Assembly: GCA_963713865.1 (NCBI GenBank)
Contig: OY970208.1
Location: 1,056,001-1,120,000, forward strand
DNA from: an uncultured candidate division Zixibacteria bacterium
GTDB taxonomy: Bacteria > Zixibacteria > MSB-5A5 > RBG-16-43-9
Reading direction: 5' to 3'
DNA: 64,000 nucleotides
Within the stretch, counting starts at the first letter, position 1. Every line of letters begins with the position of its first letter. Positions 1 through 64,000 of the stretch are shown here, piece after piece. Position numbers and translations under genes: made by a program. The notes beneath the pieces were generated by a model, which saw nothing but the letters and a program-made list of their open reading frames with translations, had not been told where the DNA came from and did no database searches.

Positions 1-1
1 G

Positions 2-3000
2 GTGTACAATGTAAACAATCCGCCGGTCTTAGACCCCATAGGACCGAGGAGTGTGAATGAGGGGCAGGTATTAGCATTTAGAGTTCATGGAACAGATATA
101 AATGGCGATAGATTGATTTTGAGTGCCTTGAACGTTCCCACCAATGCGACTTTCACTGACAGTGGTAATGGTTCAGGTGCATTTAGCTTCAGCCCGAATT
201 ATACTCAGTCAGGAGTTTATAATGTGACCTTTGTAGCCACAGATACAGTGGGATCTGCGGATAGTGAGGCGGTGGTAATAACAGTGAACAATGTAAATCA
301 GGCACCGATTTTAACCTATATTGGTCCGCGGAGTGTGATGGAAGATGATACATTGCTATTCAGGGTAAGTGCCACTGATCCAGATGGAACTTTTCCGACT
401 CTAAGTACCGTGAATAGACCTGCGAATTCCAGCTTTGTGGATTCTGCAAACGGAGCTGGCTCATTCAGATTCACACCTGATACCACTCAATACGGGATAT
501 ATTTTGTCACCTTCATATCCAGCGATGGGTCTTTAGCCGATAGTGAAATCGTTCAAATAACAGTAACTGAACAAGGAAATCAACCTCCAGTCATAGATTC
601 AATTGGACCAAGATCAGTCAGGGAGGGGGATTCTCTGAACATTACAGTCAGAGCTACTGACCCAGAGGGTAGTATTCCAGTTTTAGGTGCAAGCAATACC
701 CCATTTAATTCTATTTTCAAAGATAATCATAATGGCACCGGTCTCTTCATTTTTAAACCGAGCTATTATCAAGCTGGAGTGGACACAGTCACCTTTATTG
801 CTACAGACACCGGTCATGTTTCTGATTTTGAGAATGTGGTTATAACTATAATAGATGTAAATCGACCTCCCACGATTGATTCTATACTTCCACAAAATGT
901 AGCAGTTGGAGATACCCTGAGGATCAGAGTAGTGGGTAGAGATTCTTCGGATTGGAATGGGGGACGTTTATATATGACTGCAACGAATCTTCCTTTGAAT
1001 TCGACGTTTCAAGACAGCGGAAGTGGTATTGGCAAATTCAGGTTTATACCTAACAGCAGTCAGGTGGGTATTGATACTGTAACCTTTATGTGCACAGATG
1101 CTGAAATTCCAGCAATGACCGGAGTAAGAAATGTTACCATTACCGTAACCTCAGGTCCTAATAAACCTCCGGTCTTAAATCCAATTGGCTGGAAGATAGT
1201 AAATGAAGCTGAAACTCTGACCTTTAATGTCTCAGCTTCTGACCCGGATGGATCAATTCCAATTTTATATACCAACACTCTACCCAGAAATGCAGTTTTT
1301 GTAGATAGCGGGAATGGAAGAGGAACATTTACGTTTATGCCAGACTATGCTCAGCAGGGATTAAAGCAGGTAACCTTCTATGCTAGCGATGGTAGTTTAA
1401 TTGATTATGAAAATGTGCTGATTCAGGTTATAGATGCAGGTAACCAGAGACCGATTTTGCAGGCGATACCTCCGGACAGCGTTATGGAAGGAGATACCCT
1501 GCTAATAACTGTTCATGCGGATGATCCAGACAGCACTATACCAGCTTTATCTACTGGGGCATTACCCCTTAACGCTTATTTTACAGATCATCTAGATGGA
1601 AATGGAGTCTTTTGGTTTGCTCCTGTTTATGTGCAGTTTGGAGAGGATACCATAAAGTTCATAACTTCGGATGGCTTATTAGCTGATACTGAAACGGTTT
1701 TGATAACAGTGCTTGATGCTGGAAATCAGACTCCAGTTCTTTCTATACCCTACGATTCAACAACTGTAAATGAGAATGCCACTTTAAGCTTTACAGTTAC
1801 AGGGGTCGACCCGGATAGCGATAAGGTCATACCTGTACCTTACCTCAGGGCAACTAATTTACCGACTAATGCCACTTTTGATACTACTACATCTGGTAAA
1901 GTCAGAAGGGGAACATTCAGTTTCTCACCTGATTATTTCCAGGCAGGTAATTATACGGTATATTTCCGGGTGTTAGATTCTGAGGATACGCTGATGACCT
2001 CAGTTGACAGTATAAAGATAACGGTCATAAACGTTAATCGGAAACCTCATTTCACTCAATGCATATCTTCAGTAAATGTTAACGAGGGGAATACTTTGGT
2101 TATAAATGTCAAAGCAACGGATAATGATGGGCCAATCCCGAGATTAGATGTAAAACCAAAACCTTATTTAACCCATTTAGATTTTGTGGATAGCCTGAAC
2201 GGCACAGGAACACTTACCTTTACTCCGTATTATAACCAGGGGAATCAGAATCCAACAGTCTATTCGGATACTTTCATAGCAATAGACTCAGAATATCCAT
2301 CTGATACCGGTTACTGTTTGCCGCCAGCTACATTAATCTTGGTTTTTAATGTGCCCATGCCGCCGGTCATATCACCTATAAACGATACAAGTATAGTTGA
2401 AGGAGATACTTTAAGGATTGTCGTGCGTTTTTCTGATCCGGATAGTATACCTCCTGCTTTAGCGATAGTTAATCGACCAGCCAATTCTACTTTTACCTCT
2501 ATTAGTTACTATGGATGGTTCACCTTTACTCCTTCTTATGTCCAGTCAGGAGTTTATAATGTTAGCTTTATAGCTACGGATAATACCGCGTTAGCAGATA
2601 CTGAGCAGGTTCAGATCACTGTAATTGAGGCTGGTAACCAAAGGCCAATCCTGACTCATATTCCAGATACAATTGCAGTGGTTAGTGGTTCACAAAAGAG
2701 GGATACGCTAAACTTGCGTGTCAGTGCAACAGACCCGGATGGGACTATTCCTCATTTATATGCTAAGAATTTGCCTATAAATGCTACATTTATCGATAGC
2801 CTAAATGGAAGAGGGAGATTTACTTTTGCTCCAGATTCTGTTCAGGCTGATTCTATTTATGACGTAACCTTCATAGCTTCTGATGATACCTTGTCTGATA
2901 GTCTGACAGTCTCAATAACTGTAGTGTCCTATGTGCGAGGTGATGCAAATGGAAATGGGCAATGTAGTTTAGCAGATATAGTTTATTTAATTAACTACTT

Positions 3001-3124
3001 GTTTAAAGGTGGTCCAGCACCAAACCCCAGACAGGCTGGAGATGCTAATAGAGATAAAAAGGTTACTGTAGCTGATTGTGTCTATCTTATCAATTATCTT
3101 TTTAAAGGAGGCCCTCCTCCGTAA
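2..3124 (+). CDS. 5'-truncated large surface protein: ten ~95-100 aa Ig/cadherin-like (tandem-95 type) repeats plus C-terminal dockerin
   Basis: Ten repeats of N.PP.L..I....V.EG..L...V.A.DPD; C-terminal duplicated Ca-binding motif GDANGNG...[15 protein letters not shown] / GDANRDKK...[20 protein letters not shown] is open at the window edge. Confidence 0.85.
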
Positions 3125-3739
3125 GCCCTTGTTTTAAAAAAGGTTTCTCTGAAGTTCAATATAGGAAACAGATATACATATAATCTATTGTCCAAAGGAT
3201 ATAAGGTTATTTACTCCCAGGTTTAGGGAATTTTTAACCCCTTTTATAATACAGTTACCTTAATCTTAATAATTACAGGGGATAAGGATAACCCTTAAGC
3301 CTTATCTTATTATCCAGGTTAAACTTTTAAGAAAATTTGTCGATTAGAATATTAATTAAAAATTGATAAAAAGAATAAAAAAAAGACTTGACAAATTGAG
3401 TAAAAAAGTTTAATTATAAAGTGGTAAGTCTTGGGTGTTAGTCAGGTTGGATTTTAAGATCAAAGAGTTAAGCCGTAGAAGTTTTTCTCCAAAGAACTTC
3501 TCAATAGATATTTTAACTTTTTCCTAACTTAAAAGACCAAAGAGCCAATTTAATTGTTTGCAGGAGGAAAGGGAGTGAGGGAAAAGTTAGGCAGGTTTTT
3601 TTATTAAAGCAGGAGGAGGAAATCCAAGCAGAAGTTTTAAAGATAATACTTTTCATTAATAAAGGAGGTGGTGTTAAGGTTTAATAATTATTTATCTAAA
3701 AATAGGAAGTAGTTTTAGTAACCAAGAAAGGAGCAAAAG

Positions 3740-6700
3740 ATGGCGAAAAGAGTTTTAGTCTTAGCCTTAAGTTTATTGCTGATAGCAAGCTTAAGTGCTT
3801 TTGGGGCGAAGAAGCCGGTGGAGAAGAAAGTGCTCCCGAGCATGGAGAAAATGAAGCCCGTAGATGAGAGTATAATCTACCCGTATCGTACTACGACCAC
3901 TTTAGAACCCAAGTTCTTCTTCCCGATGACAGATGACACCGTAGGCTGGACTTATTATGACTACCAGGAAAACAGTTCCGCACACCGCCGGATAGCCTAT
4001 GATTATCTGGGGAATCTGCATTTCGACTGGATGAATATGGTGGGTCCGGATTTGAGCGAGAACCGCTATATCGATTATAATGCTCGTTACTCAGATGGAA
4101 GCTGGCTAAATCCTGGCGCGGGTATGCATGTTACTAAACCCACAGGCAGAGGCGGGTATTGTGGTTTAGATATACTGCCGAATTCGAGGGAGGTATTAGC
4201 TTTCCACGATGTTGGCGGCGGGTACTATTCCTGTCTTGCCATAGAGAAGACCACTCCTGGATTAGGGCAGTTCAACATATTCGATGTTAGAGACGGAGTC
4301 CAAGGCAGTGTAGCTGACGACCATAGTACCTGGCCTATGATTGGCACTTCCAAAGCAGGGCATAGTGGCACCACTTATATTCATATAACTAATTTTGCTC
4401 AGAATGATTATGCTGGTTACCAGCGCTGTTATGAGAAAGCACCGGATTCTCTGATATGTCAATCACCGGGATGGACTGATACCATAAGGGTTAAGGCTGG
4501 TTATCTGCTGGAAGCTAACAGCAAAAACAAACAACCCTATATGTTTAACGGCACTCAAAATGGCAATGATGGCAAGATCACTTATATTGCAGCGCCGGTA
4601 GTTACTTCTCCTACTGGATCAGGACACGTGGCTATAATCTGGTATGATCAGACAGCTTCTGTCTTTTATCAGGGAGAGATGTATTATATAGAGTCCACCA
4701 CTGACGGGGATGACTGGATGGCCGGGAACAACCTAACACCCATAAAGATAACCAATTGGGGCGCCAATAACTGGAAAGATTACGATTTCTATTACACTGA
4801 GATAGCTGCAGTGTACGACTATAATAATGTGCTCCATGTATTCTTTACTGCCTCTGCTACTGGAAACGAAGGAGAAGATCTAAGTTTATTCCACTGGAGT
4901 ACAGCTACTGGTGATACCCTTCACAAAGTGGCTTCTCGGTATGTAGCCGCAAATTGCGGTGCTTGGGATTACGGTATTGCCAAGCCGACCGCGGGTGTAG
5001 AATATCAGGTGGGAAATGCGGCTTACAATTATCTCTATGTGGTTTACGCCGGGTACAAGGATGACGACGTATCTTTAGCTGGTTATGCCAATGCGGATAT
5101 ATATAAGAAAGTATCTGCCACTGGCGGCCGGAACTGGGGACCTGAGGTGAACCTGACCAATACCAATACAGATGGCTGTGACAACGGGGACTGCGAAAGT
5201 GAAGCTTGGCCTACAGTAGCCGAGAGGGTGGGAGACTATATGTATGTCAGCTATCTTTATGATTTAGATGCCTCTGGTGCTATCACCCCTGAAGGTGGAT
5301 ATACCCTCGATCCGTTTCGCTACCTGAAGGATCCACGCGAGTTAGTTCCAGCAGTTGCCGGTAAGGACTTTACCCCAAGTATGATGATTAGTCCGGTCAG
5401 ATGGGCTAAAAACGGAGCAAGCAAAGCTGATGCTTTTACCTTTGCGAATACTGGTACAGCGACTTTGTATGTGAAGATCAGTACACCTCCCTATGTAACT
5501 GCAGTTCCGGCTCAATTCAGTATCCTACAGCTTTCGGCACCGGTGAATGTTAACCTGACCTTCAGCGGAGCCGGGAAACAAGATACCTTCTTAGTAGGCC
5601 AGATAATGATTGAGTCAAACAATGGCTTATTAGGTGGTGGAGAGACCTATGTAGATACTGAGTATGCGAAGTTCCACTTTGTGGTAACTGACACCTTCTA
5701 CTATCCTGAATATGACACAGCAAATTTACATGTTAGAGCGGTCGTTTCCAACGTAGGGAACATAGGACACCAGGAAGATGACGATCTGACCGGCAACGGG
5801 ATGAACTATAATGGATATAATTATCTATTTGAGTTTACTCCGGTTTTTGTTACTGATGATATCGGTGGAGAGGGTCCTGTGGGCTTTACCTGGTTACATG
5901 ATCACCATGACTTTTTACCCGAAGCTCACGTGAAGTCGCAGACTTATAACTATCTATTGAGCACATCATCGTCCGTAAAGGTCAAAGTAATATACGATAA
6001 GTTTAGCCTTGTTTTTCCAGGACGTCTTACTTCTCATGGCGACTTCCACTCATGGTGGAGCTACTGGACTAAGTATTCTCAGGTCATGGTCTTCGACTCC
6101 CCTCCGGTTATTCTGGTATACAACTGGTGGTACTGGAATCCGCCTCCGATATGGTGGGATGATCTTACCGGATCTACAAATCCGCAAGGAGGTTATTTTG
6201 GCATAGCGGCTGACTGGGATATCCAAGCTAAACATGGCTCAGATAACTGGGGTGGTTATGATGAGGATTTGAATCTAATCTGGCAGCAGGGAGACAGTGC
6301 TGAGTTCCTGAACTACTATGGTGCCTTCCAATTCTTAGATGCGGAAGTAACGCAAGGTGGCTCTACCATCTACCACGGCACCGCACCGTTGAGCGCTTAC
6401 GTTTTGAACAACGCTAAACAGCTCTATCCTTATAGCGGGTATAATGATGATTCCCTGTATAAGTTTATGTCAACAACTGGCTTTTCAGTTGAGCAGGAAG
6501 ATTCTATGCAGGATAATAATATGCTGATGTCAATGGCTCAGGTAACTGCTCCTGATCCCACCACTGTAATTGAGCTGAAATATTTATTACTGGTAACTGA
6601 TAAGGGTTTAGATAGTTTGAAAGCCAACGCGGCTAAGTTATCTGAGATAATTGCACAGTGTACTTCTTTATCTGGAGATGCCAATGGTGATGGAAAGATT

Positions 6701-6883
6701 TCGGTTTCGGATGTGGTATATCTTATAAATTATCTATTCAAAGGTGGTCCGCTACCGGTTAATCCAAGTGATGCCAATGGCGATGGAAAGATTTCGGTTT
6801 CGGATGTGGTTTACCTGATTAATTACCTGTTTAAGGGCGGTCCTCCTCCTGTAACTGGTCCTATACCAATTTGGTGTGAGTGA
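3740..6883 (+). CDS. Secreted 1047-aa protein of unknown function with C-terminal dockerin
   Basis: SD AAGGAG; signal peptide MAKRVLVLALSLLLIASLSAFG; two identical [25 protein letters not shown] repeats. Confidence 0.85.
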   Translation: MAKRVLVLALSLLLIASLSAFGAKKPVEKKVLPSMEKMKPVDESIIYPYRTTTTLEPKFFFPMTDDTVGWTYYDYQENSSAHRRIAYDYLGNLHFDWMNMVGPDLSENRYIDYNARYSDGSWLNPGAGMHVTKPTGRGGYCGLDILPNSREVLAFHDVGGGYYSCLAIEKTTPGLGQFNIFDVRDGVQGSVADDHSTWPMIGTSKAGHSGTTYIHITNFAQNDYAGYQRCYEKAPDSLICQSPGWTDTIRVKAGYLLEANSKNKQPYMFNGTQNGNDGKITYIAAPVVTSPTGSGHVAIIWYDQTASVFYQGEMYYIESTTDGDDWMAGNNLTPIKITNWGANNWKDYDFYYTEIAAVYDYNNVLHVFFTASATGNEGEDLSLFHWSTATGDTLHKVASRYVAANCGAWDYGIAKPTAGVEYQVGNAAYNYLYVVYAGYKDDDVSLAGYANADIYKKVSATGGRNWGPEVNLTNTNTDGCDNGDCESEAWPTVAERVGDYMYVSYLYDLDASGAITPEGGYTLDPFRYLKDPRELVPAVAGKDFTPSMMISPVRWAKNGASKADAFTFANTGTATLYVKISTPPYVTAVPAQFSILQLSAPVNVNLTFSGAGKQDTFLVGQIMIESNNGLLGGGETYVDTEYAKFHFVVTDTFYYPEYDTANLHVRAVVSNVGNIGHQEDDDLTGNGMNYNGYNYLFEFTPVFVTDDIGGEGPVGFTWLHDHHDFLPEAHVKSQTYNYLLSTSSSVKVKVIYDKFSLVFPGRLTSHGDFHSWWSYWTKYSQVMVFDSPPVILVYNWWYWNPPPIWWDDLTGSTNPQGGYFGIAADWDIQAKHGSDNWGGYDEDLNLIWQQGDSAEFLNYYGAFQFLDAEVTQGGSTIYHGTAPLSAYVLNNAKQLYPYSGYNDDSLYKFMSTTGFSVEQEDSMQDNNMLMSMAQVTAPDPTTVIELKYLLLVTDKGLDSLKANAAKLSEIIAQCTSLSGDANGDGKISVSDVVYLINYLFKGGPLPVNPSDANGDGKISVSDVVYLINYLFKGGPPPVTGPIPIWCE

Positions 6884-6917
6884 GCTTTCCTTCAAGGCAG
6901 GTTAGAGATTTAAAGTT

Positions 6918-6956
6918 TATGGGATTCCGTTCCAAAACGGAGTCCCATAACTTTTT
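6918..6956 (+). terminator. Intrinsic terminator
   Basis: Stem TATGGGATTCCGTT/AACGGAGTCCCATA followed by a T-run, 35 nt after the stop. Confidence 0.75.
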
Positions 6957-7421
6957 AAAAGAGGGGTTAAACTTTAAAGAAGATGCGTTTCTTTGATGGT
7001 AACATCTAAGTTAGCTCTTCTCATAAGATTATTCCCTTGCTTGTTTTTATTAAGGTTCTAATTTATGGTAATAATAGTCAAACTTTTTCGTATTTTATTA
7101 TAGCTATACGTTAGGTATAACAACGTTCCTTGAAATGTGGTTAGTTATAGATTTGTTTGGAGGGAGAACCCATTCTATTCTGTGTAGCGTTAAAGGTGCT
7201 AACTGGGTTAGTATTCTCTCAGCGTTAAATATGGTTTATCTAATCAACTATTTATTCAGAGGTTGACTTTCACCAGGTTGTGAAAAAATAAAAAAATCTT
7301 AATTTTTTTGTTGACAAATTATCTGGCTTTGATTATATACTTAAAAAGTGAGTATAATTAAGTAGAAACATCTTTAATATTTTAACGTTAAGGAGGTGGT
7401 TTGGCATATACTATAGCTAAA

Positions 7422-7448
7422 GCCGATAAAAGCTCTACGGCTCGTAGA
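7422..7448 (+). repeat. 27-nt mini-element copy
   Basis: GCCGATAAAAGCTCTACGGCTCGTAGA; same termini as copies at 23549, 28873 (minus) and 61404. Confidence 0.75.
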
Positions 7449-7511
7449 GAGGTGGAAAGAAGGAATGAAGAAAACAAAAACTATAACAATTATTAGGAGA
7501 GGGGTGAAAAA

Positions 7512-8357
7512 ATGAAAAGAAACTTAACCTTAGTATTTTTATTATCTCTATTTTGTTTGACAAGCTTTAATTTGGCCTTAGCTCAGGACTCTGGAATAAG
7601 GGATACCTGTTATGTTGATCGAATAACGAAAGTGCGTCCGGATACTCAAGTGATTATGAATATTTATATTGTTAACGATGAGGCCTTAGGTGCATTTACT
7701 ATTCCCCTGAGATTTCCGGATTCTATTTCAACTTTAGATATTACCTGCGATTCTATTAGCTTTGTGGGCACCAGATCTGAATCAGCCGCATATAAAAGCG
7801 ATGCAACCTCCATAAATAATGCTAAAAACAGACTGGTGGCATTAGCGATTTGGATTACGGAACTTGGCATAGGAAATGTAGCAAGTGGCCCTGTGGCTAA
7901 GATATACTTTACAACCGGTTCTTCGTGGGATTCAACCAGTTATGTTCCAGTAGATACTGTTATATGGCCTCCTATATCAGAGTTAGAATTTGTACCTTCA
8001 GCAACTGGCATAGGATTTATGCCAGTCTTCTTGAAAGGTGCTTTAGAGGTAAGAGAGGTTAATACTCCATCAATACCTACGGTTTTCAGCCTTTCTCAGA
8101 ACTATCCTAATCCTTTTAACCCCAAGACACTGATAAGGTTTACCCTTCCAAAGGATTCCTGGGTTAATATAGAGGTGTATAACATCTTAGGGCAGAGGGT
8201 AAAAACTCTGGTGAATGAGAAACTTACTGCTGGAGTAAAAGAAGTGGAATGGGATAGTAAAGGTGATAATGGACTTGAGGTTGCCAGTGGGATCTATTTT
8301 TATAGAATTAAAGCAGATGATTTTTCAGACATAAAGAAAATGGTTATGCTGAAATAG
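7512..8357 (+). CDS. Secreted cohesin-like domain protein with T9SS type-A/FlgD-Ig C-terminal domain
   Basis: Signal peptide; beta-rich domain (IYIVNDEALGAFTIPLRF...CDSISFVGTR) paralogous to the N-terminus of 30961; tail LSQNYPNPFNP...SGIYFYRI...KKMVMLK. Confidence 0.75.
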   Translation: MKRNLTLVFLLSLFCLTSFNLALAQDSGIRDTCYVDRITKVRPDTQVIMNIYIVNDEALGAFTIPLRFPDSISTLDITCDSISFVGTRSESAAYKSDATSINNAKNRLVALAIWITELGIGNVASGPVAKIYFTTGSSWDSTSYVPVDTVIWPPISELEFVPSATGIGFMPVFLKGALEVREVNTPSIPTVFSLSQNYPNPFNPKTLIRFTLPKDSWVNIEVYNILGQRVKTLVNEKLTAGVKEVEWDSKGDNGLEVASGIYFYRIKADDFSDIKKMVMLK

Positions 8358-8388
8358 TTTTTAGGTAACTTATTTTTAAACAGTAAGT

Positions 8389-8422
8389 TAAGCCCCATTC
8401 ATTAAACTGAATGGGGCTTTTT
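8389..8422 (+). terminator. Intrinsic terminator
   Basis: AAGCCCCATTCA/TGAATGGGGCTT followed by a T-run. Confidence 0.8.
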
Positions 8423-8547
8423 AATTATATTATTATAGTTAAAACAATAATTTTGAAGAGGCAACTTTTTAACTCTTTGATTATTAATATGTTACAATGA
8501 TAGATAAGATAATCTTATAAAATTTGTTTTATATTTCATATTTTATA

Positions 8548-8576
8548 TTGACAAAATGAGCTTAAGATTATAAAAT
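8548..8576 (+). promoter_or_regulatory. Sigma-70-type promoter
   Basis: TTGACA-17 nt-TAAAAT upstream of ATG 8649. Confidence 0.55.
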
Positions 8577-8648
8577 ATAAGAACTTTTAGAAAAGATCCT
8601 TTAATTTAAAGGGAAGAAGTATAAAAAATAAAAAAATATAAAATATCG

Positions 8649-10821
8649 ATGCTTAGCCTTCAGAAAAATAAGATTTTAATAGGAAAAGAAGAATATTTCC
8701 TCAATTCTGCTGAAATTCATTATTTCAGAGTAAGCAAGAAATACTGGTCAGTTTGCTTTGAGAGGATCAAAAAAGCAGGTTTTAGAATCATAGCGACTGC
8801 AGTCCCCTGGAACCTGCATGAGATCTCTATGGGGGAATTTGAATTTGCCGGGGAAACCGATAGTCGAAGAGATCTGGTGGTTTTTTTAGAGCTGGCAAGG
8901 GAGTTTGGTTTTAAAGTGATTCTGAAAATTGGACCTTATATAGGTGCAGAATGGGAAAATGGAGGGTATCCTGATTTTGTTTTGGAAAATCTTGCTCTTA
9001 TTGCGAAAGATCCTCAAGGAGATCCAGTGGCTATGTCAGAACAGCAGGAATTCTCAAAAGTAGCACTCCCTTCTATTAACCATCCATCTTTTAAAAGTCA
9101 CTGCAAGAGATATATAAACGCTTTGAGTGGTGCATTAAAAAATTATATCTATCCAAAGGGACCGGTAATTATAATTCAGTTGGGTAGGAAAACCGGTTTT
9201 AATTTTTTCACAGATCCATTTAAGCTCGATTATAATATCGATACTATCCACAACCTTTACCCTGCTTTTCTTAAGGAGAAGTATAAGGAGACAAAAATTC
9301 TCAATTCGGAGTACCAGATAAAATCAAAAAATTTTGGTGAAATATCTCCACCAACAGCTCAGAAGATTAAGAAATTTTCGGATCTATTAAGATTTCTGGA
9401 TTGGGTGGAGTTCAAATCTGGTTCTGGTTTCAACCTACTTGTTAAATCTAAAAGAGTTCTTAATATCTTCACAGATCGTTCCTCTTTTCTTTAACGATAT
9501 CTTCTGGGAAAATGGTTTTTTGTCCTCATCAGAATGGCCTTCTCTGCAGAAAGAAAATATATTTGCCGGTTTAGGAATCAACTGGTTTAGAAATTATTCT
9601 GAATACGCTTGGCACATCAGATCCTTTACTGGTTCAGCTTCCTTTCCCTGGTCTATTGAATTTGCCAGTGGAGCTTCAGCCCAGATCCCGGAGGAGAAGA
9701 AGAAATATCTTCCTATTAGAACACAGGAGATGAAATTTATGTTGATCACCTCTTTGGCTATGGGGATTAAAGGTTTTACTCATACTATGTTTGTGGAGAG
9801 GAGTGACTGGTATGGCTCTCCTTTAGCTGAAGATGGAACTATTCAGGAGGGATATGACCTGATTAAAAACTTCAATCTCCTTTTAGAGAGAATAGATTTG
9901 AGAGCTCTGGAAAACGTAGTTCAGATAAATCTTTTGAATTATAATCCTTATCTATATTTAAGCCAAGTTAAAGATCAAACGCTTTTCCCTTATCTGAACT
10001 CTCTAGTCCATCAAACCCACTTTGGCTTAAGTCAGGACCTGAGGGGATTGAAATATGATTTTGGGATATCGGATTCTGGTATGGAAAAAAGTCTGGAGAA
10101 GTACAAGGTATTATTGATGCCAGTGGCTGAGTTTATGGATTCAAAGACTCAAGCTCTTATTCTGGATGAGGTAAAAAAAGGTAAAAGTTTAATCCTGTAC
10201 GGGCTTTTGCCTAAATATGATTTAAGGTTAAAAAGTTGCGAGGTTTTAGCCCGTGGTCTCAAGATGAAAACTGCTCCCCTTTCAGGGGTTGAGAGAATTG
10301 AAACCCTAAAAGCAGAATTCCCCTCATCCCTCTATGGTTTTATAAAAACTCATCCTAAAAATTATCAAGTAGTAGCTAAAGCAGGAAAAAGAGTTGTCGG
10401 GGTAAAGGGGAAGTTAGGTAAAGGGAAGGTCTATCTTTTTACATTTGATCTGTCTACCTCACTCTTTGGTAAGAATTTAAATTTTTTGGATGAGATTCTA
10501 CAGGAGGCCGGGGTAATCAGATTTTTAAATTCCTCAGACCCTGAATTAGAGGTGATAGTTCAAAAGAATGAGAAAGTTACTTTACTTTATCTGATTAGTC
10601 CCGGAACCCCCTTCTCTCCAGAAAATGCTGGGCCTAAGAAAGGTATTATCCTGCAACTGGATTGCGGTAAGATCGGAGTCAAGGGGAAAAAGATTACCCT
10701 GATCGAACTTTTGGGTGGAGAGATAATCAAGACTACCTCGGATGAATTGAAAAAGGGGATATGTTTGGAGATGGGAAAGTTAGAAGGCCGGATCTATTTA
10801 ATCGAAGGAACCAAAGCTTAA
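8649..10821 (+). CDS. GH35/GH42-like beta-galactosidase-family protein split by a +1 frameshift near 9422 (723 aa if repaired)
   Basis: GH35 motifs EIHYFR, VPWNLHE, GPYIGAEWENGGYP in 8649..9494; trimerisation-like C-terminal part in overlapping ORF 9439..10821; deleting one T in GTTCTGG (9421-9427) fuses the two. Confidence 0.7.
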
Positions 10822-11009
10822 TAGCTTTAATTACACTTCTCCATCTATACAATCTCACTCTAACAATAAATTCCTGCTTCTTATCAATAAAATATTTACT
10901 ACTAATTCTATCTCCAAACCTTTTGACCTGGATTGGCTTTTATCTTTTGTACAGGAGTTCCTGATTTCTCAATCGGAGTTAAAAGTTAAATAGAAAAGAG
11001 TATTTATCC

Positions 11010-12356
11010 CTATTCCTCTTTTTTTATTCCTGGTTGTATGAGGATAAACCTTTGACTTTTCCCCCTTTTTATGGCAAAAAGGATCTGTTTTTGATCCTTA
11101 ACTTTTTCTAAGGCTTTTTTAAAATCGTCCAGACTTGAGATTTTCAAGTCTTCAACTTTTTTAATAACATCCTCTTCGGATAGCTCTCCCTGGCTGGCTG
11201 GACCTCCTACCTCCACGAAGGAGACAAAAACGCCCTCTTTGTCCTCCAGCATATATTCTCTATAGAGAACATCTGTTATCTCCTTAACGGTAAACCCAAA
11301 ATCCGTTTCATATTCCTCAGCTTTGACCTTGGGCTGAAGAGCAATTTTGACTTTAAGATCAAGGATTTTATCTTTTCTCTGCACCTTGATTGAAGAAAAC
11401 TCACCTACCGGGCTTTCGCTTACTAGGAGAGAGAATCGATTTAAATCTTCCTCCTTTTCAGCGGATATTTTTTCTCCCTGATATTCAAGGATAATATCTC
11501 CGGGTAAGAATCCGGCTTGTTCTGCGGGTGAATTGTGTTCCACATCGCTTATCAATACCCCTTTAAGCTTATCATCTCCGAAATATTTGGCAAACTCACG
11601 GTTTAGGGGCTGAATGGATAAACCGAGCCAGCCCCTTTCGATCACGCCTGCGGCTAATAATTTATCCTTGATCTTTAAAGCGGTGTTGATCGGTATGGTG
11701 AACCCCTGTCCGCGTCCTAATCCTATAGAGTTTATCCCTATGACTTCACCTTTCAAATTAACCAGTGGACCTCCGGAAGAACCCGGGTCTATAGCCGCAT
11801 CGGTCTGTATGAAATCGCTGATTAACCTGGATTCTTCAGGCAGAAATGGTATGACCCGACCTTTACCGCTGACTATTCCGAAAGAGACAGTCCGGTCGAA
11901 ACCAAAAGGATTACCCACAGCAATTACCCATTCACCTACTTCGATCTTTTCTGAGTTGCCGAATTTCGGTACAGATAATTTTTCCTCAGCTTTTATCTTG
12001 ATCAAAGCTAAGTCGGTCTGTTTATCCGTTCCGATTACCTCAGCTGGATACTCTAATTTACTGGTCAAGGTAACCCTTATAGACTGGGCTTTATCCACCA
12101 CATGCTCATTCGTCAGGATATAACCTTCTGGATCAACCACCAGGCCTGAGGCTAAGGACTTGAATTTAAAACTGTCTGATTTCTTGATTACCTCAATGTG
12201 AATCACCGAGGGTTGAATCCGGTTGGAAAGCGAGATTATGACTTTCTGCAGGTCATCGAATAATTTTATGACTTTTTGATCGTCAGCAGTAACTGGCTTA
12301 GAAAATTGGAACAAACAAAGAGTTATGACTGTAATTAAAATATGGCTCTTTCTCAT
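11010..12356 (-). CDS. HtrA/DegP-family serine protease with two PDZ domains
   Basis: Catalytic triad motifs LTNEHVV, TDLAL, TDAAIDPGSSGGPL; signal peptide. Confidence 0.9.
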   Translation of the reverse strand: MRKSHILITVITLCLFQFSKPVTADDQKVIKLFDDLQKVIISLSNRIQPSVIHIEVIKKSDSFKFKSLASGLVVDPEGYILTNEHVVDKAQSIRVTLTSKLEYPAEVIGTDKQTDLALIKIKAEEKLSVPKFGNSEKIEVGEWVIAVGNPFGFDRTVSFGIVSGKGRVIPFLPEESRLISDFIQTDAAIDPGSSGGPLVNLKGEVIGINSIGLGRGQGFTIPINTALKIKDKLLAAGVIERGWLGLSIQPLNREFAKYFGDDKLKGVLISDVEHNSPAEQAGFLPGDIILEYQGEKISAEKEEDLNRFSLLVSESPVGEFSSIKVQRKDKILDLKVKIALQPKVKAEEYETDFGFTVKEITDVLYREYMLEDKEGVFVSFVEVGGPASQGELSEEDVIKKVEDLKISSLDDFKKALEKVKDQKQILFAIKRGKSQRFILIQPGIKKEE

Positions 12357-12556
12357 TTTGGCTGCTCCTTAGCAAAAGTAGTGTTCTATTATATACAAGG
12401 ATTTTAAGATAAGGTCAAGTGAAAAAATAGGTGCAACAATATGGTCAAAGTTGCGTAATATTGTTAGTTATCTTGGGAAGGGAAAGAGGTAACATATTTT
12501 AGGTTAAGAGGATAGGAAATAATTAATTAAAGATAGATTATCATAGATGTTTTTAC

Positions 12557-12584
12557 TTGACAAAATTTTTATAAAAATTATATT
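12557..12584 (+). promoter_or_regulatory. Sigma-70-type promoter
   Basis: TTGACA-16 nt-TATATT upstream of 12612. Confidence 0.5.
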
Positions 12585-12611
12585 GAAAATTTCCACAGAA
12601 AGGAGCAGGTT

Positions 12612-14147
12612 ATGGCTATCTCTAAATTAAACCTGAGAAGTAAAGATATTTTTCTTTATGGGCTTTTTGCTTTCCTGTTTATTTTAGTCGGGATTTTAAT
12701 AGCCTCAAATTTGAATTTTTCTTCCCCTTCCAAAGCGGTTGAGAATACCCAGTCTGAAAATGCATCAAAGCTGGTTCAGCTATTTGAAAAAGAAAGTCCC
12801 TTTACCATTGTAGCGGAAAAGGTTAGCCCAGCAGTGGTAAATATAAGTGCGGAGAAGGTTTTAGAGCAACAATATCGTGATTTCTTTCCTTTTGAGGATG
12901 AATTTTTCCGTAGATTTTTTGGAGAAACCCTTCAGCCAAAAACTCCACTTAAATCTAAAGGTTATAGCTTAGGCTCAGGGTTTATCATTGATAAAGAAGG
13001 TTATATCCTTACGAATAATCATGTGGTCTCAGGTGCAGATAAAATCACGGTGAAGTTAGCAGATAGAGGTGAATATAAAGCCAAAATTATAGGTACGGAC
13101 AAGGAAACCGATATTGCAGTGATAAAAATTGATGCAGATAAGTCTCTACCAGTAGTTGAATTGGGTGATTCGGATTCTATGCGGGTAGGTGATTGGGTGA
13201 TTGCCATTGGTAATCCCTTTCCTCAATTAGGATTAGACCGAACAGTGACAGTAGGTGTGGTTAGTGCCAAAGGGAGAAAAGGATTGAACTTTCAAGGTGA
13301 AGAAGGTCCTTCTTATCAAAATTATATACAAACTGATGCAGCCATAAATCCCGGGAATAGCGGGGGACCTTTGTGTGATATTGAGGGTAAGGTAATAGGG
13401 ATAAATGCGGCGATTACCAATCCAACGGGAGAAGCTGTTAACATTGGTATAGGGTTTGCAATTCCGATTAGTCTGGCAAAGTTAGTCATTCCTGATCTTA
13501 TAAAAGGTAAAGTTATCTCCAGGGGTTATCTGGGAGTGGGAGTGGAGAATCTTACTGAAGATATGAAGGATGCCTTAGATTTACCATCAACTGAAGGTGC
13601 TTTCGTGCAGCAGGTTCAGCCGAATACACCAGCTTCAAAAGCTGGTATTAAGACTGGAGACTTCATCATAAGCTTTGATGGTAAAAAGGTTACTGATTCA
13701 GACCAATTCAGGTTTATGGTAGCACAGGCTGAGCCAGGTAAAATGGTCAGTTTAGAGATACTCAGAGATAAAAGGAAACTGGAGCTGAAAGTCAAATTAG
13801 GAGAACGGGAGAAATTTCTCGCAACAACCACAGAAAAACCTTCTACACAAGAAAAGGAAGAAAGCTGGCTAGGTCTTAAGGTTGAAACAGCAACTGAAGA
13901 GCTGGCAAATCAATTCCGGGTTAAATTTGCCAAAGGAGTAATCGTTACCGCGGTTGAGCCCGGCAGTAAAGCTGAAGAGGGTAAAATTCAGGCTGGAGAT
14001 ATAATCTTAGAGATCGACAAAAAGACTATTCAAGATAAAGAAGATTATAATAAAATAGTCAAAGGGCTTGAGAGCAGAAAAAAAGCAATAGCATTTTTAA
14101 TCAGTCGTAACGGTAATACTATCTATTTAGCAGTTAAACCCGAATAG
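12612..14147 (+). CDS. degP: Do/DegP (HtrA) serine endoprotease
   Basis: LTNNHVV, TDIAV, TDAAINPGNSGGPL; two PDZ domains; N-terminal membrane anchor. Confidence 0.9.
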   Translation: MAISKLNLRSKDIFLYGLFAFLFILVGILIASNLNFSSPSKAVENTQSENASKLVQLFEKESPFTIVAEKVSPAVVNISAEKVLEQQYRDFFPFEDEFFRRFFGETLQPKTPLKSKGYSLGSGFIIDKEGYILTNNHVVSGADKITVKLADRGEYKAKIIGTDKETDIAVIKIDADKSLPVVELGDSDSMRVGDWVIAIGNPFPQLGLDRTVTVGVVSAKGRKGLNFQGEEGPSYQNYIQTDAAINPGNSGGPLCDIEGKVIGINAAITNPTGEAVNIGIGFAIPISLAKLVIPDLIKGKVISRGYLGVGVENLTEDMKDALDLPSTEGAFVQQVQPNTPASKAGIKTGDFIISFDGKKVTDSDQFRFMVAQAEPGKMVSLEILRDKRKLELKVKLGEREKFLATTTEKPSTQEKEESWLGLKVETATEELANQFRVKFAKGVIVTAVEPGSKAEEGKIQAGDIILEIDKKTIQDKEDYNKIVKGLESRKKAIAFLISRNGNTIYLAVKPE

Positions 14148-14162
14148 GAAAGGAGTGGTTCC

Positions 14163-15017
14163 TTGGCCAAAAACTCAAAGAGATATAGGGATGAGGATAA
14201 ATCCTTAGATCTTTATTTGAGAGAGATAGGGGAAACCCCTTTGATAACAGCCGGGGAGGAGGTTGAATTAGCTAAGAGGATCAAAAATGGTGATCAATCT
14301 GCTTTAGAAAAGCTGACCAAAGCCAATTTGAGATTTGTAGTCAGCGTAGCAAAGCAGTATCAAAATCAGGGTCTATCCTTAGCTGATTTGATCAATGAGG
14401 GGAATATCGGGCTAATAAAAGCGGCTAAAAGATTTGATGAGACCAGGGGCTTTAAATTTATATCCTATGCGGTCTGGTGGATAAGACAGGCGATTTTACA
14501 GGCATTGGCTGAACAATCCAGGATTGTGAGATTACCCTTAAACCGGGTAGGGACTCTGCATAAAATAGGGAAAATCTCCAGCTCCTTAGAACAGGAGTAC
14601 GGGCGTGAGCCCAGTCCAGATGAGATCGCCAAAGAGCTGGCACTATCCACTATGGAGGTGTCAGATACTCTGAAAATCTCCAACACTCATCTTTCCTTAG
14701 ATGCACCCTTTTCCACCTCTGAGGATAATTGTTTGATGGATGTCTTAGAGGATGAGCTTCAGCCAGCTCCGGATGAGGCGCTTTTAGACGAATCCTTGAG
14801 GGTGGAGATAAGCAGAGCTTTAAGGACCTTAAGCAGTAGAGAGGCTCAGGTCATAAGCCTTTACTTCGGATTGACTCACGAGAAGCCTTTAACCTTAGAG
14901 GAGATCGGGGCAAGGTTTGGCTTAACCCGGGAAAGGGTAAGACAGATAAAAGAAAAAGCAATCCGCAGGCTAAGACATGCCTCCAGAAGCAGGACCTTGA
15001 GGGCGTATCTGAGTTAA
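14163..15017 (+). CDS. rpoD: RNA polymerase sigma-70 factor, RpoD/SigA family (short form lacking region 1.1)
   Basis: [53 protein letters not shown] start after AAGGAG. Confidence 0.9.
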
Positions 15018-15042
15018 AAAGAAAAAGATAGATAATTAAATT

Positions 15043-15080
15043 TGGGGCAGGGTTTTTACCCCTGCCCCTGTTTTTTCTTT
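15043..15080 (+). terminator. Intrinsic terminator
   Basis: GGGGCAGGG/CCCTGCCCC followed by a T-run. Confidence 0.75.
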
Positions 15081-15138
15081 TTGCTTCGGTAATTCTCTCC
15101 GTAGGGGATCTTAAGACTATTGCCGAAGCATCAATATT

Positions 15139-16092
15139 TTAAATCTTCAATACCCCGTCTTTCATTATTATCTGCCCATCTATTTCGAGGGTTGGCTTTA
15201 TCAGGATTCCGTCCAGATGGCTCTGCACAGACACATTTCCGCCCATCGATTTGTTATCGCCAATAGCCATATGCACGGTTCCCATTACCTTCTCATCCTC
15301 TAAGACATTGCCTATGATTTTAGCTTTGTCATTTGTGCCAATTCCAAGCTCTGCAATGTTTCTTGCAGGCTTTCCAAATGGCTCAATCGCTTTTTCTAAA
15401 TCTTTAGCAGATTTGTTTCCTGAGATTTCAGTAACGAATCCATCCTTGACAATTAACCTAATTGGCTTTTTGATAACTCCCACTCCAGCCATAGCCCCAT
15501 CCACTATAATTACCCCGTTGGCAGTTCCCTCCAAAGGTGCAATATATACCTCACCTGCAGGGAGGTTTCCAAATTCACCGGGCTTATGATACAAACCGGT
15601 ATCAGGCTCCCAGGTTCTTCCCTCTATTTTCATTGTTATATCAGTACCGGATGGAGTTTTTACTTTTGCCACTTTTTTCCCGGATAAAATTTTAGCTAAT
15701 TTCAAGCTCCTTTCAGCTATCTTATTATAATCAGCGCTTAAAGTCCTTTTCATCGAATCCTCTGTAATCCCCGGCAGGGTGGCAACCCTTGCCCTGGCTT
15801 CGCAGGCATCCCGGCGTGCTTTAGTATGAGTCATAGATCTGGAAGTCGGGATTAATACTACATCGAACCTTTTCATAAAATCAGCCACCATCGGAGGTGG
15901 CTCTTCTCCATTAGATGTGCGTGAGATTATCTCCAAAAGCATCGCCTCACCCGCAATCTCCTTTGCGGCTTTCCATAGAGCCTGGCCAATCTTTCTTAAA
16001 GGCTCATCAGTGATGATTAAAACGTTCTCCCCTTTTTTAACCCCCATACAGTTGTGCACCGCTATCTTTGCGGAATTCATTAAGTCTTCCAT
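15139..16092 (-). CDS. M29 (thermophilic metalloprotease) aminopeptidase
   Basis: GNLPAGEVYIAP, IAELGIGTN, EDEKVMGTVHMAIGDN, HLDG. Confidence 0.88.
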   Translation of the reverse strand: MEDLMNSAKIAVHNCMGVKKGENVLIITDEPLRKIGQALWKAAKEIAGEAMLLEIISRTSNGEEPPPMVADFMKRFDVVLIPTSRSMTHTKARRDACEARARVATLPGITEDSMKRTLSADYNKIAERSLKLAKILSGKKVAKVKTPSGTDITMKIEGRTWEPDTGLYHKPGEFGNLPAGEVYIAPLEGTANGVIIVDGAMAGVGVIKKPIRLIVKDGFVTEISGNKSAKDLEKAIEPFGKPARNIAELGIGTNDKAKIIGNVLEDEKVMGTVHMAIGDNKSMGGNVSVQSHLDGILIKPTLEIDGQIIMKDGVLKI

Positions 16093-16121
16093 TTATCCTC
16101 CTAATAGTTGCGATTTATAAC

Positions 16122-16181
16122 GCAAGGCTGAAGCCTTGCCCTATAATCTTTTTTATAGAGACGCATGCGATGCGTCTCTAC
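16122..16181. repeat. Two REP-like palindromes
   Basis: GCAAGGCTGAAGCCTTGC(CCTATA) and TAGAGACGCATGCGATGCGTCTCTAC; sister copies at ~28786 and 19784. Confidence 0.8.
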
Positions 16182-16186
16182 GTCTT

Positions 16187-17047
16187 CTAAATAAATTCTC
16201 GCATTGCTTCAGTTATATCTATTTCCTCGATTTTCTGCTCCACCAGTGGAATATCTTTTATCTGGGGTAGAAAATCTTCATATGTGCTTCGGGTCTCCTT
16301 ATAGAAAACCCCAATCGGGATTTTATCTCCCCATTTGAATGCTTTCTCCAGAGCCATTTTTTTATCTTCAGGGTTATAATCTTTCAAATCTTCTAATTTA
16401 TAGGTTCTTTCTTTATACCATTTGTAAGTGTTTTTGTAGTTAAAACTAACGCAGGGCTGAAGGATGTCCACTAAAGCAAACCCCCGGTGTTTTATCGCCT
16501 GGATTATCTGGTTTTTTAAATGGTCTAATTCACCCACAAATCCCCTGGATACAAAAGTGGCACCTCCAGCTATGGCTAACACCATCGGGTTGACCGGCTC
16601 TTCAATTGCACCGGCAGGAGCTGACTTGGTGGAAAATCCTTTATCCGAAGTGGGGGAATACTGCCCTTTGGTCAAGCCATAGATCTGGTTATCGTGAACG
16701 ATATAGGTCATATCAACGTTTCTTCTGAGGGTGTGCATGAAATGGCACATCCCGATTCCGTAACCATCCCCATCTCCACCATGCCCGATAACAGTTAATT
16801 TATGGTTGGAGAGTTTTATCCCTGTGGCTACTGGAAGAATCCTTCCATGAATTCCCTCAAATCCATAGGTATCAACATACTGGGGAGTTTTGCCAGAACA
16901 GCCTATTCCGGAAACTAAAACGGTGTTATGTTTTTCCAAGCCAGCTTCTGAGATCGCACCTTTGACTGCGGTCAATATCCCGAAGTTCCCACACCCCGGA
17001 CACCACTGGATTTTGACTCTGGTTTTTAATTCTACAGGGGTGACCAT
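16187..17047 (-). CDS. korB: 2-oxoacid:ferredoxin oxidoreductase beta subunit
   Basis: WCPGCG, SGIGCSG, TPP motif GGDGDG, DNQIYGLTKGQYSPT; ATG 17047 follows SD AAAGGAG. Confidence 0.9.
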   Translation of the reverse strand: MVTPVELKTRVKIQWCPGCGNFGILTAVKGAISEAGLEKHNTVLVSGIGCSGKTPQYVDTYGFEGIHGRILPVATGIKLSNHKLTVIGHGGDGDGYGIGMCHFMHTLRRNVDMTYIVHDNQIYGLTKGQYSPTSDKGFSTKSAPAGAIEEPVNPMVLAIAGGATFVSRGFVGELDHLKNQIIQAIKHRGFALVDILQPCVSFNYKNTYKWYKERTYKLEDLKDYNPEDKKMALEKAFKWGDKIPIGVFYKETRSTYEDFLPQIKDIPLVEQKIEEIDITEAMREFI

Positions 17048-17080
17048 TTTATATTCTCCTTTCAAAGAATGGAGGAAGTC

Positions 17081-17142
17081 GTAGGGACAGCCCTTGTGGC
17101 TTTCCGAATTAGACTGCGGACAGGGACAAGCCCTGTCCCTAC
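17081..17142. repeat. GTAG-type REP doublet (REPIN-like)
   Basis: GTAGGGACAGCCCTTGT...ACAAGCCCTGTCCCTAC inverted pair. Confidence 0.8.
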
Positions 17143-17150
17143 ATTAAATA

Positions 17151-17615
17151 TCATCCTCTCAAATCTATCTCCCTCTTGCAATGGTGGCACTTCTTCGCAC
17201 CTGCAACTAATGGTTTTCCACAGAACCTGCAGGTGTAGAATTTTTCAGATTCTGCTAGCCATTCATTTATCTTACCAGCTTTAATCATAACCATATTCTT
17301 TCTCAAATCCACACCATCTTCTTCCAAGTAATTTTTTGAAAACTCCTCGAACATCTGACAATTTCTGTTTTCATAATCTACGCATTCGTAGCAGAATTCA
17401 TAACCTTTTTCTCTTTGGCAATGCACAAATTTGCACTCATATCCCCAGCAATCAGGAGTTAAGGCACCACACCCGTTACATCTGACCTTCTCCATGGGAC
17501 ATTTCATTCTCTCCGCAAAACGCTTTCTCCACTCCTGGTCATCCCTTTCAATCCGGTATATAGTACACGCCCCACAGTAAAGCCCGCATTTGCCGGCAAG
17601 ACTTCTTTCAGTCAT
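17151..17615 (-). CDS. DUF3795-like Cys-rich metal-binding protein with C-terminal zinc ribbon
   Basis: CGLYCGAC, CNGC, C-X3-C, FCYEC, CRFC...CHHC. Confidence 0.8.
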   Translation of the reverse strand: MTERSLAGKCGLYCGACTIYRIERDDQEWRKRFAERMKCPMEKVRCNGCGALTPDCWGYECKFVHCQREKGYEFCYECVDYENRNCQMFEEFSKNYLEEDGVDLRKNMVMIKAGKINEWLAESEKFYTCRFCGKPLVAGAKKCHHCKREIDLRG

Positions 17616-19396
17616 AAGTATTTCCTTATGTCTTTTATTACTTTAATCTCCTTCAGTTTCTTATAAATAAAATTCGGATAAAAGGGTCTGCCGTCGTATT
17701 TTAAGATTTTATGCTGAATTTCTATTCCGGTCTTTTCCCTTATAAAACCTGCCAGTTGAGCAGTGTAGTTGTTCTCAACATCCACGATGGTTTTGGCTTG
17801 TGATAGAACTTTTGTGACATCTTCTGCTGGAAAAGGCGAAAGATATAAGATCTGCAGGAAATTTATTTTTATCCCATCTTTTTCCAGAAGCTTCATCGCC
17901 TCGAAGATGGGTCCTTTGGTTGAACCCCAGGAGACTAAGGTTATGTCAGCTTCTTTTGGTCCATAAAGCTTGGGAGGTGGCAGTTCCTTTTCTATAAAAC
18001 TTAATTTCCTCATCCTTTTATCCATCATCATGATAATAACTTCTGGAGGCATCAAGACCTCTGAAGCCTCATTGGAATAACCGTACTCATCATGCTCACT
18101 GCTGTCAGCCACATGCATCCCCTTCATCTGCCCGGGGATAGCTCTCGGTGAAATTCCATCTTCAGTGTTCAAGTATCTTTTATATTCCGAGATCTTATTA
18201 AGTTCTTCCTGAGTGAGAAGTTTTCCTCTTTCTATTTTCAGATGGAAGTGTTCAAAAAGCTCGGTGGTTTTATAATCCTCAGCTAAGAATTTATCGATCA
18301 GGATCAATACTGGCACCTGAAATTTTTCGGCTAAATTGAAAGCATTGAAGGTCTCGTAGAAACACTCTTCCCTATCTCCGGGTGCCACAAGTATCCTTAT
18401 AAATTCTCCCTGGGAAGCGGAAAGCAAAAATTTCAAGTCTCCCTGGCTGGTTTTGGTGGGTAAGCCGGTTGATGGTCCGGGTCTTTGTCCTTCAACTATC
18501 ACGATGGAAGTTTCAGTCATTGCGGCCAAGCCTAAGGCTTCGACCATCAACGAAAATCCGCCTCCGGAAGTGGCAGCCATTGCTCTAGCTCCAGTAAAAT
18601 TAGCGCCAATTGCCATATTGATGGCGGAGATCTCATCCTCGGTCTGCTTAACCACCAGGCTAAATTCTTTTTCATTTTCTGCCATAGAGTGCAGGATCGC
18701 CGAAACCGGTGTCATAGGATAAGCCGAGTAGAATTTACATCCAGCTTTGACTGCCCCCAAAACGATGGCATCATTTCCGGATAAAAGCATCCTCTCCGGT
18801 GCTTTCATCTTTTCGAGCTTATACCCACACTGTTCGCATACACTCTGTTTTATGTAATCAAAGCCCATCTTGGCGGCTTTTATATTCTGTTCGACTATTT
18901 CTTCTCTCTTTTTCCCAAAAGAATCACTTATGGCTTCTGTTAAAAGCTCAAAATCATAATCTAAAATAGCTACTGACGCACCCACGACCACAGTATTTCT
19001 CAAAAGCAGCTCAGCCTTTAGTTCCCGGATTATCTTCAATAACGGGACGGGGTATAAAGTAATATCATCTCTTTTCAAACCCTCTTTGGAGAGCTTAAGC
19101 TCATCCAGATCATAGATTATCCCCCCTCCGGAGATAATTTCTTTTAAATGCAAATCGACTGTCTCCTGGTTCAAAGCTACCAGGAGATCAATTGTCTCCA
19201 GATGGGAGAAGATCTCCTGCTCATCAACTCTCACCGAAGAAGTATTATGCCCGCCTTTGATCAGGGAGGGGAATTCGCTGTTGATAAAGACATGCAGACC
19301 ACCGCGGGAACAGGCTTTGGCTAAAAGAGTTCCTGCAGCCATAATCCCGTACCCGGCTGGACCCCCTATCATCCAGGAAATTTTGTTTTTAATCAT
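17612..19396 (-). CDS. korA: 2-oxoacid:ferredoxin oxidoreductase alpha subunit (gamma-alpha fusion)
   Basis: GGPAGYG, SLIKGGHN, YPMTP, EDEISA, ATSGGGFSLM, QRPGPSTGLPT. Confidence 0.92.
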   Translation of the reverse strand: MIKNKISWMIGGPAGYGIMAAGTLLAKACSRGGLHVFINSEFPSLIKGGHNTSSVRVDEQEIFSHLETIDLLVALNQETVDLHLKEIISGGGIIYDLDELKLSKEGLKRDDITLYPVPLLKIIRELKAELLLRNTVVVGASVAILDYDFELLTEAISDSFGKKREEIVEQNIKAAKMGFDYIKQSVCEQCGYKLEKMKAPERMLLSGNDAIVLGAVKAGCKFYSAYPMTPVSAILHSMAENEKEFSLVVKQTEDEISAINMAIGANFTGARAMAATSGGGFSLMVEALGLAAMTETSIVIVEGQRPGPSTGLPTKTSQGDLKFLLSASQGEFIRILVAPGDREECFYETFNAFNLAEKFQVPVLILIDKFLAEDYKTTELFEHFHLKIERGKLLTQEELNKISEYKRYLNTEDGISPRAIPGQMKGMHVADSSEHDEYGYSNEASEVLMPPEVIIMMMDKRMRKLSFIEKELPPPKLYGPKEADITLVSWGSTKGPIFEAMKLLEKDGIKINFLQILYLSPFPAEDVTKVLSQAKTIVDVENNYTAQLAGFIREKTGIEIQHKILKYDGRPFYPNFIYKKLKEIKVIKDIRKYL

Positions 19397-19428
19397 TTTT
19401 TCACTCTACGGGAGTTACTCTTGAGTTT

Positions 19429-19467
19429 CCCCCTCTCCCTTACCCTCTCCCACAAGGGGAGAGGGAA
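19429..19467. repeat. CCCTCTCCC-N4-GGGAGAGGG palindromic repeat
   Basis: CCCTCTCCCACAAGGGGAGAGGG also at ~19914, ~23624 and, interrupted and inverted, at 28861-28931. Confidence 0.85.
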
Positions 19468-19501
19468 CAAAGGGAGCAAAAGGTTAATCTTTTTACGACA
19501 C

Positions 19502-19756
19502 TCAATAAAGGAGCTCGTTGGTCTCCAGATTTCTAATATGTATCACATTTACCGGACATTCATCCGCAGCCCTGTCATTGCAGGGCAGATCTTTCTCCTC
19601 TATGTCTAAATACTCCCAGCCAGGCTTGGGTTCAGTTGAACCTTTGACATCTGAACGGTCGTCTGGTCCCATCTCCCAGAATTCCGGGCAGAGATTAGTG
19701 CAGTTACGACAACCAATGCAATTTTCTCGGTCATGTTCTATTCTATATTTGGGCAT
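19502..19756 (-). CDS. Single-cluster ferredoxin
   Basis: CIGCRNC...CPEFW...CPVNVI; ATG 19756 after GGAG. Confidence 0.85.
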   Translation of the reverse strand: MPKYRIEHDRENCIGCRNCTNLCPEFWEMGPDDRSDVKGSTEPKPGWEYLDIEEKDLPCNDRAADECPVNVIHIRNLETNELLY

Positions 19757-19783
19757 AATTTTGCTCCAATATAAAAAGAGCCT

Positions 19784-19994
19784 GTAGAGACGCATCGCTA
19801 TGCGTCTCTATGTTTTTCATTTACCCCTCCTTGATGGGAGGGATAAAGAGAGGGTGAAAATTTCTTTTTTACATATTCCTTCTCCCCCGCCTCTGGCGGG
19901 ATTTTCAACCTAGCCCTCTCCCACAAGGGGAGAGGGAACTATGTAGTTGCCCAATTTATTGGGCGTTTCTTTGCTAGATAAATCGGGCAATTAC
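19784..19994. repeat. Dense cluster of at least five palindromic repeat types
   Basis: GTAGAGACGCATCGCTATGCGTCTCTA; CCCCTCCTTGATGGGAGGG; CCCGCCTCTGGCGGG; CCCTCTCCCACAAGGGGAGAGGG; GTAGTTGCCC...GGGCAATTAC. Confidence 0.8.
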
Positions 19995-20291
19995 TTTTTC
20001 TTATATACGAAATCTGCTGGCACGACTACAATAGAGTCGTTCCCTCCATAAGGACTGGGCACATACTTATGCGCAACTGGATCATTTAGCCATTTGTCAT
20101 CCACTAAATATTTGAATTTATACTCCCCGGGCTTTAGAGCCAAAGAGAGCTTCCAGAACGTCTTTGATCTTTTTCATAGGATTTTTCTTATGGTCCCATT
20201 TATTGAAATCTCCTACTAAAAAGACTTTCTTTGCCTCAAGCAGGTCCAAGCTAAAAGTGGTCTTCTTGGTCTTGGGGTTAATATCTATCAT
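19991..20291 (-). CDS. Small CBM48/AMPK-type glycogen-binding protein, frameshifted near 20157 (99 aa if repaired); absent from the ORF track
   Basis: Hand translation: MIDINPKTKKTTFSLDLLEAKKVFLVGDFNKWDHKKNPMKKIKD, then +1 frame WKLSLALKPGEYKFKYLVDDKWLNDP...PYGGNDSIVVV; SD GGAGGTG. Confidence 0.8.
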
Positions 20292-20329
20292 CTCTCACCT
20301 CCTGGTATTTTTGTGTTTTTCTTTTCAAT

Positions 20330-20394
20330 GTAGGGGAAACCTTTAGGTTTCCATTCTTTTGAGCTGAAAATGGAAGGCTGAAGCCTTCCGCTAC
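20330..20394. repeat. GTAG-type REP doublet
   Basis: GTAGGGGAAACCTTTAGGTTTCC...GGAAGGCTGAAGCCTTCCGCTAC. Confidence 0.8.
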
Positions 20395-20524
20395 AAAATC
20401 CCTAAAAAGTTTTGATTAATATAGTATCAAAATATGTTCAAAAGCAACTTATTTTAGAGAATATGATATGGCTTGATAAATCAACCACCTGCAAATGCAG
20501 GGGTTCTATTTATCGAACCCTAAT

Positions 20525-22660
20525 TTATTTGTCTATCCTTAATACCTTAAAAATGAACGCATATTCAAACGCAACATCTTTTAACTCATCATACCGGCCG
20601 GAGGAGCCTCCGTGTCCTGCGCCCATATTCGTTTTCAGCAAAAGAAGATTTTCATCTGTTTTCAAAGCCCTGAGCTTAGCAGTCCATTTTGCTGGCTCCC
20701 AGTAAGCTACCCGGGGATCGTTCAACCCGGCGGTAATCAGGAGATTAGGATAATTTTTTGGTGCGACATTATCGTATGGAGAATAGGACCGCATATAATC
20801 ATAATATTGTGGACTATTCGGATTCCCCCATTCTTCATATTCGATAACCGTCAAGGGGATGGAGGGGTCCATCATCGTATTGATCAGGTCCACAAAGGGG
20901 ACATTGGCAATGACTGTTTTAAACAGGTCCGGGCGCATATTATTAACCGAACCTATTAATAATCCTCCAGCACTTACCCCCTGGATTACCAACTTATTAT
21001 TTGAGGTATATTTTTCAGCAATCAGATGCTCTGCACAGGAGATGAAGTCAGTAAAAGTATTCTTTTTGTTCAAGAGTTTACCCTGGTCGTACCAGTACCT
21101 GCCCATCTCACCACCACCTCTGACATGAGCGATGGCACAGGTAAAACCCCGGTCCAGAAGGCTCAAGAGATTTGATGAAAAGTAAGGCTCTGAGCTGATC
21201 CCATAGGCACCGTATCCATACAAAAGCAAAGGGTTACTTCCGTTTTTAGCCATCCCTTTTTTGTAAACCAGCGAGATCGGAATCATAGTGCCGTCTATGG
21301 CTTTAGCGAAAACCCTTTCCGATTGATAAAGCGAGGGGTCATACCCGCCCAGGACCTCGTCCTGCTTTTTCAATTCGCGGATTTGCGTATCCATATTATA
21401 ATCGAATACTGATCGGGGAGTGACTAAAGAGGTATAATTAAACCGGAGGAGATTGGTATTGAAATCCGGGTTTCTTGCTGGCCAGAAGGTGTAGACCGGC
21501 TCAAGAAAAGGGACATAATGAACTTCGTTGCTGGACAGATTGGTAATCCGGATTTTCTTTAACCCTCTTTCCCGCTCATAGACCACGAGGTGATTTTTAA
21601 AAACCTCGATGCCATCTATTTTTACCGAATCGCGATTGGGAATGATCTCCTTCCAGTTCTCTTTTGAGGGGTTAGTAATCGGGACTTGCATCAGTTTGAA
21701 GTTTTTCGCATTGTCATTGGTCAGGATGTAGAATTTATCCCCGTGCTGCTCGACCGAATATTCCATTTCGTGCTGGCGGGGCTGAATTATCTTGAAATCA
21801 CCATCCGGATGATAGGCGTCCAGATACCAGTCCTCTGAGGTAGTTTCGCTTTCCAGAACCAGGAAAAGGTAGGCTTTGCTTTTCGATTTCTTCAGGTCCA
21901 GGTTGAAGGCTTCGTCTTTTTCATGATAGACTAAAGCATCATTTTTCGGATCAGTGCCTAAGAGGTGGCGATAAAGCTTATAAGGGCGTTTAGCTTCATC
22001 CAACGTATTGTAAAAGACAGTATTGTTGTCATTGGCCCATTCTGCAGAATAAGAAGTGTTCGGGATAACATCAGTCAGCTCTTTTCCCGTGTTAAGGTTT
22101 TTGAAATAAAGGGTAAAATCCTCCGCTCCGGTTGTATCTATGGAATAAGCCAAAAGTTGATGATCAGGGCTTACTTTGTAAACTCCAACGTCAAGATAGT
22201 TATGCCCTTTGGCAAGCTCATTCGCATCCAGCAAAATCTCCTCTGGAGCATTCAGGTTTCCTTTTTTCCGGCAGTAAATCTGATACTGCTTTCCCTCTTC
22301 GGTGCGGGTATAATAGTAGAAACTGTCTATTTTTTCCGGGACAGAAAGGTCGGTCTCTTTTATCCGGCTCAAAAGCTCGTCGAATAATCTTTTCTGCAAT
22401 TCTTCAGTCGGCTTCATCACCTCTTCGGTATATTTGTTCTCAGCTTCAAGGTATTTTATAACTTCTGGATTATCCCTATCCCTCAGCCAGAAATAGTTGT
22501 CAATCCGAATGTCTCCATGCAGAGTATCTATTTTGGGAATTTTTTGAGCAACTGGCGGGGCTATTGTTTGAGCTACTGTGGATATGCAGTGCCAGGAAAA
22601 AAGAAGGCTGAATAAAATCACCCAGCTTAGCATTCGATAGATTCTTCTTTTTGAGAACAT
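20525..22660 (-). CDS. ptrB: Oligopeptidase B (S9A) with signal peptide
   Basis: DNYFWLRD, HVRGGGEMG, nucleophile GVSAGG, DPRVAYWEPAKW, GAGHGG. Confidence 0.92.
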   Translation of the reverse strand: MFSKRRIYRMLSWVILFSLLFSWHCISTVAQTIAPPVAQKIPKIDTLHGDIRIDNYFWLRDRDNPEVIKYLEAENKYTEEVMKPTEELQKRLFDELLSRIKETDLSVPEKIDSFYYYTRTEEGKQYQIYCRKKGNLNAPEEILLDANELAKGHNYLDVGVYKVSPDHQLLAYSIDTTGAEDFTLYFKNLNTGKELTDVIPNTSYSAEWANDNNTVFYNTLDEAKRPYKLYRHLLGTDPKNDALVYHEKDEAFNLDLKKSKSKAYLFLVLESETTSEDWYLDAYHPDGDFKIIQPRQHEMEYSVEQHGDKFYILTNDNAKNFKLMQVPITNPSKENWKEIIPNRDSVKIDGIEVFKNHLVVYERERGLKKIRITNLSSNEVHYVPFLEPVYTFWPARNPDFNTNLLRFNYTSLVTPRSVFDYNMDTQIRELKKQDEVLGGYDPSLYQSERVFAKAIDGTMIPISLVYKKGMAKNGSNPLLLYGYGAYGISSEPYFSSNLLSLLDRGFTCAIAHVRGGGEMGRYWYDQGKLLNKKNTFTDFISCAEHLIAEKYTSNNKLVIQGVSAGGLLIGSVNNMRPDLFKTVIANVPFVDLINTMMDPSIPLTVIEYEEWGNPNSPQYYDYMRSYSPYDNVAPKNYPNLLITAGLNDPRVAYWEPAKWTAKLRALKTDENLLLLKTNMGAGHGGSSGRYDELKDVAFEYAFIFKVLRIDK

Positions 22661-22807
22661 CTGAAATCTCCTTTATTTTATCATTAAGTATGTAAGGTAT
22701 TAAGTTTTTTAAGTTGGTCTGGGAATTGGATCTCCAACACCTTTTAACTCTTGTATGAGTATGGTAGGGTCACATTGTCCCGCCAAAGGCTGGATGTCCC
22801 TACAGTT

Positions 22808-23524
22808 CTAAACCAACCTCCCATAAACCTTAATCACATCCCCATTAATAGATTTCGCCTCATCCGAGCAGAGGAAGAGAATCGTTTTCGCCACATCTTC
22901 TAGCTCGACCCATTTGGAGGGGTCTGGTTTTGTAATAGATTTGATATTCTGTTCTGTTTTCACCAGGCTCAATGCCACTGCATTTACATTTATTCCAGAA
23001 TCCTTAACCTCTTTTGCCAGAGTCTCGGTCAAATTTATCAAAGCTGACTTTGAGGCTGAATAGGGACCCATTCCCGCTACTGGTTCTAAGGCTAATTTGG
23101 CTGAGATATTCACTATTTTGCCATATTTCTGTTTGAGCATATAAGATAATACAAATTTTGAGCAGAGGAAAGCAGATTTTAAATTCAGATTGAAAATATA
23201 ATCCCAGGTTTTCTCCTCTAAATCCACAATGTTAAAAGAAGGGGTAACACCACCAACTCCATTAACTAATATGTCTATTCTACCAAGTTTAGAAACTGTT
23301 TCTTCGATAAGTTTTTTCACCTGTTCGGCTATGGTTACATCAACTTTTTTTCCAAAAAGATTTTCTTTGTATTCAGAAAACTTTGGTAAAATCTCGTTAA
23401 ATTGTTCCTCTCTCCGATAAGTAACCAAAACTTTAGCCCCTTCCCGGAGAAAAGTTTCTGCGATAACTCTGCCGATAGCTCCGGTTCCGCCGGTGATTAT
23501 AGCGATTTTATCTTTTAGTTTCAT
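22808..23524 (-). CDS. Short-chain dehydrogenase/reductase
   Basis: TGGTGAIG; YSASK catalytic motif. Confidence 0.9.
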   Translation of the reverse strand: MKLKDKIAIITGGTGAIGRVIAETFLREGAKVLVTYRREEQFNEILPKFSEYKENLFGKKVDVTIAEQVKKLIEETVSKLGRIDILVNGVGGVTPSFNIVDLEEKTWDYIFNLNLKSAFLCSKFVLSYMLKQKYGKIVNISAKLALEPVAGMGPYSASKSALINLTETLAKEVKDSGINVNAVALSLVKTEQNIKSITKPDPSKWVELEDVAKTILFLCSDEAKSINGDVIKVYGRLV

Positions 23525-23535
23525 TTATTCTGTCT

Positions 23536-23677
23536 CCCTCCCTTGATGGCCGATTAAGCTTTACGGCTCGTAGAGGAGGGATAAAGGGAGGGTGAAATTT
23601 GTTTTTATTTTCCCTCTCCCTAACCCTCTCCCACAAGGGGAGAGGGGATTTTTTTGCTCGATTAATCGAGCAACTAC
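23536..23677. repeat. Repeat cluster: CCCTTGATGGGAGGG repeat interrupted by the 26-nt mini-element (23549-23574), a CCCTCTCCC palindrome, and a REP overlapping the OPT stop
   Basis: Comparison with the uninterrupted copy at 19824-19856; GCTCGATTAATCGAGCAACTAC at ~23656. Confidence 0.8.
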
Positions 23678-25644
23678 ATCCTTTGTTTCTCAGGCTTGCC
23701 CAGCCGGGTAGAATTCCACAAAAGGAAAATGATAATGGCAAAACAGATCAGGGCTAACCAGGGTCCGAAACTACCGGAAAGGCTCACTGCTTCATGCGAT
23801 TCCCAAAAAGCAGCATAACTCGGTACAGAGGCAATAAGGAAAGCAATTAAAACCCCGACTAAAGCATCACCTGCTACCAGCCCTGAGCTGAACAGGATTC
23901 CGTTCCCTTCCCTTTCTTTATACTGATGTTCTTTGGACAATTTCTGCACTATAAGAGCGATTATCCCTCCAGCCATAATCGGGGTGGAAAGGTCCAAAGG
24001 CAGATACAAACCGATGGCAAAGGGCAAAGATGAAACCCCTAAAAGCTCAACTGTTAAAGCTATCATCGCTCCGGCAATTATATAGAGCCAGGGAATACCA
24101 CCGGTCATAACCCCCTGAACCACGGTTGCCATCACATTAGCCTGGGGGGCTAAAAGGGGTACAGGATGAGCATCGCTTTTGACAAATCCAAAAGCAGAAT
24201 TTAGAAGAAAAACTGTAAACCCCATAAAGATAGCCGGGAAAATCAATCCCACAAACTCCATCAACTGCTGGCTTTTCGGAGTTGAGCCCAGGAGATAGCC
24301 GGTTTTTAAATCCTGAGCGATATCCCCGGACATACATACTGCTATGCAAACCACCGTGCCTATAGTCATAACTGTGACCATCCCTTTAAAGCCGGACACT
24401 CCAAAAGCTAAAAGGACTAAACTGGTGACTAAAATTGTAGCTAAAGTCATTCCAGAGACCGGAGAAGATGAGCTCCCCACAATTCCCACAATTCGGGCTG
24501 CCACGGCTACAAAGAAGAAGCCAAAGATTACGATCAGTAATGTTCCCAAGAAATGAAGATTTGTTCCAGGGTAGACCCAGATCAACAAAGTAGCTAAAAG
24601 GGAACCAAATAAAACCACATACATCGGAAGGTCCTGGTCAGTTCTAAGCTTCTGAGGCTGTCCTGATTTCTTCTGAGTTATTTCTTTTACTCCTCCAGCA
24701 AAAGAGTGGACAATAGCAGGAATAGCTTTAGCTAAGCTGACAAAACCTCCTAATCCTACTGCTCCCACTCCTAAAAATTTTATGAAATTGTTTCTGATCT
24801 CCGAGGGGGTCATCTCTGAGATAAGCTTAGTTGCTGGTGGAACTAAATTTGGCATATATTGTCCCAAGTAAGCGATCAAAGGGGCTATACCCAAATAACC
24901 TAATACTGCACCTGCCAGCATAAGGGCGGAAGTTCGTGGACCTATGATATAACCCACTCCTAACAGGGCTGGGGTAGCGTCGATTCCTACATTAGCTCCC
25001 TTGAGGAAGGGAAGGTTATAATTGGGAGTCTCGGGCCAGAGCCTGATACCGCCCATTAAAGTCTTGTATAAAGCTGAAAATCCTATACCAAAAAATACAG
25101 TCTTAGCTTTACTTCCTCCTACATCCCCGGCTTTTAAAATCTCGGCGCAGGCGGTCCCTTCAGGGAATCTCAATCTTCCATGTTCTCTAACAATCAGATA
25201 CCTTCTTAAAGGGATCATAAACAAAATCCCTAAGGTACCCCCCAGGATGGACAAAAAGATTATATCTAAATTTGAAATAGGATGAGAGAAACCAGAAAGG
25301 GTCTCATTCCAGATGAAAAAAGCCGGGATGGTGAAGATAATTCCTGCAGCTAAGGATTCACCAGAAGAGCCTATGGTTTGAACGATATTATTCTCCAAAA
25401 CCGTTCCCGTTTTGAAAATCCCTCTTAAAACTGCCATAGAGATTACTGCCGCAGGGATAGAGGCAGAAACAGTCATACCCACTTTTAAACCTAAGTAAGC
25501 GTTAGCTACTCCAAAGACAACGGCGATGATGGCACCCAGGATAATCGCCCTCAGGGTAAGCTCCGGTATCTTTTCATGAGCTTTTATATACGGCTCAAAC
25601 TGGTTTTGGTTCGGTTCAACCTTTTTTGGTTCAGGACTTCTCAT
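23674..25644 (-). CDS. OPT-family oligopeptide transporter
   Basis: ELTLRA, YLGLKVGMTVSASIPAAVIS, ENNIVQT, FPEGTACA, QDLKTG, APQA; many TM helices. Confidence 0.92.
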   Translation of the reverse strand: MRSPEPKKVEPNQNQFEPYIKAHEKIPELTLRAIILGAIIAVVFGVANAYLGLKVGMTVSASIPAAVISMAVLRGIFKTGTVLENNIVQTIGSSGESLAAGIIFTIPAFFIWNETLSGFSHPISNLDIIFLSILGGTLGILFMIPLRRYLIVREHGRLRFPEGTACAEILKAGDVGGSKAKTVFFGIGFSALYKTLMGGIRLWPETPNYNLPFLKGANVGIDATPALLGVGYIIGPRTSALMLAGAVLGYLGIAPLIAYLGQYMPNLVPPATKLISEMTPSEIRNNFIKFLGVGAVGLGGFVSLAKAIPAIVHSFAGGVKEITQKKSGQPQKLRTDQDLPMYVVLFGSLLATLLIWVYPGTNLHFLGTLLIVIFGFFFVAVAARIVGIVGSSSSPVSGMTLATILVTSLVLLAFGVSGFKGMVTVMTIGTVVCIAVCMSGDIAQDLKTGYLLGSTPKSQQLMEFVGLIFPAIFMGFTVFLLNSAFGFVKSDAHPVPLLAPQANVMATVVQGVMTGGIPWLYIIAGAMIALTVELLGVSSLPFAIGLYLPLDLSTPIMAGGIIALIVQKLSKEHQYKEREGNGILFSSGLVAGDALVGVLIAFLIASVPSYAAFWESHEAVSLSGSFGPWLALICFAIIIFLLWNSTRLGKPEKQRM

Positions 25645-25818
25645 ATTCCTCCTCTTAGCTTAAAATTTGAAAGATCAGTTTTCAATAATTACCCAAAGCT
25701 AATATTATGAAAGCTCTGAGTCAAGTTTTTTCAGTTTGGAGGGATTCAAAATTTTAAACCCCTACAAATTGTTTTCTTGTTGGCGACCCTGAAAGGGTCA
25801 CACTTGTATATTGAATAT

Positions 25819-26017
25819 TATGTTTATATTTTACAGGTGAATAAGGGATATACCCTTCACCCAATGGTGGAAGGGAACCTTGCCGACAGATCGTGTCGCA
25901 CTTGGGCTAAAAGCTCGTTCGTAGCTTGGTCGTCGGCAAGGTCCCTTGTGCCTCTGCAAGCTCGAACAGTCGAATGGTTAAAAAGACCGCATAGCAAGTA
26001 TGGGCTACCAGAGGCAA
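25819..26017 (+). ncRNA. Bridge RNA (predicted; ends approximate)
   Basis: 5' hairpin 25836-25861; target-binding loop in stem 25871-25887/25932-25947 with guides GTCGCACT and TCGTAG; donor-binding loop in stem 25949-25956/26009-26016 with guides ACAGTCG and CAAG. Confidence 0.82.
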
Positions 26018-26049
26018 GTTAATTAAATTATACTAAAGGAGGAGTAGTT

Positions 26050-26976
26050 ATGCAACAGATAGTTTGCGGGATTGACGTTAGTTCAGAGGAGCTTGAAGCT
26101 TGCATTCTTTTGGCAGATGATACTGCTAATCCACACCGCCGGACCTTCAGCAACACCAGGAAAGGTATTAAGAAGTTCATATCTTGGTTAAGGGGTAACA
26201 AAGTAGAGTTGGTAGTTATGGAGGCATCAGGAGGGTATGAGCGGGTTTGTAGGAGGATGTTAAGAGAGTTAGGGATTCAGGCTCATGTAGTTAATCCTGC
26301 ACGGGTAAGGCATTTTGCCAGGGGGATAGGAAAACTGGCGAAGACGGACAAGATTGATGCCCGGGTTATAGCCAGATTTGGACAGGTGGTGAAGTTAGAG
26401 GAGTTAGGGGAGATAAGTGAGATGGAGTTGGAGATTCAGGAGCTTATCAAAAGGCGGCAGGAGTTGCAGGAAATGGTAGTGGCAGAGAAAAACAGGCTTC
26501 GTATAGCAGAGAGGGAAAAGGCAAAAAGCCTTAAAAGGATAATCAAGGTATTGGAGAAGGAGCTTGAGCTGATGGATGAGAGGATAAAGGAATTAGCTCA
26601 AAAAGATGATCAGATTATGCGGAAGGTTGGATTTTTAAGAAGGGAAAAAGGGATGGGATTTATCACCGCTATAAGTTTACTTTCTTGTTTACCTGAGTTG
26701 GGGAGAGTAGATAGGAAAAAGATATCTGCGTTGGCGGGGGTGTCACCTTTCAACCGAGAGAGTGGCAAGTGGAAAGGTAAAAGCTTCATAAGTGGAGGAC
26801 GTGGACTCATAAGAAAGATCCTGTATATGCCTGTCTTGGTAGCAATAAGATTTAACCAGAAGCTAAAAGAGTTTTATCAGAGGTTATTAGCTTCAGGAAA
26901 GGCAAAAAAAGTAGCCGTGGTTGCGGTGATGCGCAAATTACTAATTATCTGTAATGCCATTTTAAAAAATGCTTGA
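26050..26976 (+). CDS. IS110-family recombinase/transposase
   Basis: RuvC-like DEDD residues in GIDVS, VMEASG, KTDKID; Tnp-domain serine in PFNRESG; GGRG, AVMRKLL; SD AAGGAGG. Confidence 0.95.
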   Translation: MQQIVCGIDVSSEELEACILLADDTANPHRRTFSNTRKGIKKFISWLRGNKVELVVMEASGGYERVCRRMLRELGIQAHVVNPARVRHFARGIGKLAKTDKIDARVIARFGQVVKLEELGEISEMELEIQELIKRRQELQEMVVAEKNRLRIAEREKAKSLKRIIKVLEKELELMDERIKELAQKDDQIMRKVGFLRREKGMGFITAISLLSCLPELGRVDRKKISALAGVSPFNRESGKWKGKSFISGGRGLIRKILYMPVLVAIRFNQKLKEFYQRLLASGKAKKVAVVAVMRKLLIICNAILKNA

Positions 26977-27086
26977 TTTTCAAGACAGTCGCTACGATGT
27001 TCAGGTACATTTAAAAAACTTTCTCCTTGCTTTCTCTTCTGAAAAACTTAAATTCTTTAAAGGACGTTCATCCAAGGAGATGTTTT

Positions 27087-28775
27087 ATGACCCATAAAGG
27101 TTACAGGTTTTTTTGCGGTTCGGTCTTAATCTTTTTTCTTTTTACAGCCTTTACTTTCGCTCAAGAGAGGAAAAGCAGTAAAAGTTTTAACGATTATCTT
27201 GCTTTTAGCCATTTCGTAAATGGAACCTTATATGAGCTTTCCGGGGACTTAAATTCAGCCGTTCAGGAATATAAAAATGCCCTGAATTATTCACCTGAGT
27301 CCTACACCCTGAAATTTTCCCTGGCTCAGGATTATTTCAAGTTAGGAGATATTGAGAATGCTTTAAAAGAGGTGGAAAAGATAGAGCCTAAAACGGGTGA
27401 AGCCTGGGCTTTTATGGGAGATTGTTACCGTAATCTGAATAAAAAAGATAAAACCATCGAGTCTTACAAAAGGGCAGTTCAGACTGATTCTAATCTTATA
27501 GCACCTTACTGGTATCTTGCCCAGGACTGGCAACAAGCAGGAAAAATTGATTCAGCCATCTATGCCTGGAGAAAAATAGCTTCAGACTCTCCGTTTAGTA
27601 AATCGATCTATTTGAATTTAGGATTTCTTTTAGAAACGCAAGGCAGGTTGGATGAAGCACTGCAGGAGTATAAAAGAGCTTCAAATGTGGATCCCTACGA
27701 CAAAAAAGCCCTTTTGTCCATAGGGGGAGTGTATGAAGCGCAAAAGGATTTCACTCAGGCAATAAGAGTATATCAGGAAGCCTTAGCCCAGGATACAACC
27801 GATATACTCGTTCGCACCAAACTGGTTCAGCTTTATTTTAACTCCGGAGACAGGGAAAAAGCTTTAGATGAAGGAATTAAACTATATGAACTTCGTCCAC
27901 AGGATAAGAATGTCAAAAGGTTATTAGGAGGAATCTATCTTTCCCTGCAAAAATACCCTCAGGCAGAGACTCTTTTCTCTGAATATATTAAAGCTGATTC
28001 AACTGACCCTGGCGGTTATCTTTTTTTAGGCAGAACTTTCTTAGAAGAAAAAAAATATCCACAGGCTAAAACTATGTTCCAGAGAACTATCGCCCTGAAC
28101 GATTCATTGTCCGGAAACGGATCCGTAGGACAGGAAGCCTGGGTAAATTTAGGAATAACTTACTTAGAGGAAGATAGCCTTTTAAAGGCAAAAGAAACAT
28201 TTTCACAGGCACTTCCTAAAGTTGAGAGGAAAGACGAAATTTATTATTTTTTGGGTCTGGTTTATTCCAGACTGAAGGAATTTCCTCAAGCGATAGAATT
28301 TTTACTGAAGGCTGATTCTCTCAATCCGGAGAACACTCAGGTCCTTTTCCTTTTGGGCTCAGCTTATGAACAGAGTAAAAACTTTGAGCTATCGGTCTCT
28401 ACTTTTGAAAAGGTTTTATCAAAGGACCCGGAAAATGATGAAGCTTTGAACTACTTAGGTTATATGTTAACAGATAAAGGGGTAAGGTTAGATGAAGCTT
28501 TAAAAATGATTGAAAAAGCTTTGGAGAAAAAGCCGGACAATGGTGCCTATTTAGATAGTTACGGCTGGATTTTGTTCAGACTGGGAAAAGTAAATGAAGC
28601 TGAAATCCAGATAAGGAAAGCATTAAAGACCCAGTTTAAAGATGCAGTGCTCTATGAACATTTAGGTGATATCTTAGATGCCTCAGGTAGAAAAGAAGAA
28701 GCAAGGCAACAGTGGGAAAAAGCTTTGGAGCTTAACCCTGAGAACGAAAAGATTAAAGCGAAATTGGGGAAATAA
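27087..28775 (+). CDS. Exported multi-TPR protein
   Basis: ATG 27087 after AAGGAG; signal peptide; many TPRs; C-terminal ALNYLGY...YLDSYGW...EHLGD. Confidence 0.85.
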   Translation: MTHKGYRFFCGSVLIFFLFTAFTFAQERKSSKSFNDYLAFSHFVNGTLYELSGDLNSAVQEYKNALNYSPESYTLKFSLAQDYFKLGDIENALKEVEKIEPKTGEAWAFMGDCYRNLNKKDKTIESYKRAVQTDSNLIAPYWYLAQDWQQAGKIDSAIYAWRKIASDSPFSKSIYLNLGFLLETQGRLDEALQEYKRASNVDPYDKKALLSIGGVYEAQKDFTQAIRVYQEALAQDTTDILVRTKLVQLYFNSGDREKALDEGIKLYELRPQDKNVKRLLGGIYLSLQKYPQAETLFSEYIKADSTDPGGYLFLGRTFLEEKKYPQAKTMFQRTIALNDSLSGNGSVGQEAWVNLGITYLEEDSLLKAKETFSQALPKVERKDEIYYFLGLVYSRLKEFPQAIEFLLKADSLNPENTQVLFLLGSAYEQSKNFELSVSTFEKVLSKDPENDEALNYLGYMLTDKGVRLDEALKMIEKALEKKPDNGAYLDSYGWILFRLGKVNEAEIQIRKALKTQFKDAVLYEHLGDILDASGRKEEARQQWEKALELNPENEKIKAKLGK

Positions 28776-28860
28776 AAAGAAATTATAGGGCAAGGCTTCA
28801 GCCTTGTTTCGCAGGATAATATGCGGTTGATAACATCCGTTTGGGAGCAAGCTTGGAAAG

Positions 28861-28931
28861 TTCCCTCTCCCCTCTACGAGGAGCGAAGCCTCCGTAGGAC
28901 CGTATAGCTTTTATCGGCTTGTGGGAGAGGG
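28861..28931 (-). repeat. CCCTCTCCC palindrome interrupted by a 46-nt nested mini-element (28873-28918)
   Basis: Removing 28873-28918 restores TTCCCTCTCCCCTTGTGGGAGAGGG, the exact reverse complement of the 19443-19467 copy. Confidence 0.8.
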
Positions 28932-29006
28932 TTGGGGAAGCTACGCCCCCTTACCCCTCCCATCCAGGGAAGGGAGAAGGTCTTCTCTACAATACCTTAT
29001 GTATAT

Positions 29007-30704
29007 ATGAAAATAAAATTCTGGATCAAATTATTTACCTTTAACTTAATCTTATTATTTATAAGTTGTGCTAAAAGGGATTATCCACTTGGAGGACCGG
29101 TTGATTTAACCCCACCTCAGGTCCTGGAGGTTTTTCCGCAAAACAATTCGCTCAATATAGACACCAAGACAAATATTACTCTTACCTTTAGCGAGGGGAT
29201 GGATAAAGAGAAAACCGAGAAATCGATTTTTATCACCCCCGTTCCAGAAACTCCTTTTAAATTCAAATGGAAGAAAAATAGACTAATACTCGAGCCCTCA
29301 AAACCTCTGGAGAAGGATAGAACCTACGTGATAAACTTGGGGGCTAATGCTCAGGACCTGCATAATAATAAACTGGATAAAAGTTATAGCTTTGCTTTTT
29401 CTACCGGGGAAAAATTAGACGATGGTTTTATCTCTGGTAAAACTAATTTTCAATCTAAAAAAGACAAAGGGGTAAGTATCTGGGCTTATCCGCTTATAGA
29501 TAAAGAACCTGATCCCAAAAAAGATAAACCCGAATATGCGACCATATCGGACCAAAACGGGGAATATAGTTTAAGCTATCTGGCTAAGAGTCTTTACAGG
29601 CTTTTCGCGGTAAAAGATTTAAACAATGACCTTCTGTGGGACCCGGATAAGGAACCCTTGGGTGTGGCTACAAAAGATGTAAATTTAAGTCAAGATTCTC
29701 TGTCTTTTTTTGGAATAGATTTCACTCTAATTCAAAGGGATACTACCTTGCCCACCCTGCTTAACTGTCAGAGCATGGATAATAGAACAGTCAGATTGGA
29801 GTTTGATGAACCGTTATCTCTTAGAGCTAGACAGAGTCTATATGATATAATTAATTACAAAATCCAATCAGATTCTTCTTCAGATTCAGGTTCGAAAGTT
29901 GATCTGGTTTATACCAAAGGGGATGATTATCAAAAAGTTTATCTGATTACAGATGAAATGACTAAAAGAAAATATACAGTTTATGTTCAAAACCTTTTTG
30001 ACTTATCTGGTAATCCAATCAATTCACAGTATAATAACTGTTCTTTTGAAGGGACTGAATCTAAGGATAAAGCCCCTTTAAAAATCATTTCTACTAACCC
30101 TCAATCCGGTGCTAAAAATGTTCAATTGGATGCTGAGATTAAACTCTTTTTTGAGAAACCACCTGAGAAAAATTCTGCTGAAAAAGGGTTTGTTTTGAAA
30201 GATAGTTTAGAGGAGAGAGTTGAAGGTAAGTTTTTATGGGAGAAACCTGCTGAATTAATATTCCAGCCAGATAAACTTCTTCAGGGCAAGATGAAATATG
30301 AATTAACCTTGAAAGATTTAGTTGATTTATGGGGTAATCCTTTCTCTGACACCAGTTTTAAACTAACTTTTGCTACTGTTAATCCTGATACCTTAGGCTC
30401 AATCTTAGGAAGAGTGGAGAATCTAACTAATAGCAAAGGAGAAATAGAGATTACAATGGAAAAGATAGAAATTCCCAAGCTAAAGTATGAAAAAAAATTG
30501 AAAGAGCCAGGGGAATTCAAATTTGAAAACGTCTTTCCTGGAAAGTATAACCTTAAAGCTTATTTAGACTTAAATGGAAACAGAGTTCTGGATCAAGGGA
30601 GACCTATCCTCTTTGAGCCTGCAGAGCCCCAGATTTTTTATCCGGATACTTTAAACATCCGCCCCAGATGGGAGACTGAAGGGGTTATTCTAAAATTTAG
30701 ATAA
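29007..30704 (+). CDS. Lipoprotein with bacterial Ig-like (Big_5) domains
   Basis: Lipobox FISC; CAK...PLGGPVDLTPP motif typical of FCB-group Ig-like lipoproteins; ATG 29007 chosen because the longer ORF-track start lies in repeats. Confidence 0.8.
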   Translation: MKIKFWIKLFTFNLILLFISCAKRDYPLGGPVDLTPPQVLEVFPQNNSLNIDTKTNITLTFSEGMDKEKTEKSIFITPVPETPFKFKWKKNRLILEPSKPLEKDRTYVINLGANAQDLHNNKLDKSYSFAFSTGEKLDDGFISGKTNFQSKKDKGVSIWAYPLIDKEPDPKKDKPEYATISDQNGEYSLSYLAKSLYRLFAVKDLNNDLLWDPDKEPLGVATKDVNLSQDSLSFFGIDFTLIQRDTTLPTLLNCQSMDNRTVRLEFDEPLSLRARQSLYDIINYKIQSDSSSDSGSKVDLVYTKGDDYQKVYLITDEMTKRKYTVYVQNLFDLSGNPINSQYNNCSFEGTESKDKAPLKIISTNPQSGAKNVQLDAEIKLFFEKPPEKNSAEKGFVLKDSLEERVEGKFLWEKPAELIFQPDKLLQGKMKYELTLKDLVDLWGNPFSDTSFKLTFATVNPDTLGSILGRVENLTNSKGEIEITMEKIEIPKLKYEKKLKEPGEFKFENVFPGKYNLKAYLDLNGNRVLDQGRPILFEPAEPQIFYPDTLNIRPRWETEGVILKFR

Positions 30705-30960
30705 AGAAAAATACCTCCTTTTTTTTCTTGACAAACAGCTAAAAAGGGTTATTTTAAATATAGAGTATTTTTAGACTTAGTTCTAATTTTCGTCTTCTTT
30801 GATTCCGAGGGGGGAAGACGTAAATCCAGAAGATAGAGTATTAGTTTATGTTTTTGAATATTGTTTTTGATGAGTGATTGGAAAGGGGTGATTTTGTAAA
30901 AGGATTTAAAAAGATTTTTAATTGAAATTTAACCCTTTAACTCTTCAGGAGGATAGGCGT

Positions 30961-33900
30961 ATGCTCAAAAAATGTTTGCCCTTTATCTTTTCGGGTATAT
31001 TGATTCTGCTCTGGTTTGGATTAGCTTTTCCCCAGGATCCTGGTGTGGCTGATACATGCAGAGTGGAGTGCTTAGAGAAGGTCAGGCCTAATTCCCAGGT
31101 AATTTTGAACGTTTATATAATCAATGATGAACACTTAGGTGGATTTGCGATCCCTATTGCCTTTCCGGATTCCGCTACTAATCTGGATATCATTTGTGAT
31201 TCTATAAGCTTTGTAGGCACAAGAGCGGCTGATGCTGGCATTAAAAGCGATACGGCATATATAAATAATGCCAAAAACAGGCTTCTTATTTTTGCGGCCT
31301 GGATTGGAGGAGATTTAGCTCCAGGGAATGGTTCGGTTGCCAAACTATTTTTCAGAACCGGTCCTGCCTGGGATTCAACCATGTATGTTAAAGTTGATTC
31401 CATTTTATGGCCTCCTATTTCCAGTTTAGAGTTCACCAAGACGGATGGTAATGGATTCTTACCTGCTTTTGCAAAGGGGTGTTCTGGGCAATCCAGTTGT
31501 ACCTCCTACGATTACAGTTACCTCTCCGGATGGAGGGGAGAACTGGGTAGTAGGGAGTTCGCATAATATAACCTGGACCTCTTCAAATTTCACTGATAAT
31601 GTAAAGATTGAATATTCCACCAATGCAGGTTCTACCTGGACGACAATCGCTGCCAGCACTGCGAATGATGGAACTGAGTCCTGGATTATACCAAATGCAC
31701 CTACAACTCAAGGCAGGGTGAAAGTATCAGACGCAGCTACTGGCACCCCCTCCGATATGAGCAATACTAATTTCACCATAAGTGCGGCTCCTACTCTAAC
31801 TGTTACCTCACCCAATGGCGGTGAGAGCTGGTGTGCGTTAAGCAGTCATAATATAACCTGGACTTCTACCGGAACGATTGCGAATGTGAAATTAGAGTAT
31901 TCGACTAATTCCGGTTCAACCTGGATCACGATCGCTGCCAGCACTTCAAATGACGGAACCGAGTCCTGGTTGGTGCCGAATACACCCTCTTCCAGTACCC
32001 TGGTCAAAGTTTCTGAATCAGCCACTGGAATCCCCTCGGATGTGAGCAATGCAGTATTTACCATTGCTCCTCAGGTTATAACTGTGACCGCACCGAATGG
32101 AGGTGAAGACTGGCAGGCGGGTACTTCTCACAATATCACCTGGACTTCCTCCTGCTTTACCAGTACGGTGAAGATAGAATATTCAACCGATTATGGCTCG
32201 AGCTGGAATTTAGTAGTAGCAAGCACAGCTAATGACGGGACTCATCCCTGGGTTATACCCAATACCCCCTCGGATAGCTGTTTAGTTAGAGTTTCAGCTG
32301 AAGCTGCTGGAGTACCAAATGACGTAAGCAATTCGATGTTTACCATATCACCACCGCCACCTGCTCAACTAACTATAACCTCCCCCAATGGAGGCGAGAA
32401 CTGGTTTACGGGAAGCTCACATAATATAACCTGGACCTCGCAGGGAATTATCTCAGATGTGAAGCTTGAATACAGTATAGATGGAGGAGCAAACTGGCTT
32501 TCAGTTATAGCCAGCACTCCCAATGATGGAACTTATCCCTGGACTATACCTGATACCCCTTCGGATAGCTGTCTGGTAAAAATCTCAGATGTCTCTAATA
32601 GTGAGACTTCAGATGTAAGTGATAATTACTTCACTATCACTAGACAAGTTGTATCTGGCTGTAAGATACTTTTCGATATCAGCCATGGATTTTCGACTGT
32701 GCCTGAACCTTTAGATACTACCTACTGGTCGCATCTGATCTCAGCCCTTAGAAGTGCCGGGCATGAAGTAGTAACAAATCAGCTTGACTTCAACTTGAAT
32801 GGCTATAATGTTGTCTTCCTGTCATTGCCGGGTGAAGATTACTCAACCCCTGAACTTTCAGCCATTCAGAGCTTTGTGCAGAATGGTGGGGGAGTGGTTA
32901 TAAGCGCAGAGCATGGTGGTGGATACGGAACTGGATATCTCAATCACGTAGCTAATCTTTTTGGAATAAACTTCAAGAGCAACGTGGTATTAGATGATAT
33001 ACATAATGATCAGAGTATGAATAATTGGCCCATCATCTCTGATTATCTAACCGATCCTACAACCGCAGGGATTAATCAGACTGTTATCTATGCTGGTTCA
33101 AGTTTAGAACTTTCCGGTTCGGCTTATCCGATTGCTTATGCAGATACTGATGCTTATATTCCTCCTTCCTTAAAAGGTGTAGCACCTACCAGTGCGCTCC
33201 AGGCAGGCATATTTAAAAATGGACCGGTTAGTGATCTGACTAGAATAAGTGAACCCTCGATCGTGGTTATGGGTGCATCTGTATACGGGAAAGGGAAGGT
33301 CTGGGCAGTGGGTGATTTCAATATCTGGGCGAACGATTATCCTGCCCAGAATATCGGAATCGATTACTATGATAATCAAGAATTAGCCCTGAACGTTTTC
33401 GACTGGGCTTGTACTCCTTCAGAAACCGTTATTGTAACTGTACCGGTTTCAATTCCGGATACCTGTGTTAAGATAGGAGATTTCATCCTGATACCGGTCA
33501 ATATCGGGGATGTAACCGGCAAAGAAGTCTATTCTGCAGAGATAACCTTAACCTATGATAATGCTATATTACAGGCAACTGATGCCACCCTGATCGGTAC
33601 CATAGCTGAAGGCAGGATAATGTTCTATAATAAGTATGATGGTAAAATCGAGATCGGTATTTCAGGAACGGAACCTCTTTCTGGCAGCGGCACATTAGTC
33701 TATGTCGGGTTTAACGTATTAGCATTACCTGTGGATTCAACAATAATCCATTTTGAACGAATGAGGTTTAACGAGGGAATTCCAGCCGCCGAAACCAAAG
33801 ACTGTGTAATCAAGCCCTGTGAGGTTTATCAGATCTCCGGAACTGTGAGATATTGTTTGAATGACAATCCGGTTGACTTAGCCCTGTTGCGGATAACTGG

Positions 33901-35053
33901 TGGTAAGACCGATTCGGTATTAACCGATGCCAGCGGTGGATATAGTTTCTTGAATCTACCTGGAGGATTGGATTACACCGCAAAACCTAATAAATGGGGT
34001 CATCAGGGAGATGCTATAACTGCCTATGATGCCTCTTTGGTTTTGCGGAATGTGGTTCATCTGATACAGCTTTCGCTCTGCCAGAAGATATCCGCAGACG
34101 TAACCGGGAACTGTGAGGTTTCAGCTTATGATGCCTCTTATATCTTGAGGTATGTGGTTGGAGAGTTAACCCAGTTTCCAACCGGAAAAGACTGGAGATT
34201 CTTCCCGGCTGATTATCCTCTGGGTAATGAATTGTGCAGTGGAATACCGGATTCGATCTTCTATCCTGACCTATCCGCCAATATGTTCAACCAGGATTAC
34301 AAAGGTATCCTGTATGGTGACGTATCCGGTAACTGGATAGGAGGAGACCTGTTAGTAGCCAGATCTGCAGATTTCGGTCCACTTCCCAAGGTTAGTACTA
34401 AGAATATTACCGTAAAGCCGGGTGAAGAATTTACTCTACCCATTGAATTGAGAGAATTACCTGAGACCTATTCAGCCGAGTTCAGCTTAAGCTATGATGT
34501 TAACTGGTTAGAGGCAAGGAAAGTATCTTTATCTGAGCTAACATCAGGGTTTATGTTAGAGGATAGAATTACTTCTGACCGGATAAAGATAGCTTTAGCC
34601 GGAGCCAAGCCAGTTTCGGGTAACGGCAATTTAATTGGCATAACCTTCAAGGTATCAGATAATGTTAAACCGGGAGAGAGAACAGAGATAAAGCTTGTGA
34701 ACCTGAGAGTAAATGAGAGTCAGGTAATGGAGCTGAATTTGTCCTATGTAGTTTCAGTTGGAGCATTAGTTCCTGAGAAGTTTTTATTATCTCAGAACCG
34801 ACCCAATCCGTTCAATCCGGTAACCAGTATAGAGTATAGTTTACCTGCAAGATCACATGTAGTTCTGGAGGTATATAACCTCTTAGGACAGAAGGTAACC
34901 ACGCTGGTGAACGAGGAGCAGGAAGCAGGAGCACATCAGGCGATCTGGGATGGAAAAGATAAGGTAGGCAATTCAGTCTCCAGTGGAATCTATTTCTACC
35001 GGATGAAAGCTGAGAATTTCTCAGAAGTTAAGAAGATGGTTTTGATGAAGTAA
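30961..35053 (+). CDS. Scaffoldin-like multidomain secreted protein, +1 frameshift near 31482 (1363 aa if repaired)
   Basis: Signal peptide; cohesin-like domain (paralog of 7512); four TVTSPNGGE.W repeats; DUF4350/GATase-like domain; cohesin (VSIPDT...IPVNIGDV...LTYD); internal dockerin-like pair (ITAYDASLVL / DVTGNCEVSAYDASYIL); further cohesin-like domain; LSQNRPNPFNP tail. Confidence 0.78.
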
Positions 35054-35062
35054 AATTAAATC

Positions 35063-35090
35063 GTAGGGGCGTATTGCAATACGCCCCTAC
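35063..35090. repeat. Perfect 28-bp GTAG REP palindrome
   Basis: GTAGGGGCGTATTGCAATACGCCCCTAC. Confidence 0.9.
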
Positions 35091-35114
35091 AGAGAAAATA
35101 GGAGACAGGAAAAA

Positions 35115-35933
35115 ATGGGGAAGAGTAAAATCTTAAAAACTATACTATGGAACTTTTTGAGCCTTCTGCTCTTCTCCGGTTTGGCTTTTGCCAGCACAGT
35201 AGAGGTTTCGATACCTGATACCACTGGAGCTCCTGGGGATGTGACCCAAGTACCGATCCTGGTAAAGGATATACTCCCTTCTGATACAGTCAGGTCTGCG
35301 GATATATCAATAACTTTTAATCCTGTAGTGGTTCAGGCTGAAAAGATTGCTATCCTATCAGGAACTCTGACCGAAAAATGGTTCAGTGCGGTTAATATTT
35401 TAAGTGATTCGATAATAAAGATTGCCCTGGCGGGGGCAGATTCTATAAGCGGGAGCGGGACTTTAGTCTATCTAAGATTTAAAGTCCTCTCCTCCGCTTT
35501 ACCGGACGATAGTTCTCTTATTCATTTCAAAAAAATGGTGTTCAATGAAGGTGCGCCTCCGGTTTCAGCTAAAGATGGGATATTGAAGATTACTCCGACT
35601 GCGGTTTTTGAAAATGATAACCTAAACCTTCCTCAGAATTTTAATCTGGGACAGAACTTCCCGAATCCGTTTAACCCAACCACATCCATTCCCTTCAAAG
35701 TTAAGAGTTTGGAGTTTGGAGTGGGGAGACCCAGCCACACAACCCTGATTGTTTATAACATCCTTGGGCAAAAGGTGAGGTCACTAGTGGATGAGAGCTT
35801 GAATTCGGGAACGTATCAGGTTACCTGGGATGCGAAAAACGACAGGGGGGAAAAGGTACCCAGCGGAGTTTATTTCTACCGGCTGAAGAGCGGGGATGTT
35901 TCTGAAGTTCGGAAGATGATTTTGTTGAGGTGA
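35115..35933 (+). CDS. Single-cohesin protein with T9SS/FlgD-type C-terminal domain
   Basis: Signal peptide; VSIPDTTGAPGD..QVPILV...ITFNP...GSGTLVYLRFKV; LGQNFPNPFNP...SGVYFYRL. Confidence 0.8.
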   Translation: MGKSKILKTILWNFLSLLLFSGLAFASTVEVSIPDTTGAPGDVTQVPILVKDILPSDTVRSADISITFNPVVVQAEKIAILSGTLTEKWFSAVNILSDSIIKIALAGADSISGSGTLVYLRFKVLSSALPDDSSLIHFKKMVFNEGAPPVSAKDGILKITPTAVFENDNLNLPQNFNLGQNFPNPFNPTTSIPFKVKSLEFGVGRPSHTTLIVYNILGQKVRSLVDESLNSGTYQVTWDAKNDRGEKVPSGVYFYRLKSGDVSEVRKMILLR

Positions 35934-35952
35934 GGAATACCAGTCTTTTCAA

Positions 35953-35990
35953 AAAGCCCTTAATTCACTTCTGGCGGATTAAGGGTTTTT
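35953..35990 (+). terminator. Intrinsic terminator
   Basis: CCCTTAAT/ATTAAGGG followed by a T-run. Confidence 0.65.
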
Positions 35991-36499
35991 TGTTTTCTGG
36001 ATTTATTTTGAGTGTATTAACCGGGTTAATGCCATTTAAAGCGACATGGATTATTTTTTCGTAGTGCGGCCCTTTTTCCTAAACGGATCCATAGGACAGG
36101 GTCACTTAAATTACAACCTATGCAGGTTCTTACGGGTAAACTTTAGTCAAGTCAGCCCTCCAGCACGCATAGGGTGTCAAATTATTTTCAAGTTAAATAT
36201 ACGGGGATTATATTTTGCAGTGTATAGATTAATAACGAGACGGTTCTGGTGTAAATCGACATATTTTCGAGGGCTCCGGAAATTAACCTCAAAGGGCAGG
36301 ACTGCCCATTTATTTTCTAATAGAGCGTCAACCATATCGCTTGTTCCTCTCCGTACGGCTAATTCCACAAAACTGGCCTTAGGAGTAGAACCTTAGATAG
36401 GGTAATCTCCTTGTCAATTCTTTGCAAATTACTGCACATCTTTTTAATGTTTTTGAATATATTTTATTGATAGACATTCAGTTAAATGGAGAGGAATTT

Positions 36500-36515
36500 T
36501 GGCACTAAAATTGCT
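36500..36515 (+). promoter_or_regulatory. Sigma-54 (-24/-12) promoter
   Basis: TGGCAC-TAAAA-TTGCT, a full consensus match 42 nt upstream of the PEP-CTERM gene. Confidence 0.85.
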
Positions 36516-36557
36516 TTATTTCAAAGTTGAAAGAATTACTAAGAAGGAGGTGATAAG

Positions 36558-37343
36558 ATGAAGAAAGCTATGGTGATAAGTCTGAGTTTACTTTTTTTGC
36601 TTCCAATCTCGGCATTTGGTTTTGATTTTATGTTTTCTGATTTTGGCACCAACTCTTTTGATTATAATAACAACTGGAGCCCAATAGCTTATCCAAACGG
36701 GATTGGTCATCTTCCTTCTCCTGGGTATTTTGCTGAGGGCGGTGAAAAGTTCGATTTGGAAGGCCTGTTTGCAAATATGGACTTAGGCTCAAAAATGCTT
36801 AATTTAGCATTGACAAAATCTTTTGGTCAGACTGTTTATAGCACTGGATGGGGACAACTCTTCAATGCGGGTGACATCTTTATTGACTTTTCAACTGGTG
36901 AAAGATTTGCCATTGATGTTTCCACCGGTCATTTATGGAGAGTTGGTAATGCTTTTGGAATCTCCAACCGTCCAGGAACATATTATGGAAATGAAGCTAT
37001 TAGAAATGCAGTTGGCGCTTTTTCGATTGATCAAAATAAAAGCACAGATTTAGGAGCAATTAATTCCAAGGAAACATTCCTGCCCGGTGAGGAAACCGGG
37101 TATTTGAGTCCTGGAGACGGAAATACCTGGGTCTGGGAATATGCCTTTTCTACTGATAAGTTCAATTTGGGAAGAGCAATGGATAATTCAGAGCAAATCT
37201 TTGTACATAATACCCTGGAGTGCGGGAATGATTACATTGAAGGAAGATTCTCCGCAGTCCCTGAACCATCCACGTTGATTCTTTTCGGCTCAGGATTATT
37301 CGGATTTCGAATATTTGCGAGATCAAAGGAAAAAAGGCGATAG
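36558..37343 (+). CDS. PEP-CTERM sorting-domain protein
   Basis: Signal peptide; C-terminal VPEPSTLILFGSGLFGF plus basic tail RSKEKRR. Confidence 0.9.
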   Translation: MKKAMVISLSLLFLLPISAFGFDFMFSDFGTNSFDYNNNWSPIAYPNGIGHLPSPGYFAEGGEKFDLEGLFANMDLGSKMLNLALTKSFGQTVYSTGWGQLFNAGDIFIDFSTGERFAIDVSTGHLWRVGNAFGISNRPGTYYGNEAIRNAVGAFSIDQNKSTDLGAINSKETFLPGEETGYLSPGDGNTWVWEYAFSTDKFNLGRAMDNSEQIFVHNTLECGNDYIEGRFSAVPEPSTLILFGSGLFGFRIFARSKEKRR

Positions 37344-37365
37344 AGAAAGGGAAATGCAAGTTTTA

Positions 37366-37398
37366 TAAAAAAGCCGTCAAAATTGGACGGTTTTTTTA
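37366..37398. terminator. Bidirectional intrinsic terminator
   Basis: A-run, GCCGTC/GACGGT stem, T-run between convergent genes. Confidence 0.7.
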
Positions 37399-37542
37399 TG
37401 AGTGAAGCACTAGAATCATTTTTCCCTTTTCGCACGGGGCGTCAAATATTTTCAGGGTGACAAATGAAAAGGGACAAGCTACATTTAGCTGTGACTACGT
37501 AAAAAGTAGAAACGATTCTATCCAATCAGCAAAAAGATGTTT

Positions 37543-39753
37543 TTAGCAGGGTGGGGGTCCGCCTTTGAAAAGGTAATTTATTAAATATATTATGTCTGCG
37601 ACATTCACACTTCCATCGCAGCTGGTATCAGCTTTCTCTAAAGGAGAAGGCGCAGGTCCTCCTTTATAGAGATAATTAATCATATTGACAACATCTGAAA
37701 CCGTGACTTTAGAATCGCCATTGGCATCCCCTCGTATAAACGGTATCCCCGAATTCACTTTCAAGGGTAGAGTCTTGGTGTTGCTTTTTTGAGGACTGCT
37801 GGAATCTTTTACTAAAACCGAGCAGGTGAAAGTCCCGGTATCCGCGGGCACACCTGAGATTATACCGGTTAAGGAATCCAAGGTCAAATTGTAAGGAAGA
37901 GTCCCACTCCAGAAATATGGGGGTGTCCCGCCTTTAGCTATCAGGGTATCGGTATAGGGATAATCGGAGACTCCATCTGTCAGTGAAGTTGAGACGATAT
38001 TCAGACCATAACTTACATTGCTCGAGTATTTCAAAATCCAGTTATCTTTGTCTAAAAGCAGGGAAATCGGCTGGAAAAGCAGTTCAAACTGGAAGTCCTG
38101 GTTTCTCTGATTGTTGAAAACTACAATGGTGGTATCACCCAGCGGTGTAGAGATGGTTATATCCACGGGCATAGTGAAAACCAGGGGTGGAGTGGACTGA
38201 ATTTGATCTATATGCAGATAGACCAAATATGTTCCACCCGGGTTCTCATACATCCAGGAAACCTGATAATTTGGCCGGTAAGTCCCGTAAATCCAATCCT
38301 GAAAAAGCCAACTTAAATCTATACCAGAAACTTCCTCACACACTCCCTCGAAATCTGCAGTCAAAGCTGTGCCATAGGCAAATCTTGGGTCCGAATAATA
38401 GGCTCGTAAGCTCCCAAAGAAAGCTGAATCTCCAACTACATGTCTCAACATATGTAAAACCCAGGCAGCTTTGTCATAAACGATATTGCTGAAAATCTGG
38501 CTTACGTTTGTGGTATCCTGCACATAGATGGAACCTCCCTTGGTATAATCCATATAACCCATATAGGTATGATAGTACCCTGTTCCATATATATACTCAA
38601 AATACAAAGCCTCGCAATAGCTGGCAAAACCCTCATTTAGCCAGATATTATGCCAGTCTCCGCAAGTTATATAATCTCCCCACCACTGATGAGATAATTC
38701 ATGAACGATGACATAAGGGTCATACCAGGAAGCAAGTAGAGAGGTGCAAGTCTGGTGCTCCATACCTCCGCTCCAGGGGAATTGTGCCATCCCGTATTTT
38801 TCCCCGATGAAAGGGTATTCCCCAAAGGTTCTAGCGAAAAAGTCAATTGCTCCCGGAGTTACCGCATAGCCAGCAACTGCCTGAGAATAGTTCTCTGGGT
38901 AGACAAAATACCTGACCTCCATTGAATCGGTAGGGGAATAATGGTAATAGTCAGAAAAGATTGTATAATTAGTGATAGCAACCGAGATGAGGTAAGTGGT
39001 TATCGGGTAACTCTCATGCCATTTATAGGTTTTGGTTCCATTGCCGTTGTCAATCACTACCCTTAAGACACCATTGGAGGCAACTATGAGGTTAGAAGGT
39101 ATAGTCACGTTTATGTCCGCAGAATCAGCTTTATCAGAGGGATGGTCCTTGCAGGGCCACCAGGTCCGGGCATAATAGGGTTCACTCAAAGAGGAGATGA
39201 TCGGCGCACTTGGAGTTCCGTGATATCTAAAAGCAAAAGCCAGGAAACCGCCTTCAACCGGATGTCCATGATAATATACCGTGATGAGAAAATTCTCATT
39301 CAAAGTATATGCCCTATCCAGAGTTATATTGATAAGATTAGAGGAGTGAGTATAGGAAAGACTTGTTCCTGCCATCTTTATGGAGTCAACCACCATATTA
39401 TCAAAAAGGTCTAAGGAAACAGTATTTAAGCTCAAGATCTTGCTTTGAGCCAACATCTTTACCGCCCCATAGATTACCTTAAAGGTAGTATCGATATTCA
39501 AATCCAGACCATAATAGATGGCATCGAAATCCCCCTGATTTGTCAAAACTTTGGCAAGATACGCCTCTCTGGCCATAGCCAGGGCTTTTGCTTTGCCCTG
39601 ACCTAAAATCTTATGCCCTTCGCTCGGAGGGATAGAAAAGACCGGTTCTGGTTGGGAGGAAAATTTTTCCCTGGCTCCCTGCTGAGCAAAACTTAAGTTA
39701 AAATGAATTGATAAAAAAATAAACAGAACCCAGACGAATGATTTTTTATACAT
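37543..39753 (-). CDS. Secreted M1-family Zn aminopeptidase with Ig domain and C-terminal dockerin
   Basis: GGMEH exopeptidase motif; HELSH-X18-E (WLNEGFASY); YDKAAWVLHMLR; GDANGDSKVTVSDVV...YLYKGGP / [25 protein letters not shown]. Confidence 0.9.
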   Translation of the reverse strand: MYKKSFVWVLFIFLSIHFNLSFAQQGAREKFSSQPEPVFSIPPSEGHKILGQGKAKALAMAREAYLAKVLTNQGDFDAIYYGLDLNIDTTFKVIYGAVKMLAQSKILSLNTVSLDLFDNMVVDSIKMAGTSLSYTHSSNLINITLDRAYTLNENFLITVYYHGHPVEGGFLAFAFRYHGTPSAPIISSLSEPYYARTWWPCKDHPSDKADSADINVTIPSNLIVASNGVLRVVIDNGNGTKTYKWHESYPITTYLISVAITNYTIFSDYYHYSPTDSMEVRYFVYPENYSQAVAGYAVTPGAIDFFARTFGEYPFIGEKYGMAQFPWSGGMEHQTCTSLLASWYDPYVIVHELSHQWWGDYITCGDWHNIWLNEGFASYCEALYFEYIYGTGYYHTYMGYMDYTKGGSIYVQDTTNVSQIFSNIVYDKAAWVLHMLRHVVGDSAFFGSLRAYYSDPRFAYGTALTADFEGVCEEVSGIDLSWLFQDWIYGTYRPNYQVSWMYENPGGTYLVYLHIDQIQSTPPLVFTMPVDITISTPLGDTTIVVFNNQRNQDFQFELLFQPISLLLDKDNWILKYSSNVSYGLNIVSTSLTDGVSDYPYTDTLIAKGGTPPYFWSGTLPYNLTLDSLTGIISGVPADTGTFTCSVLVKDSSSPQKSNTKTLPLKVNSGIPFIRGDANGDSKVTVSDVVNMINYLYKGGPAPSPLEKADTSCDGSVNVADIIYLINYLFKGGPPPC

Positions 39754-39959
39754 GGGCACCTCTTTTCTTGAGTTTTATCTTCAGGTTTCAATTATATCTT
39801 CGGGTATTTTAAATCAGAAATCAACCAGAAAGAATTAAATCTATAACATTTCTTATACGTTTCAACTCTCTTGACTATTAGGGTTCATCGATTGAAATTT
39901 TATTGGAAACTGATAGAGTAAGGCAAGGATTGTTGATCTTATTTGGTGCTTTCGTTAAG

Positions 39960-40010
39960 AAAATCCGGTGAGGTTTAAACCTCATGTCGGTTCAATTCCG
40001 ACCTCCGGCA
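39960..40010 (+). pseudogene. Orphan 3' half of a tRNA-Leu(YAA)-like gene (att-site-like)
   Basis: AAAATCC, long variable arm TGAGG/CCTCA, T-arm GTCGG-TTCAATT-CCGAC, acceptor strand CTCCGGC-A; no 5' half and no CCA. Confidence 0.7.
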
Positions 40011-40352
40011 TTGATTTTATGGGCTTTTGGACTTCCCCTCAAGGACTTGGCAATTACCCCGAATTTTCGCAATAACCCATAAAGGCCCAAGATAACCCGC
40101 GGAAACCCAGACTAACTTGGCACAAATTTGGCACAGGGGTGGCGGGTAGCGTTTCCCTACCCTGTCTGTTCAGAATTACATCTGCCTGATAGAATTTCTA
40201 CAGGATTATTAGTGGAGATTTTAATCGAGTGAGCCTTAACTTGCCCAGGGGGTCAAAATATTTTCAGGTTGGAAAAAGAAAAGGGACAGGCTTCATTTGT
40301 CTGTCCCTTTGTTAATAGGTAATTTTCCTATCTGGTTGATAAGAACTTCTTT

Positions 40353-42224
40353 TTAGCTACAGGGTGCTGGTCCACCTTTGAAAAGATAATTGATTAGATA
40401 AACCACATCGGAAACTGTTGTTTTATCATCACAGTTGACATCCCCTAAATACACAGGGTCAGGTGGAGGTCCTCCTTTGAACAGATAATTAATCAAGAAA
40501 ATCACATCCGAGACAGTTGTTTTCTTATCCATATTCGCATCTCCGCGCAGATATTCGATTACTGGATAAGTAAACGTATTGACCTCTCCTGGTGGTGGAA
40601 TGGGGAAATTTTGTGCCAGAGGTTTATCCTCGTTTCCATCTAATTTTATGGTTATAGAATAGTGTCCTGTATCTGCATCAGGCTCTCTTTTGACTTTAAT
40701 AAGATATTCACCTAATAAGGGATTAGGTATAGTCACCTTATCCTGGTCATTAGTTGTATCGTAAGTGGCATCTAAGATGGTGTTAAAATCTATTCCGATT
40801 GAGTCTCCGCTTGGGTCGGTTACGATTAAATCCACTGGTGAGTAAGCCTTAAAATACAAGGTATCAGCTCTCTGTCCTATATGGAAATATTTGATAGTGG
40901 TGTAATCAGGGCCTGTTCCACTACCCGTGCTATATCCTGTGACATAGACATTTCCAGAACCATCAACAGCTATATCAGAAGCGATATCAGCAGAATTACT
41001 CTCCCCGTTGTATGTTACTATCCAGTGAAGGTATCCATTCAGGTCATACTTTAGAGTAACATAATCGAAATCTGTTAAATTCCCTCTGCTCCATCCAGCC
41101 ACATAAACATTGCCTTCACCATCAATGGTTATTGCTTGACCCCCGTCGCTATTGTTATCCGGATCGTTTTCTCTTCTTACCCAGGCAGTATCTCCATCCG
41201 GATGATATTTAATGGTGACGATGTCGTCGTTTATTCCACTGCCTCCCGCGCTAGATCCGGTCACATAGGCATTTCCAGAACCGTCTACAGACATAGCAAG
41301 AGCATCATCATAGTCGTTAGCCGGTCCATCATATCTTTGTACCCAGGCAAGAGACCCATCGGAATAATACTTTACGGTGGTATAGTCATAAGAAGAAGCG
41401 GATAGACTTGTTCCGGTCACATAGACATTACCAGCACCATCTACACCTATTGCCTTAGCATAATCCGTGGAATCTCCTGTTCCATTGTATCTTCTTACCC
41501 AGGCAGGATCACCATTGGGGTAGTACTTAATGGTGGTATAGTCATAGTCTGACCCTCCGCCGTAACTATGCCCGGTAACATAGACGTTGCCAGAATCATC
41601 TACGGCTATGGCATTAGCATAATCAGCGCCGTTTGCCGGGCCATTATATCTTCTCACCCAATTCTCATTTCCAAGTGCATCATACTTTACCGTTGCATAG
41701 TCATGGCCGGTTGAATCACCGTAACTATAGCCAGTCACATAGACATTTCCAGGACCGTCAACTGCCATGGCAGTAGCGTGGTCGTTTAAATTTACAGTTG
41801 AGTTATTATATTTCCTCACCCAGGCAGTATCTCCTGTGGCAGCATTATACTTTATGGTAACATAGTCATAGGAAGTTACAGCGTTAACGCTCCATCCGGT
41901 TACATAGACATAGCCAGAACTATGTGTGACTATAGCTTGAGCTTTATCTTCGTTGTCTGCTGTTCCGTTGTATGTTTTCACCCAGGCAACAGCCCCATCA
42001 GGATAATATTTGACTGTAGCATAATCCGGTAGAGGTTCCGTCCCAAGGGGAGTAACATAACCCGTAACGTAAACATTGCCAGAGCCATCTACAGCCAGGG
42101 CATTGGCTACATCCGTCCCATGTGAGTAGTCATACCTTCTCACCCAGGCAGTATCAACTGGTTGAGCGAACGCAGGCACACTAACTAAAAGCATAACCAC
42201 CAAAATGATTAGCTTCTTAAACAT
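40353..42224 (-). CDS. Secreted SBBP-repeat beta-propeller protein with C-terminal dockerin
   Basis: Eight AVDGSGNVYVTG-type repeats; signal peptide; [26 protein letters not shown]. Confidence 0.88.
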   Translation of the reverse strand: MFKKLIILVVMLLVSVPAFAQPVDTAWVRRYDYSHGTDVANALAVDGSGNVYVTGYVTPLGTEPLPDYATVKYYPDGAVAWVKTYNGTADNEDKAQAIVTHSSGYVYVTGWSVNAVTSYDYVTIKYNAATGDTAWVRKYNNSTVNLNDHATAMAVDGPGNVYVTGYSYGDSTGHDYATVKYDALGNENWVRRYNGPANGADYANAIAVDDSGNVYVTGHSYGGGSDYDYTTIKYYPNGDPAWVRRYNGTGDSTDYAKAIGVDGAGNVYVTGTSLSASSYDYTTVKYYSDGSLAWVQRYDGPANDYDDALAMSVDGSGNAYVTGSSAGGSGINDDIVTIKYHPDGDTAWVRRENDPDNNSDGGQAITIDGEGNVYVAGWSRGNLTDFDYVTLKYDLNGYLHWIVTYNGESNSADIASDIAVDGSGNVYVTGYSTGSGTGPDYTTIKYFHIGQRADTLYFKAYSPVDLIVTDPSGDSIGIDFNTILDATYDTTNDQDKVTIPNPLLGEYLIKVKREPDADTGHYSITIKLDGNEDKPLAQNFPIPPPGEVNTFTYPVIEYLRGDANMDKKTTVSDVIFLINYLFKGGPPPDPVYLGDVNCDDKTTVSDVVYLINYLFKGGPAPCS

Positions 42225-42283
42225 CTTTCCTCCTTTTTCAGGTTAGGGGAAGCAAGGTTCTTAACATTTATTTATTCAATAAA

Positions 42284-42311
42284 AGGATAATGCAAAAATA
42301 GGAAAAGTCAA
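42284..42311 (-). promoter_or_regulatory. Sigma-70-type promoter, duplicated upstream of 44491
   Basis: Minus-strand TTGACT-16 nt-TATCCT inside the conserved upstream block. Confidence 0.45.
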
Positions 42312-42616
42312 GCTAAATTCCTCTCACTAAACCCTAAGACAAGATACTCTTGACGGGTTTTGAAAGGTATAGTCCCAAAAAGGATCCTTTGGGATTCGAG
42401 AGGTGGGAGTAGCGCCCCTCTACCTCTATCTGTTCAGAATTACATCTGCCTGATAGAATTTCTACAGGATTATTAGTGGAGATTTTAATCGAGTGAGCCT
42501 TAACTTGCCCAGGGGGTCAAAATATTTTCAGGTTGGAAAAAGAAAAGGGACAGGCTTCATTTGTCTGTCCCTTTGTTAATAGGTAATTTTCCTATCTGGT
42601 TGATAAGAACTTCTTT

Positions 42617-44491
42617 TTAGCTACAGGGTGCTGGTCCACCTTTGAAAAGATAATTGATTAGATAAACCACATCGGAAACTGTTGTTTTATCATCACAGTT
42701 GACATCCCCTAAATACACAGGGTCAGGTGGAGGTCCTCCTTTGAACAGATAATTAATCAAGAAAATCACATCCGAGACAGTTGTTTTCTTATCCATATTC
42801 GTATCTCCGCGCAGATATTCTATAACCTGATAAGTAAATGTATCAAACTGGTCTGGGGGTGGAATGGGGAAATTTTGTGCCAGAGGTTTATCCTCGTTTC
42901 CATCTAATTTTATGGTTATAGAATAGTGTCCTGTATCTGCATCAGGCTCTCTTTTGACTTTAATAAGATATTCACCTAATAAGGGATTAGGTATAGTCAC
43001 CTTATCCTGGTCATTGGTAATATCATAAATAGCACCTGGTATAGTATTGAAATCTATCCCGATTGAGTCTTCGCTTGGGTCTGTTACTATTATATCCACT
43101 GGCGAGTAGGCAGTTATTTTTAGGATATCACTTCTCTGTTGTAGAGGTACATATTTGATAGTAGCATAGTCATAATCTGTCCCACTGCCGTAACTACATC
43201 CAGCCACATAGACATTGCCGGAACCATCTACCACCACTGCCGCAGTAGAATCTGAACCATTTCCCGGCCCATTGTACCTTTTTACCCAAGCCATGTCTCC
43301 ATTAGAATAATACTTAACAGTAGCATAATCAGTATAATAATGAGGCATACAGAAAATATATCCGGAAACATAAACATTACCAGAATTATCTATGGCTATT
43401 GCAGAAGCATAGTCATCCAAGTTGTCAGGCCCATTGTATCTTCTTACCCAAGCAGTATCTCCATTGGGATAATATTTCAGAGTAGCATAGTCCATATTCC
43501 AACGTCCTCTGCTATAGCCAGTAACATAAATATTGCCAGAATTATCTACGGTCATAGAAACAGCGTGATCATCCAAGGCCCAATCTATTCCATCGTATCT
43601 TCTAACCCAAGCAAGATCTCCATTGGGATAATATTTCAGGGTGGCATAATCATAATCTGTCCCACTGCCGTAACTCCATCCAGTCACATAGACATTACCT
43701 GAACCATCTACAGCTAAGTCGTAAGCTACATCCTCACCATTTCCCGGGCCGTTGTACCGTCTTACCCAGGCAGTATCTCCATTGGGATAATATTTCAGGG
43801 TAGCATAATCATAGCCTGTTACACTACCAATAGACTGACCAGTCACATAGACATTGCCAGAATTATCCACAGCTATGGCTTGGGCTATGTCGTCACTGTT
43901 TCCCGGTCCATTATATCTTGCTACCCATAGCTCATCCCCTGCAGAATCGTACTTTATAGTCACATAGTCACGATATGTCAGACTGTCGTAGCTAAGTCCG
44001 GTTACAAAAACATTCATAGAATTATCTACCGCTATTCCACGAGCCCAATCATCACCATTTCCTGATCCATTATATCTTCTTATCCAGGCGGTATCTCCGT
44101 TGGGGTAGTACTTTATCGTAGTATAGTCGTAATCTATTCCAATACCACCGTAACTGTATCCGGTTACACAGATATTATTATAACTATCCAAGGTTATAGC
44201 AGAAGCGCCATCAATGTAATTTGCTGGCCCATTATATCTTCTTACCCAGGCAGGGTCTCCGATAGTATTATACTTTATAGTAGCATAGTCATAATTTGTT
44301 CCAGTGCCACCGTAACTACATCCAGTAACATAGATATTGCCAGAATTATCTACTGCGATACCATTAGCATAGTCCCCACCGTATCCCAAGGGTCCGTTGT
44401 ACCTTCTCACCCAGGCAGTAACAAAGTCTTGAGCTAAGACGGGGATGCTTGACAAAAGAAGAACCAGCAGAATCATTAGCTTCTTAAACAT
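42617..44491 (-). CDS. Secreted SBBP-repeat beta-propeller protein with C-terminal dockerin (paralog of 40353..42224)
   Basis: Eight repeats; dockerin differs from the paralog by one residue. Confidence 0.88.
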   Translation of the reverse strand: MFKKLMILLVLLLSSIPVLAQDFVTAWVRRYNGPLGYGGDYANGIAVDNSGNIYVTGCSYGGTGTNYDYATIKYNTIGDPAWVRRYNGPANYIDGASAITLDSYNNICVTGYSYGGIGIDYDYTTIKYYPNGDTAWIRRYNGSGNGDDWARGIAVDNSMNVFVTGLSYDSLTYRDYVTIKYDSAGDELWVARYNGPGNSDDIAQAIAVDNSGNVYVTGQSIGSVTGYDYATLKYYPNGDTAWVRRYNGPGNGEDVAYDLAVDGSGNVYVTGWSYGSGTDYDYATLKYYPNGDLAWVRRYDGIDWALDDHAVSMTVDNSGNIYVTGYSRGRWNMDYATLKYYPNGDTAWVRRYNGPDNLDDYASAIAIDNSGNVYVSGYIFCMPHYYTDYATVKYYSNGDMAWVKRYNGPGNGSDSTAAVVVDGSGNVYVAGCSYGSGTDYDYATIKYVPLQQRSDILKITAYSPVDIIVTDPSEDSIGIDFNTIPGAIYDITNDQDKVTIPNPLLGEYLIKVKREPDADTGHYSITIKLDGNEDKPLAQNFPIPPPDQFDTFTYQVIEYLRGDTNMDKKTTVSDVIFLINYLFKGGPPPDPVYLGDVNCDDKTTVSDVVYLINYLFKGGPAPCS

Positions 44492-44848
44492 CTTTCCTCC
44501 TTTTTCAGGTTAGGGGAAGCAAGGTTCTTAACATTTATTTATTCAATAAAAGGATAATGCAAAAATAAGAAAAGTCAAGGTAAATTCCTGTCAGTTAGCC
44601 CTCAGACAAAAGACCCCTGACAGGCTTTAAGTAGGCATAGCCCCATATGGGAATTCTTTAGGATTCGAGGGGTAGCATCCCCTATACTTATCAGATTACT
44701 ATTTAGTTTAGCAGAGAGAATCTAAAGGTAATTTTATAGATAGAGATTACTGAAGAAGGTTTAACTAATTTCCATTTTGCTCCATTATTACTGCTAAAAA
44801 GTTCTTTACATCAATTATCTTATTAATTAAATTTATGAAGAATTTTGT

Positions 44849-47020
44849 ATGAAAAAAGAATCTGAAGATAAAACCCAGGACAATAAATCTTTTCTAAGAT
44901 TTAACCTGCTTATAGCTCTTCTGTGCGGGCTTTTAATCTTGGCTCATTTTCTCTCTTCTTTTTTCCCGAAAAGCAGATTGTGGGGGATTAACCATCTGGC
45001 ATATTTCCCTCTATGGGTGAGGCTTGTTTTCACCTTTCTGGGGCTTTTAGTCCTTGTGCCCGGGATTAACTCAAAAGTTTATAGCCTCTTTGAGCTGATC
45101 CTTTCATTTTTCCAGAGGATTTTTGCCAAGAGGGAAGTTTTAGGTTATGCCTTTTTAATTTTAGTTTCTATGTTCTTCTTCTGGCTTCTGAAGACCAAAA
45201 CCCATTTCTTGGGGGATGGTTATTATTCCATCTATCAGTTGAATACTGAAAAATATATAAGAATCGGCATAGAGCCTCTGGAGATCTTCGCTCATCTTTA
45301 TATCTATAAGTTCTTGAAGTTATTCTTTACACCTTCAGGTGAGGGTGTATATGCGGGAATGAGCATCTTAGCAGGTGGGGTCTTTGTCTTCTTTTCTTCT
45401 TTTCTGAGCAGGAGTTTAGCTGAGGATAGATTCGATAGAACGGTTATCTTCTCCTTACTTATTTTCTCCGGGGCAACCCAGCTTTTCTTAGGGTATGTTG
45501 AACATTATACCTTAACCTATGTCAGCGCTTTGGCCTATATTTATTTCTCCTTGAGGTATCTTCAGGGCAAAGGCAAAATCTTTTTACCAATATTTACCTG
45601 CATCCTCTCCGTAGCTTTCCATTTCTCCTTAGCCTACCTTCTTCCCTCACTTTTCTTTTTGTTTATCTTAAGAGAGAATAAAGGGGAGCTGGTCTTCAAT
45701 TTGAATAAAGCCTTACCCTATATTTTAATCCTTTTTTCCATACTTTTGCTTTCGGTCTATTATATCTGGAGTATGCATCATTTTTTGCTGGAGATTTTCA
45801 TCCCTTTTCTGAAAGAGAGGGCGTATGCACCAGGATATACCCTTTTTTCCTTTTCTCACCTTTTGGATATGCTCAATCAGTATCTTCTCCTTTCCCCGGC
45901 CGGGCTGATTTTACTTATAAGCCTGGCTGGGGTTTATAAAAATAAAATAAAATTGAAAGATCCGATCATAGTTTTCCTGATAATAGTCGGCATTGGACAG
46001 TTTCTCTATCACTTTTCAGTTGACCCTAAGTTTGGGGCAGTTAAAGACTGGGACTTGTTCTCCAGCGTAGCGTTAGGCTTTACCCTCTTAAGTATCTATC
46101 TGTTTATCAATTTAATTGAATCTAAAAGGTATTCGGGTGTAGTTTTGCTTTTCACCGCTTTACTCTCCACTCTCCCCTTTTTTATGCTGAATGCAAATGA
46201 CGGACGAGCCATCGCTCGGCTGAAAGATTTCCTGGATTTAGATGTGAAACGCGGCCTAGCTGGTAGATACTCCCTGATTACCTATTACCTTCAGCAGGAC
46301 AATCCGATAGAGGCTGAAAAGATCCGGGCTGAAATCTATAAGGCCTTTCCAGAAGACTCCTTAAATCGTATGGCGAAATTTTATATGAAATCAGGTAACC
46401 TGGATAAGGCTACCAGCTTGTTGAAAAGGGTGGTGGAGTTGAATCCGAGATATCAGGTGGCTTATAATGACCTGGGGATGATCTATCTAAAACAGGGTAA
46501 AATAGATCAAGCGATTGAGCTTTTTAAGTCGATTCTACAGACCGATCCTTTTAACCCTCAGGTTCACGTGAACTTAGGGTTAGCCTTTATGCTTAAAGAG
46601 GAGCTGGGGGAAGCCAAAAAGGAATTGGAGAAGAGCATAGAGTTCGGTATAAAAAAACCAGAGGTTTACTTTGACCTTGCCTCCATTTATTTGAGGCTTG
46701 GAGAAACGGAAAAAGCCATAAATTCATTTAAGGAAGCCCTGAGGATAAATCCCCGGTTTTATTATGCCCATTTCGGATTAGGACAGATCTATCTGGAGAT
46801 GAATTTGCTGGATGAGGCTCTGGCTGAATTTAGCCAGGTAGCAAAGCTACAGCCTGATTTTGCTTCATCTTATTATCATCTGGGGTTGGTTTATGAACGA
46901 AAAGGATTAAGAGAAAAAGCGATTGAGCAGTTCAAGCTATTTTTGAGATATAGTTCAGATGAGGCTCAAAATGAAAAGGTAAGAGGCTGGCTTCTAAAAC
47001 TTCGTTCCCAGAAGCCTTGA
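44849..47020 (+). CDS. Polytopic membrane protein with C-terminal TPR array
   Basis: About a dozen hydrophobic segments followed by repeated TPR motifs. Confidence 0.8.
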   Translation: MKKESEDKTQDNKSFLRFNLLIALLCGLLILAHFLSSFFPKSRLWGINHLAYFPLWVRLVFTFLGLLVLVPGINSKVYSLFELILSFFQRIFAKREVLGYAFLILVSMFFFWLLKTKTHFLGDGYYSIYQLNTEKYIRIGIEPLEIFAHLYIYKFLKLFFTPSGEGVYAGMSILAGGVFVFFSSFLSRSLAEDRFDRTVIFSLLIFSGATQLFLGYVEHYTLTYVSALAYIYFSLRYLQGKGKIFLPIFTCILSVAFHFSLAYLLPSLFFLFILRENKGELVFNLNKALPYILILFSILLLSVYYIWSMHHFLLEIFIPFLKERAYAPGYTLFSFSHLLDMLNQYLLLSPAGLILLISLAGVYKNKIKLKDPIIVFLIIVGIGQFLYHFSVDPKFGAVKDWDLFSSVALGFTLLSIYLFINLIESKRYSGVVLLFTALLSTLPFFMLNANDGRAIARLKDFLDLDVKRGLAGRYSLITYYLQQDNPIEAEKIRAEIYKAFPEDSLNRMAKFYMKSGNLDKATSLLKRVVELNPRYQVAYNDLGMIYLKQGKIDQAIELFKSILQTDPFNPQVHVNLGLAFMLKEELGEAKKELEKSIEFGIKKPEVYFDLASIYLRLGETEKAINSFKEALRINPRFYYAHFGLGQIYLEMNLLDEALAEFSQVAKLQPDFASSYYHLGLVYERKGLREKAIEQFKLFLRYSSDEAQNEKVRGWLLKLRSQKP

Positions 47021-47039
47021 TAATTTGGGAGAAAGAACC

Positions 47040-47203
47040 GCAGGGGCAATTCATGAATTGTTCCTACACTTTTCTCCAAACCTATTCTATTGGGTGGGGC
47101 TTAATTCCCTACGGATCCTAAGGCTTTTATCGACTGCCCCTACGCGGGCTTGATAAATCAAGCAACTACAGATATGGAGGTAGGGGTTCGATTTATTGAG
47201 CCC
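47040..47203. repeat. REP cluster including a diverged mini-element copy (47108-47134, minus)
   Basis: GCAGGGGCAATTCATGAATTGTTCCTAC; GCTTGATAAATCAAGCAACTAC; GTAGGGGTTCGATTTATTGAGCCC; minus-strand GTCGATAAAAGCCTTAGGATCCGTAGG. Confidence 0.75.
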
Positions 47204-47332
47204 GAATTGTCTCACAACAGCCCATCTTAACCCTTCATCATTTCACCCTTACAGCCGATAATTAGAATAGCGGAAAAGCCCCCGGATATAAGGAGGCTAA
47301 GAACAAATGCTATTTTAGAAAATTCTTTGCCA

Positions 47333-48487
47333 ATGGATGATCTCAGACTACCAAAGCATAAGGAGAAAATAGGTTACAGGGGGAATACCTATGCGGTTGA
47401 AACAGAATACGATTTGTTGTTAGAACGGGTGTCGGTTAGACTGTTTAAGAATCGGAGGCTGGTCTCCTCCCGGTCAATAAAGATCAGAAGTGCTCAATCT
47501 GAAAAGACCCCGGATCAAACAGAAATTGAAAGGATAAAAGAGCAGATCGCTTATTATCATAGAGAAGAGTATGCTTTACTCCTCTCACTTTTCGAGCTTT
47601 CCCAGAAGTTAAAAGTCTCAGGTGATGGGCCTTCTCACCATAGTTTAGGGTTGATCTTTTTAGGGCGTGAGCTTTTAGAGGAAGCCAAGGAAGAATTCTT
47701 AAGTGCTCTGGTTAAGACCCCCAATTATTCCCTGGTTTACAATCATTTAGGCATAGTCTATCTGAAGTTAGGGATGGTAGATGAGAGCATAAAAAGTTTT
47801 CAGTCCGCCCTTAAGATCAACTCTGATTTTGCAGATTATCATCATAATTTAGGAAATGCAATCCTGGAAAAGAAAAATTACTTAGAGGCGGAAAAGGAGT
47901 TTAAGGAAGCTTTGAGACTGAATCCGAGATACCAGGAGGTTTACCTTAATTTAGGTTACAGCTGTCTGGAGTGGGGAAGGGAGGATAGGGACATAAGCAC
48001 AGATACCGTTTTGAAAGAAGCTTTAGATAATTTCAAAAGGGCTTATCAATATGGTTTTAAGAAAGACCTGCGCATGGAGGAGCTTTTAGAGAGAGCTTTC
48101 ACCTGGGAGGACCTCTCCCGGGTCTATATGATTTTGAGAAACCTGCTGACTGAAGGGAGCAGTCTGGATATCAAATCGCTCTGCGAATATTTCAGATTGC
48201 GTTTTAAATATGACCCTAAAGCAGTGGAGAAAAAAGAGGTGGAGGATTATCTTCTCCAGCTTTCAAGTGAGATAGTCGAGGGTAAAAACTATCCGGATTT
48301 AAGGTATTCTTTAGCTTTAAGTTATATTTTCTATTCCCGTTATTTTCTCAAGCTGGCAGAAAAACGATTTCAGAGTTACTTCCAATTGGAAAAAGATAAA
48401 AGCTCAGAAAAAAACAATTTTAAAATCACTGAGGAACTGGAGAAAAAAGTAGAGGAATTTTTGGAGGAGGTTGAGATCAAAGGTTAG
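47333..48487 (+). CDS. TPR-repeat protein
   Basis: TPRs such as YNHLGIVYLKLG and HHNLGNAI; start uncertain (TTG 47327 or ATG 47333). Confidence 0.8.
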   Translation: MDDLRLPKHKEKIGYRGNTYAVETEYDLLLERVSVRLFKNRRLVSSRSIKIRSAQSEKTPDQTEIERIKEQIAYYHREEYALLLSLFELSQKLKVSGDGPSHHSLGLIFLGRELLEEAKEEFLSALVKTPNYSLVYNHLGIVYLKLGMVDESIKSFQSALKINSDFADYHHNLGNAILEKKNYLEAEKEFKEALRLNPRYQEVYLNLGYSCLEWGREDRDISTDTVLKEALDNFKRAYQYGFKKDLRMEELLERAFTWEDLSRVYMILRNLLTEGSSLDIKSLCEYFRLRFKYDPKAVEKKEVEDYLLQLSSEIVEGKNYPDLRYSLALSYIFYSRYFLKLAEKRFQSYFQLEKDKSSEKNNFKITEELEKKVEEFLEEVEIKG

Positions 48488-48488
48488 T

Positions 48489-49436
48489 ATGCAGAATTCA
48501 GATCAGATGACACTCAAAGAGAAATTGAAACCGGGCTCAAAAGAGTTAAAGATCGATTTAGAAAATTATCCGCCCGGCATTATATCCCTGCTCGCTCTCA
48601 ATTTTAACAGTGAGGGATTTCCGGATAAGGGGGTCTCTTTCTTAATTTCGGCTCTAACCGAGGAGCCAGAGAGATGGGAGCTGTATGATAAATTAGTGAT
48701 TTTAGCTGTCAGAGCTGAAAAACCTGCCGAAGCAGAAAAGGCACTTTTAGAAGCGCATGCTCTTTTCCCGGATAATTCTCAGGTCTGCGGGAGCCTGGGG
48801 AAGCTCTGCTTTCTGCAGAGAAAATTTTTACCGGCAGAAGAATTTCTGGAAAAGAGTATAAAGCTTAATCCGGAAGACGGGGTAAACCACCTTTTTTTAG
48901 CCTTGAGCAGATTGGCTCTTTTTTCCGAAGAAGAGAGGATAGATTCTGCCGAATTCCAGGAGTTTTTAAAAATCGAGAGAGAGGTTCAGAAATTTAAAGA
49001 ATTAAATCCGGAGATGATCGATGACGCCCTTCTCAAAGGGGAAGAGCTTCTGGCCCAGGGGAATCATTCTGAAGCTTTTAAGTTTTTAGAAAAAAGTTTG
49101 AGTAATTATCTGGATAAAGAGATGGAGTTCTCCAGATTTCACCAGCTTTTCTGTTCTCTCTACCTTGAGTCCGGCAAATCAGATTTGGAGGAGCTGAAGG
49201 AGTATATCTACGAGCTGGAAAAAAAATTGAAGATTTCCTCACCCTCGGCCGAAACGTTAAACCGTCTGGGCTGCGCTTATCTGCTCTTCTTTATAAACCT
49301 GATTAAATCCGGCGAGGAACAATTAGAAAAGGCATTGAGTCTGGATCCGGAATTTGATGCGGCCTCAAAAGCACTGGATTTTTTGAAACACAAGAAAAAA
49401 GGTATGGCTGCTCTTCTCGATTCCCTGAAGTTTTAG
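48489..49436 (+). CDS. TPR-repeat protein
   Basis: TPR-like helices; ATG directly after the upstream stop. Confidence 0.75.
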   Translation: MQNSDQMTLKEKLKPGSKELKIDLENYPPGIISLLALNFNSEGFPDKGVSFLISALTEEPERWELYDKLVILAVRAEKPAEAEKALLEAHALFPDNSQVCGSLGKLCFLQRKFLPAEEFLEKSIKLNPEDGVNHLFLALSRLALFSEEERIDSAEFQEFLKIEREVQKFKELNPEMIDDALLKGEELLAQGNHSEAFKFLEKSLSNYLDKEMEFSRFHQLFCSLYLESGKSDLEELKEYIYELEKKLKISSPSAETLNRLGCAYLLFFINLIKSGEEQLEKALSLDPEFDAASKALDFLKHKKKGMAALLDSLKF

Positions 49437-49448
49437 GGAGGAAATAAT

Positions 49449-51341
49449 TTGACTGACCGGCTAAGGAATAATCTCTATTCTAAAAATCAATCCGCAGATC
49501 CTGTTTTCTGCCAGAGGGTTATACCCCTGGGAATCTGGGTTTTGGTGGGCACGATTTTGCTTCTCTTGGCCTTTTTCTCTTCCAATCCCTACCTTAGATT
49601 ATCAGGGTTAGGAGTGGTTTTAGGGGGTGGACTTTACCTTTTTTTCTTCAGAGTTTTGGTCTTAGAAAATAGATTTAAAATGATTCAACAGGGAAATCTT
49701 AACCGCTTCACGCTTTTCGAGCGATTAGAAGAGGCGACCTCCTCCTTCCTAGACAGAAAGGACAAGGAAAAGCTTACTTCTTTTTTACTAGATTTTTTCA
49801 GCCATCTTCTTCATACTAAAACCTTTCTTCTTTTTCTGAGAGACGAGAAGGGATATAAGTTATTTGATCTAATCCCTGAAAACGCTGAGATTAAAAAGAA
49901 AACCATAAAAACAGACGAACCATTAATATCCTTTCTCAAAAGACAACCGGATGCTCTGATTTTCGATCTGGGGGAGGAAAACGCAGTAAAGGAACATGAT
50001 AAACGGTGTTTACCATCAGGGCTTAAAGGGGTCGAGCTTAAGTCGGCACTTCCTCTCAAGGCCGGAGATGATCTGATCGGCTTCGTGTTATTTTCCTCAA
50101 ACACGCCTGGATCCCCAGGACCCGGATCCGGAGTCTCGGATGAAAAGCAGAAGCTTTTAAATCTGGTGGCAGGTAGGCTTTTGTGGCTGGAAGGGATCAG
50201 GGGATTAAAGCTCAAGCTCCAGAGGAAAAGGAAAGAATATCTTGATAAATTAAGCCAGGGAAAGATCTCGGATTCCCTGGTCGAGGCCGGGGTCAAGAGA
50301 AAAATCTTCGATCTTCATTCACTTTTTCAATCAGCTAATCAACTCTATCTGTCCCTGGATCAGAACCGGCTGTTTTTCAACTTCACCCAGACTTTGCAGA
50401 GACAGCTTAGCGCCAGGTCGGTTTTGATATTCCTACCCGAGGAAAAGGGGAAGAGTTTGAAGGCAAGGTATTCCAAGGGGGTTGATTTTCTTCAGTACTC
50501 GGAGCTGCGCTTAGAAGAAGAGGATCCCTTGTATGAAAAGTTTAAAGGAGAACAAACTACTTTTTATCTTTACCAGTTAATAGAAGAATTCCAGGGGAAC
50601 GAGCTTTTAGCCCGGACCATTGGTCAAGGGTTTCAGGTCTGTTTCCCCCTGAATCTTTTAGATAACCAGTTAGGCCTGGTTTTCTTGAGTGGAAGAAGTG
50701 AGGGGATCAGATATAAAGAAGAGGACTTTTTAATTTTAAGCTTTTTGAGCGATGTACTTAACGTCAGCCTGAAGAATATCACCCAGTATAAAATATTAGA
50801 GGAGCTTTCTTATACCGATAGTCTAAGCGGTTTATACAACAATCGTTATTTCTGCAAACGTCTGAACGAAGAGATCTTCAGGGCTAAACGTTACCAGAGG
50901 AAATTAGCCCTGGTGATCTTCGATATCGATGAATTCAAAATCTATAACGATTCCTTTGGCCATCAATCCGGTGACCAGATCATAAGACAGTTAGGGGAGC
51001 TGATCGTGAAGGTAGTCAGATCCATCGATGTGGTCTGCCGCTATGGCGGGGATGAGTTCTGCGTAATTATGCCAGAGACCGACCAGGAAGAATGTCTTAA
51101 GTTCATCGAGAGGCTGAGAAAACATATCCTGCACCATTCCTTTAAAAATGAATTCCTCCAGTTAGAACACCACCTGACCTTAAGCGCTGGCGCGGCCATC
51201 TATCCTCAACATGCCCGAACCTCGGAAAGGCTTATCTATTGCGCGGACATGGTTCTGCTTAAGGCTAAAAGTTCAGGGAAGAATAAAGCATTTATGTATA
51301 ACGGTGAGGATGTGAACTTAAAAAGTACAGTTCCGTTTTAA
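49449..51341 (+). CDS. Membrane-anchored GAF-GGDEF diguanylate cyclase
   Basis: Two TM helices, GAF-like regions, TDSLSGLYN, DIDEFK, RSID I-site, intact RYGGDEF. Confidence 0.9.
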   Translation: MTDRLRNNLYSKNQSADPVFCQRVIPLGIWVLVGTILLLLAFFSSNPYLRLSGLGVVLGGGLYLFFFRVLVLENRFKMIQQGNLNRFTLFERLEEATSSFLDRKDKEKLTSFLLDFFSHLLHTKTFLLFLRDEKGYKLFDLIPENAEIKKKTIKTDEPLISFLKRQPDALIFDLGEENAVKEHDKRCLPSGLKGVELKSALPLKAGDDLIGFVLFSSNTPGSPGPGSGVSDEKQKLLNLVAGRLLWLEGIRGLKLKLQRKRKEYLDKLSQGKISDSLVEAGVKRKIFDLHSLFQSANQLYLSLDQNRLFFNFTQTLQRQLSARSVLIFLPEEKGKSLKARYSKGVDFLQYSELRLEEEDPLYEKFKGEQTTFYLYQLIEEFQGNELLARTIGQGFQVCFPLNLLDNQLGLVFLSGRSEGIRYKEEDFLILSFLSDVLNVSLKNITQYKILEELSYTDSLSGLYNNRYFCKRLNEEIFRAKRYQRKLALVIFDIDEFKIYNDSFGHQSGDQIIRQLGELIVKVVRSIDVVCRYGGDEFCVIMPETDQEECLKFIERLRKHILHHSFKNEFLQLEHHLTLSAGAAIYPQHARTSERLIYCADMVLLKAKSSGKNKAFMYNGEDVNLKSTVPF

Positions 51342-51444
51342 CCTGGAGGTATCAGGCATCTTTAATTTTCCCTTTACATCCCTATAATTTTCCGTATATT
51401 ATTTCGAAACTTTTGGGTAGAAAGAAAAAAAACAGGAGAGGGTT

Positions 51445-52419
51445 ATGTTTTATAGAAGAAAATACAAAATTAAGATGATTTTCCTGCTGGGTCTTTTCCT
51501 GAGCATAGGGGTTTTATCTTTTTCTCAGGAATACAAAATTGGACCAGAGGATCTTATGAACATAAGTTTCTGGCAGCAGCCGGATTTGAATAGCGTGGTT
51601 AAGGTCAGGCAGGATGGTAAAATCTCTCTTCCGGTTATCGGTGAGATAATAGCAGCCGGGTTAACCCCAGCCGAGCTTTCCAAAAAAGTAGTTGAGAAAA
51701 TTTCCTTCTACAATAAAAGTATCTCCCAGGCTACGGTGGTGATAACGGAATATAACAGTCAGAAAGTCTTTGTTCAGGGACAGGTAAATCATCCAGGCAA
51801 ATACAGTTTTGAATCGATTCCAAATCTATGGGAGGTTATCAGAGAAGCTGGAGGTCCAGCTGAGGGTGCGGATCTAAGCGCGGTAAAGATTATTCGTGGA
51901 GGGGAGGAATCAGGCAAGATTTTGTGGGTAAACTTGGCGGAGATGCTGAAAAAGGGTGATTTTTCCAAACTGCCCAAGCTGAAAGTCGGGGATACGATAG
52001 AAATACCCAGGTCGATTTTGAGCTTTGGAGTTGAAGGGGCTGCTCCGAGCTACACCGGTAGAAATATCTACTACATTTATGGACAGGTCCAAAAGCCTGG
52101 CGTTTTTCCCTTAGAGTCCGAGATAGACCTGTTAGATGCTATTGTCCTGGCTGGAGGTCCTACCCAGAATGCTGATCTGAAAAAGGTTAAGGTTTTGATC
52201 AAAGGGTCGGTTTACTCCAGTGTAGTTGAGGTCAACCTGGATAACTTTGGTTCCAGAGGTAAGCCCTCTCGCTTACAGATTCATCCGGAGGACACTATAA
52301 TTCTGCCAGACAGGAGAGGTGGATTTTTTGCCAGGATCTGGAATTTTGGCCGGGAGATTATTCCCCTGTCCACGGCCATCATCAGCCTTTATCTTTTAGT
52401 AGATAGGCTTGAACAGTAA
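51445..52419 (+). CDS. Polysaccharide export protein (Wza/SLBB family)
   Basis: YKIGPEDL, VRQDGKISLPVIGEI.AAGLT; two SLBB domains. Confidence 0.9.
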   Translation: MFYRRKYKIKMIFLLGLFLSIGVLSFSQEYKIGPEDLMNISFWQQPDLNSVVKVRQDGKISLPVIGEIIAAGLTPAELSKKVVEKISFYNKSISQATVVITEYNSQKVFVQGQVNHPGKYSFESIPNLWEVIREAGGPAEGADLSAVKIIRGGEESGKILWVNLAEMLKKGDFSKLPKLKVGDTIEIPRSILSFGVEGAAPSYTGRNIYYIYGQVQKPGVFPLESEIDLLDAIVLAGGPTQNADLKKVKVLIKGSVYSSVVEVNLDNFGSRGKPSRLQIHPEDTIILPDRRGGFFARIWNFGREIIPLSTAIISLYLLVDRLEQ

Positions 52420-52434
52420 GGGGTAAAAGATCAG

Positions 52435-53964
52435 ATGAGCTCAATTCAAAAAAAAGAATTTGACCTGAGGGAATACTGGAAACTATTGCTCAGGAAAAGA
52501 TGGTTACTTATCATTCCCTTTTTTACCGTTACCCTAGTCAGTTTCTCAGGCAGCTTCCTTCTTCCCCGTCAATACAAATCCTCCACCACAGTGCTGATCA
52601 GCGAGAGTCGACTTCTAACCAGACCCTTAGAGAATTTAGTTCCCGGAGTAACCCCGGGCCGCAGTTCTCAAGAGGAAAGAGGACAGAGGTTAGCCACTAT
52701 AACCAACCAGATAATCTCTACTGGTTTCTTGAAAAGGTTAATCTATAACCTGAACTTGAACCAGAATCCTCAGGCGACAGGTGAAGCCCGAAAGGTTAAA
52801 TCAAAATTCCCAGAGATAAGCGAAGAAGAATTAGTTGAGAAGATTTTGATCGAGGATTTAAGGAAAAAAATCAGTGTTGGTTTCAAGGGTGAGAACTTAG
52901 TGGAGATAACGGTCTATTCAGATAAGCCTAAGTTGGCAGCAGATATGGCTAAGAATCTGGCACAGATTTTCATAGATGAAAGCTTAAGATATGAGCTTTT
53001 GGGAGTCAGGGGTGCTTTAGATTTCTCGGACGAGCAGTTAGCCATTTATAAGAAGAGATTGGAAGAAGCCGAGAATCGGTTAAGAGAATATAAAGAGAAA
53101 ACTCTCAAGAACAATGTGGATCAGAACATCTCCTCAGACACGAATGTATGGGTTATCGTTTCGGGTATCGATGCCACCAAATTGGAGATTAAAGAGCTGG
53201 AGGACCAAAACAGCTTCTTAAAAGATAAGCTAAGCGGGTTAAAGGCTTCGAATTTGAGCTTACCGGTTTCGGATAAACTGAAGAGTTTAAAGGGCCAGCT
53301 GTTTTCCTCAGTGAATGAGTATGTTCCTCTTCTGACTAAATATTCCTGGAGAGATGCCAAGGTCCTTACTCTTACCGAGAAGACCAAAACATATCTGGAC
53401 CAGATAGAGGAGGAGATCAAAACCATTTCTCAATCTCAGAAGGGGAAGCTAAGTTCGGATATTTTAGCCCTTTTAGAAAGTTATACTATCAACGATATCA
53501 ATCTGGATTTCTTAAGAGAAAAGCTCAGGGTGTTGAACCAGGCAGTTGAAGGGGTAAAAGGGGTAATTGCCCGTACCCCTTATCAGGAGCAGACCTTAAG
53601 AAATTTACAACAGGATGTGGAAACCTATAGAGGGATTTATGAGATGTTCGTCTCTCAATCACAGGGTTCCCAGATATCCCAGCAGGTTCAGCAAGCAGAA
53701 GCACAGAACAGATTCAGGGTTATAGAGCCAGCTAGTATCCCTCTTAGCCCAGTTAAGCCCAATCGGGTTAAAATCACATTGTTAGGTTGTCTTTTAGGTT
53801 TGGCCATAGGCGGCGGTAGTGTCATCTTGTCTGAGTTCTTTGACACTTCCTTCAAGAAGGTTGAAGAGGTAGAGGAATATTTAGACTTAAAGGTTTTAGG
53901 TACAGTTCCCCGGATAGAGCATCTGGAAAAATTAAATCTGAACAAGAGGAGAACTTTAAGATAA
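52435..53964 (+). CDS. Polysaccharide chain-length determinant (Wzz/GumC, Wzc membrane part)
   Basis: FDLREYW..LLRKRW, coiled coil, PA..PLSPVKPNR and a second TM helix. Confidence 0.88.
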   Translation: MSSIQKKEFDLREYWKLLLRKRWLLIIPFFTVTLVSFSGSFLLPRQYKSSTTVLISESRLLTRPLENLVPGVTPGRSSQEERGQRLATITNQIISTGFLKRLIYNLNLNQNPQATGEARKVKSKFPEISEEELVEKILIEDLRKKISVGFKGENLVEITVYSDKPKLAADMAKNLAQIFIDESLRYELLGVRGALDFSDEQLAIYKKRLEEAENRLREYKEKTLKNNVDQNISSDTNVWVIVSGIDATKLEIKELEDQNSFLKDKLSGLKASNLSLPVSDKLKSLKGQLFSSVNEYVPLLTKYSWRDAKVLTLTEKTKTYLDQIEEEIKTISQSQKGKLSSDILALLESYTINDINLDFLREKLRVLNQAVEGVKGVIARTPYQEQTLRNLQQDVETYRGIYEMFVSQSQGSQISQQVQQAEAQNRFRVIEPASIPLSPVKPNRVKITLLGCLLGLAIGGGSVILSEFFDTSFKKVEEVEEYLDLKVLGTVPRIEHLEKLNLNKRRTLR

Positions 53965-53982
53965 AGGTTTATTTGAACGGTC

Positions 53983-54699
53983 ATGAAAAGTAAAAGAAAG
54001 CAGGCTGGAAATATTCTGGACTTTTATGAGAGGGAATCTCCAATCTCCACAGAGTTCAGGAGGATATATTCGAATCTGAAATATTATACCAAAGGAGAGG
54101 AGTTAAAAACTATCCTTATCACCAGTCCGGCACTGGGCGAAGGGAAAAGCACTTTAGCAAGCTTTTTAGCCATCGAAGTTTCACACCGTCATAATAAAAA
54201 AGTTATACTTATAGATTGTGATCTGAGAAGACCGAATATTCATAACCTTTTTGCCTTAGATCAGGGGAAGGGTCTTTCTGAGCTTTTACAGGGGGAGATT
54301 AATTTCCAGGATTGTTTGCATTCGACATCTTTAGAGAATTTAAAAATTATGACCAGCGGTCAGGAAATCCAGAATTCATCAGAGCTTTTAGATACTCCTT
54401 ATTTTAGAGAAGTGATAGCAGAGGCAAAGCTTTTTTCGGATCTGGTTATTGTTGACTGTGCTCCGGTTATCCCGGTAAGCGATCCTCTGATCATAGGACC
54501 TCTAATGGATGGGGCGATTTTAGTGTTAAAAGCCGGGTTCACCCAGAGGGAGGTGGGGAAAAGAGCAGTTGAGATTTTGAGGAATGCACAGGTAAGATTA
54601 CTCGGAGTGCTGATGAATAATATGAAGGAGATTTTGCCCTATTATTACAGTTATAAATATTATGGATATGAATATGGTCATCCCAAGAAAAGAAAGTAA
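53983..54699 (+). CDS. CpsD/CapB BY-kinase
   Basis: EFRRIYSN, GEGKST, IDCDLRRP, DCAP, Tyr-cluster tail YYYSYKYYGYEY. Confidence 0.92.
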   Translation: MKSKRKQAGNILDFYERESPISTEFRRIYSNLKYYTKGEELKTILITSPALGEGKSTLASFLAIEVSHRHNKKVILIDCDLRRPNIHNLFALDQGKGLSELLQGEINFQDCLHSTSLENLKIMTSGQEIQNSSELLDTPYFREVIAEAKLFSDLVIVDCAPVIPVSDPLIIGPLMDGAILVLKAGFTQREVGKRAVEILRNAQVRLLGVLMNNMKEILPYYYSYKYYGYEYGHPKKRK

Positions 54700-54713
54700 T
54701 TTTTTTTGTCGGT

Positions 54714-55553
54714 ATGAAGGTAAAAAATATTCTGAGCATAGATGTAGAGGAATGGTTTCAGGTAGAAAACCTCAAAGAGGTGATCCCCTTTCAGGGATGG
54801 ACCTATTGTGAGAAGAGGTTACCTTTTAACCTCTCTGAGATTTTAATCCTTTTAGAGGAAAGGAAAGTTAAAGCTACTTTTTTTATCCTGGGCTGGATCG
54901 CAGAACGTTATCCAGAGATAATAAAGAGGATTCATAATGAAGGGCATGAGATAGGCTCCCATGGCTATTCTCACAGTTTGGTTTTCACCCAGACTGAAAA
55001 AGAGTTCAGAGAAGATGTCAAAAAATCGTTAGAGATCATAGAAAAGCTTATTGGAGAACCGGTTTGGGGATATAGAGCCCCTTCCTTTTCGATCAACCAG
55101 AGTTGCTTCTGGGCTTTTGAGGTTCTATCTGAATTGGGAATCAGATACGATTCCAGCATCTTTCCGATAAAACATCCTCAGTATGGTATACCCTCAGCTC
55201 CTCGCTTCCCTTTTAACCTGGAACTAAAAAACGGGAAGAAGTTGAAAGAATTCCCCCTATCCACGGTCAGGCTTTTAGGTTTAAACCTTCCAGTAGCAGG
55301 TGGAGCTTATTTACGAATCTTCCCTTACTGGTATAACAGATGGGGGATAAGACGCTTGAACTCAGAGGGGAGCGGAGCGGTGGTCTATTTTCATCCCTGG
55401 GAAATAGACCCGGATCAACCCAGGGAAAATATCAGCTTTTTTAAAAGATTCAGACATTATACTAATCTGGATTTGATGAAGGCTAAGATAAAAAAACTGC
55501 TTAAAGATTTCGAGTTCACCTCTTTTTCCCTTTCAGGAGCCTTAGATGATTAA
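54714..55553 (+). CDS. Polysaccharide deacetylase, PEP-CTERM/XrtA-locus type (DUF3473)
   Basis: SIDVEEWFQ, ATFFILG, HEIGSHGYSH, GYRAPSFS, AGGAYLR, YFHPWEIDPDQPR. Confidence 0.9.
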   Translation: MKVKNILSIDVEEWFQVENLKEVIPFQGWTYCEKRLPFNLSEILILLEERKVKATFFILGWIAERYPEIIKRIHNEGHEIGSHGYSHSLVFTQTEKEFREDVKKSLEIIEKLIGEPVWGYRAPSFSINQSCFWAFEVLSELGIRYDSSIFPIKHPQYGIPSAPRFPFNLELKNGKKLKEFPLSTVRLLGLNLPVAGGAYLRIFPYWYNRWGIRRLNSEGSGAVVYFHPWEIDPDQPRENISFFKRFRHYTNLDLMKAKIKKLLKDFEFTSFSLSGALDD

Positions 55554-56415
55554 AGCCTTAATCCTTTCTATGCGACCCCACCAATGGGTGAAAAATTCTG
55601 TGCTCTTTGCCGGACTGATCTTTTCTTTTAATCTTTTTCAACTAAATTTTTTCTTGAAGACGTTAGTAGCTTTTATTCTCTTCTGTTTTTTGACGAGTGG
55701 ACTCTATATCCTTAATGATATCATAGACCTGAAAAGCGATAGAGCTCACCCTTTGAAAAGCAAAAGACCTATTGCTTCAGGGGAATTTAAACCCTCTATT
55801 GCCATTTTTTTCTCTATCCTTTTTATCATTTTATCTCTTATTTTATCATTTTATCTTAACCAGATTTTTGGTCTAGTCTCCATCGTCTATCTTATTTTGA
55901 ATTTTCTTTACTCCAAGTACCTGAAAAATATGGTGATCTTAGATGTTATGGCTATCTCTTTGGGCTTTGTCCTTAGAGCTGTGGCTGGAGCGGTGGTAAT
56001 AAATGTAGAGATCTCTTCCTGGCTGATCGTTTGTACCACCCTTTTAGCTTTATTTTTAAGTTTTGGTAAAAGAAGGCACGAGATAGTCCTTTTAGAGAAT
56101 AAGGCAGAGGAGCACAGGAGAAGCTTAGCTGAATATAGTCCCTATTTCTTAGACCAGCTCATCTCCGTGGTGACTGCATCCACAGTTGTGGCTTATGCTT
56201 TCTATACCCTTTCTCCGGAAGTAGAGGCAAAGTTAGGCACGACTCATATGGCTTTGACTATCCCGTTTGTGCTCTACGGGGTTTTCAGATACCTTTACTT
56301 AATTCATCAGAAAGAAAAAGGGGGTAGCCCTACCTGGGTTCTTCTTACGGATAAACCTTTAATAATCGATATTCTGCTCTGGTTTTTTTCGGTGATTTTA
56401 ATCGTATATTTATAA
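55546..56415 (+). CDS. UbiA-family polyprenyl-phosphate phosphoribosyltransferase
   Basis: RPHQWVKN, NDIIDLKSDRAHPLK.KRPIASG, GKRRHE. Confidence 0.88.
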   Translation: MIKALILSMRPHQWVKNSVLFAGLIFSFNLFQLNFFLKTLVAFILFCFLTSGLYILNDIIDLKSDRAHPLKSKRPIASGEFKPSIAIFFSILFIILSLILSFYLNQIFGLVSIVYLILNFLYSKYLKNMVILDVMAISLGFVLRAVAGAVVINVEISSWLIVCTTLLALFLSFGKRRHEIVLLENKAEEHRRSLAEYSPYFLDQLISVVTASTVVAYAFYTLSPEVEAKLGTTHMALTIPFVLYGVFRYLYLIHQKEKGGSPTWVLLTDKPLIIDILLWFFSVILIVYL

Positions 56416-56431
56416 GAAGTAAGGAGAAATT

Positions 56432-57508
56432 ATGCCTGGCTCAAAAGTAGCGGTATTAAAGACCAGTGTAGGAAATATCTTAAAAGATTACCAAAAGCTT
56501 CTGCGTCTATTAGATTACCAGAAAGGTTTCTCCCAGGAAAAAGATAGTTTAATCAAACTCAATTTGTCCTGGACTAAATATTTTCCTGCCTGTTCAACCC
56601 AGCCCTGGCAATTAGAAGGGGTTGTCAAGACTTTAATTGAAGACGGGTTCAAAAAGGAAAGACTTTTTCCAGTAGAAAATAAAACCGTGGTGACAAACCC
56701 ACTTAAAGGGGCGAAAAATAACCGCTGGCTTCCGGTTCTGGAAAAGTACGGGCTAAAGTTTATCCCTTTACCTGAAGTTGAATGGGTGAAATATGAATTT
56801 AAAGAGAAGCTCTTGAGGTTAAACCAGATTTTTCCAGAAGGGATTGAGATCCCCAAACTTTTCATCGGAAAACAGATCATTCATCTTCCCACTTTAAAGA
56901 CCCATGGTCATTCGATAACCACCGGAGCAGTTAAAAATGCCTTTGGCGGGCTTCTAAAAGAGGTCAGGCATTATGCGCATAAATATATCCATGAGGTTTT
57001 GGTGGATTTGATGATTATGCAAAAAGAACTTCATCCGGGTATTTTAGCAGTAATGGATGGAACGGTGTGCGGGAATGGAGCAGGACCCCGGACCATGCAT
57101 CCGGTGATAAAAAATTATATTTTAGCCTCAAATGATTCTGTGGCTTTAGATGCGATTGCCGCCAGAATGATGGGATTTGACCCCCTGCAGATAACCTATA
57201 TAAAGCTCTCCCAGGAAAAAGGATTGGGAATCGGTGATCCACGAGAGATCGATATTATAGGAGAGGATATCTCCGAGATAAATTTCGGATTTAAAACCAG
57301 AAAAAGCCTGGTCATCTGGGGGGATCAGATGTTAAGATTAGGACCTTTGAGATTTCTGGAAAAGGTTGCTTTAAAATCACCTTTAGTCTTCTGGGCTCCT
57401 ATGGCTTCCAATCTCTATCATGATTACTTCTGGTATCCCCTGATCGGCAGAGTAAGAATTAATCGTTTCAAGAAGACCGATTGGGGTAAGTTGTTTGAAA
57501 GGTATTAA
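56432..57508 (+). CDS. DUF362 domain protein
   Basis: IKLNL, LPTLKTH, TGAVKNAFG, DGTVCGNGAGP, DSVALD. Confidence 0.8.
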   Translation: MPGSKVAVLKTSVGNILKDYQKLLRLLDYQKGFSQEKDSLIKLNLSWTKYFPACSTQPWQLEGVVKTLIEDGFKKERLFPVENKTVVTNPLKGAKNNRWLPVLEKYGLKFIPLPEVEWVKYEFKEKLLRLNQIFPEGIEIPKLFIGKQIIHLPTLKTHGHSITTGAVKNAFGGLLKEVRHYAHKYIHEVLVDLMIMQKELHPGILAVMDGTVCGNGAGPRTMHPVIKNYILASNDSVALDAIAARMMGFDPLQITYIKLSQEKGLGIGDPREIDIIGEDISEINFGFKTRKSLVIWGDQMLRLGPLRFLEKVALKSPLVFWAPMASNLYHDYFWYPLIGRVRINRFKKTDWGKLFERY

Positions 57509-57580
57509 AATATACTTTTAGATAACGATTTTAAATACGTTCCTTCAGATTTTTATCTTCGATTAAATCTATAAATTCAG

Positions 57581-58366
57581 ATGATAGAAGATAAAAGAGT
57601 TTTAGTGGCAATCCTTAATAACCGAAGAGATTTTAAGTTTGCCAGGGAGGAGCACTGGTACAGGATTCCGGTTAAAACTGCACCCAGGAGATGGAAGGCG
57701 GACTATTTAGCATTTTATCAAACCAAGGTTTTTGAAAAAGAGAAATGGGCTATAAATTATTATGCTGAAATCAAGGGATTCGAGAAATCAAAAAGGATTG
57801 AGCTTCTGCCTGAGGAAAAAGATCATCCCAGAGCTTTAGAGGATTATTATAAGGTTTTACTTGGCGAGTTAATCCCTTTAGCTAAACCGGTTATGAGTCG
57901 TAGATGGCGAAGAATCACCTTTATCTCTACCACCTTAGATCATTTAAAAAAAGCTGAAGAGATAAATGATCTTTTTATGGAAAGCCCTCTGGAGGAAAAG
58001 CTCTGGTACGAGATGAAGAAAAAGAGTATAGATGGGGAAAGACAATATCTGATTGGTGAAGGAAAAACAAAATATTGTCTGGATTTCGCTATATTCTGTC
58101 AAAAGGGGAAAATAGATGTGGAGTGTAATGGCGATCTCTGGCACTCTCAAAAGAACTTTATCCTTAAGGATAATCAAAGGAATAACTACCTTGCCAGTCA
58201 GGGCTGGTCAGTTTTAAGGTTCGGGAGTAAGAAAATAAACAAGAAATTACAAATCTGTTTAGAGGTGATAAAAGAGAATGTTAATAGAATGGGTGGGATA
58301 AAAAGCCAGAAAAGCATCAGAAAGTCTTTAGAGAAAGAGGCTATAGAGCAGTTGGAACTTCTCTAA
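57581..58366 (+). CDS. DUF559/Vsr-like endonuclease with an extra N-terminal domain
   Basis: ESPLEEKLW, LDFAI, VECNG..WH, DNQRNNYL...GWSVLRF; N-terminal WYRIP...YLAFYQ domain. Confidence 0.8.
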   Translation: MIEDKRVLVAILNNRRDFKFAREEHWYRIPVKTAPRRWKADYLAFYQTKVFEKEKWAINYYAEIKGFEKSKRIELLPEEKDHPRALEDYYKVLLGELIPLAKPVMSRRWRRITFISTTLDHLKKAEEINDLFMESPLEEKLWYEMKKKSIDGERQYLIGEGKTKYCLDFAIFCQKGKIDVECNGDLWHSQKNFILKDNQRNNYLASQGWSVLRFGSKKINKKLQICLEVIKENVNRMGGIKSQKSIRKSLEKEAIEQLELL

Positions 58367-58492
58367 TGAGATAGAGAGTTTACCTCTTGAATATATTATA
58401 GATAAAATAGTGATAAAATCCATCAGAGGTGGATTTTATCCCGACTGAACCAATCAGGTATTCTTTAAAAATTCCGATACTTATATGTGACT

Positions 58493-59305
58493 ATGAGTAC
58501 CTATTATCGATCTTATAATCTGGGATGGGGAGGGGGGGTGCCCAGGGGTGTAAAAACACTTCTTCTGGCAAATGGAGCGATATTTTTAGCTCAGTATCTG
58601 ATAGGGAATAAACTCGTCTTTTTATTCGGGCTTACCCCAGCTCTGGTTAAGGAAGGGTATGTCTGGCAGGTATTCACCTATATGTTTTTGCACGGGGGTC
58701 TTTTTCATATCCTGTTCAATATGTTTGCCCTTTTCATCTTTGGAGCAGATATCGAGAGGACTTGGGGGACAAAGGAGTTCGTTAAATATTATTTCATAAC
58801 CGGGATCGGGGCAGGGGTAGCAAGTTTCCTTTTATCCTTCAACTCCTCTGCCACCATAGGGGCTTCCGGAGCCATCTTCGGGCTTTTAGTTGCTTTTGCT
58901 CTTATGTTTCCGGAAAGGATTATCTATCTTTATTTTCTTTTTCCCATCAAAGCTAAATATCTGGCTTTAATTTTCGGGGGGATCGAGCTTTTAGCCTCCT
59001 TTCGCTATACCGGGGACGGGATCGGTCATTTTGCCCATTTAGGAGGGATGGTGGTAGGATATATTTATCTTAAAGCGGACTGGAGAATTAAAAGCTTTTT
59101 CCGATTTATATTTAATACAGGTTCCCGCTGGAGAGAGAAATCTTCTGAGAAAAAAAAGGAACGACATGATGAGCTGATGCAAAGGGTGGACCAGATACTG
59201 GACAAGATCAATCAAGTCGGTTATCAGAATTTGACTAAAGAGGAAAAGAAGGTCCTGGAGGAAGCCAGCCAGATATTGTCAGAGGAAAAGAAGGAGTATA
59301 AATAG
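58493..59305 (+). CDS. Rhomboid intramembrane serine protease
   Basis: WQVFTYMFLHG, HILFNM, GASGA, AHLGG; C-terminal VDQILDKI tail. Confidence 0.92.
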   Translation: MSTYYRSYNLGWGGGVPRGVKTLLLANGAIFLAQYLIGNKLVFLFGLTPALVKEGYVWQVFTYMFLHGGLFHILFNMFALFIFGADIERTWGTKEFVKYYFITGIGAGVASFLLSFNSSATIGASGAIFGLLVAFALMFPERIIYLYFLFPIKAKYLALIFGGIELLASFRYTGDGIGHFAHLGGMVVGYIYLKADWRIKSFFRFIFNTGSRWREKSSEKKKERHDELMQRVDQILDKINQVGYQNLTKEEKKVLEEASQILSEEKKEYK

Positions 59306-59316
59306 GGAGGGTTTTT

Positions 59317-60087
59317 ATGCCCAATAAAGTGTTGATAGCAGATGATAGCCAAACCATACGCAGCGTAGCTGAATTTTTACTCCGACAAAAAGGTTATGAG
59401 GTAATCCTGGCACAGGATGGAGAGGAGGCTTTAGACCTGATAAAGAAAACATCTCCGGATCTGGTGCTTTTAGATAATTCTATGCCTAAGATAGATGGAT
59501 TTACCCTCTGTTTGGAGCTTAAAAAAGATTATGATTTAAAGAAGATTCCAGTGGTTATGCTGCTAAATTCCAGAGAGTGGATTAATCAGGAAGGATTTCA
59601 AAACTCAGCATGTGAGGGTTATATCCTCAAGCCCTTTTCCCCCAGAGAATTTTTAGAGAAGGTGGGGGAGTTTTTCAAAAAAGAGGAACCCCCGGGAAAA
59701 ACTCTAGAGGGTAAAAGTTCAGAATTTGAGGAAATAAAAGAGCCAGAAGATTTTCTTTCTGTTCTCAAAGCCGAGGAAGAAGAAAGGCTGGAGGAGAAGA
59801 TAACCAAACCAAATCCAGAGGGAGGGGACAGCTACGAAAGATTTGTCTCCGAGTTTAAAAAGGAGATGGAGGGACTGGAAAAAGACGAGCCAGTGGTTTA
59901 TCGTGAAATGAAATTGGAAAGCCCAGAGGAGAAAGAAGAAGAGGGGTTTAAAGGTCTGGATTATGAAAAGCTTACCTCAAGAATTGTGAAAGAGGTTTCA
60001 ACCATAGTAGCAGAGAAAATAGCAGAGAAGATCGATTCTGAAGAAATAGAACAAATGATAAAAGAAAAGATCAAGGAACTGGTTTAA
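59317..60087 (+). CDS. Response regulator receiver protein with acidic C-terminal region
   Basis: IADD, LLDNSMP, KPF; no recognisable DNA-binding output domain. Confidence 0.85.
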   Translation: MPNKVLIADDSQTIRSVAEFLLRQKGYEVILAQDGEEALDLIKKTSPDLVLLDNSMPKIDGFTLCLELKKDYDLKKIPVVMLLNSREWINQEGFQNSACEGYILKPFSPREFLEKVGEFFKKEEPPGKTLEGKSSEFEEIKEPEDFLSVLKAEEEERLEEKITKPNPEGGDSYERFVSEFKKEMEGLEKDEPVVYREMKLESPEEKEEEGFKGLDYEKLTSRIVKEVSTIVAEKIAEKIDSEEIEQMIKEKIKELV

Positions 60088-60215
60088 AAAAGTAATTTAA
60101 AGTAGCTTGTTTGCCTCTTTAATGAAATCCCAAAATTTTTATTTATTTAATCTTAAGTTTTTCCTGCTCCCTTTCCGTATTTTTTAATAACTGGACTTGA
60201 ATTATTGGAGGATTT

Positions 60216-60947
60216 CTGAACGACGTTTCTATCTTAGCTGCTTTTACTGGTGGCTTAATCTCTTTCATCTCTCCCTGCGTCCTTCCTTTGATCCCGGGGT
60301 ATCTATCATTTATCTCCGGGCTGACCTTAGAGGAACTTCAAAAAAAAGATGACAAGCTTGAAAACCTCAAAAAGGTGAGCTTGAACTCTCTTTTCTTTAT
60401 CTTAGGTTTTTCCTTGATTTTTATGCTTTTAGGAGCCTCAGCTACATTTTTAGGTAAGTTTCTTATCTCCAAGATTTCTATTTTCAATAAAATTGCCGGT
60501 ATAATAATCTTCATATTCGGTTTTCATCTCATCGGGATTTATAGAATTCCCTGGCTGGATTATGAGAAAAGGTTTCATGCCAGAAAAAAAGGGGTGGGTT
60601 TTTTAGAGTCATTTTTAATCGGTCTAGCTTTTGCCTTTGGCTGGAGTCCCTGTATTGGACCTATCTTAGCTGGTATATTAGTCTTGGCTTCTAATCAACA
60701 GACGGTGGCTCAGGGGATGGGTCTGCTTTTAGCTTATTCCTTGGGTCTGGGTATCCCCTTTATGATTACCGGAATCGGGTTTAACCTTTTCCTAGAAATT
60801 TTTGCTAAAGTTAAAAAATATTTCAGAACTATCGAGACGGTGAGTGGAATTTTCCTGATGGTAATTGGAGTTTTAATCTTCTTTAACGTTATGGGGTATC
60901 TTTCTGCAATTTTAGTTCGTCTTTTCCCTGGTCTTTTAAAAGGTTAA
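60216..60947 (+). CDS. ccdA: CcdA/DsbD transmembrane cytochrome c biogenesis protein (probable CTG start)
   Basis: In-frame AAFTGGLISFISPCVLPLIP lies upstream of the ORF-track start; FGWSPCIGP; GGAGG at 60207. Confidence 0.85.
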   Translation: MNDVSILAAFTGGLISFISPCVLPLIPGYLSFISGLTLEELQKKDDKLENLKKVSLNSLFFILGFSLIFMLLGASATFLGKFLISKISIFNKIAGIIIFIFGFHLIGIYRIPWLDYEKRFHARKKGVGFLESFLIGLAFAFGWSPCIGPILAGILVLASNQQTVAQGMGLLLAYSLGLGIPFMITGIGFNLFLEIFAKVKKYFRTIETVSGIFLMVIGVLIFFNVMGYLSAILVRLFPGLLKG

Positions 60948-60971
60948 AGTTATTTTATTTGTATAAAAAAT

Positions 60972-62021
60972 ATGTCAGAGATTCTGGAGTGTAAAGCTTT
61001 AGCTCTACCCTATCGAAAAACAGGAAAATCTTTTTTGGCAAACCTAAAAGTTCGCACTCCAAAGTCGTTTAAACAACTAATTTTTCAAAGCTCTTTTCTT
61101 AATCTCTTCAAAGCATTATTGTTAATCCTCTTATTCCGAGGAGTGAGTATGGGAACTGAACTTGATTTTAAATCTTTAATACCCGAAGGTGCGAAAGATT
61201 TTAAGAAAGTAGATCAGGCACAGTTATTTGACCGGGAAAACCTGTTTGATTATATGAATGGAGGTGCAGAACTATACCTTTCTTACAATTTTCAAAGACT
61301 TTCAGTCCAGGAATATAGAGATAAGGACAGAGTGATCACTGTAGAGGTCTATGAGATGAAAACCTCACAGGATGCTTTCGGGCTTTACTCTTTAGACCAG
61401 GAGGCTGATAATCCGCCTCAGGCGGATACGGCTCGTAGAGGAAAGAATTTAGCTATTGGAAATAAAGCCAATTTCAGTTCCGGACTTTTGAAATTCTGGA
61501 AAGGTAATTATTTTGTAAGGATAGTTGATCTAAACGGGAATGATCAATTTAAAGATGTGATTATGGAATTGGGTAACAAGATTTCCAAAAAGATAGATAA
61601 GAAAGGTGAATTGCCAGAACTCTTATCTAAATTACCAGCAGAAGGGCTAATCCTAAATTCGGAGAGATTTTTCCATAAACAGATCGTCTTGAACAATCTA
61701 TATTTTCTATCCACTGAAAACCTTCTTAATTTAAATGAGAAGACCTCTGCAGTTATGGGAGATTACCTCTTGGGGAAGATGAATCTGAAACTTCTTCTGA
61801 TCTCTTACCCGGATACATTTTCTGCCAGGTCTACATTTGAAAGTTTCTGCACAAAATATCTTAAATCCTTTCCTTCAGGCAAAAAAGTTATTCAAAAGGT
61901 AGAGGAAGATAAATTCATCGGTTTAGAGTTGGAGAAAAATTATTTATGGTTTACATTTGAAGGTAAAGATGAGAGAAATACTGGAGATGTTTTGCGAAAA
62001 GTTAAGGAAAAGCTAAAGTAA
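60972..62021 (+). CDS. DUF6599-like exported protein (true start may be ATG 61149)
   Basis: LFDYMNGGAELYLSYNF, DAFGLYS, FWKGNYFV; 5' part overlaps a REP-doublet-like palindrome at ~60984-61060. Confidence 0.7.
   Translation: MSEILECKALALPYRKTGKSFLANLKVRTPKSFKQLIFQSSFLNLFKALLLILLFRGVSMGTELDFKSLIPEGAKDFKKVDQAQLFDRENLFDYMNGGAELYLSYNFQRLSVQEYRDKDRVITVEVYEMKTSQDAFGLYSLDQEADNPPQADTARRGKNLAIGNKANFSSGLLKFWKGNYFVRIVDLNGNDQFKDVIMELGNKISKKIDKKGELPELLSKLPAEGLILNSERFFHKQIVLNNLYFLSTENLLNLNEKTSAVMGDYLLGKMNLKLLLISYPDTFSARSTFESFCTKYLKSFPSGKKVIQKVEEDKFIGLELEKNYLWFTFEGKDERNTGDVLRKVKEKLK
61404..61439 (+). repeat. 36-nt in-frame mini-element insertion encoding ADNPPQADTARR
   Basis: GCTGATAA[TCCGCCTCAGGCGGA]TACGGCTCGTAGA; starts and ends on codon boundaries. 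Confidence 0.75.
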
Positions 62022-62022
62022 T

Positions 62023-62979
62023 ATGGTAAGAAAAGAAAAGATATCTTTTACCCGCCGTGATTTTCTGAAAGGGACAGCTTTTACCTCTTTAGGAGTGGCA
62101 CTGGGAATTTTATCACCTGAGGTTCTGTCTTCTCAAGAGGTGAAAAAGGAGAGAGTTGTCCTAATCAGGGAAAAAGATGTTTTAAGCGAAGATCTGAAAG
62201 TAGATTCAAGACTTCTTTCTAAGATGCTTGATTCGGGGATGATGAGTTTTGGAGGCGAAAAGGAGCCACTGGAGATCTGGAAAACCCTTTTCAGTCCCAG
62301 GGATATAGTCGGAGTTAAAATAAGTTTTATGATGACTCCCACTCATAAGGAGTTGATCGAGCTTATCGTCCAGAACTTATTAAAAGCAGGGGTAGAAGAT
62401 AAAAATATCTATGTCTGGGACAGGGATAAGGTGGGGATGGGTTCTGCGGAGATGTTTTCTCAACCGAGGAGTTTTGGATTTGACAATGACCATTTAAGTA
62501 AGGTCATAAAAAAATGTACTGCACTTATCAATGTCACAGGTATGAAAAGCCACTGGCTTTCCGGTGCTGCTTTTTCCATAAAGAACTGGGCTGGAGCGAT
62601 CGATAACGCTTATGAATATCATACTGAGGATTGCTGTTCCTCCTTGGGTGCTTTGTGTGCTATCCCCGAAATAAAATCTAAATGCCGGCTAATAATATTA
62701 GATGGGTTAAGACCACTGTTTAATGGTGGTCCTCAGGTTGATCCCAAATATCTCTGGAGTTATAATGGATTAATTATTGGTAGAGACCATGTAGCAGTGG
62801 ATACAGTGGCCCTAAGGATAATCCAGAATAAAAGGGATGAATTCAAAAAAGGAAAATGGATTTTGAGTCCACCTCCGCTTCATATAGGTTTGGCTGACAT
62901 AAAATATAAGGTCGGGACAAGCGATTTAAACAAGATTGAGCTTATAAAATTGGGCTGGCAGCAAGGGATGCTATTATGA
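62023..62979 (+). CDS. Tat-exported DUF362 domain protein
   Basis: TRRDFLK; VGVKIS, MKSH, SIKNW, GGP, DHVAVD. Confidence 0.8.
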   Translation: MVRKEKISFTRRDFLKGTAFTSLGVALGILSPEVLSSQEVKKERVVLIREKDVLSEDLKVDSRLLSKMLDSGMMSFGGEKEPLEIWKTLFSPRDIVGVKISFMMTPTHKELIELIVQNLLKAGVEDKNIYVWDRDKVGMGSAEMFSQPRSFGFDNDHLSKVIKKCTALINVTGMKSHWLSGAAFSIKNWAGAIDNAYEYHTEDCCSSLGALCAIPEIKSKCRLIILDGLRPLFNGGPQVDPKYLWSYNGLIIGRDHVAVDTVALRIIQNKRDEFKKGKWILSPPPLHIGLADIKYKVGTSDLNKIELIKLGWQQGMLL

Positions 62980-63893
62980 GAAGAAGAGAGTTTATAAAAA
63001 GTTCCATTGGTTTGGGTGCGGCTTTAGGTTTTTCTTCATTTTTATCACTTGACTCTTCTGGTGAAGAAGTTCAGACAGTAAGTCTGCCTGATCTGACAGT
63101 AGTTAAAAATGGTGATCCGGGATATATGGTCAGAAAAGCAATAGAACTTTTAGGGGGGATGAAAAATTTTGTTTCTGCTGGTGATATTGTGGTAGTGAAG
63201 CCGAATATAGGCTGGGATAGAAGACCCGAACAGGCAGCTAATACCAATCCAGAGGTTATCTCTGAGGTAGTGAAGATGTGCCTGGAGGCTGGGGCTAAGA
63301 AGGTTAAAGTTTTTGACCGTTCCTGTAATACCGCTCAGAGATGTTATGAGAGTAGCGGGATAAAAAAAGCAGTATCTTTGGCTGGAGCAGAGGTAAGTTA
63401 TGTTCTGGATGCAGGGTTTAAAGAGTATAAGTTTCCCAAAGGGGTTTATTTAAAATCCTGGCCTATTTATAAACCGGCCTTGGAATGCAACCTTTTGATC
63501 AACTTACCAATTGCCAAACATCACGGGCTGACCCGTTTAACCTTAGGAATGAAAAATCTTATGGGGCTTATGGGTGGGGATAGAGGTCAGATTCATCAGA
63601 GTATAGATGAGAAGTTAGCTGATATTGCTAATTTCATAAACCCTGGCCTGAATATTCTGGATGCCTATCGTATCCTAACAGATAATGGTCCTACAGGTGG
63701 AAATCCCCGAGATGTTAAATTAACCAAGACAGTTATTGCTGGAAGAAAGATTGCATCGGTTGACGCATATGGGACTACCCTTTTCAATTTAAAACCAGTT
63801 GACCTGCCCTGCATAGTCTTGGGGAACAAATTTGGCTTAGGCGAGATAGACCTGAATAAATTGAAGATTGAAAAATATAGTTTTGCTTCATGA
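62976..63893 (+). CDS. Tat-exported DUF362 domain protein
   Basis: MRRREFIK; VKPNIGWDR, NLPIAKHH, LGMKNLMG, NGPTGG. Confidence 0.85.
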   Translation: MRRREFIKSSIGLGAALGFSSFLSLDSSGEEVQTVSLPDLTVVKNGDPGYMVRKAIELLGGMKNFVSAGDIVVVKPNIGWDRRPEQAANTNPEVISEVVKMCLEAGAKKVKVFDRSCNTAQRCYESSGIKKAVSLAGAEVSYVLDAGFKEYKFPKGVYLKSWPIYKPALECNLLINLPIAKHHGLTRLTLGMKNLMGLMGGDRGQIHQSIDEKLADIANFINPGLNILDAYRILTDNGPTGGNPRDVKLTKTVIAGRKIASVDAYGTTLFNLKPVDLPCIVLGNKFGLGEIDLNKLKIEKYSFAS

Positions 63894-63987
63894 AGAAATT
63901 AGCTATTTACGATTGGCTTTTAGCTGTTTTCAAAAATCAAAAAGCGAATAGCCAATAGCGAACAGCGAAATTCAGAGGAGATTTTGA

Positions 63988-64000
63988 TTGAAAACTCTGC
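63988..64000 (+). CDS. Possible start of the next gene (truncated by window end)
   Basis: GAGGAG SD then TTG AAA ACT CTG; too short to assign a product. Confidence 0.3.

What the first reader, a model, noticed from the sequence alone, without database searches (positions are those of the whole stretch)
25782..27000. IS110 sits inside a REP hairpin; empty target and donor junction can be reconstructed
Seen: joining the flanks at the CT core gives GGCGACCCTGAAAGGGTCACA-CT-ACGAT, a REP hairpin ending in CTAC like others in the window. The circle junction is ACAGTCG-CT-TGTAT. Established: IS621 targets E. coli REPs with a CT core and donor ACAGTATCTTGTAT. Inference: an IS621-like element retargeted to a different REP family in a distant lineage.
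Basis: partly seen in the sequence, partly recalled or inferred. Interest (0 to 1): 0.7.

Follow-up and report, generated by a model that had tools for sequence, protein, structure and literature searches.

The report
Bridge-RNA insertion sequence targeting REPs
A small RNA-guided jumping gene of a known family (IS110, like IS621 of E. coli) sits at the tail of a repeated hairpin, and its built-in guide RNA matches that repeat; this is what the family is known to do, seen here in an uncultured soil or sediment bacterium.

Summary

- **Element:** window 25805-26993 is a 1189-bp IS110-family element. It has a 245-nt left end, a 308-aa DEDD/Ser recombinase gene and a 17-nt right end.
- **Insertion point:** it sits at the CT of the CTAC tail that follows a REP hairpin.
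- **Copies:** 3 of 3 genome copies have the same ends and lie in the same REP family.
- **Empty sites:** two related genomes and contigs from two metagenome runs carry the exact empty site at this locus (...GGTCACACT|ACGAT...).
- **Guides:** the left end folds into a 5' stem-loop plus two internal-loop modules. Their unpaired strands match the target and the donor in the IS621 scheme.
- **Target abundance:** the 13-mer read from the target guides occurs 24 times exactly in the 2.72-Mb genome, against about 0 expected.
- **Host repeats:** the genome holds a large hairpin+CTAC REP population and genes that score as REP-associated tyrosine transposases.
- **Novelty:** NCBIfam already names the protein "IS110 family RNA-guided transposase", and REP targeting by IS110 elements is in print. 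This is a new member of a known kind.

The most interesting by-product lies outside the window. It is a 98-nt left-end fragment of a sister element that is retargeted to another REP tail and ends exactly at its own target-guide DNA.

The parts
25783..25802 (+). REP hairpin that forms the left half of the target: arms 25783-25789 and 25795-25801, loop TGAAA, then A. Its 3' arm is the left target (LT).
   Evidence: Read. The same hairpin stands without the element in G001 and G002. 41 of 61 unoccupied TC[AG]CACTAC sites in the genome have a matching 5' arm.
25803..25804 (+). Left copy of the CT core
   Evidence: CT stands at both junctions of 3 of 3 copies. The empty sites hold a single CT.
25805..26993 (+). 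The IS110-family element, 1189 bp counting one CT
   Evidence: Three copies by blastn. A skip of exactly 1189 bases in metagenome contigs. Empty orthologous sites.
25805..26049 (+). Left non-coding end (245 nt) that encodes the putative bridge RNA
   Evidence: MFE -83.3 kcal/mol, z -4.56, 0 of 200 shuffles fold as well. No Rfam family matched.
25807..25812 (+). Candidate -10 box TATATT. In a circle it would lie 17 bp from TTGATT of the right end.
   Evidence: Script scan of the joined ends: 9 of 12 consensus positions, against a best of 8 of 12 in the integrated junction. Consistent with a junction promoter, not decisive.
25836..25861 (+). 5' stem-loop of the putative bridge RNA
   Evidence: Present in both the free and the constrained fold.
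25871..25947 (+). Target-binding loop module: outer stem, internal loop, inner hairpin
   Evidence: Constrained fold.
25895..25902 (+). Left target guide GTCGCACT, identical to LT plus core of the REP consensus
   Evidence: 8 of 8 identical to the site of copy B; 7 of 8 to copy A, where the difference is guide G against target A; 7 of 8 to copy C. The 8-mer appeared in 397 of 200000 shuffles of the left end.
25918..25924 (+). Right target guide TTCGTAG, the reverse complement of CT+ACGAA
   Evidence: The three occupied sites match 6, 4 and 6 of 7. Found in 3465 of 200000 shuffles. Together with the left target guide: 4 of 200000.
25925..25926 (+). Candidate handshake guide CU of the target loop. 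Its C could pair with donor position 7 (G).
   Evidence: Position by analogy with IS621 nt 81-82 (PMC11208158, passages). Sequence. Inference.
25949..26016 (+). Donor-binding loop module
   Evidence: Constrained fold. Its sequence is conserved in distant relatives (...GAACAGTCG...GCAAGG.TGGG).
25966..25972 (+). Left donor guide ACAGTCG, identical to the last 7 nt of the element before the core
   Evidence: Found in 2326 of 200000 shuffles. All three guides together: 0 of 200000.
25991..25998 (+). Right donor guide ATAGCAAG. CAAG pairs with CT+TG, G lies opposite T, one A is left over, and AT pairs with the last two donor bases.
   Evidence: The split scheme matches the description for IS621: A157-U158 / C162-G165, G161 opposite dT12, two U flipped out (PMC11208158, passage).
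25999..26000 (+). Candidate handshake guide UA of the donor loop. Its U could pair with target position 7 (A).
   Evidence: By analogy with IS621 nt 166-167. Inference.
26050..26976 (+). Recombinase gene, 308 aa. D9, E58, D100, D103 and S238 align with IS621 D11, E60, D102, D105 and S241.
   Evidence: ORF. Pfam PF01548 at 94.4 bits and PF02371 at 55.3 bits. NF033542 at 211.4 bits. PDB 8wt6 at E 1.5e-36. Catalytic residues are named in PMC11208158.
26814..26816 (+). AAA run that is AA in copies B and C, giving a frameshift after about residue 255. The window copy is the only intact one.
   Evidence: Alignment of the three copies and tblastn. Metagenome contigs X1, X2 and X4 that cover the place list no indel there (table 4).
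26973..26978 (+). Candidate -35 box TTGATT, overlapping the stop codon
26977..26993 (+). Right non-coding end, 17 nt: left donor ACAGTCG at 26985-26991 and core CT at 26992-26993
26994..26998 (+). Right half of the target (ACGAT). Its AC completes the CTAC tail of the REP.

Best explanation
Window 25805-26993 is an autonomous IS110-family, IS110-subgroup insertion sequence that works like IS621.

Proposed mechanism:
- A DEDD/Ser recombinase acts with a bridge RNA encoded in the 245-nt left end.
- One internal loop of the RNA reads the target. [quoted passage not shown] - The other loop reads the element's own joined ends: ACAGUCG, and the split AU-A-GCAAG.
- Recombination at the CT core places the element between CT and AC of the CTAC tail of one REP family.

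Shown here: the boundaries, the precise empty sites, three copies in one REP family, protein family and catalytic residues, guide-to-DNA matches, and the abundance of matching sites.

Inferred: that the RNA is made, that a circle forms and drives it from a junction promoter, and that the guides rather than the hairpin shape decide the site.

Copies B and C share one frameshift and are otherwise identical to A. One of them most likely arose by transposition of an already defective copy, using the recombinase of copy A in trans. This is also an inference.
For: **Boundaries and precision.**
- 3 of 3 copies share identical ends.
- Empty orthologous sites exist for copy A in G001 and G002 and for copy C in G001.
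- Contigs of runs X1 and X2 skip 1189 bases.
- Other contigs of X1, X2 and X4 carry the element with different flanks. Their homology starts at 25782/25783 and ends at 26995-27003 (tables 7 and 8).

**Protein.**

**Architecture.**
- Left end 245 nt against right end 17 nt, as stated for the IS110 subgroup (PMC11208160, passage).
- The fold gives a 5' stem-loop and two modules.

**Guides.**
- The 13-mer read from the two target guides occurs 24 times exactly, 35 times with one mismatch and 42 times with two. A 1-Mb first-order Markov simulation gave 0, 0 and 6.
- Shuffles of the left end held all three contiguous guides in 0 of 200000 trials.

**Covariation with the target.**
- A sister fragment in the same genome has TGCCCCT at the homologous guide position, and TGCCCCT is also its left target plus core.
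- Among 57 left ends examined (55 relatives plus copies A and B), the 5-9 nt before the left end recur at the guide position in 17. The repeat is 8-9 nt long in 6 of them, copy B included. L008 and L014 differ at the same base in both guide and target.

**Donor.** ACAGTCG-CT-TGTAT differs at 2 of 14 positions from the IS621 donor printed in PMC13396178.

**Recent activity.** The copies differ by a single base, and the locus is polymorphic in metagenomes.
Against: - No RNA data were available, and no circle junction was seen. The only joint in the contigs laid is the empty site.
- The junction promoter scores only 9 of 12 against 8 of 12 for the integrated context.
- The left donor guide does not extend into the core: A stands where IS621 has C.
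- None of the 24 perfectly matching sites is occupied. The three occupied sites have 1 to 3 differences from the guides. With three insertions this is not significant.
- In the comparison of relatives, 40 of 57 rows gave no repeat. This is partly because the script accepted only left ends beginning [CT]TTGT.
- The unconstrained MFE structure pairs parts of the guides with each other. The two-loop picture costs 5.3 kcal/mol (-78.0 against -83.3).
Confidence: 0.9

Rival explanations
1. The hairpin belongs to the element. The true left boundary would be 25783, and the element would carry its own terminal palindrome instead of landing beside a host REP.
For: Homology among the three copies, and in metagenome contigs, starts at 25782/25783 and not at 25805.
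Against: - The hairpin stands alone, followed directly by CTACGA, at the orthologous loci of G001 and G002 and at the locus of copy C in G001.
- 61 unoccupied TC[AG]CACTAC sites exist in the genome.
- The hairpins of copies A, B and C differ from one another, and copy C has a compensated stem, while the element is identical in all three.
Confidence: 0.02
2. Site choice is set mainly by the recombinase recognising the REP stem-loop as a structure. The guide matches would add little.
For: - All three sites keep a stem. Copy C has compensatory changes in both arms.
- A 2026 preprint reports that a target stem-loop is a second specificity determinant for ISPpu10 (10.64898/2026.03.19.712850, abstract only).
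Against: - The guide matches are far beyond chance.
- They covary with the target in the sister fragment and in relatives.
- The genome holds over a thousand hairpin+CTAC repeats with other stems, yet all three copies lie in the one family that matches the guide.
- A contributing role for the stem is not excluded, and that would complement the guides, not replace them.
Confidence: 0.05
3. The element is a member of the IS1111 subgroup, with its guide RNA in the right end.
For: Same Pfam domains.
Against: The right end is 17 nt and the left end 245 nt. The IS1111 group has much longer right ends than left ends (PMC11208160, passage). All guide matches lie in the left end.
Confidence: 0.01

Closest known systems
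IS621 of Escherichia coli (bridge recombinase; PDB 8wt6)
   Same: - Full-length protein alignment at E 1.5e-36, with the D-E-D-D and Ser catalytic residues aligned.
- CT core.
- Left-end RNA with a 5' stem-loop, a target loop and a donor loop.
- The left guides are identical to the top strand and the right guides complementary to it.
- Split right donor guide with G opposite T.
- Donor sequence identical at 12 of 14 positions.
- The target is the 3' arm of a REP hairpin plus its CTAC tail. E. coli REP queries end in ...CAGGCCTAC(G), and the natural target is ATCAGGCCTAC.
- A guide G tolerates a target A in natural sites (copy A here).
   Different: - 1189 bp and 308 aa here, against 1279 bp and 326 aa for IS621 (figures from 10.64898/2026.08.14.744561, passage).
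- Another REP family and another host phylum.
- The left target guide matches 6+2 nt, not 7+2.
- The right target guide matches 7 nt, against 4 in wild-type IS621.
- The left donor guide stops before the core.
- One spacer base, not two, in the right donor guide.
- No experiment of any kind.
ISPpu9 and ISPpu10 of Pseudomonas putida KT2440
   Same: IS110-family elements inserted in REP or conserved intergenic stem-loop sequences. ISPpu10 circles form a hybrid promoter (PMC12288879, abstract). For ISPpu10 a stem-loop 5' of the target adds specificity (10.64898/2026.03.19.712850, abstract).
   Different: No sequence comparison was made here. The window element carries no ssr9-like module: its right end is 17 nt.
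ISCro4 transposase (PDB 9t56)
   Same: Second-best solved relative, E 1.4e-34 over residues 6-307.
   Different: Only the protein match was seen. Nothing about its RNA or target was checked.
Partial IS110 circles and reintegrated partial fragments (preprint 10.64898/2026.08.14.744561, section 9 read)
   Same: The 98-nt sister fragment outside the window reuses the left terminus of its parent and has an internal end point, with an empty site in a relative. This is the kind of product that section describes.
   Different: That section does not tie internal end points to the DNA that encodes the left target guide. The fragment here ends exactly there.

Membership tests
IS110 family, IS110 subgroup (bridge-RNA-guided recombinase elements, IS621-like) | [quoted passage not shown] | tested here: met
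   PF01548 at 94.4 bits (cut-off 29) and PF02371 at 55.3 bits (cut-off 21.3). NF033542 'IS110 family RNA-guided transposase' at 211.4 bits (cut-off 140).
IS110 family, IS110 subgroup (bridge-RNA-guided recombinase elements, IS621-like) | Catalytic D, E, D, D and conserved Ser | tested here: met
   D9, E58, D100, D103 and S238 stand opposite IS621 D11, E60, D102, D105 and S241 in the phmmer alignment. I counted the residue numbers by hand from that alignment. The chain carries two extra N-terminal residues.
IS110 family, IS110 subgroup (bridge-RNA-guided recombinase elements, IS621-like) | Long left end, short right end, no terminal inverted repeats | tested here: met
   Left end 245 nt, right end 17 nt. 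The first 40 nt and the reverse complement of the last 40 nt show no inverted repeat by eye.
IS110 family, IS110 subgroup (bridge-RNA-guided recombinase elements, IS621-like) | Short core (CT) at both junctions and a single core in the empty site; otherwise scarless | tested here: met
IS110 family, IS110 subgroup (bridge-RNA-guided recombinase elements, IS621-like) | Left-end RNA with two internal loops after a 5' stem-loop | tested here: inconclusive
   Prediction only. z is -4.56. The two-loop form appears when the guides are kept unpaired and costs 5.3 kcal/mol. Donor-loop sequence is conserved in relatives. No covariance analysis of the stems was done. No Rfam model matched.
IS110 family, IS110 subgroup (bridge-RNA-guided recombinase elements, IS621-like) | Loop strands match target (LTG, RTG) and donor (LDG, RDG) in the top/bottom-strand scheme | tested here: met
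   Covariation in the sister fragment and in relatives.
IS110 family, IS110 subgroup (bridge-RNA-guided recombinase elements, IS621-like) | Promoter rebuilt across the joined right and left ends | tested here: inconclusive
   TTGATT, 17 bp, TATATT scores 9 of 12 across the junction. The best hit in the integrated context scores 8 of 12.
IS110 family, IS110 subgroup (bridge-RNA-guided recombinase elements, IS621-like) | Circular intermediate and expressed bridge RNA | not testable with these tools
   Only contigs could be laid, and they cannot show starts or rare forms. The only joint was the empty site.
REP elements with REP-associated tyrosine transposases (RAYT) | Short imperfect palindromes in many copies, with a conserved GTAG/CTAC tetranucleotide at the foot | tested here: met
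   1110 of 7232 perfect 7-bp hairpins have CTAC at the 3' foot. There are 61 sites of the targeted family, 41 of them with a 5' arm. Inverted doublets are visible in the listing. The GTAG hallmark itself is recalled, not taken from a call.
REP elements with REP-associated tyrosine transposases (RAYT) | A RAYT gene in the same genome, flanked by REPs | tested here: met
   8 Y1_Tnp matches. The two I scanned score 100.3 and 98.9 bits on NF047646 (cut-off 80), and hairpin repeats lie on both sides of them. Which RAYT, if any, serves the targeted family was not worked out.
REP elements with REP-associated tyrosine transposases (RAYT) | Extragenic location | not tested
   The genome has no annotation here. 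Only the window site was checked. It lies between the divergent ORF 23674-25644 (-) and ORF 27027-28775 (+).
IS1111 subgroup | Guide RNA in a long right end | tested here: not met
   The right end is 17 nt.

The most novel reading that the evidence does not exclude
The DNA that encodes the left target guide copies the target's left half plus core, so it can itself serve as a recombination site.

The 98-nt sister fragment at about G000 596641-596738 runs from the normal left terminus exactly to the CT of its own guide (TGCCCCT). It is flanked by the same TGCCCCT of the target, and a relative has a clean empty site.

On this reading, bridge elements can mis-excise, or throw off and reinsert, 'terminus-to-guide' pieces. 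Guide DNA would then be one source of the recurrent internal end points reported for partial IS110 circles.

A second, softer reading: the fixed CT core plus AC makes the CTAC tail of RAYT-type REPs a landing pad that IS110 elements use in distant phyla.
Probability: 0.3. Interest if true: 0.55.

Novelty: new member of a known kind. Interest (0 to 1): 0.32.

Why it matters
This is a clean natural example of the bridge-RNA rule outside Proteobacteria.
- The donor side is nearly that of IS621, while the target loop is tuned to the host's own REP family.
- A sister fragment in the same genome is tuned to a different REP tail.

That supports the view that these elements diversify by rewriting a few guide bases, and that REP tails are a safe, abundant landing site.

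It adds a compact 308-aa recombinase with a readable guide set to the catalogue. It changes no concept.

The fragment that ends at its own guide DNA would matter more if it is general. It would name a built-in weak point of such elements, and a possible source of unwanted products when they are used as tools.

Tried and rejected
- **Rfam:** 0 matches at E <= 1 over 25000-27500.
- **IS621 DNA from E. coli genomes:** the distant blastn gave only 64-67-nt matches in 19 of 5426 genomes. The one I fetched is an annotated partial IS110 pseudogene. No direct alignment of the two RNAs was therefore made. The comparison rests on the printed description of IS621.
- **Exact 21-mer of the target-loop stem:** 0 hits in genome contigs and 1 in metagenome contigs. 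That contig carries a copy in a long-loop REP whose homology stops near 25965, after which another transposase-like ORF follows. I read this as a later insertion or an assembly join, not as support for any mechanism.
- **More terminus-to-guide fragments:** a genome with six full copies of a relative showed only full-length matches. The three other genomes in that call had no match or only a short one. One query and one useful genome say nothing about generality.
- **RNA evidence:** no RNA holder listed.
- **Circle junction:** none among the joints of the four runs laid, which are contigs.
- **Empty site for copy B:** in G001 the locus lacks the REP and about 170 nt around it as well, so it gives no clean empty site.
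- **Close relatives of the protein:** the best in the species-representative genomes is 48% identical over a partial match and 46% over the full length. Among 41 genomes of the host's class (G000 included), 10 have any match. Outside G000 the best long match is 43% identical over 267 residues, and the short fragments reach 46-65%.
- **Literature on guide DNA as a recombination site:** one search and the texts read showed no such statement. This is too thin a search to claim that it is not in print. Supplementary figures and tables could not be seen.
Full report
**What is there**

The window holds an ORF at 26050-26976 (308 aa). A 245-nt non-coding stretch precedes it and 17 nt follow it.

The protein is an IS110-family recombinase:
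- It passes Pfam DEDD_Tnp_IS110 (94.4 bits) and Transposase_20 (55.3 bits).
- It passes the NCBIfam equivalog 'IS110 family RNA-guided transposase' (211.4 bits, cut-off 140).
- Against solved structures, the best match is the IS621 transposase (8wt6, E 1.5e-36, residues 6-307 on 10-314).
- D9, E58, D100, D103 and S238 stand opposite the IS621 catalytic D11, E60, D102, D105 and S241 (the residues are named in PMC11208158, passages).

**Boundaries**

The window lies in a single 2,723,046-base contig of 40.4% G+C. blastn of the region against this genome finds three copies:
- Copy A is the window copy, 25805-26993.
- Copy B is at 196582-197769, on the minus strand.
- Copy C is at 2436500-2437687.

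The search also finds one 93-nt alignment with 77% identity at 596639-596730.

All three copies begin TGTAT after a CT and end ACAGTCG-CT. In all three the CT on the left follows a hairpin and the CT on the right is followed by AC:

| Copy | Left flank up to the CT | Bases after the right CT |
|---|---|---|
| A | GCGACCCTGAAAGGGTCACA-CT | ACGAT |
| B | GCGACCCTGAAAGGGTCGCA-CT | ACATT |
| C | GCGAACCTGAAAGGTTCGCA-CT | ACGAG |

Copy C has changes in both arms that keep the stem.

**Empty sites**

- Two related genomes were reached through the neighbouring transporter gene (94-95% protein identity). They carry the locus of copy A without the element, reading ...GGCGACCCTGAAAGGGTCACACT|ACGAT....
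- G001 also has a clean empty site for copy C.
- For copy B the G001 locus lacks the REP too, so it is uninformative.
- Contigs of two metagenome runs from different studies skip exactly 1189 bases at 25802->26992. The longer one has 251 letters on its shorter side and no other differences on the left.
- In the same runs and in X4, other contigs carry the element with unrelated flanks. Their homology begins at 25782/25783, the start of the hairpin, and ends at 26995-27003.

**The target is a REP**

- The motif TC[AG]CACTAC occurs 61 times unoccupied, and GGTC[AG]CACTAC 34 times.
- Of the 61 sites, 41 have a complementary 5' arm. 27 have a 4-5-nt loop and 14 have a 21-46-nt loop that holds a nested insert. 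Several stand as inverted doublets.
- Genome-wide, 1110 of 7232 perfect 7-bp hairpins (both strands counted) have CTAC at the 3' foot. Unrelated control tetramers gave 78-243.
- The genome has 8 Y1-transposase matches. The two that I scanned score as REP-associated tyrosine transposase, and hairpin repeats flank them.
- The insertion point is the CTAC tail, 3 nt beyond the stem, not the stem-loop itself.

This is the position that IS621 uses in E. coli. The REP queries printed in PMC11208160 end in ...CAGGCCTAC(G), and the natural target is ATCAGGCCTAC.

**The guide RNA**

The left end folds well: -83.3 kcal/mol, z -4.56, and 0 of 200 shuffles fold as well.

With the four candidate guides kept unpaired, it gives three parts at -78.0 kcal/mol:
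- a 5' stem-loop at 25836-25861;
- one stem/internal-loop/hairpin module at 25871-25947;
- a second such module at 25949-26016.

In IS621 the left guides pair with the bottom strand and the right guides with the top strand (PMC11208160 and PMC11208158, passages). The candidate guides fit that rule:

| Guide | Window position | Sequence | Relation to the DNA |
|---|---|---|---|
| Left target guide | 25895-25902 | GTCGCACT | Equals the left target plus core of the REP consensus |
| Right target guide | 25918-25924 | TTCGTAG | Reverse complement of CT+ACGAA |
| Left donor guide | 25966-25972 | ACAGTCG | Equals the last seven bases before the right CT |
| Right donor guide | 25991-25998 | ATAGCAAG | Fits CT+TGTAT as described below |

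The right donor guide pairs as CAAG on CTTG, G opposite T, one unpaired A, and AU on the last two bases. This is the split arrangement described for IS621, which has two flipped bases.

Further points on the guides:
- The 13-mer read from the two target guides occurs 24 times exactly, 35 times with one mismatch and 42 times with two. One megabase of Markov sequence gave 0, 0 and 6.
- Shuffled left ends held the three contiguous guides together in 0 of 200000 trials. The single-guide counts were 397, 3465 and 2326, and the two target guides occurred together 4 times.
- The bases after each right guide (C at 25925, U at 25999) could pair with position 7 of the other DNA, as the handshake guides of IS621 do. 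This is an inference.
- The occupied sites match the guides imperfectly. Left guide: A 7 of 8, with target A opposite guide G; B 8 of 8; C 7 of 8. Right guide: A 6, B 4 and C 6 of 7.
- IS621 likewise sits naturally in sites with A where its loop encodes G.

**Comparative support**

The closest proteins in species-representative genomes are at most 46% identical over the full length (Rhizobium and others). Their left ends nevertheless keep the donor-loop sequence.

I examined 57 left ends: 55 from relatives, plus copies A and B. I looked for the bases before the left terminus recurring at the guide position:

| Length of the recurring stretch | Left ends |
|---|---|
| 8-9 nt | 6 (copy B included) |
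| 7 nt | 3 |
| 6 nt | 5 |
| 5 nt | 3 |
| none found | 40 |

The script recognised only left ends of one form, which accounts for part of the 40. L008 and L014 differ at the same base in guide and target.

**Promoter**

Joining the ends in a script places TTGATT (26973-26978) 17 bp from TATATT (25807-25812), 9 of 12 consensus positions. The integrated junction reaches 8 of 12. This fits the rebuilt promoter described for IS621 but does not prove it.

**State of the copies**

Copies B and C are identical to each other. They differ from copy A only by one missing A in the run at 26814-26816, which shifts the frame after about residue 255. Metagenome contigs list no indel there.

The window copy is thus the only intact one. 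The shared defect suggests that one defective copy was moved in trans. This is an inference.

**A sister fragment**

At about 596641-596738, outside the window, lies a 98-nt piece that aligns with the window's left end from TGTAT to the guide position.
- Its left flank ends TGCCCCT.
- Its own guide position reads TGCCCCT.
- It then continues ACAAT.
- G001 has ...GGGATGCCCCTACAAT... at that locus.
- TGCCCCTAC occurs 84 times in the genome, against 20.8 expected under uniform composition.

This is a natural case of retargeting. Its inner end falls exactly on the DNA that encodes the guide.

A preprint describes partial IS110 circles and reinserted fragments that share one terminus and have recurrent inner end points. 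The section I read does not name guide DNA as such a point (10.64898/2026.08.14.744561, section 9). A look in one other multi-copy genome found no such fragments.

**Verdict**

The element is an ordinary, well-preserved and recently active member of the bridge-recombinase IS110 group, tuned to a REP family of an uncultured bacterium whose nearest named records are MAGs labelled Ignavibacteria or Ca. Zixiibacteriota.

RNA expression, circle formation and guide dependence were not shown.

Noticed in passing
G000:C1 about 596641-596738 (L097 about 342-439), outside the window: A 98-nt left-end fragment of a sister IS110 element. It is inserted at ...TGCCCCT|ACAAT and ends exactly at its own left-target-guide DNA (TGCCCCT). 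G001:C15 has the empty site.
   Followed up: partly
window 26814-26816; copies at G000 196582-197769 (-) and 2436500-2437687 (+): Two of the three copies share a 1-bp deletion that frameshifts the recombinase after about residue 255. Apart from that they are identical to the intact window copy.
   Followed up: partly
whole genome G000; examples in L002 and L003: Very large hairpin+CTAC REP population (1110 of 7232 perfect 7-bp hairpins), inverted REP doublets, and 8 Y1-transposase matches. The two that were scanned score as REP-associated tyrosine transposases and are flanked by hairpin repeats.
   Followed up: partly
G000, 14 of the 61 TC[AG]CACTAC sites (listing): The targeted REP family has variants in which the loop holds a 21-46-nt nested insert, itself hairpin-like, between the same outer arms.
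   Followed up: no
L121 (metagenome contig), about 215-389 and onwards: A copy of the element in a long-loop REP. Its homology stops near window 25965, at the edge of the left donor guide, and an ORF resembling another transposase follows. This may be a later insertion or an assembly join.
   Followed up: partly
G001:C19:1-70, C23:13-48, C9:13-48: Contig ends of the related genome G001 match the right end of the element plus CT+ACGA. That genome probably holds unassembled copies elsewhere, while its locus orthologous to the window is empty.
   Followed up: no
L119 (G024:C94, same order as the host): A 35%-identical IS110 relative whose donor-loop guide reads ACAGTATC and whose left end starts TGTAT after CT. 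This is the donor printed for IS621.
   Followed up: no
window 25645-27086: The element lies in the 5' region between two divergent ORFs, 160 nt upstream of the 656-aa transporter-like ORF and under 100 nt upstream of the TPR-rich ORF. It has the same orientation as the latter. Effects on their expression are unknown.
   Followed up: no

Follow-up and report, generated by a model that had tools for sequence, protein, structure and literature searches.

The window, by which we mean the whole stretch of 64,000 nucleotides that was analysed, carries on its forward strand a 1189-bp insertion sequence of the IS110 family. A 245-nt non-coding left end (25805-26049) precedes the gene for a recombinase of 308 amino acids, and a non-coding right end of only 17 nt (26977-26993) follows it, a combination of long left and short right non-coding ends that is one of the marks of the IS110 group. 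The element and its immediate flanks comprise the following features.

25783-25801, + strand: REP-like hairpin GCGACCC-TGAAA-GGGTCAC in the left flank, its 3' arm continuing into the left target half
25796-25804, + strand: left target half and core, GGTCACA-CT, at the junction common to three copies
25805-26993, + strand: IS110-family insertion sequence, 1189 bp, from the right donor end to the left donor end plus core
25807-25812, + strand: -10-like hexamer TATATT, a consensus match at a position conserved in relatives, predicted to be part of a promoter only once the right end joins the left end
26036-26042, + strand: ribosome-binding site AAGGAGG
26050-26976, + strand: recombinase gene, 308 aa, with a DEDD RuvC-like domain and a Tnp domain (D9, E58, D100, D103 and S238), from Pfam, NCBIfam and the IS621 alignment
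26973-26978, + strand: -35-like hexamer TTGATT in the right end, a consensus match 17 nt from the -10-like hexamer across the circle junction
26985-26993, + strand: left donor ACAGTCG and core CT
26994-26998, + strand: right target half ACGAT

The insertion sequence, its boundaries and its copies

The assignment of the protein is clear, with matches to PF01548 (94.4 bits, 7.9e-27) and PF02371 (55.3 bits, 8.6e-15), both over the curated cut-offs, and to the NCBIfam model NF033542, 'IS110 family RNA-guided transposase' (211.4 bits, with the cut-off at 140). It aligns over its full length with the IS621 transposase (PDB 8wt6, E 1.5e-36) and with ISCro4 (9t56, 1.4e-34). In the alignment to 8wt6, D9, E58, D100, D103 and S238 lie opposite chain residues 13, 62, 104, 107 and 243, the chain numbering being offset by two from the native IS621 residues, such that the four catalytic acidic residues (D, E, D, D) and the conserved serine of the composite active site described for IS621 (D11, E60, D102, D105 and S241; PMC11208158) are all present in the window protein. 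The original prediction called this a compact protein of 308 aa; the length is right and is typical of the subfamily, whose members are of ~305-320 aa, the IS621 PDB chain being of 328 residues.

The genome, assembled as one contig of 2.72 Mb, holds three copies of the element that are one base apart over 1189 bp, the second being located at GGTCGCACT. Their left junctions read ...GGGTC(A/G)CA-CT|TGTATATT... in two copies and ...GGTTCGCA-CT|TGTATATT... in the third, and their right junctions ...ACAGTCG-CT|ACGA... in two copies and ...ACAGTCG-CT|ACAT... in the third; all three are preceded by a hairpin of the type GCGACCC-TGAAA-GGGTCGC. Both same-genus genomes (G208 and G207) have the corresponding empty site, ...GGGTCACA-CT-ACGAT..., with a single CT, and in the uninterrupted same-genus site ...GGCGACCCTGAAAGGGTCACA-CT-ACGAT... 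the left and right flank matches overlap by CT alone. The copies and the same-genus empty sites thus place the element at 25805-26993, and both junctions have a CT core (25803-25804 and 26992-26993). A two-nucleotide core at both junctions and a scarless empty site, in an element without long terminal inverted repeats, are further properties of the IS110 group. Taking protein, boundaries and the RNA described below together, we consider it very probable that the insertion sequence at 25805-26993 is intact, belongs to the IS110 group and moves by recombination under the guidance of a bridge RNA.

A metagenome contig (L085) carries a copy whose last 430 bp are identical to those of the window element and which lies in another genomic context, with the right flank CT|ACGAAACC, giving a fourth right junction, CT|ACGAA; the possibility that this flank represents a polymorphic site of the element's own genome was considered and rejected, the two having only short repeats in common. 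The other two genomic copies (L002 and L003) have both lost the same base (AAA to AA at 26812-26814), which leaves a frame of 263 aa, whereas the frame is open in the window copy and in L085; with two of the three genomic copies frameshifted, only the window copy is able to supply the protein. The deletion in two copies reflects either movement of the broken copy in trans or a coincidence of two assembly errors. The element is present in none of the 8 other genomes of the host family, and a search of 285 genomes of the same phylum gave a best match outside its own genome of 43% identity (same family, 0 of 8). This absence, together with the near-identity of the copies and the intact empty sites in sister genomes, suggests recent arrival and movement.

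A predicted structured RNA with four guide segments in the left end

Folding of 25806-26049 gave a minimum free energy of -83.3 kcal/mol, compared with -61 +/- 4.1 kcal/mol for 200 shuffles (z -5.44), none of which folded as stably. The fold comprises a 5' stem-loop followed by two modules, each with an outer stem, an internal loop and an inner hairpin, which is the layout described for the IS621 bridge RNA (PMC11208158); the three stem-loops originally proposed thus correspond to helices at 25836-25861, 25871-25947 and 25949-26016. An Rfam 15 scan of 25600-27100 with E up to 10 returned four weak unrelated matches, none of them bridge-RNA-like, and Rfam may have no such family. The elements of the RNA are as follows.

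25836-25861, + strand: 5' stem-loop of the RNA, from the fold
25871-25947, + strand: target-binding module, outer stem 25871-25893 with 25927-25947 and inner hairpin 25903-25917; the relatives' stems covary
25894-25902, + strand: left target guide (LTG), UGUCGCACU, in the top-strand sense of the target
25918-25924, + strand: right target guide (RTG), UUCGUAG, the reverse complement of CT-ACGAA
25925-25926, + strand: handshake guide CU of the target loop, in which C25925 can pair with left-donor G7
25949-26016, + strand: donor-binding module, outer stem 25949-25964 with 26001-26016 and inner hairpin 25975-25989; the relatives' stems covary
25966-25972, + strand: left donor guide (LDG), ACAGUCG, then AA, identical to 26985-26991 and without core pairing
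25991-25998, + strand: right donor guide (RDG), AUA-G-CAAG, with CAAG opposite CTTG, G25994 bulged and AUA opposite TAT
25999-26000, + strand: handshake guide UA of the donor loop, in which U25999 can pair with left-target A7

In the bridge-RNA scheme (as described in PMC11208160), left guides pair with the bottom strand and read as the top strand, and right guides pair with the top strand and read as its reverse complement. The segments of the window RNA match the target GTCGCA-CT-ACGAA in the first loop and the joined ends ACAGTCG-CT-TGTAT in the second, the two complementarities by which the IS110 group is recognized. With respect to the individual sites, the LTG agrees with GGTCACA-CT of the window at 7 of 9 positions plus one G:T wobble and with GGTCGCA-CT of copy L002 at 8 of 9, and the RTG matches 6 of 7 positions at the window copy and all 7 at the metagenome copy L085. 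In a chance check with 20,000 mononucleotide shuffles of the left-end interior, each single guide found a match in 256-1261 shuffles and two or more guides in 278; all four were matched in none.

The segments singled out by the original prediction are all in place, namely GTCGCACT at 25895-25902; TCGTAG at 25919-25924, the reverse complement of CTACGA at 26992-26997; ACAGTCG at 25966-25972, identical to 26985-26991 and followed by AA at 25973-25974; and ATAGCAAG at 25991-25998, which has one G more than the reverse complement of CTTGTAT (25803-25809). Its overall reading as a bridge RNA is likewise upheld, in that the gene, boundaries, fold, four guides and strand logic fit the published IS110 scheme.

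The 12-mer read from the guides, GTCGCACTACGA, has 28 exact unoccupied sites in the 2.72-Mb genome, where about 0.3 would be expected by chance on both strands (our own arithmetic), and 153 sites if as many as two mismatches are allowed, most of them tails that follow a hairpin. The 12-bp target is the tail of a REP-like hairpin; the hairpin type of the left flank precedes many of the 28 exact empty sites, and several different hairpins stand 5' of the same 12-bp tail in the element's own genome. The proposal that the LTG fits the perfect-palindrome form of the REP holds, given the 28 exact sites, which also contain GTCGCACT, and the second genomic copy. The repeat counts indicate that the RNA is tuned to the repeat consensus and not to the slightly degenerate copy in the window. 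With the target specified over about 13 bp, the 28 exact unoccupied sites and the two sister-genome empty sites constitute natural controls.

A 92-nt piece of the left end of a related element lies elsewhere in the genome (G000:C1:596639-596744). Its left junction, ATGCCC-CT|TGTATATT, is preserved, and the piece extends through the conserved GATCG and nine further bases (...GATCG-TTTGCCCCT), ending in the exact LTG register, beyond which the sequence is ACAATATTT, the right half of a second repeat family; TGCCCCTACAA, a repeat tail, has 21 exact occurrences in the genome and GCCCCTACAA has 48. The DNA that codes for an LTG is a copy of the left target half and core, so the recombinase could act on its own guide gene. 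A preprint describes half-matching substrates as sufficient for IS621 recombination, with emphasis on the donor half. In such an event the CT core would be the point of recombination between guide-coding DNA and the right junction, and with the remainder of the element expelled, a 92-nt fragment of the type seen would be left. That the recombinase does act on its own guide-coding DNA is a tentative and rather doubtful proposal with which the fragment is compatible; if it is true and holds generally, IS110 elements would have in self-targeting an inherent route to decay, which in engineered systems would also give rise to off-target deletions.

Covariation of stems, guides and flanks among relatives

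A scan of one genome per species gave 501 relatives, from which 80 loci were kept (35-46% protein identity, mostly ~309-320 aa); the 76 usable upstream regions of these form 40 sequence families, in which both loops align well. A metagenome protein scan found relatives 37-48% identical and one partial 99% copy. Closer relatives, with 66-76% protein identity, were not among the matches of that scan; they are protein records (P0002-P0013) and lie outside the covariation sets. RNAalifold, applied to a MAFFT alignment of the 40 upstream regions, recovered only 4 pairs, in the inner donor stem, and a 28-pair structure was therefore written by hand and a covariance model built from it. The independent set for this model consisted of 95 unseen loci (80 metagenome and 15 same-phylum), where the model gave, apart from the window itself, 91 matches that lie immediately 5' of the gene. 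An RNA of a 5' hairpin and two modules in the left end is thus conserved upstream of the gene in relatives of 35-48% protein identity.

The stems covary in both sets, with the proviso that the alignments were fitted to the hand-written structure and that the stem statistics lean towards it: in the seed loci 81.2% of cells are paired, compared with 66.8% in shuffles, with a covariation score of 0.361 against 0.143 (0 of 500 shuffles), and in the independent set the values are 81.7% against 64.1% and 0.416 against 0.138 (0 of 500), with two-sided changes at all 28 pairs. The control with slid partners is the fairer test of covariation, and it is clear, giving scores of at most 0.142 in the seed loci and at most 0.125 in the independent set. 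The check by folding and covariance with homologues that accompanied the original prediction has therefore come out in its favour on both counts (fold z -5.44, stems covarying in relatives).

Whether the guides follow the flanks was assessed with right boundaries set solely by an exact match to the element's own LDG downstream of the gene, which avoids circularity, and with the five non-core positions of the RTG compared to the five bases after the core. In the seed set (28 of 40 families used, the 12 without a usable right junction being left out) the RTG matched its own flank at 4.43 of 5 positions and those of other families at 1.85 (19 distinct guides; 0 of 20,000 permutations), and in the independent set (72 of 91 loci used, 19 without a usable right junction being left out) at 4.25 of 5 and 1.59, respectively (48 distinct guides; 0 of 20,000 permutations), it being understood that shared ancestry among the relatives makes such permutation counts overstate independence and significance. 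The diversity of the guides speaks against an effect of phylogeny alone. The core at the right junction is CT in 71 of the 72 independent loci, and the left donor ACAGTYG-CT is conserved in the subfamily.

On the left side, automatic boundary calls from the RDG failed or were ambiguous at many loci, so no position-defined test was applied to left boundaries; the LTG was instead compared to the upstream flank by a procedure that is free of alignments and boundaries and excludes the guide region itself. Across 37 families the LTG matched its own upstream flank at 7.03 of 9 positions, compared with 5.87 for foreign guides (0 of 5000, a count to which the same reservation as to shared ancestry applies), and the best match usually abuts the first bases of the element, the own LTG being the single best guide in only 7 of the 37 families.

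The relatives also put the two apparent irregularities of the donor loop into context. In IS621 the LDG pairs over eight nucleotides, A123-C130, with A131 as linker, and the LTG over nine (PMC11208158). In a set of 150 distinct related RNAs, the seven-nucleotide LDG is followed by CC in 63, CA in 32, CT in 22 and AA in 5; CT being found in only 22 of 150, full core pairing on the LDG side is not the rule, and an LDG that pairs with neither core base, as in the window RNA, is a rare minority variant (5 of 150). The AA in place of CT that had been marked as an oddity is accordingly a minority state of the family and not a defect. By contrast with the LDG side, the core complement AG is kept in the right guides in 145 and 141 of the 150 RNAs. 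The extra G relative to the expected ATACAAG is present too, but is no anomaly: nine RNA nucleotides of the IS621 RDG are described as discontiguously paired to seven donor bases (PMC11208160), with U159 and U160 flipped out (PMC11208158), and the RDGs of the relatives have a bulge of 1-2 nt at the same place, such that the extra G in the window RDG is the expected bulge.

In IS621, nucleotides 3' of the right guides are described as pairing, after strand exchange, with position 7 of the other DNA, in a handshake (PMC11208158). Among the 150 related RNAs the first handshake nucleotide of the target loop pairs with donor position 7 in 134, and that of the donor loop with target position 7 in 94 by Watson-Crick pairing and in 27 more by wobble; none of 5000 shuffles reached so high a level of non-cognate pairing. 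Watson-Crick pairs with the cognate position 7 are depleted, to 11 of 150 in one case and 0 of 150 in the other; for U25999 of the window RNA a G:U wobble with donor G7 is still possible. The second handshake nucleotide gave no signal across the 150 RNAs.

Proposed life cycle, alternative readings and relation to known systems

In IS110 elements the circular form is described as rebuilding a promoter across the core (Durrant et al., PMC11208160). In the window element, joining of the ends gives TTGATT-17-TATATT, which agrees with the consensus at 9 of 12 positions, the promoter preferences of the host being possibly different; in the linear region promoter-like sites are not enriched (4 compared with 2.4 +/- 1.4 expected). 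Among the 21 families with both boundaries, a TTGAnn hexamer, as a match to the consensus motif, starts 21 nt before the right end in 18, which is 17 nt before the right-end core, with a spacer of 16-17 nt to the left-end hexamer; in one further family it starts 22 nt before the right end. The predicted junction promoter would put the start of the transcript near 25819, which is the left coordinate of the RNA as originally drawn.

By analogy with IS621, the element would exit as a circle in which the right end (...TTGATT...ACAGTCG-CT) is joined to the left end (TGTATATT...), a joint that would create a promoter with its -35 element from the right end and its -10 element from the left end. From a start near 25819, a transcript of ~200 nt, comprising the 5' hairpin, the target loop and the donor loop, would be made and bound by the 308-aa recombinase. 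The guides of the target loop would jointly specify about GTCGCA-CT-ACGAA, the tail of a REP-like hairpin, and ACAGUCG and AUA(G)CAAG of the donor loop would read the circle junction ACAGTCG-CT-TGTAT. After strand exchange, C25925 and U25999, each 3' of a right guide, would pair with position 7 of the other DNA, and exchange at the CT core would insert the element with no duplication beyond the core. For transcription, binding of the RNA by the protein and catalysis we rely on homology with IS621; overall, the sequence data argue that this is a real bridge-RNA element and is probably active.

It is conceivable that the structured left end is a leader that controls translation or stability of the transposase, with the protein itself picking the target and the guide-like matches incidental. 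The RNA does immediately precede the gene on its strand, the ribosome-binding site being 20 nt past the last stem, and older work, as recounted in PMC11208160, took the non-coding ends of such elements to be regulators of recombinase expression. Such a leader would not, however, account for four guide matches that occur together in none of 20,000 shuffles, nor for the manner in which the guide positions change with the relatives' flanks as the stems stay paired by compensatory changes; the homologue IS621, moreover, is described as requiring its RNA for recombination in vitro (PMC11208160), and we regard the leader interpretation as very unlikely. The matches might alternatively be subterminal repeats at the DNA level, that is, copies of end and target sequence read by the protein and not RNA guides. 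Sequence identity by itself cannot separate an RNA guide from a DNA repeat, and the transcript of the RNA is predicted, but the segments lie in internal loops of helices that covary as RNA, they keep the published strand asymmetry (left guides in sense, right guides as the reverse complement), the RDG has a 1-2 nt bulge, as is described for the IS621 RNA-DNA heteroduplex, and it is the non-cognate DNA, not the cognate, with which the handshake positions pair. A model in which the protein reads its sites predicts none of loop placement, strand asymmetry, bulge and handshake, which counts against repeats of this kind, and we consider them exceedingly improbable.

With the left-end RNA read as a bridge RNA, there is a question as to whether the element is now a readable relic that is no longer mobile in its own genome. 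Two of its three copies are frameshifted, the LDG is without core pairing, and the 8 other genomes of the family and both of the genus lack the element. Set against this are the open 308-aa frame of the window copy with all five catalytic residues, the three copies a single base apart over 1189 bp, the copy with an identical last 430 bp in another genomic context (L085) and the empty site retained in sister genomes, observations that together point to recent movement and make loss of mobility improbable.

Comparison with IS621 of E. coli (PMC11208160, PMC11208158; 8wt6) reveals the same two domains and catalytic residues over a full-length alignment, and, with regard to what is described for that element, an RNA in the left end that has a 5' hairpin, a target loop and a donor loop, bottom-strand pairing of the left guides and top-strand pairing of the right guides, a CT core, a REP-type target, a discontiguous RDG, the handshake position 7 and a promoter rebuilt across the circle junction (a consensus motif in the case of the window element). 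The two are nonetheless distant in sequence, their relationship being known by the alignment with E 1.5e-36, and they differ in detail: the RTG of the window RNA pairs over 7 nt, compared with 4 in IS621 (G77-G80), the RDG bulge is of one nucleotide as opposed to two (U159 and U160), the LDG covers 7 nt and neither core base, whereas that of IS621 covers 8 nt including the first core base (A123-C130), and the target is GTCGCA-CT-ACGAA, as compared with ATCAGGCCTAC.

Other known systems are related in particular respects. For ISPpu10 of Pseudomonas putida (10.64898/2026.03.19.712850) the IS110 target is described as adjoining the GC-rich stem-loop of a repeated intergenic sequence, a hairpin reported to raise efficiency there, and the three insertions of the window element, together with many of its empty sites, likewise follow a hairpin. 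The IS1111 group, with its seekRNA (Siddiquee et al. 2024, PMC11187229), is described as sharing the DEDD transposase family and RNA-guided choice of target; in IS1111 elements the RNA is described as lying in a long right end, and the subterminal inverted repeats as being of 7-17 bp (PMC11208160), a layout that we considered and rejected for the window element, in which the RNA lies in the 245-nt left end and the right end is of 17 nt. Closest is an unnamed IS110 subfamily of ~309-320 aa (Rhizobium, Hoeflea, Pirellula, Anaerolineae and metagenomes; L005-L164), which has 35-48% protein identity to the window recombinase, the same RNA model upstream, and the ACAGTYG-CT left donor and the position of the split promoter motif in common with it; the window RNA differs from it in a longer outer stem of the donor loop and in a spacer with its own ribosome-binding site.

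Bridge RNAs are stated to be predicted in 85.7% of catalogued IS110 elements (Durrant et al., PMC11208160), at which rate an element such as that in the window is to be expected. As an example of the mechanism described in 2024 it is clear but ordinary, with small variations in the donor loop; the subfamily may already be in the supplementary tables of Durrant et al., and standard NCBI annotation (NF033542) already calls the protein an RNA-guided transposase. Knowledge of the mechanism is unchanged. The overall results add one more cleanly documented natural bridge-recombinase system, with a donor loop that has a one-nucleotide bulge and an LDG without core pairing, which could serve as an orthologue for probing how much variation in donor-loop geometry is tolerated.

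Surroundings of the element in the window

The IS110-family insertion sequence (25805-26993, plus strand) sits between two genes, which were labelled by reading of their translations:

window 23674-25644, minus strand: gene for a 656-aa membrane protein
window 27027-28775: TPR-repeat gene

The membrane protein gene is on the strand opposite to the element, and about 160 nt separate its end from the insertion site. Elsewhere in the window (40160-44630, 2940-7280 and 37540-42770) there are long minus-strand arrays of coding repeats, with a unit of about 159-162 nt, and 40162-40461 is duplicated exactly, over 300 nt, at 42426-42725. Within these repeat regions 83-nt units recur that look like paired calcium-binding, dockerin-like motifs.

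Truncated copies and related loci

A one-base deletion, AAA to AA (at the position of window 26812-26814), which cuts the recombinase to 263 aa, is common to two of the three genomic copies of the element, although these two are at different sites in the genome:

G000:C1:196580-197791, minus strand: deletion-bearing copy
G000:C1:2436478-2437691, plus strand: deletion-bearing copy

Either the intact copy mobilised the two truncated ones in trans, or the shared deletion is an artefact of assembly.

Some of the related elements (loci L051, L058, L060, L063, L064, L071 and relatives) have their left donor sequence some 140-150 nt past the stop codon, versus about 8 nt, which makes their right ends long even though the RNA keeps its place upstream of the gene. 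At several related loci the covariance model of the upstream RNA has a second match in the flank:

L059 131-288, minus strand: second RNA-model match
L045 2538-2683, minus strand: second RNA-model match
L052 126-279, plus strand: second RNA-model match
L020/L023/L025 831-975, minus strand: second RNA-model match

These second matches suggest neighbouring or nested elements of like kind.

Repeat families and a left-end fragment

The sequence GTCGCACTACGA has 28 exact and 153 near matches in the genome, constituting a large REP-like repeat family, the constant tail of which, GGGTCGCACTACGAAA, stands behind several differing hairpins (GCGACCCTGAAAGGGTCGC, CCGTTAATAGGAAAAGGGTCGC and CGGGACAAGCAGGGTCGC). 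A second family takes the form TAGGGGC…GCCCCTACAA. The genome also has the remnant of a related element:

G000:C1:596639-596744 (locus L004, about 1500-1606): related IS110 left-end fragment, 92 nt

The fragment, which is 77% identical to window 25803-25894, stops exactly at the core of its own left-target-guide register (TTTGCCCCT), beyond which is a junction to ACAATATTT, the right half of a second repeat family, whose sequence TGCCCCTACAA occurs 21 times exactly. The genome yielded no intact version of the element from which the fragment came. Possibly the guide-coding DNA of the fragment's element was acted on by that element's own recombinase.
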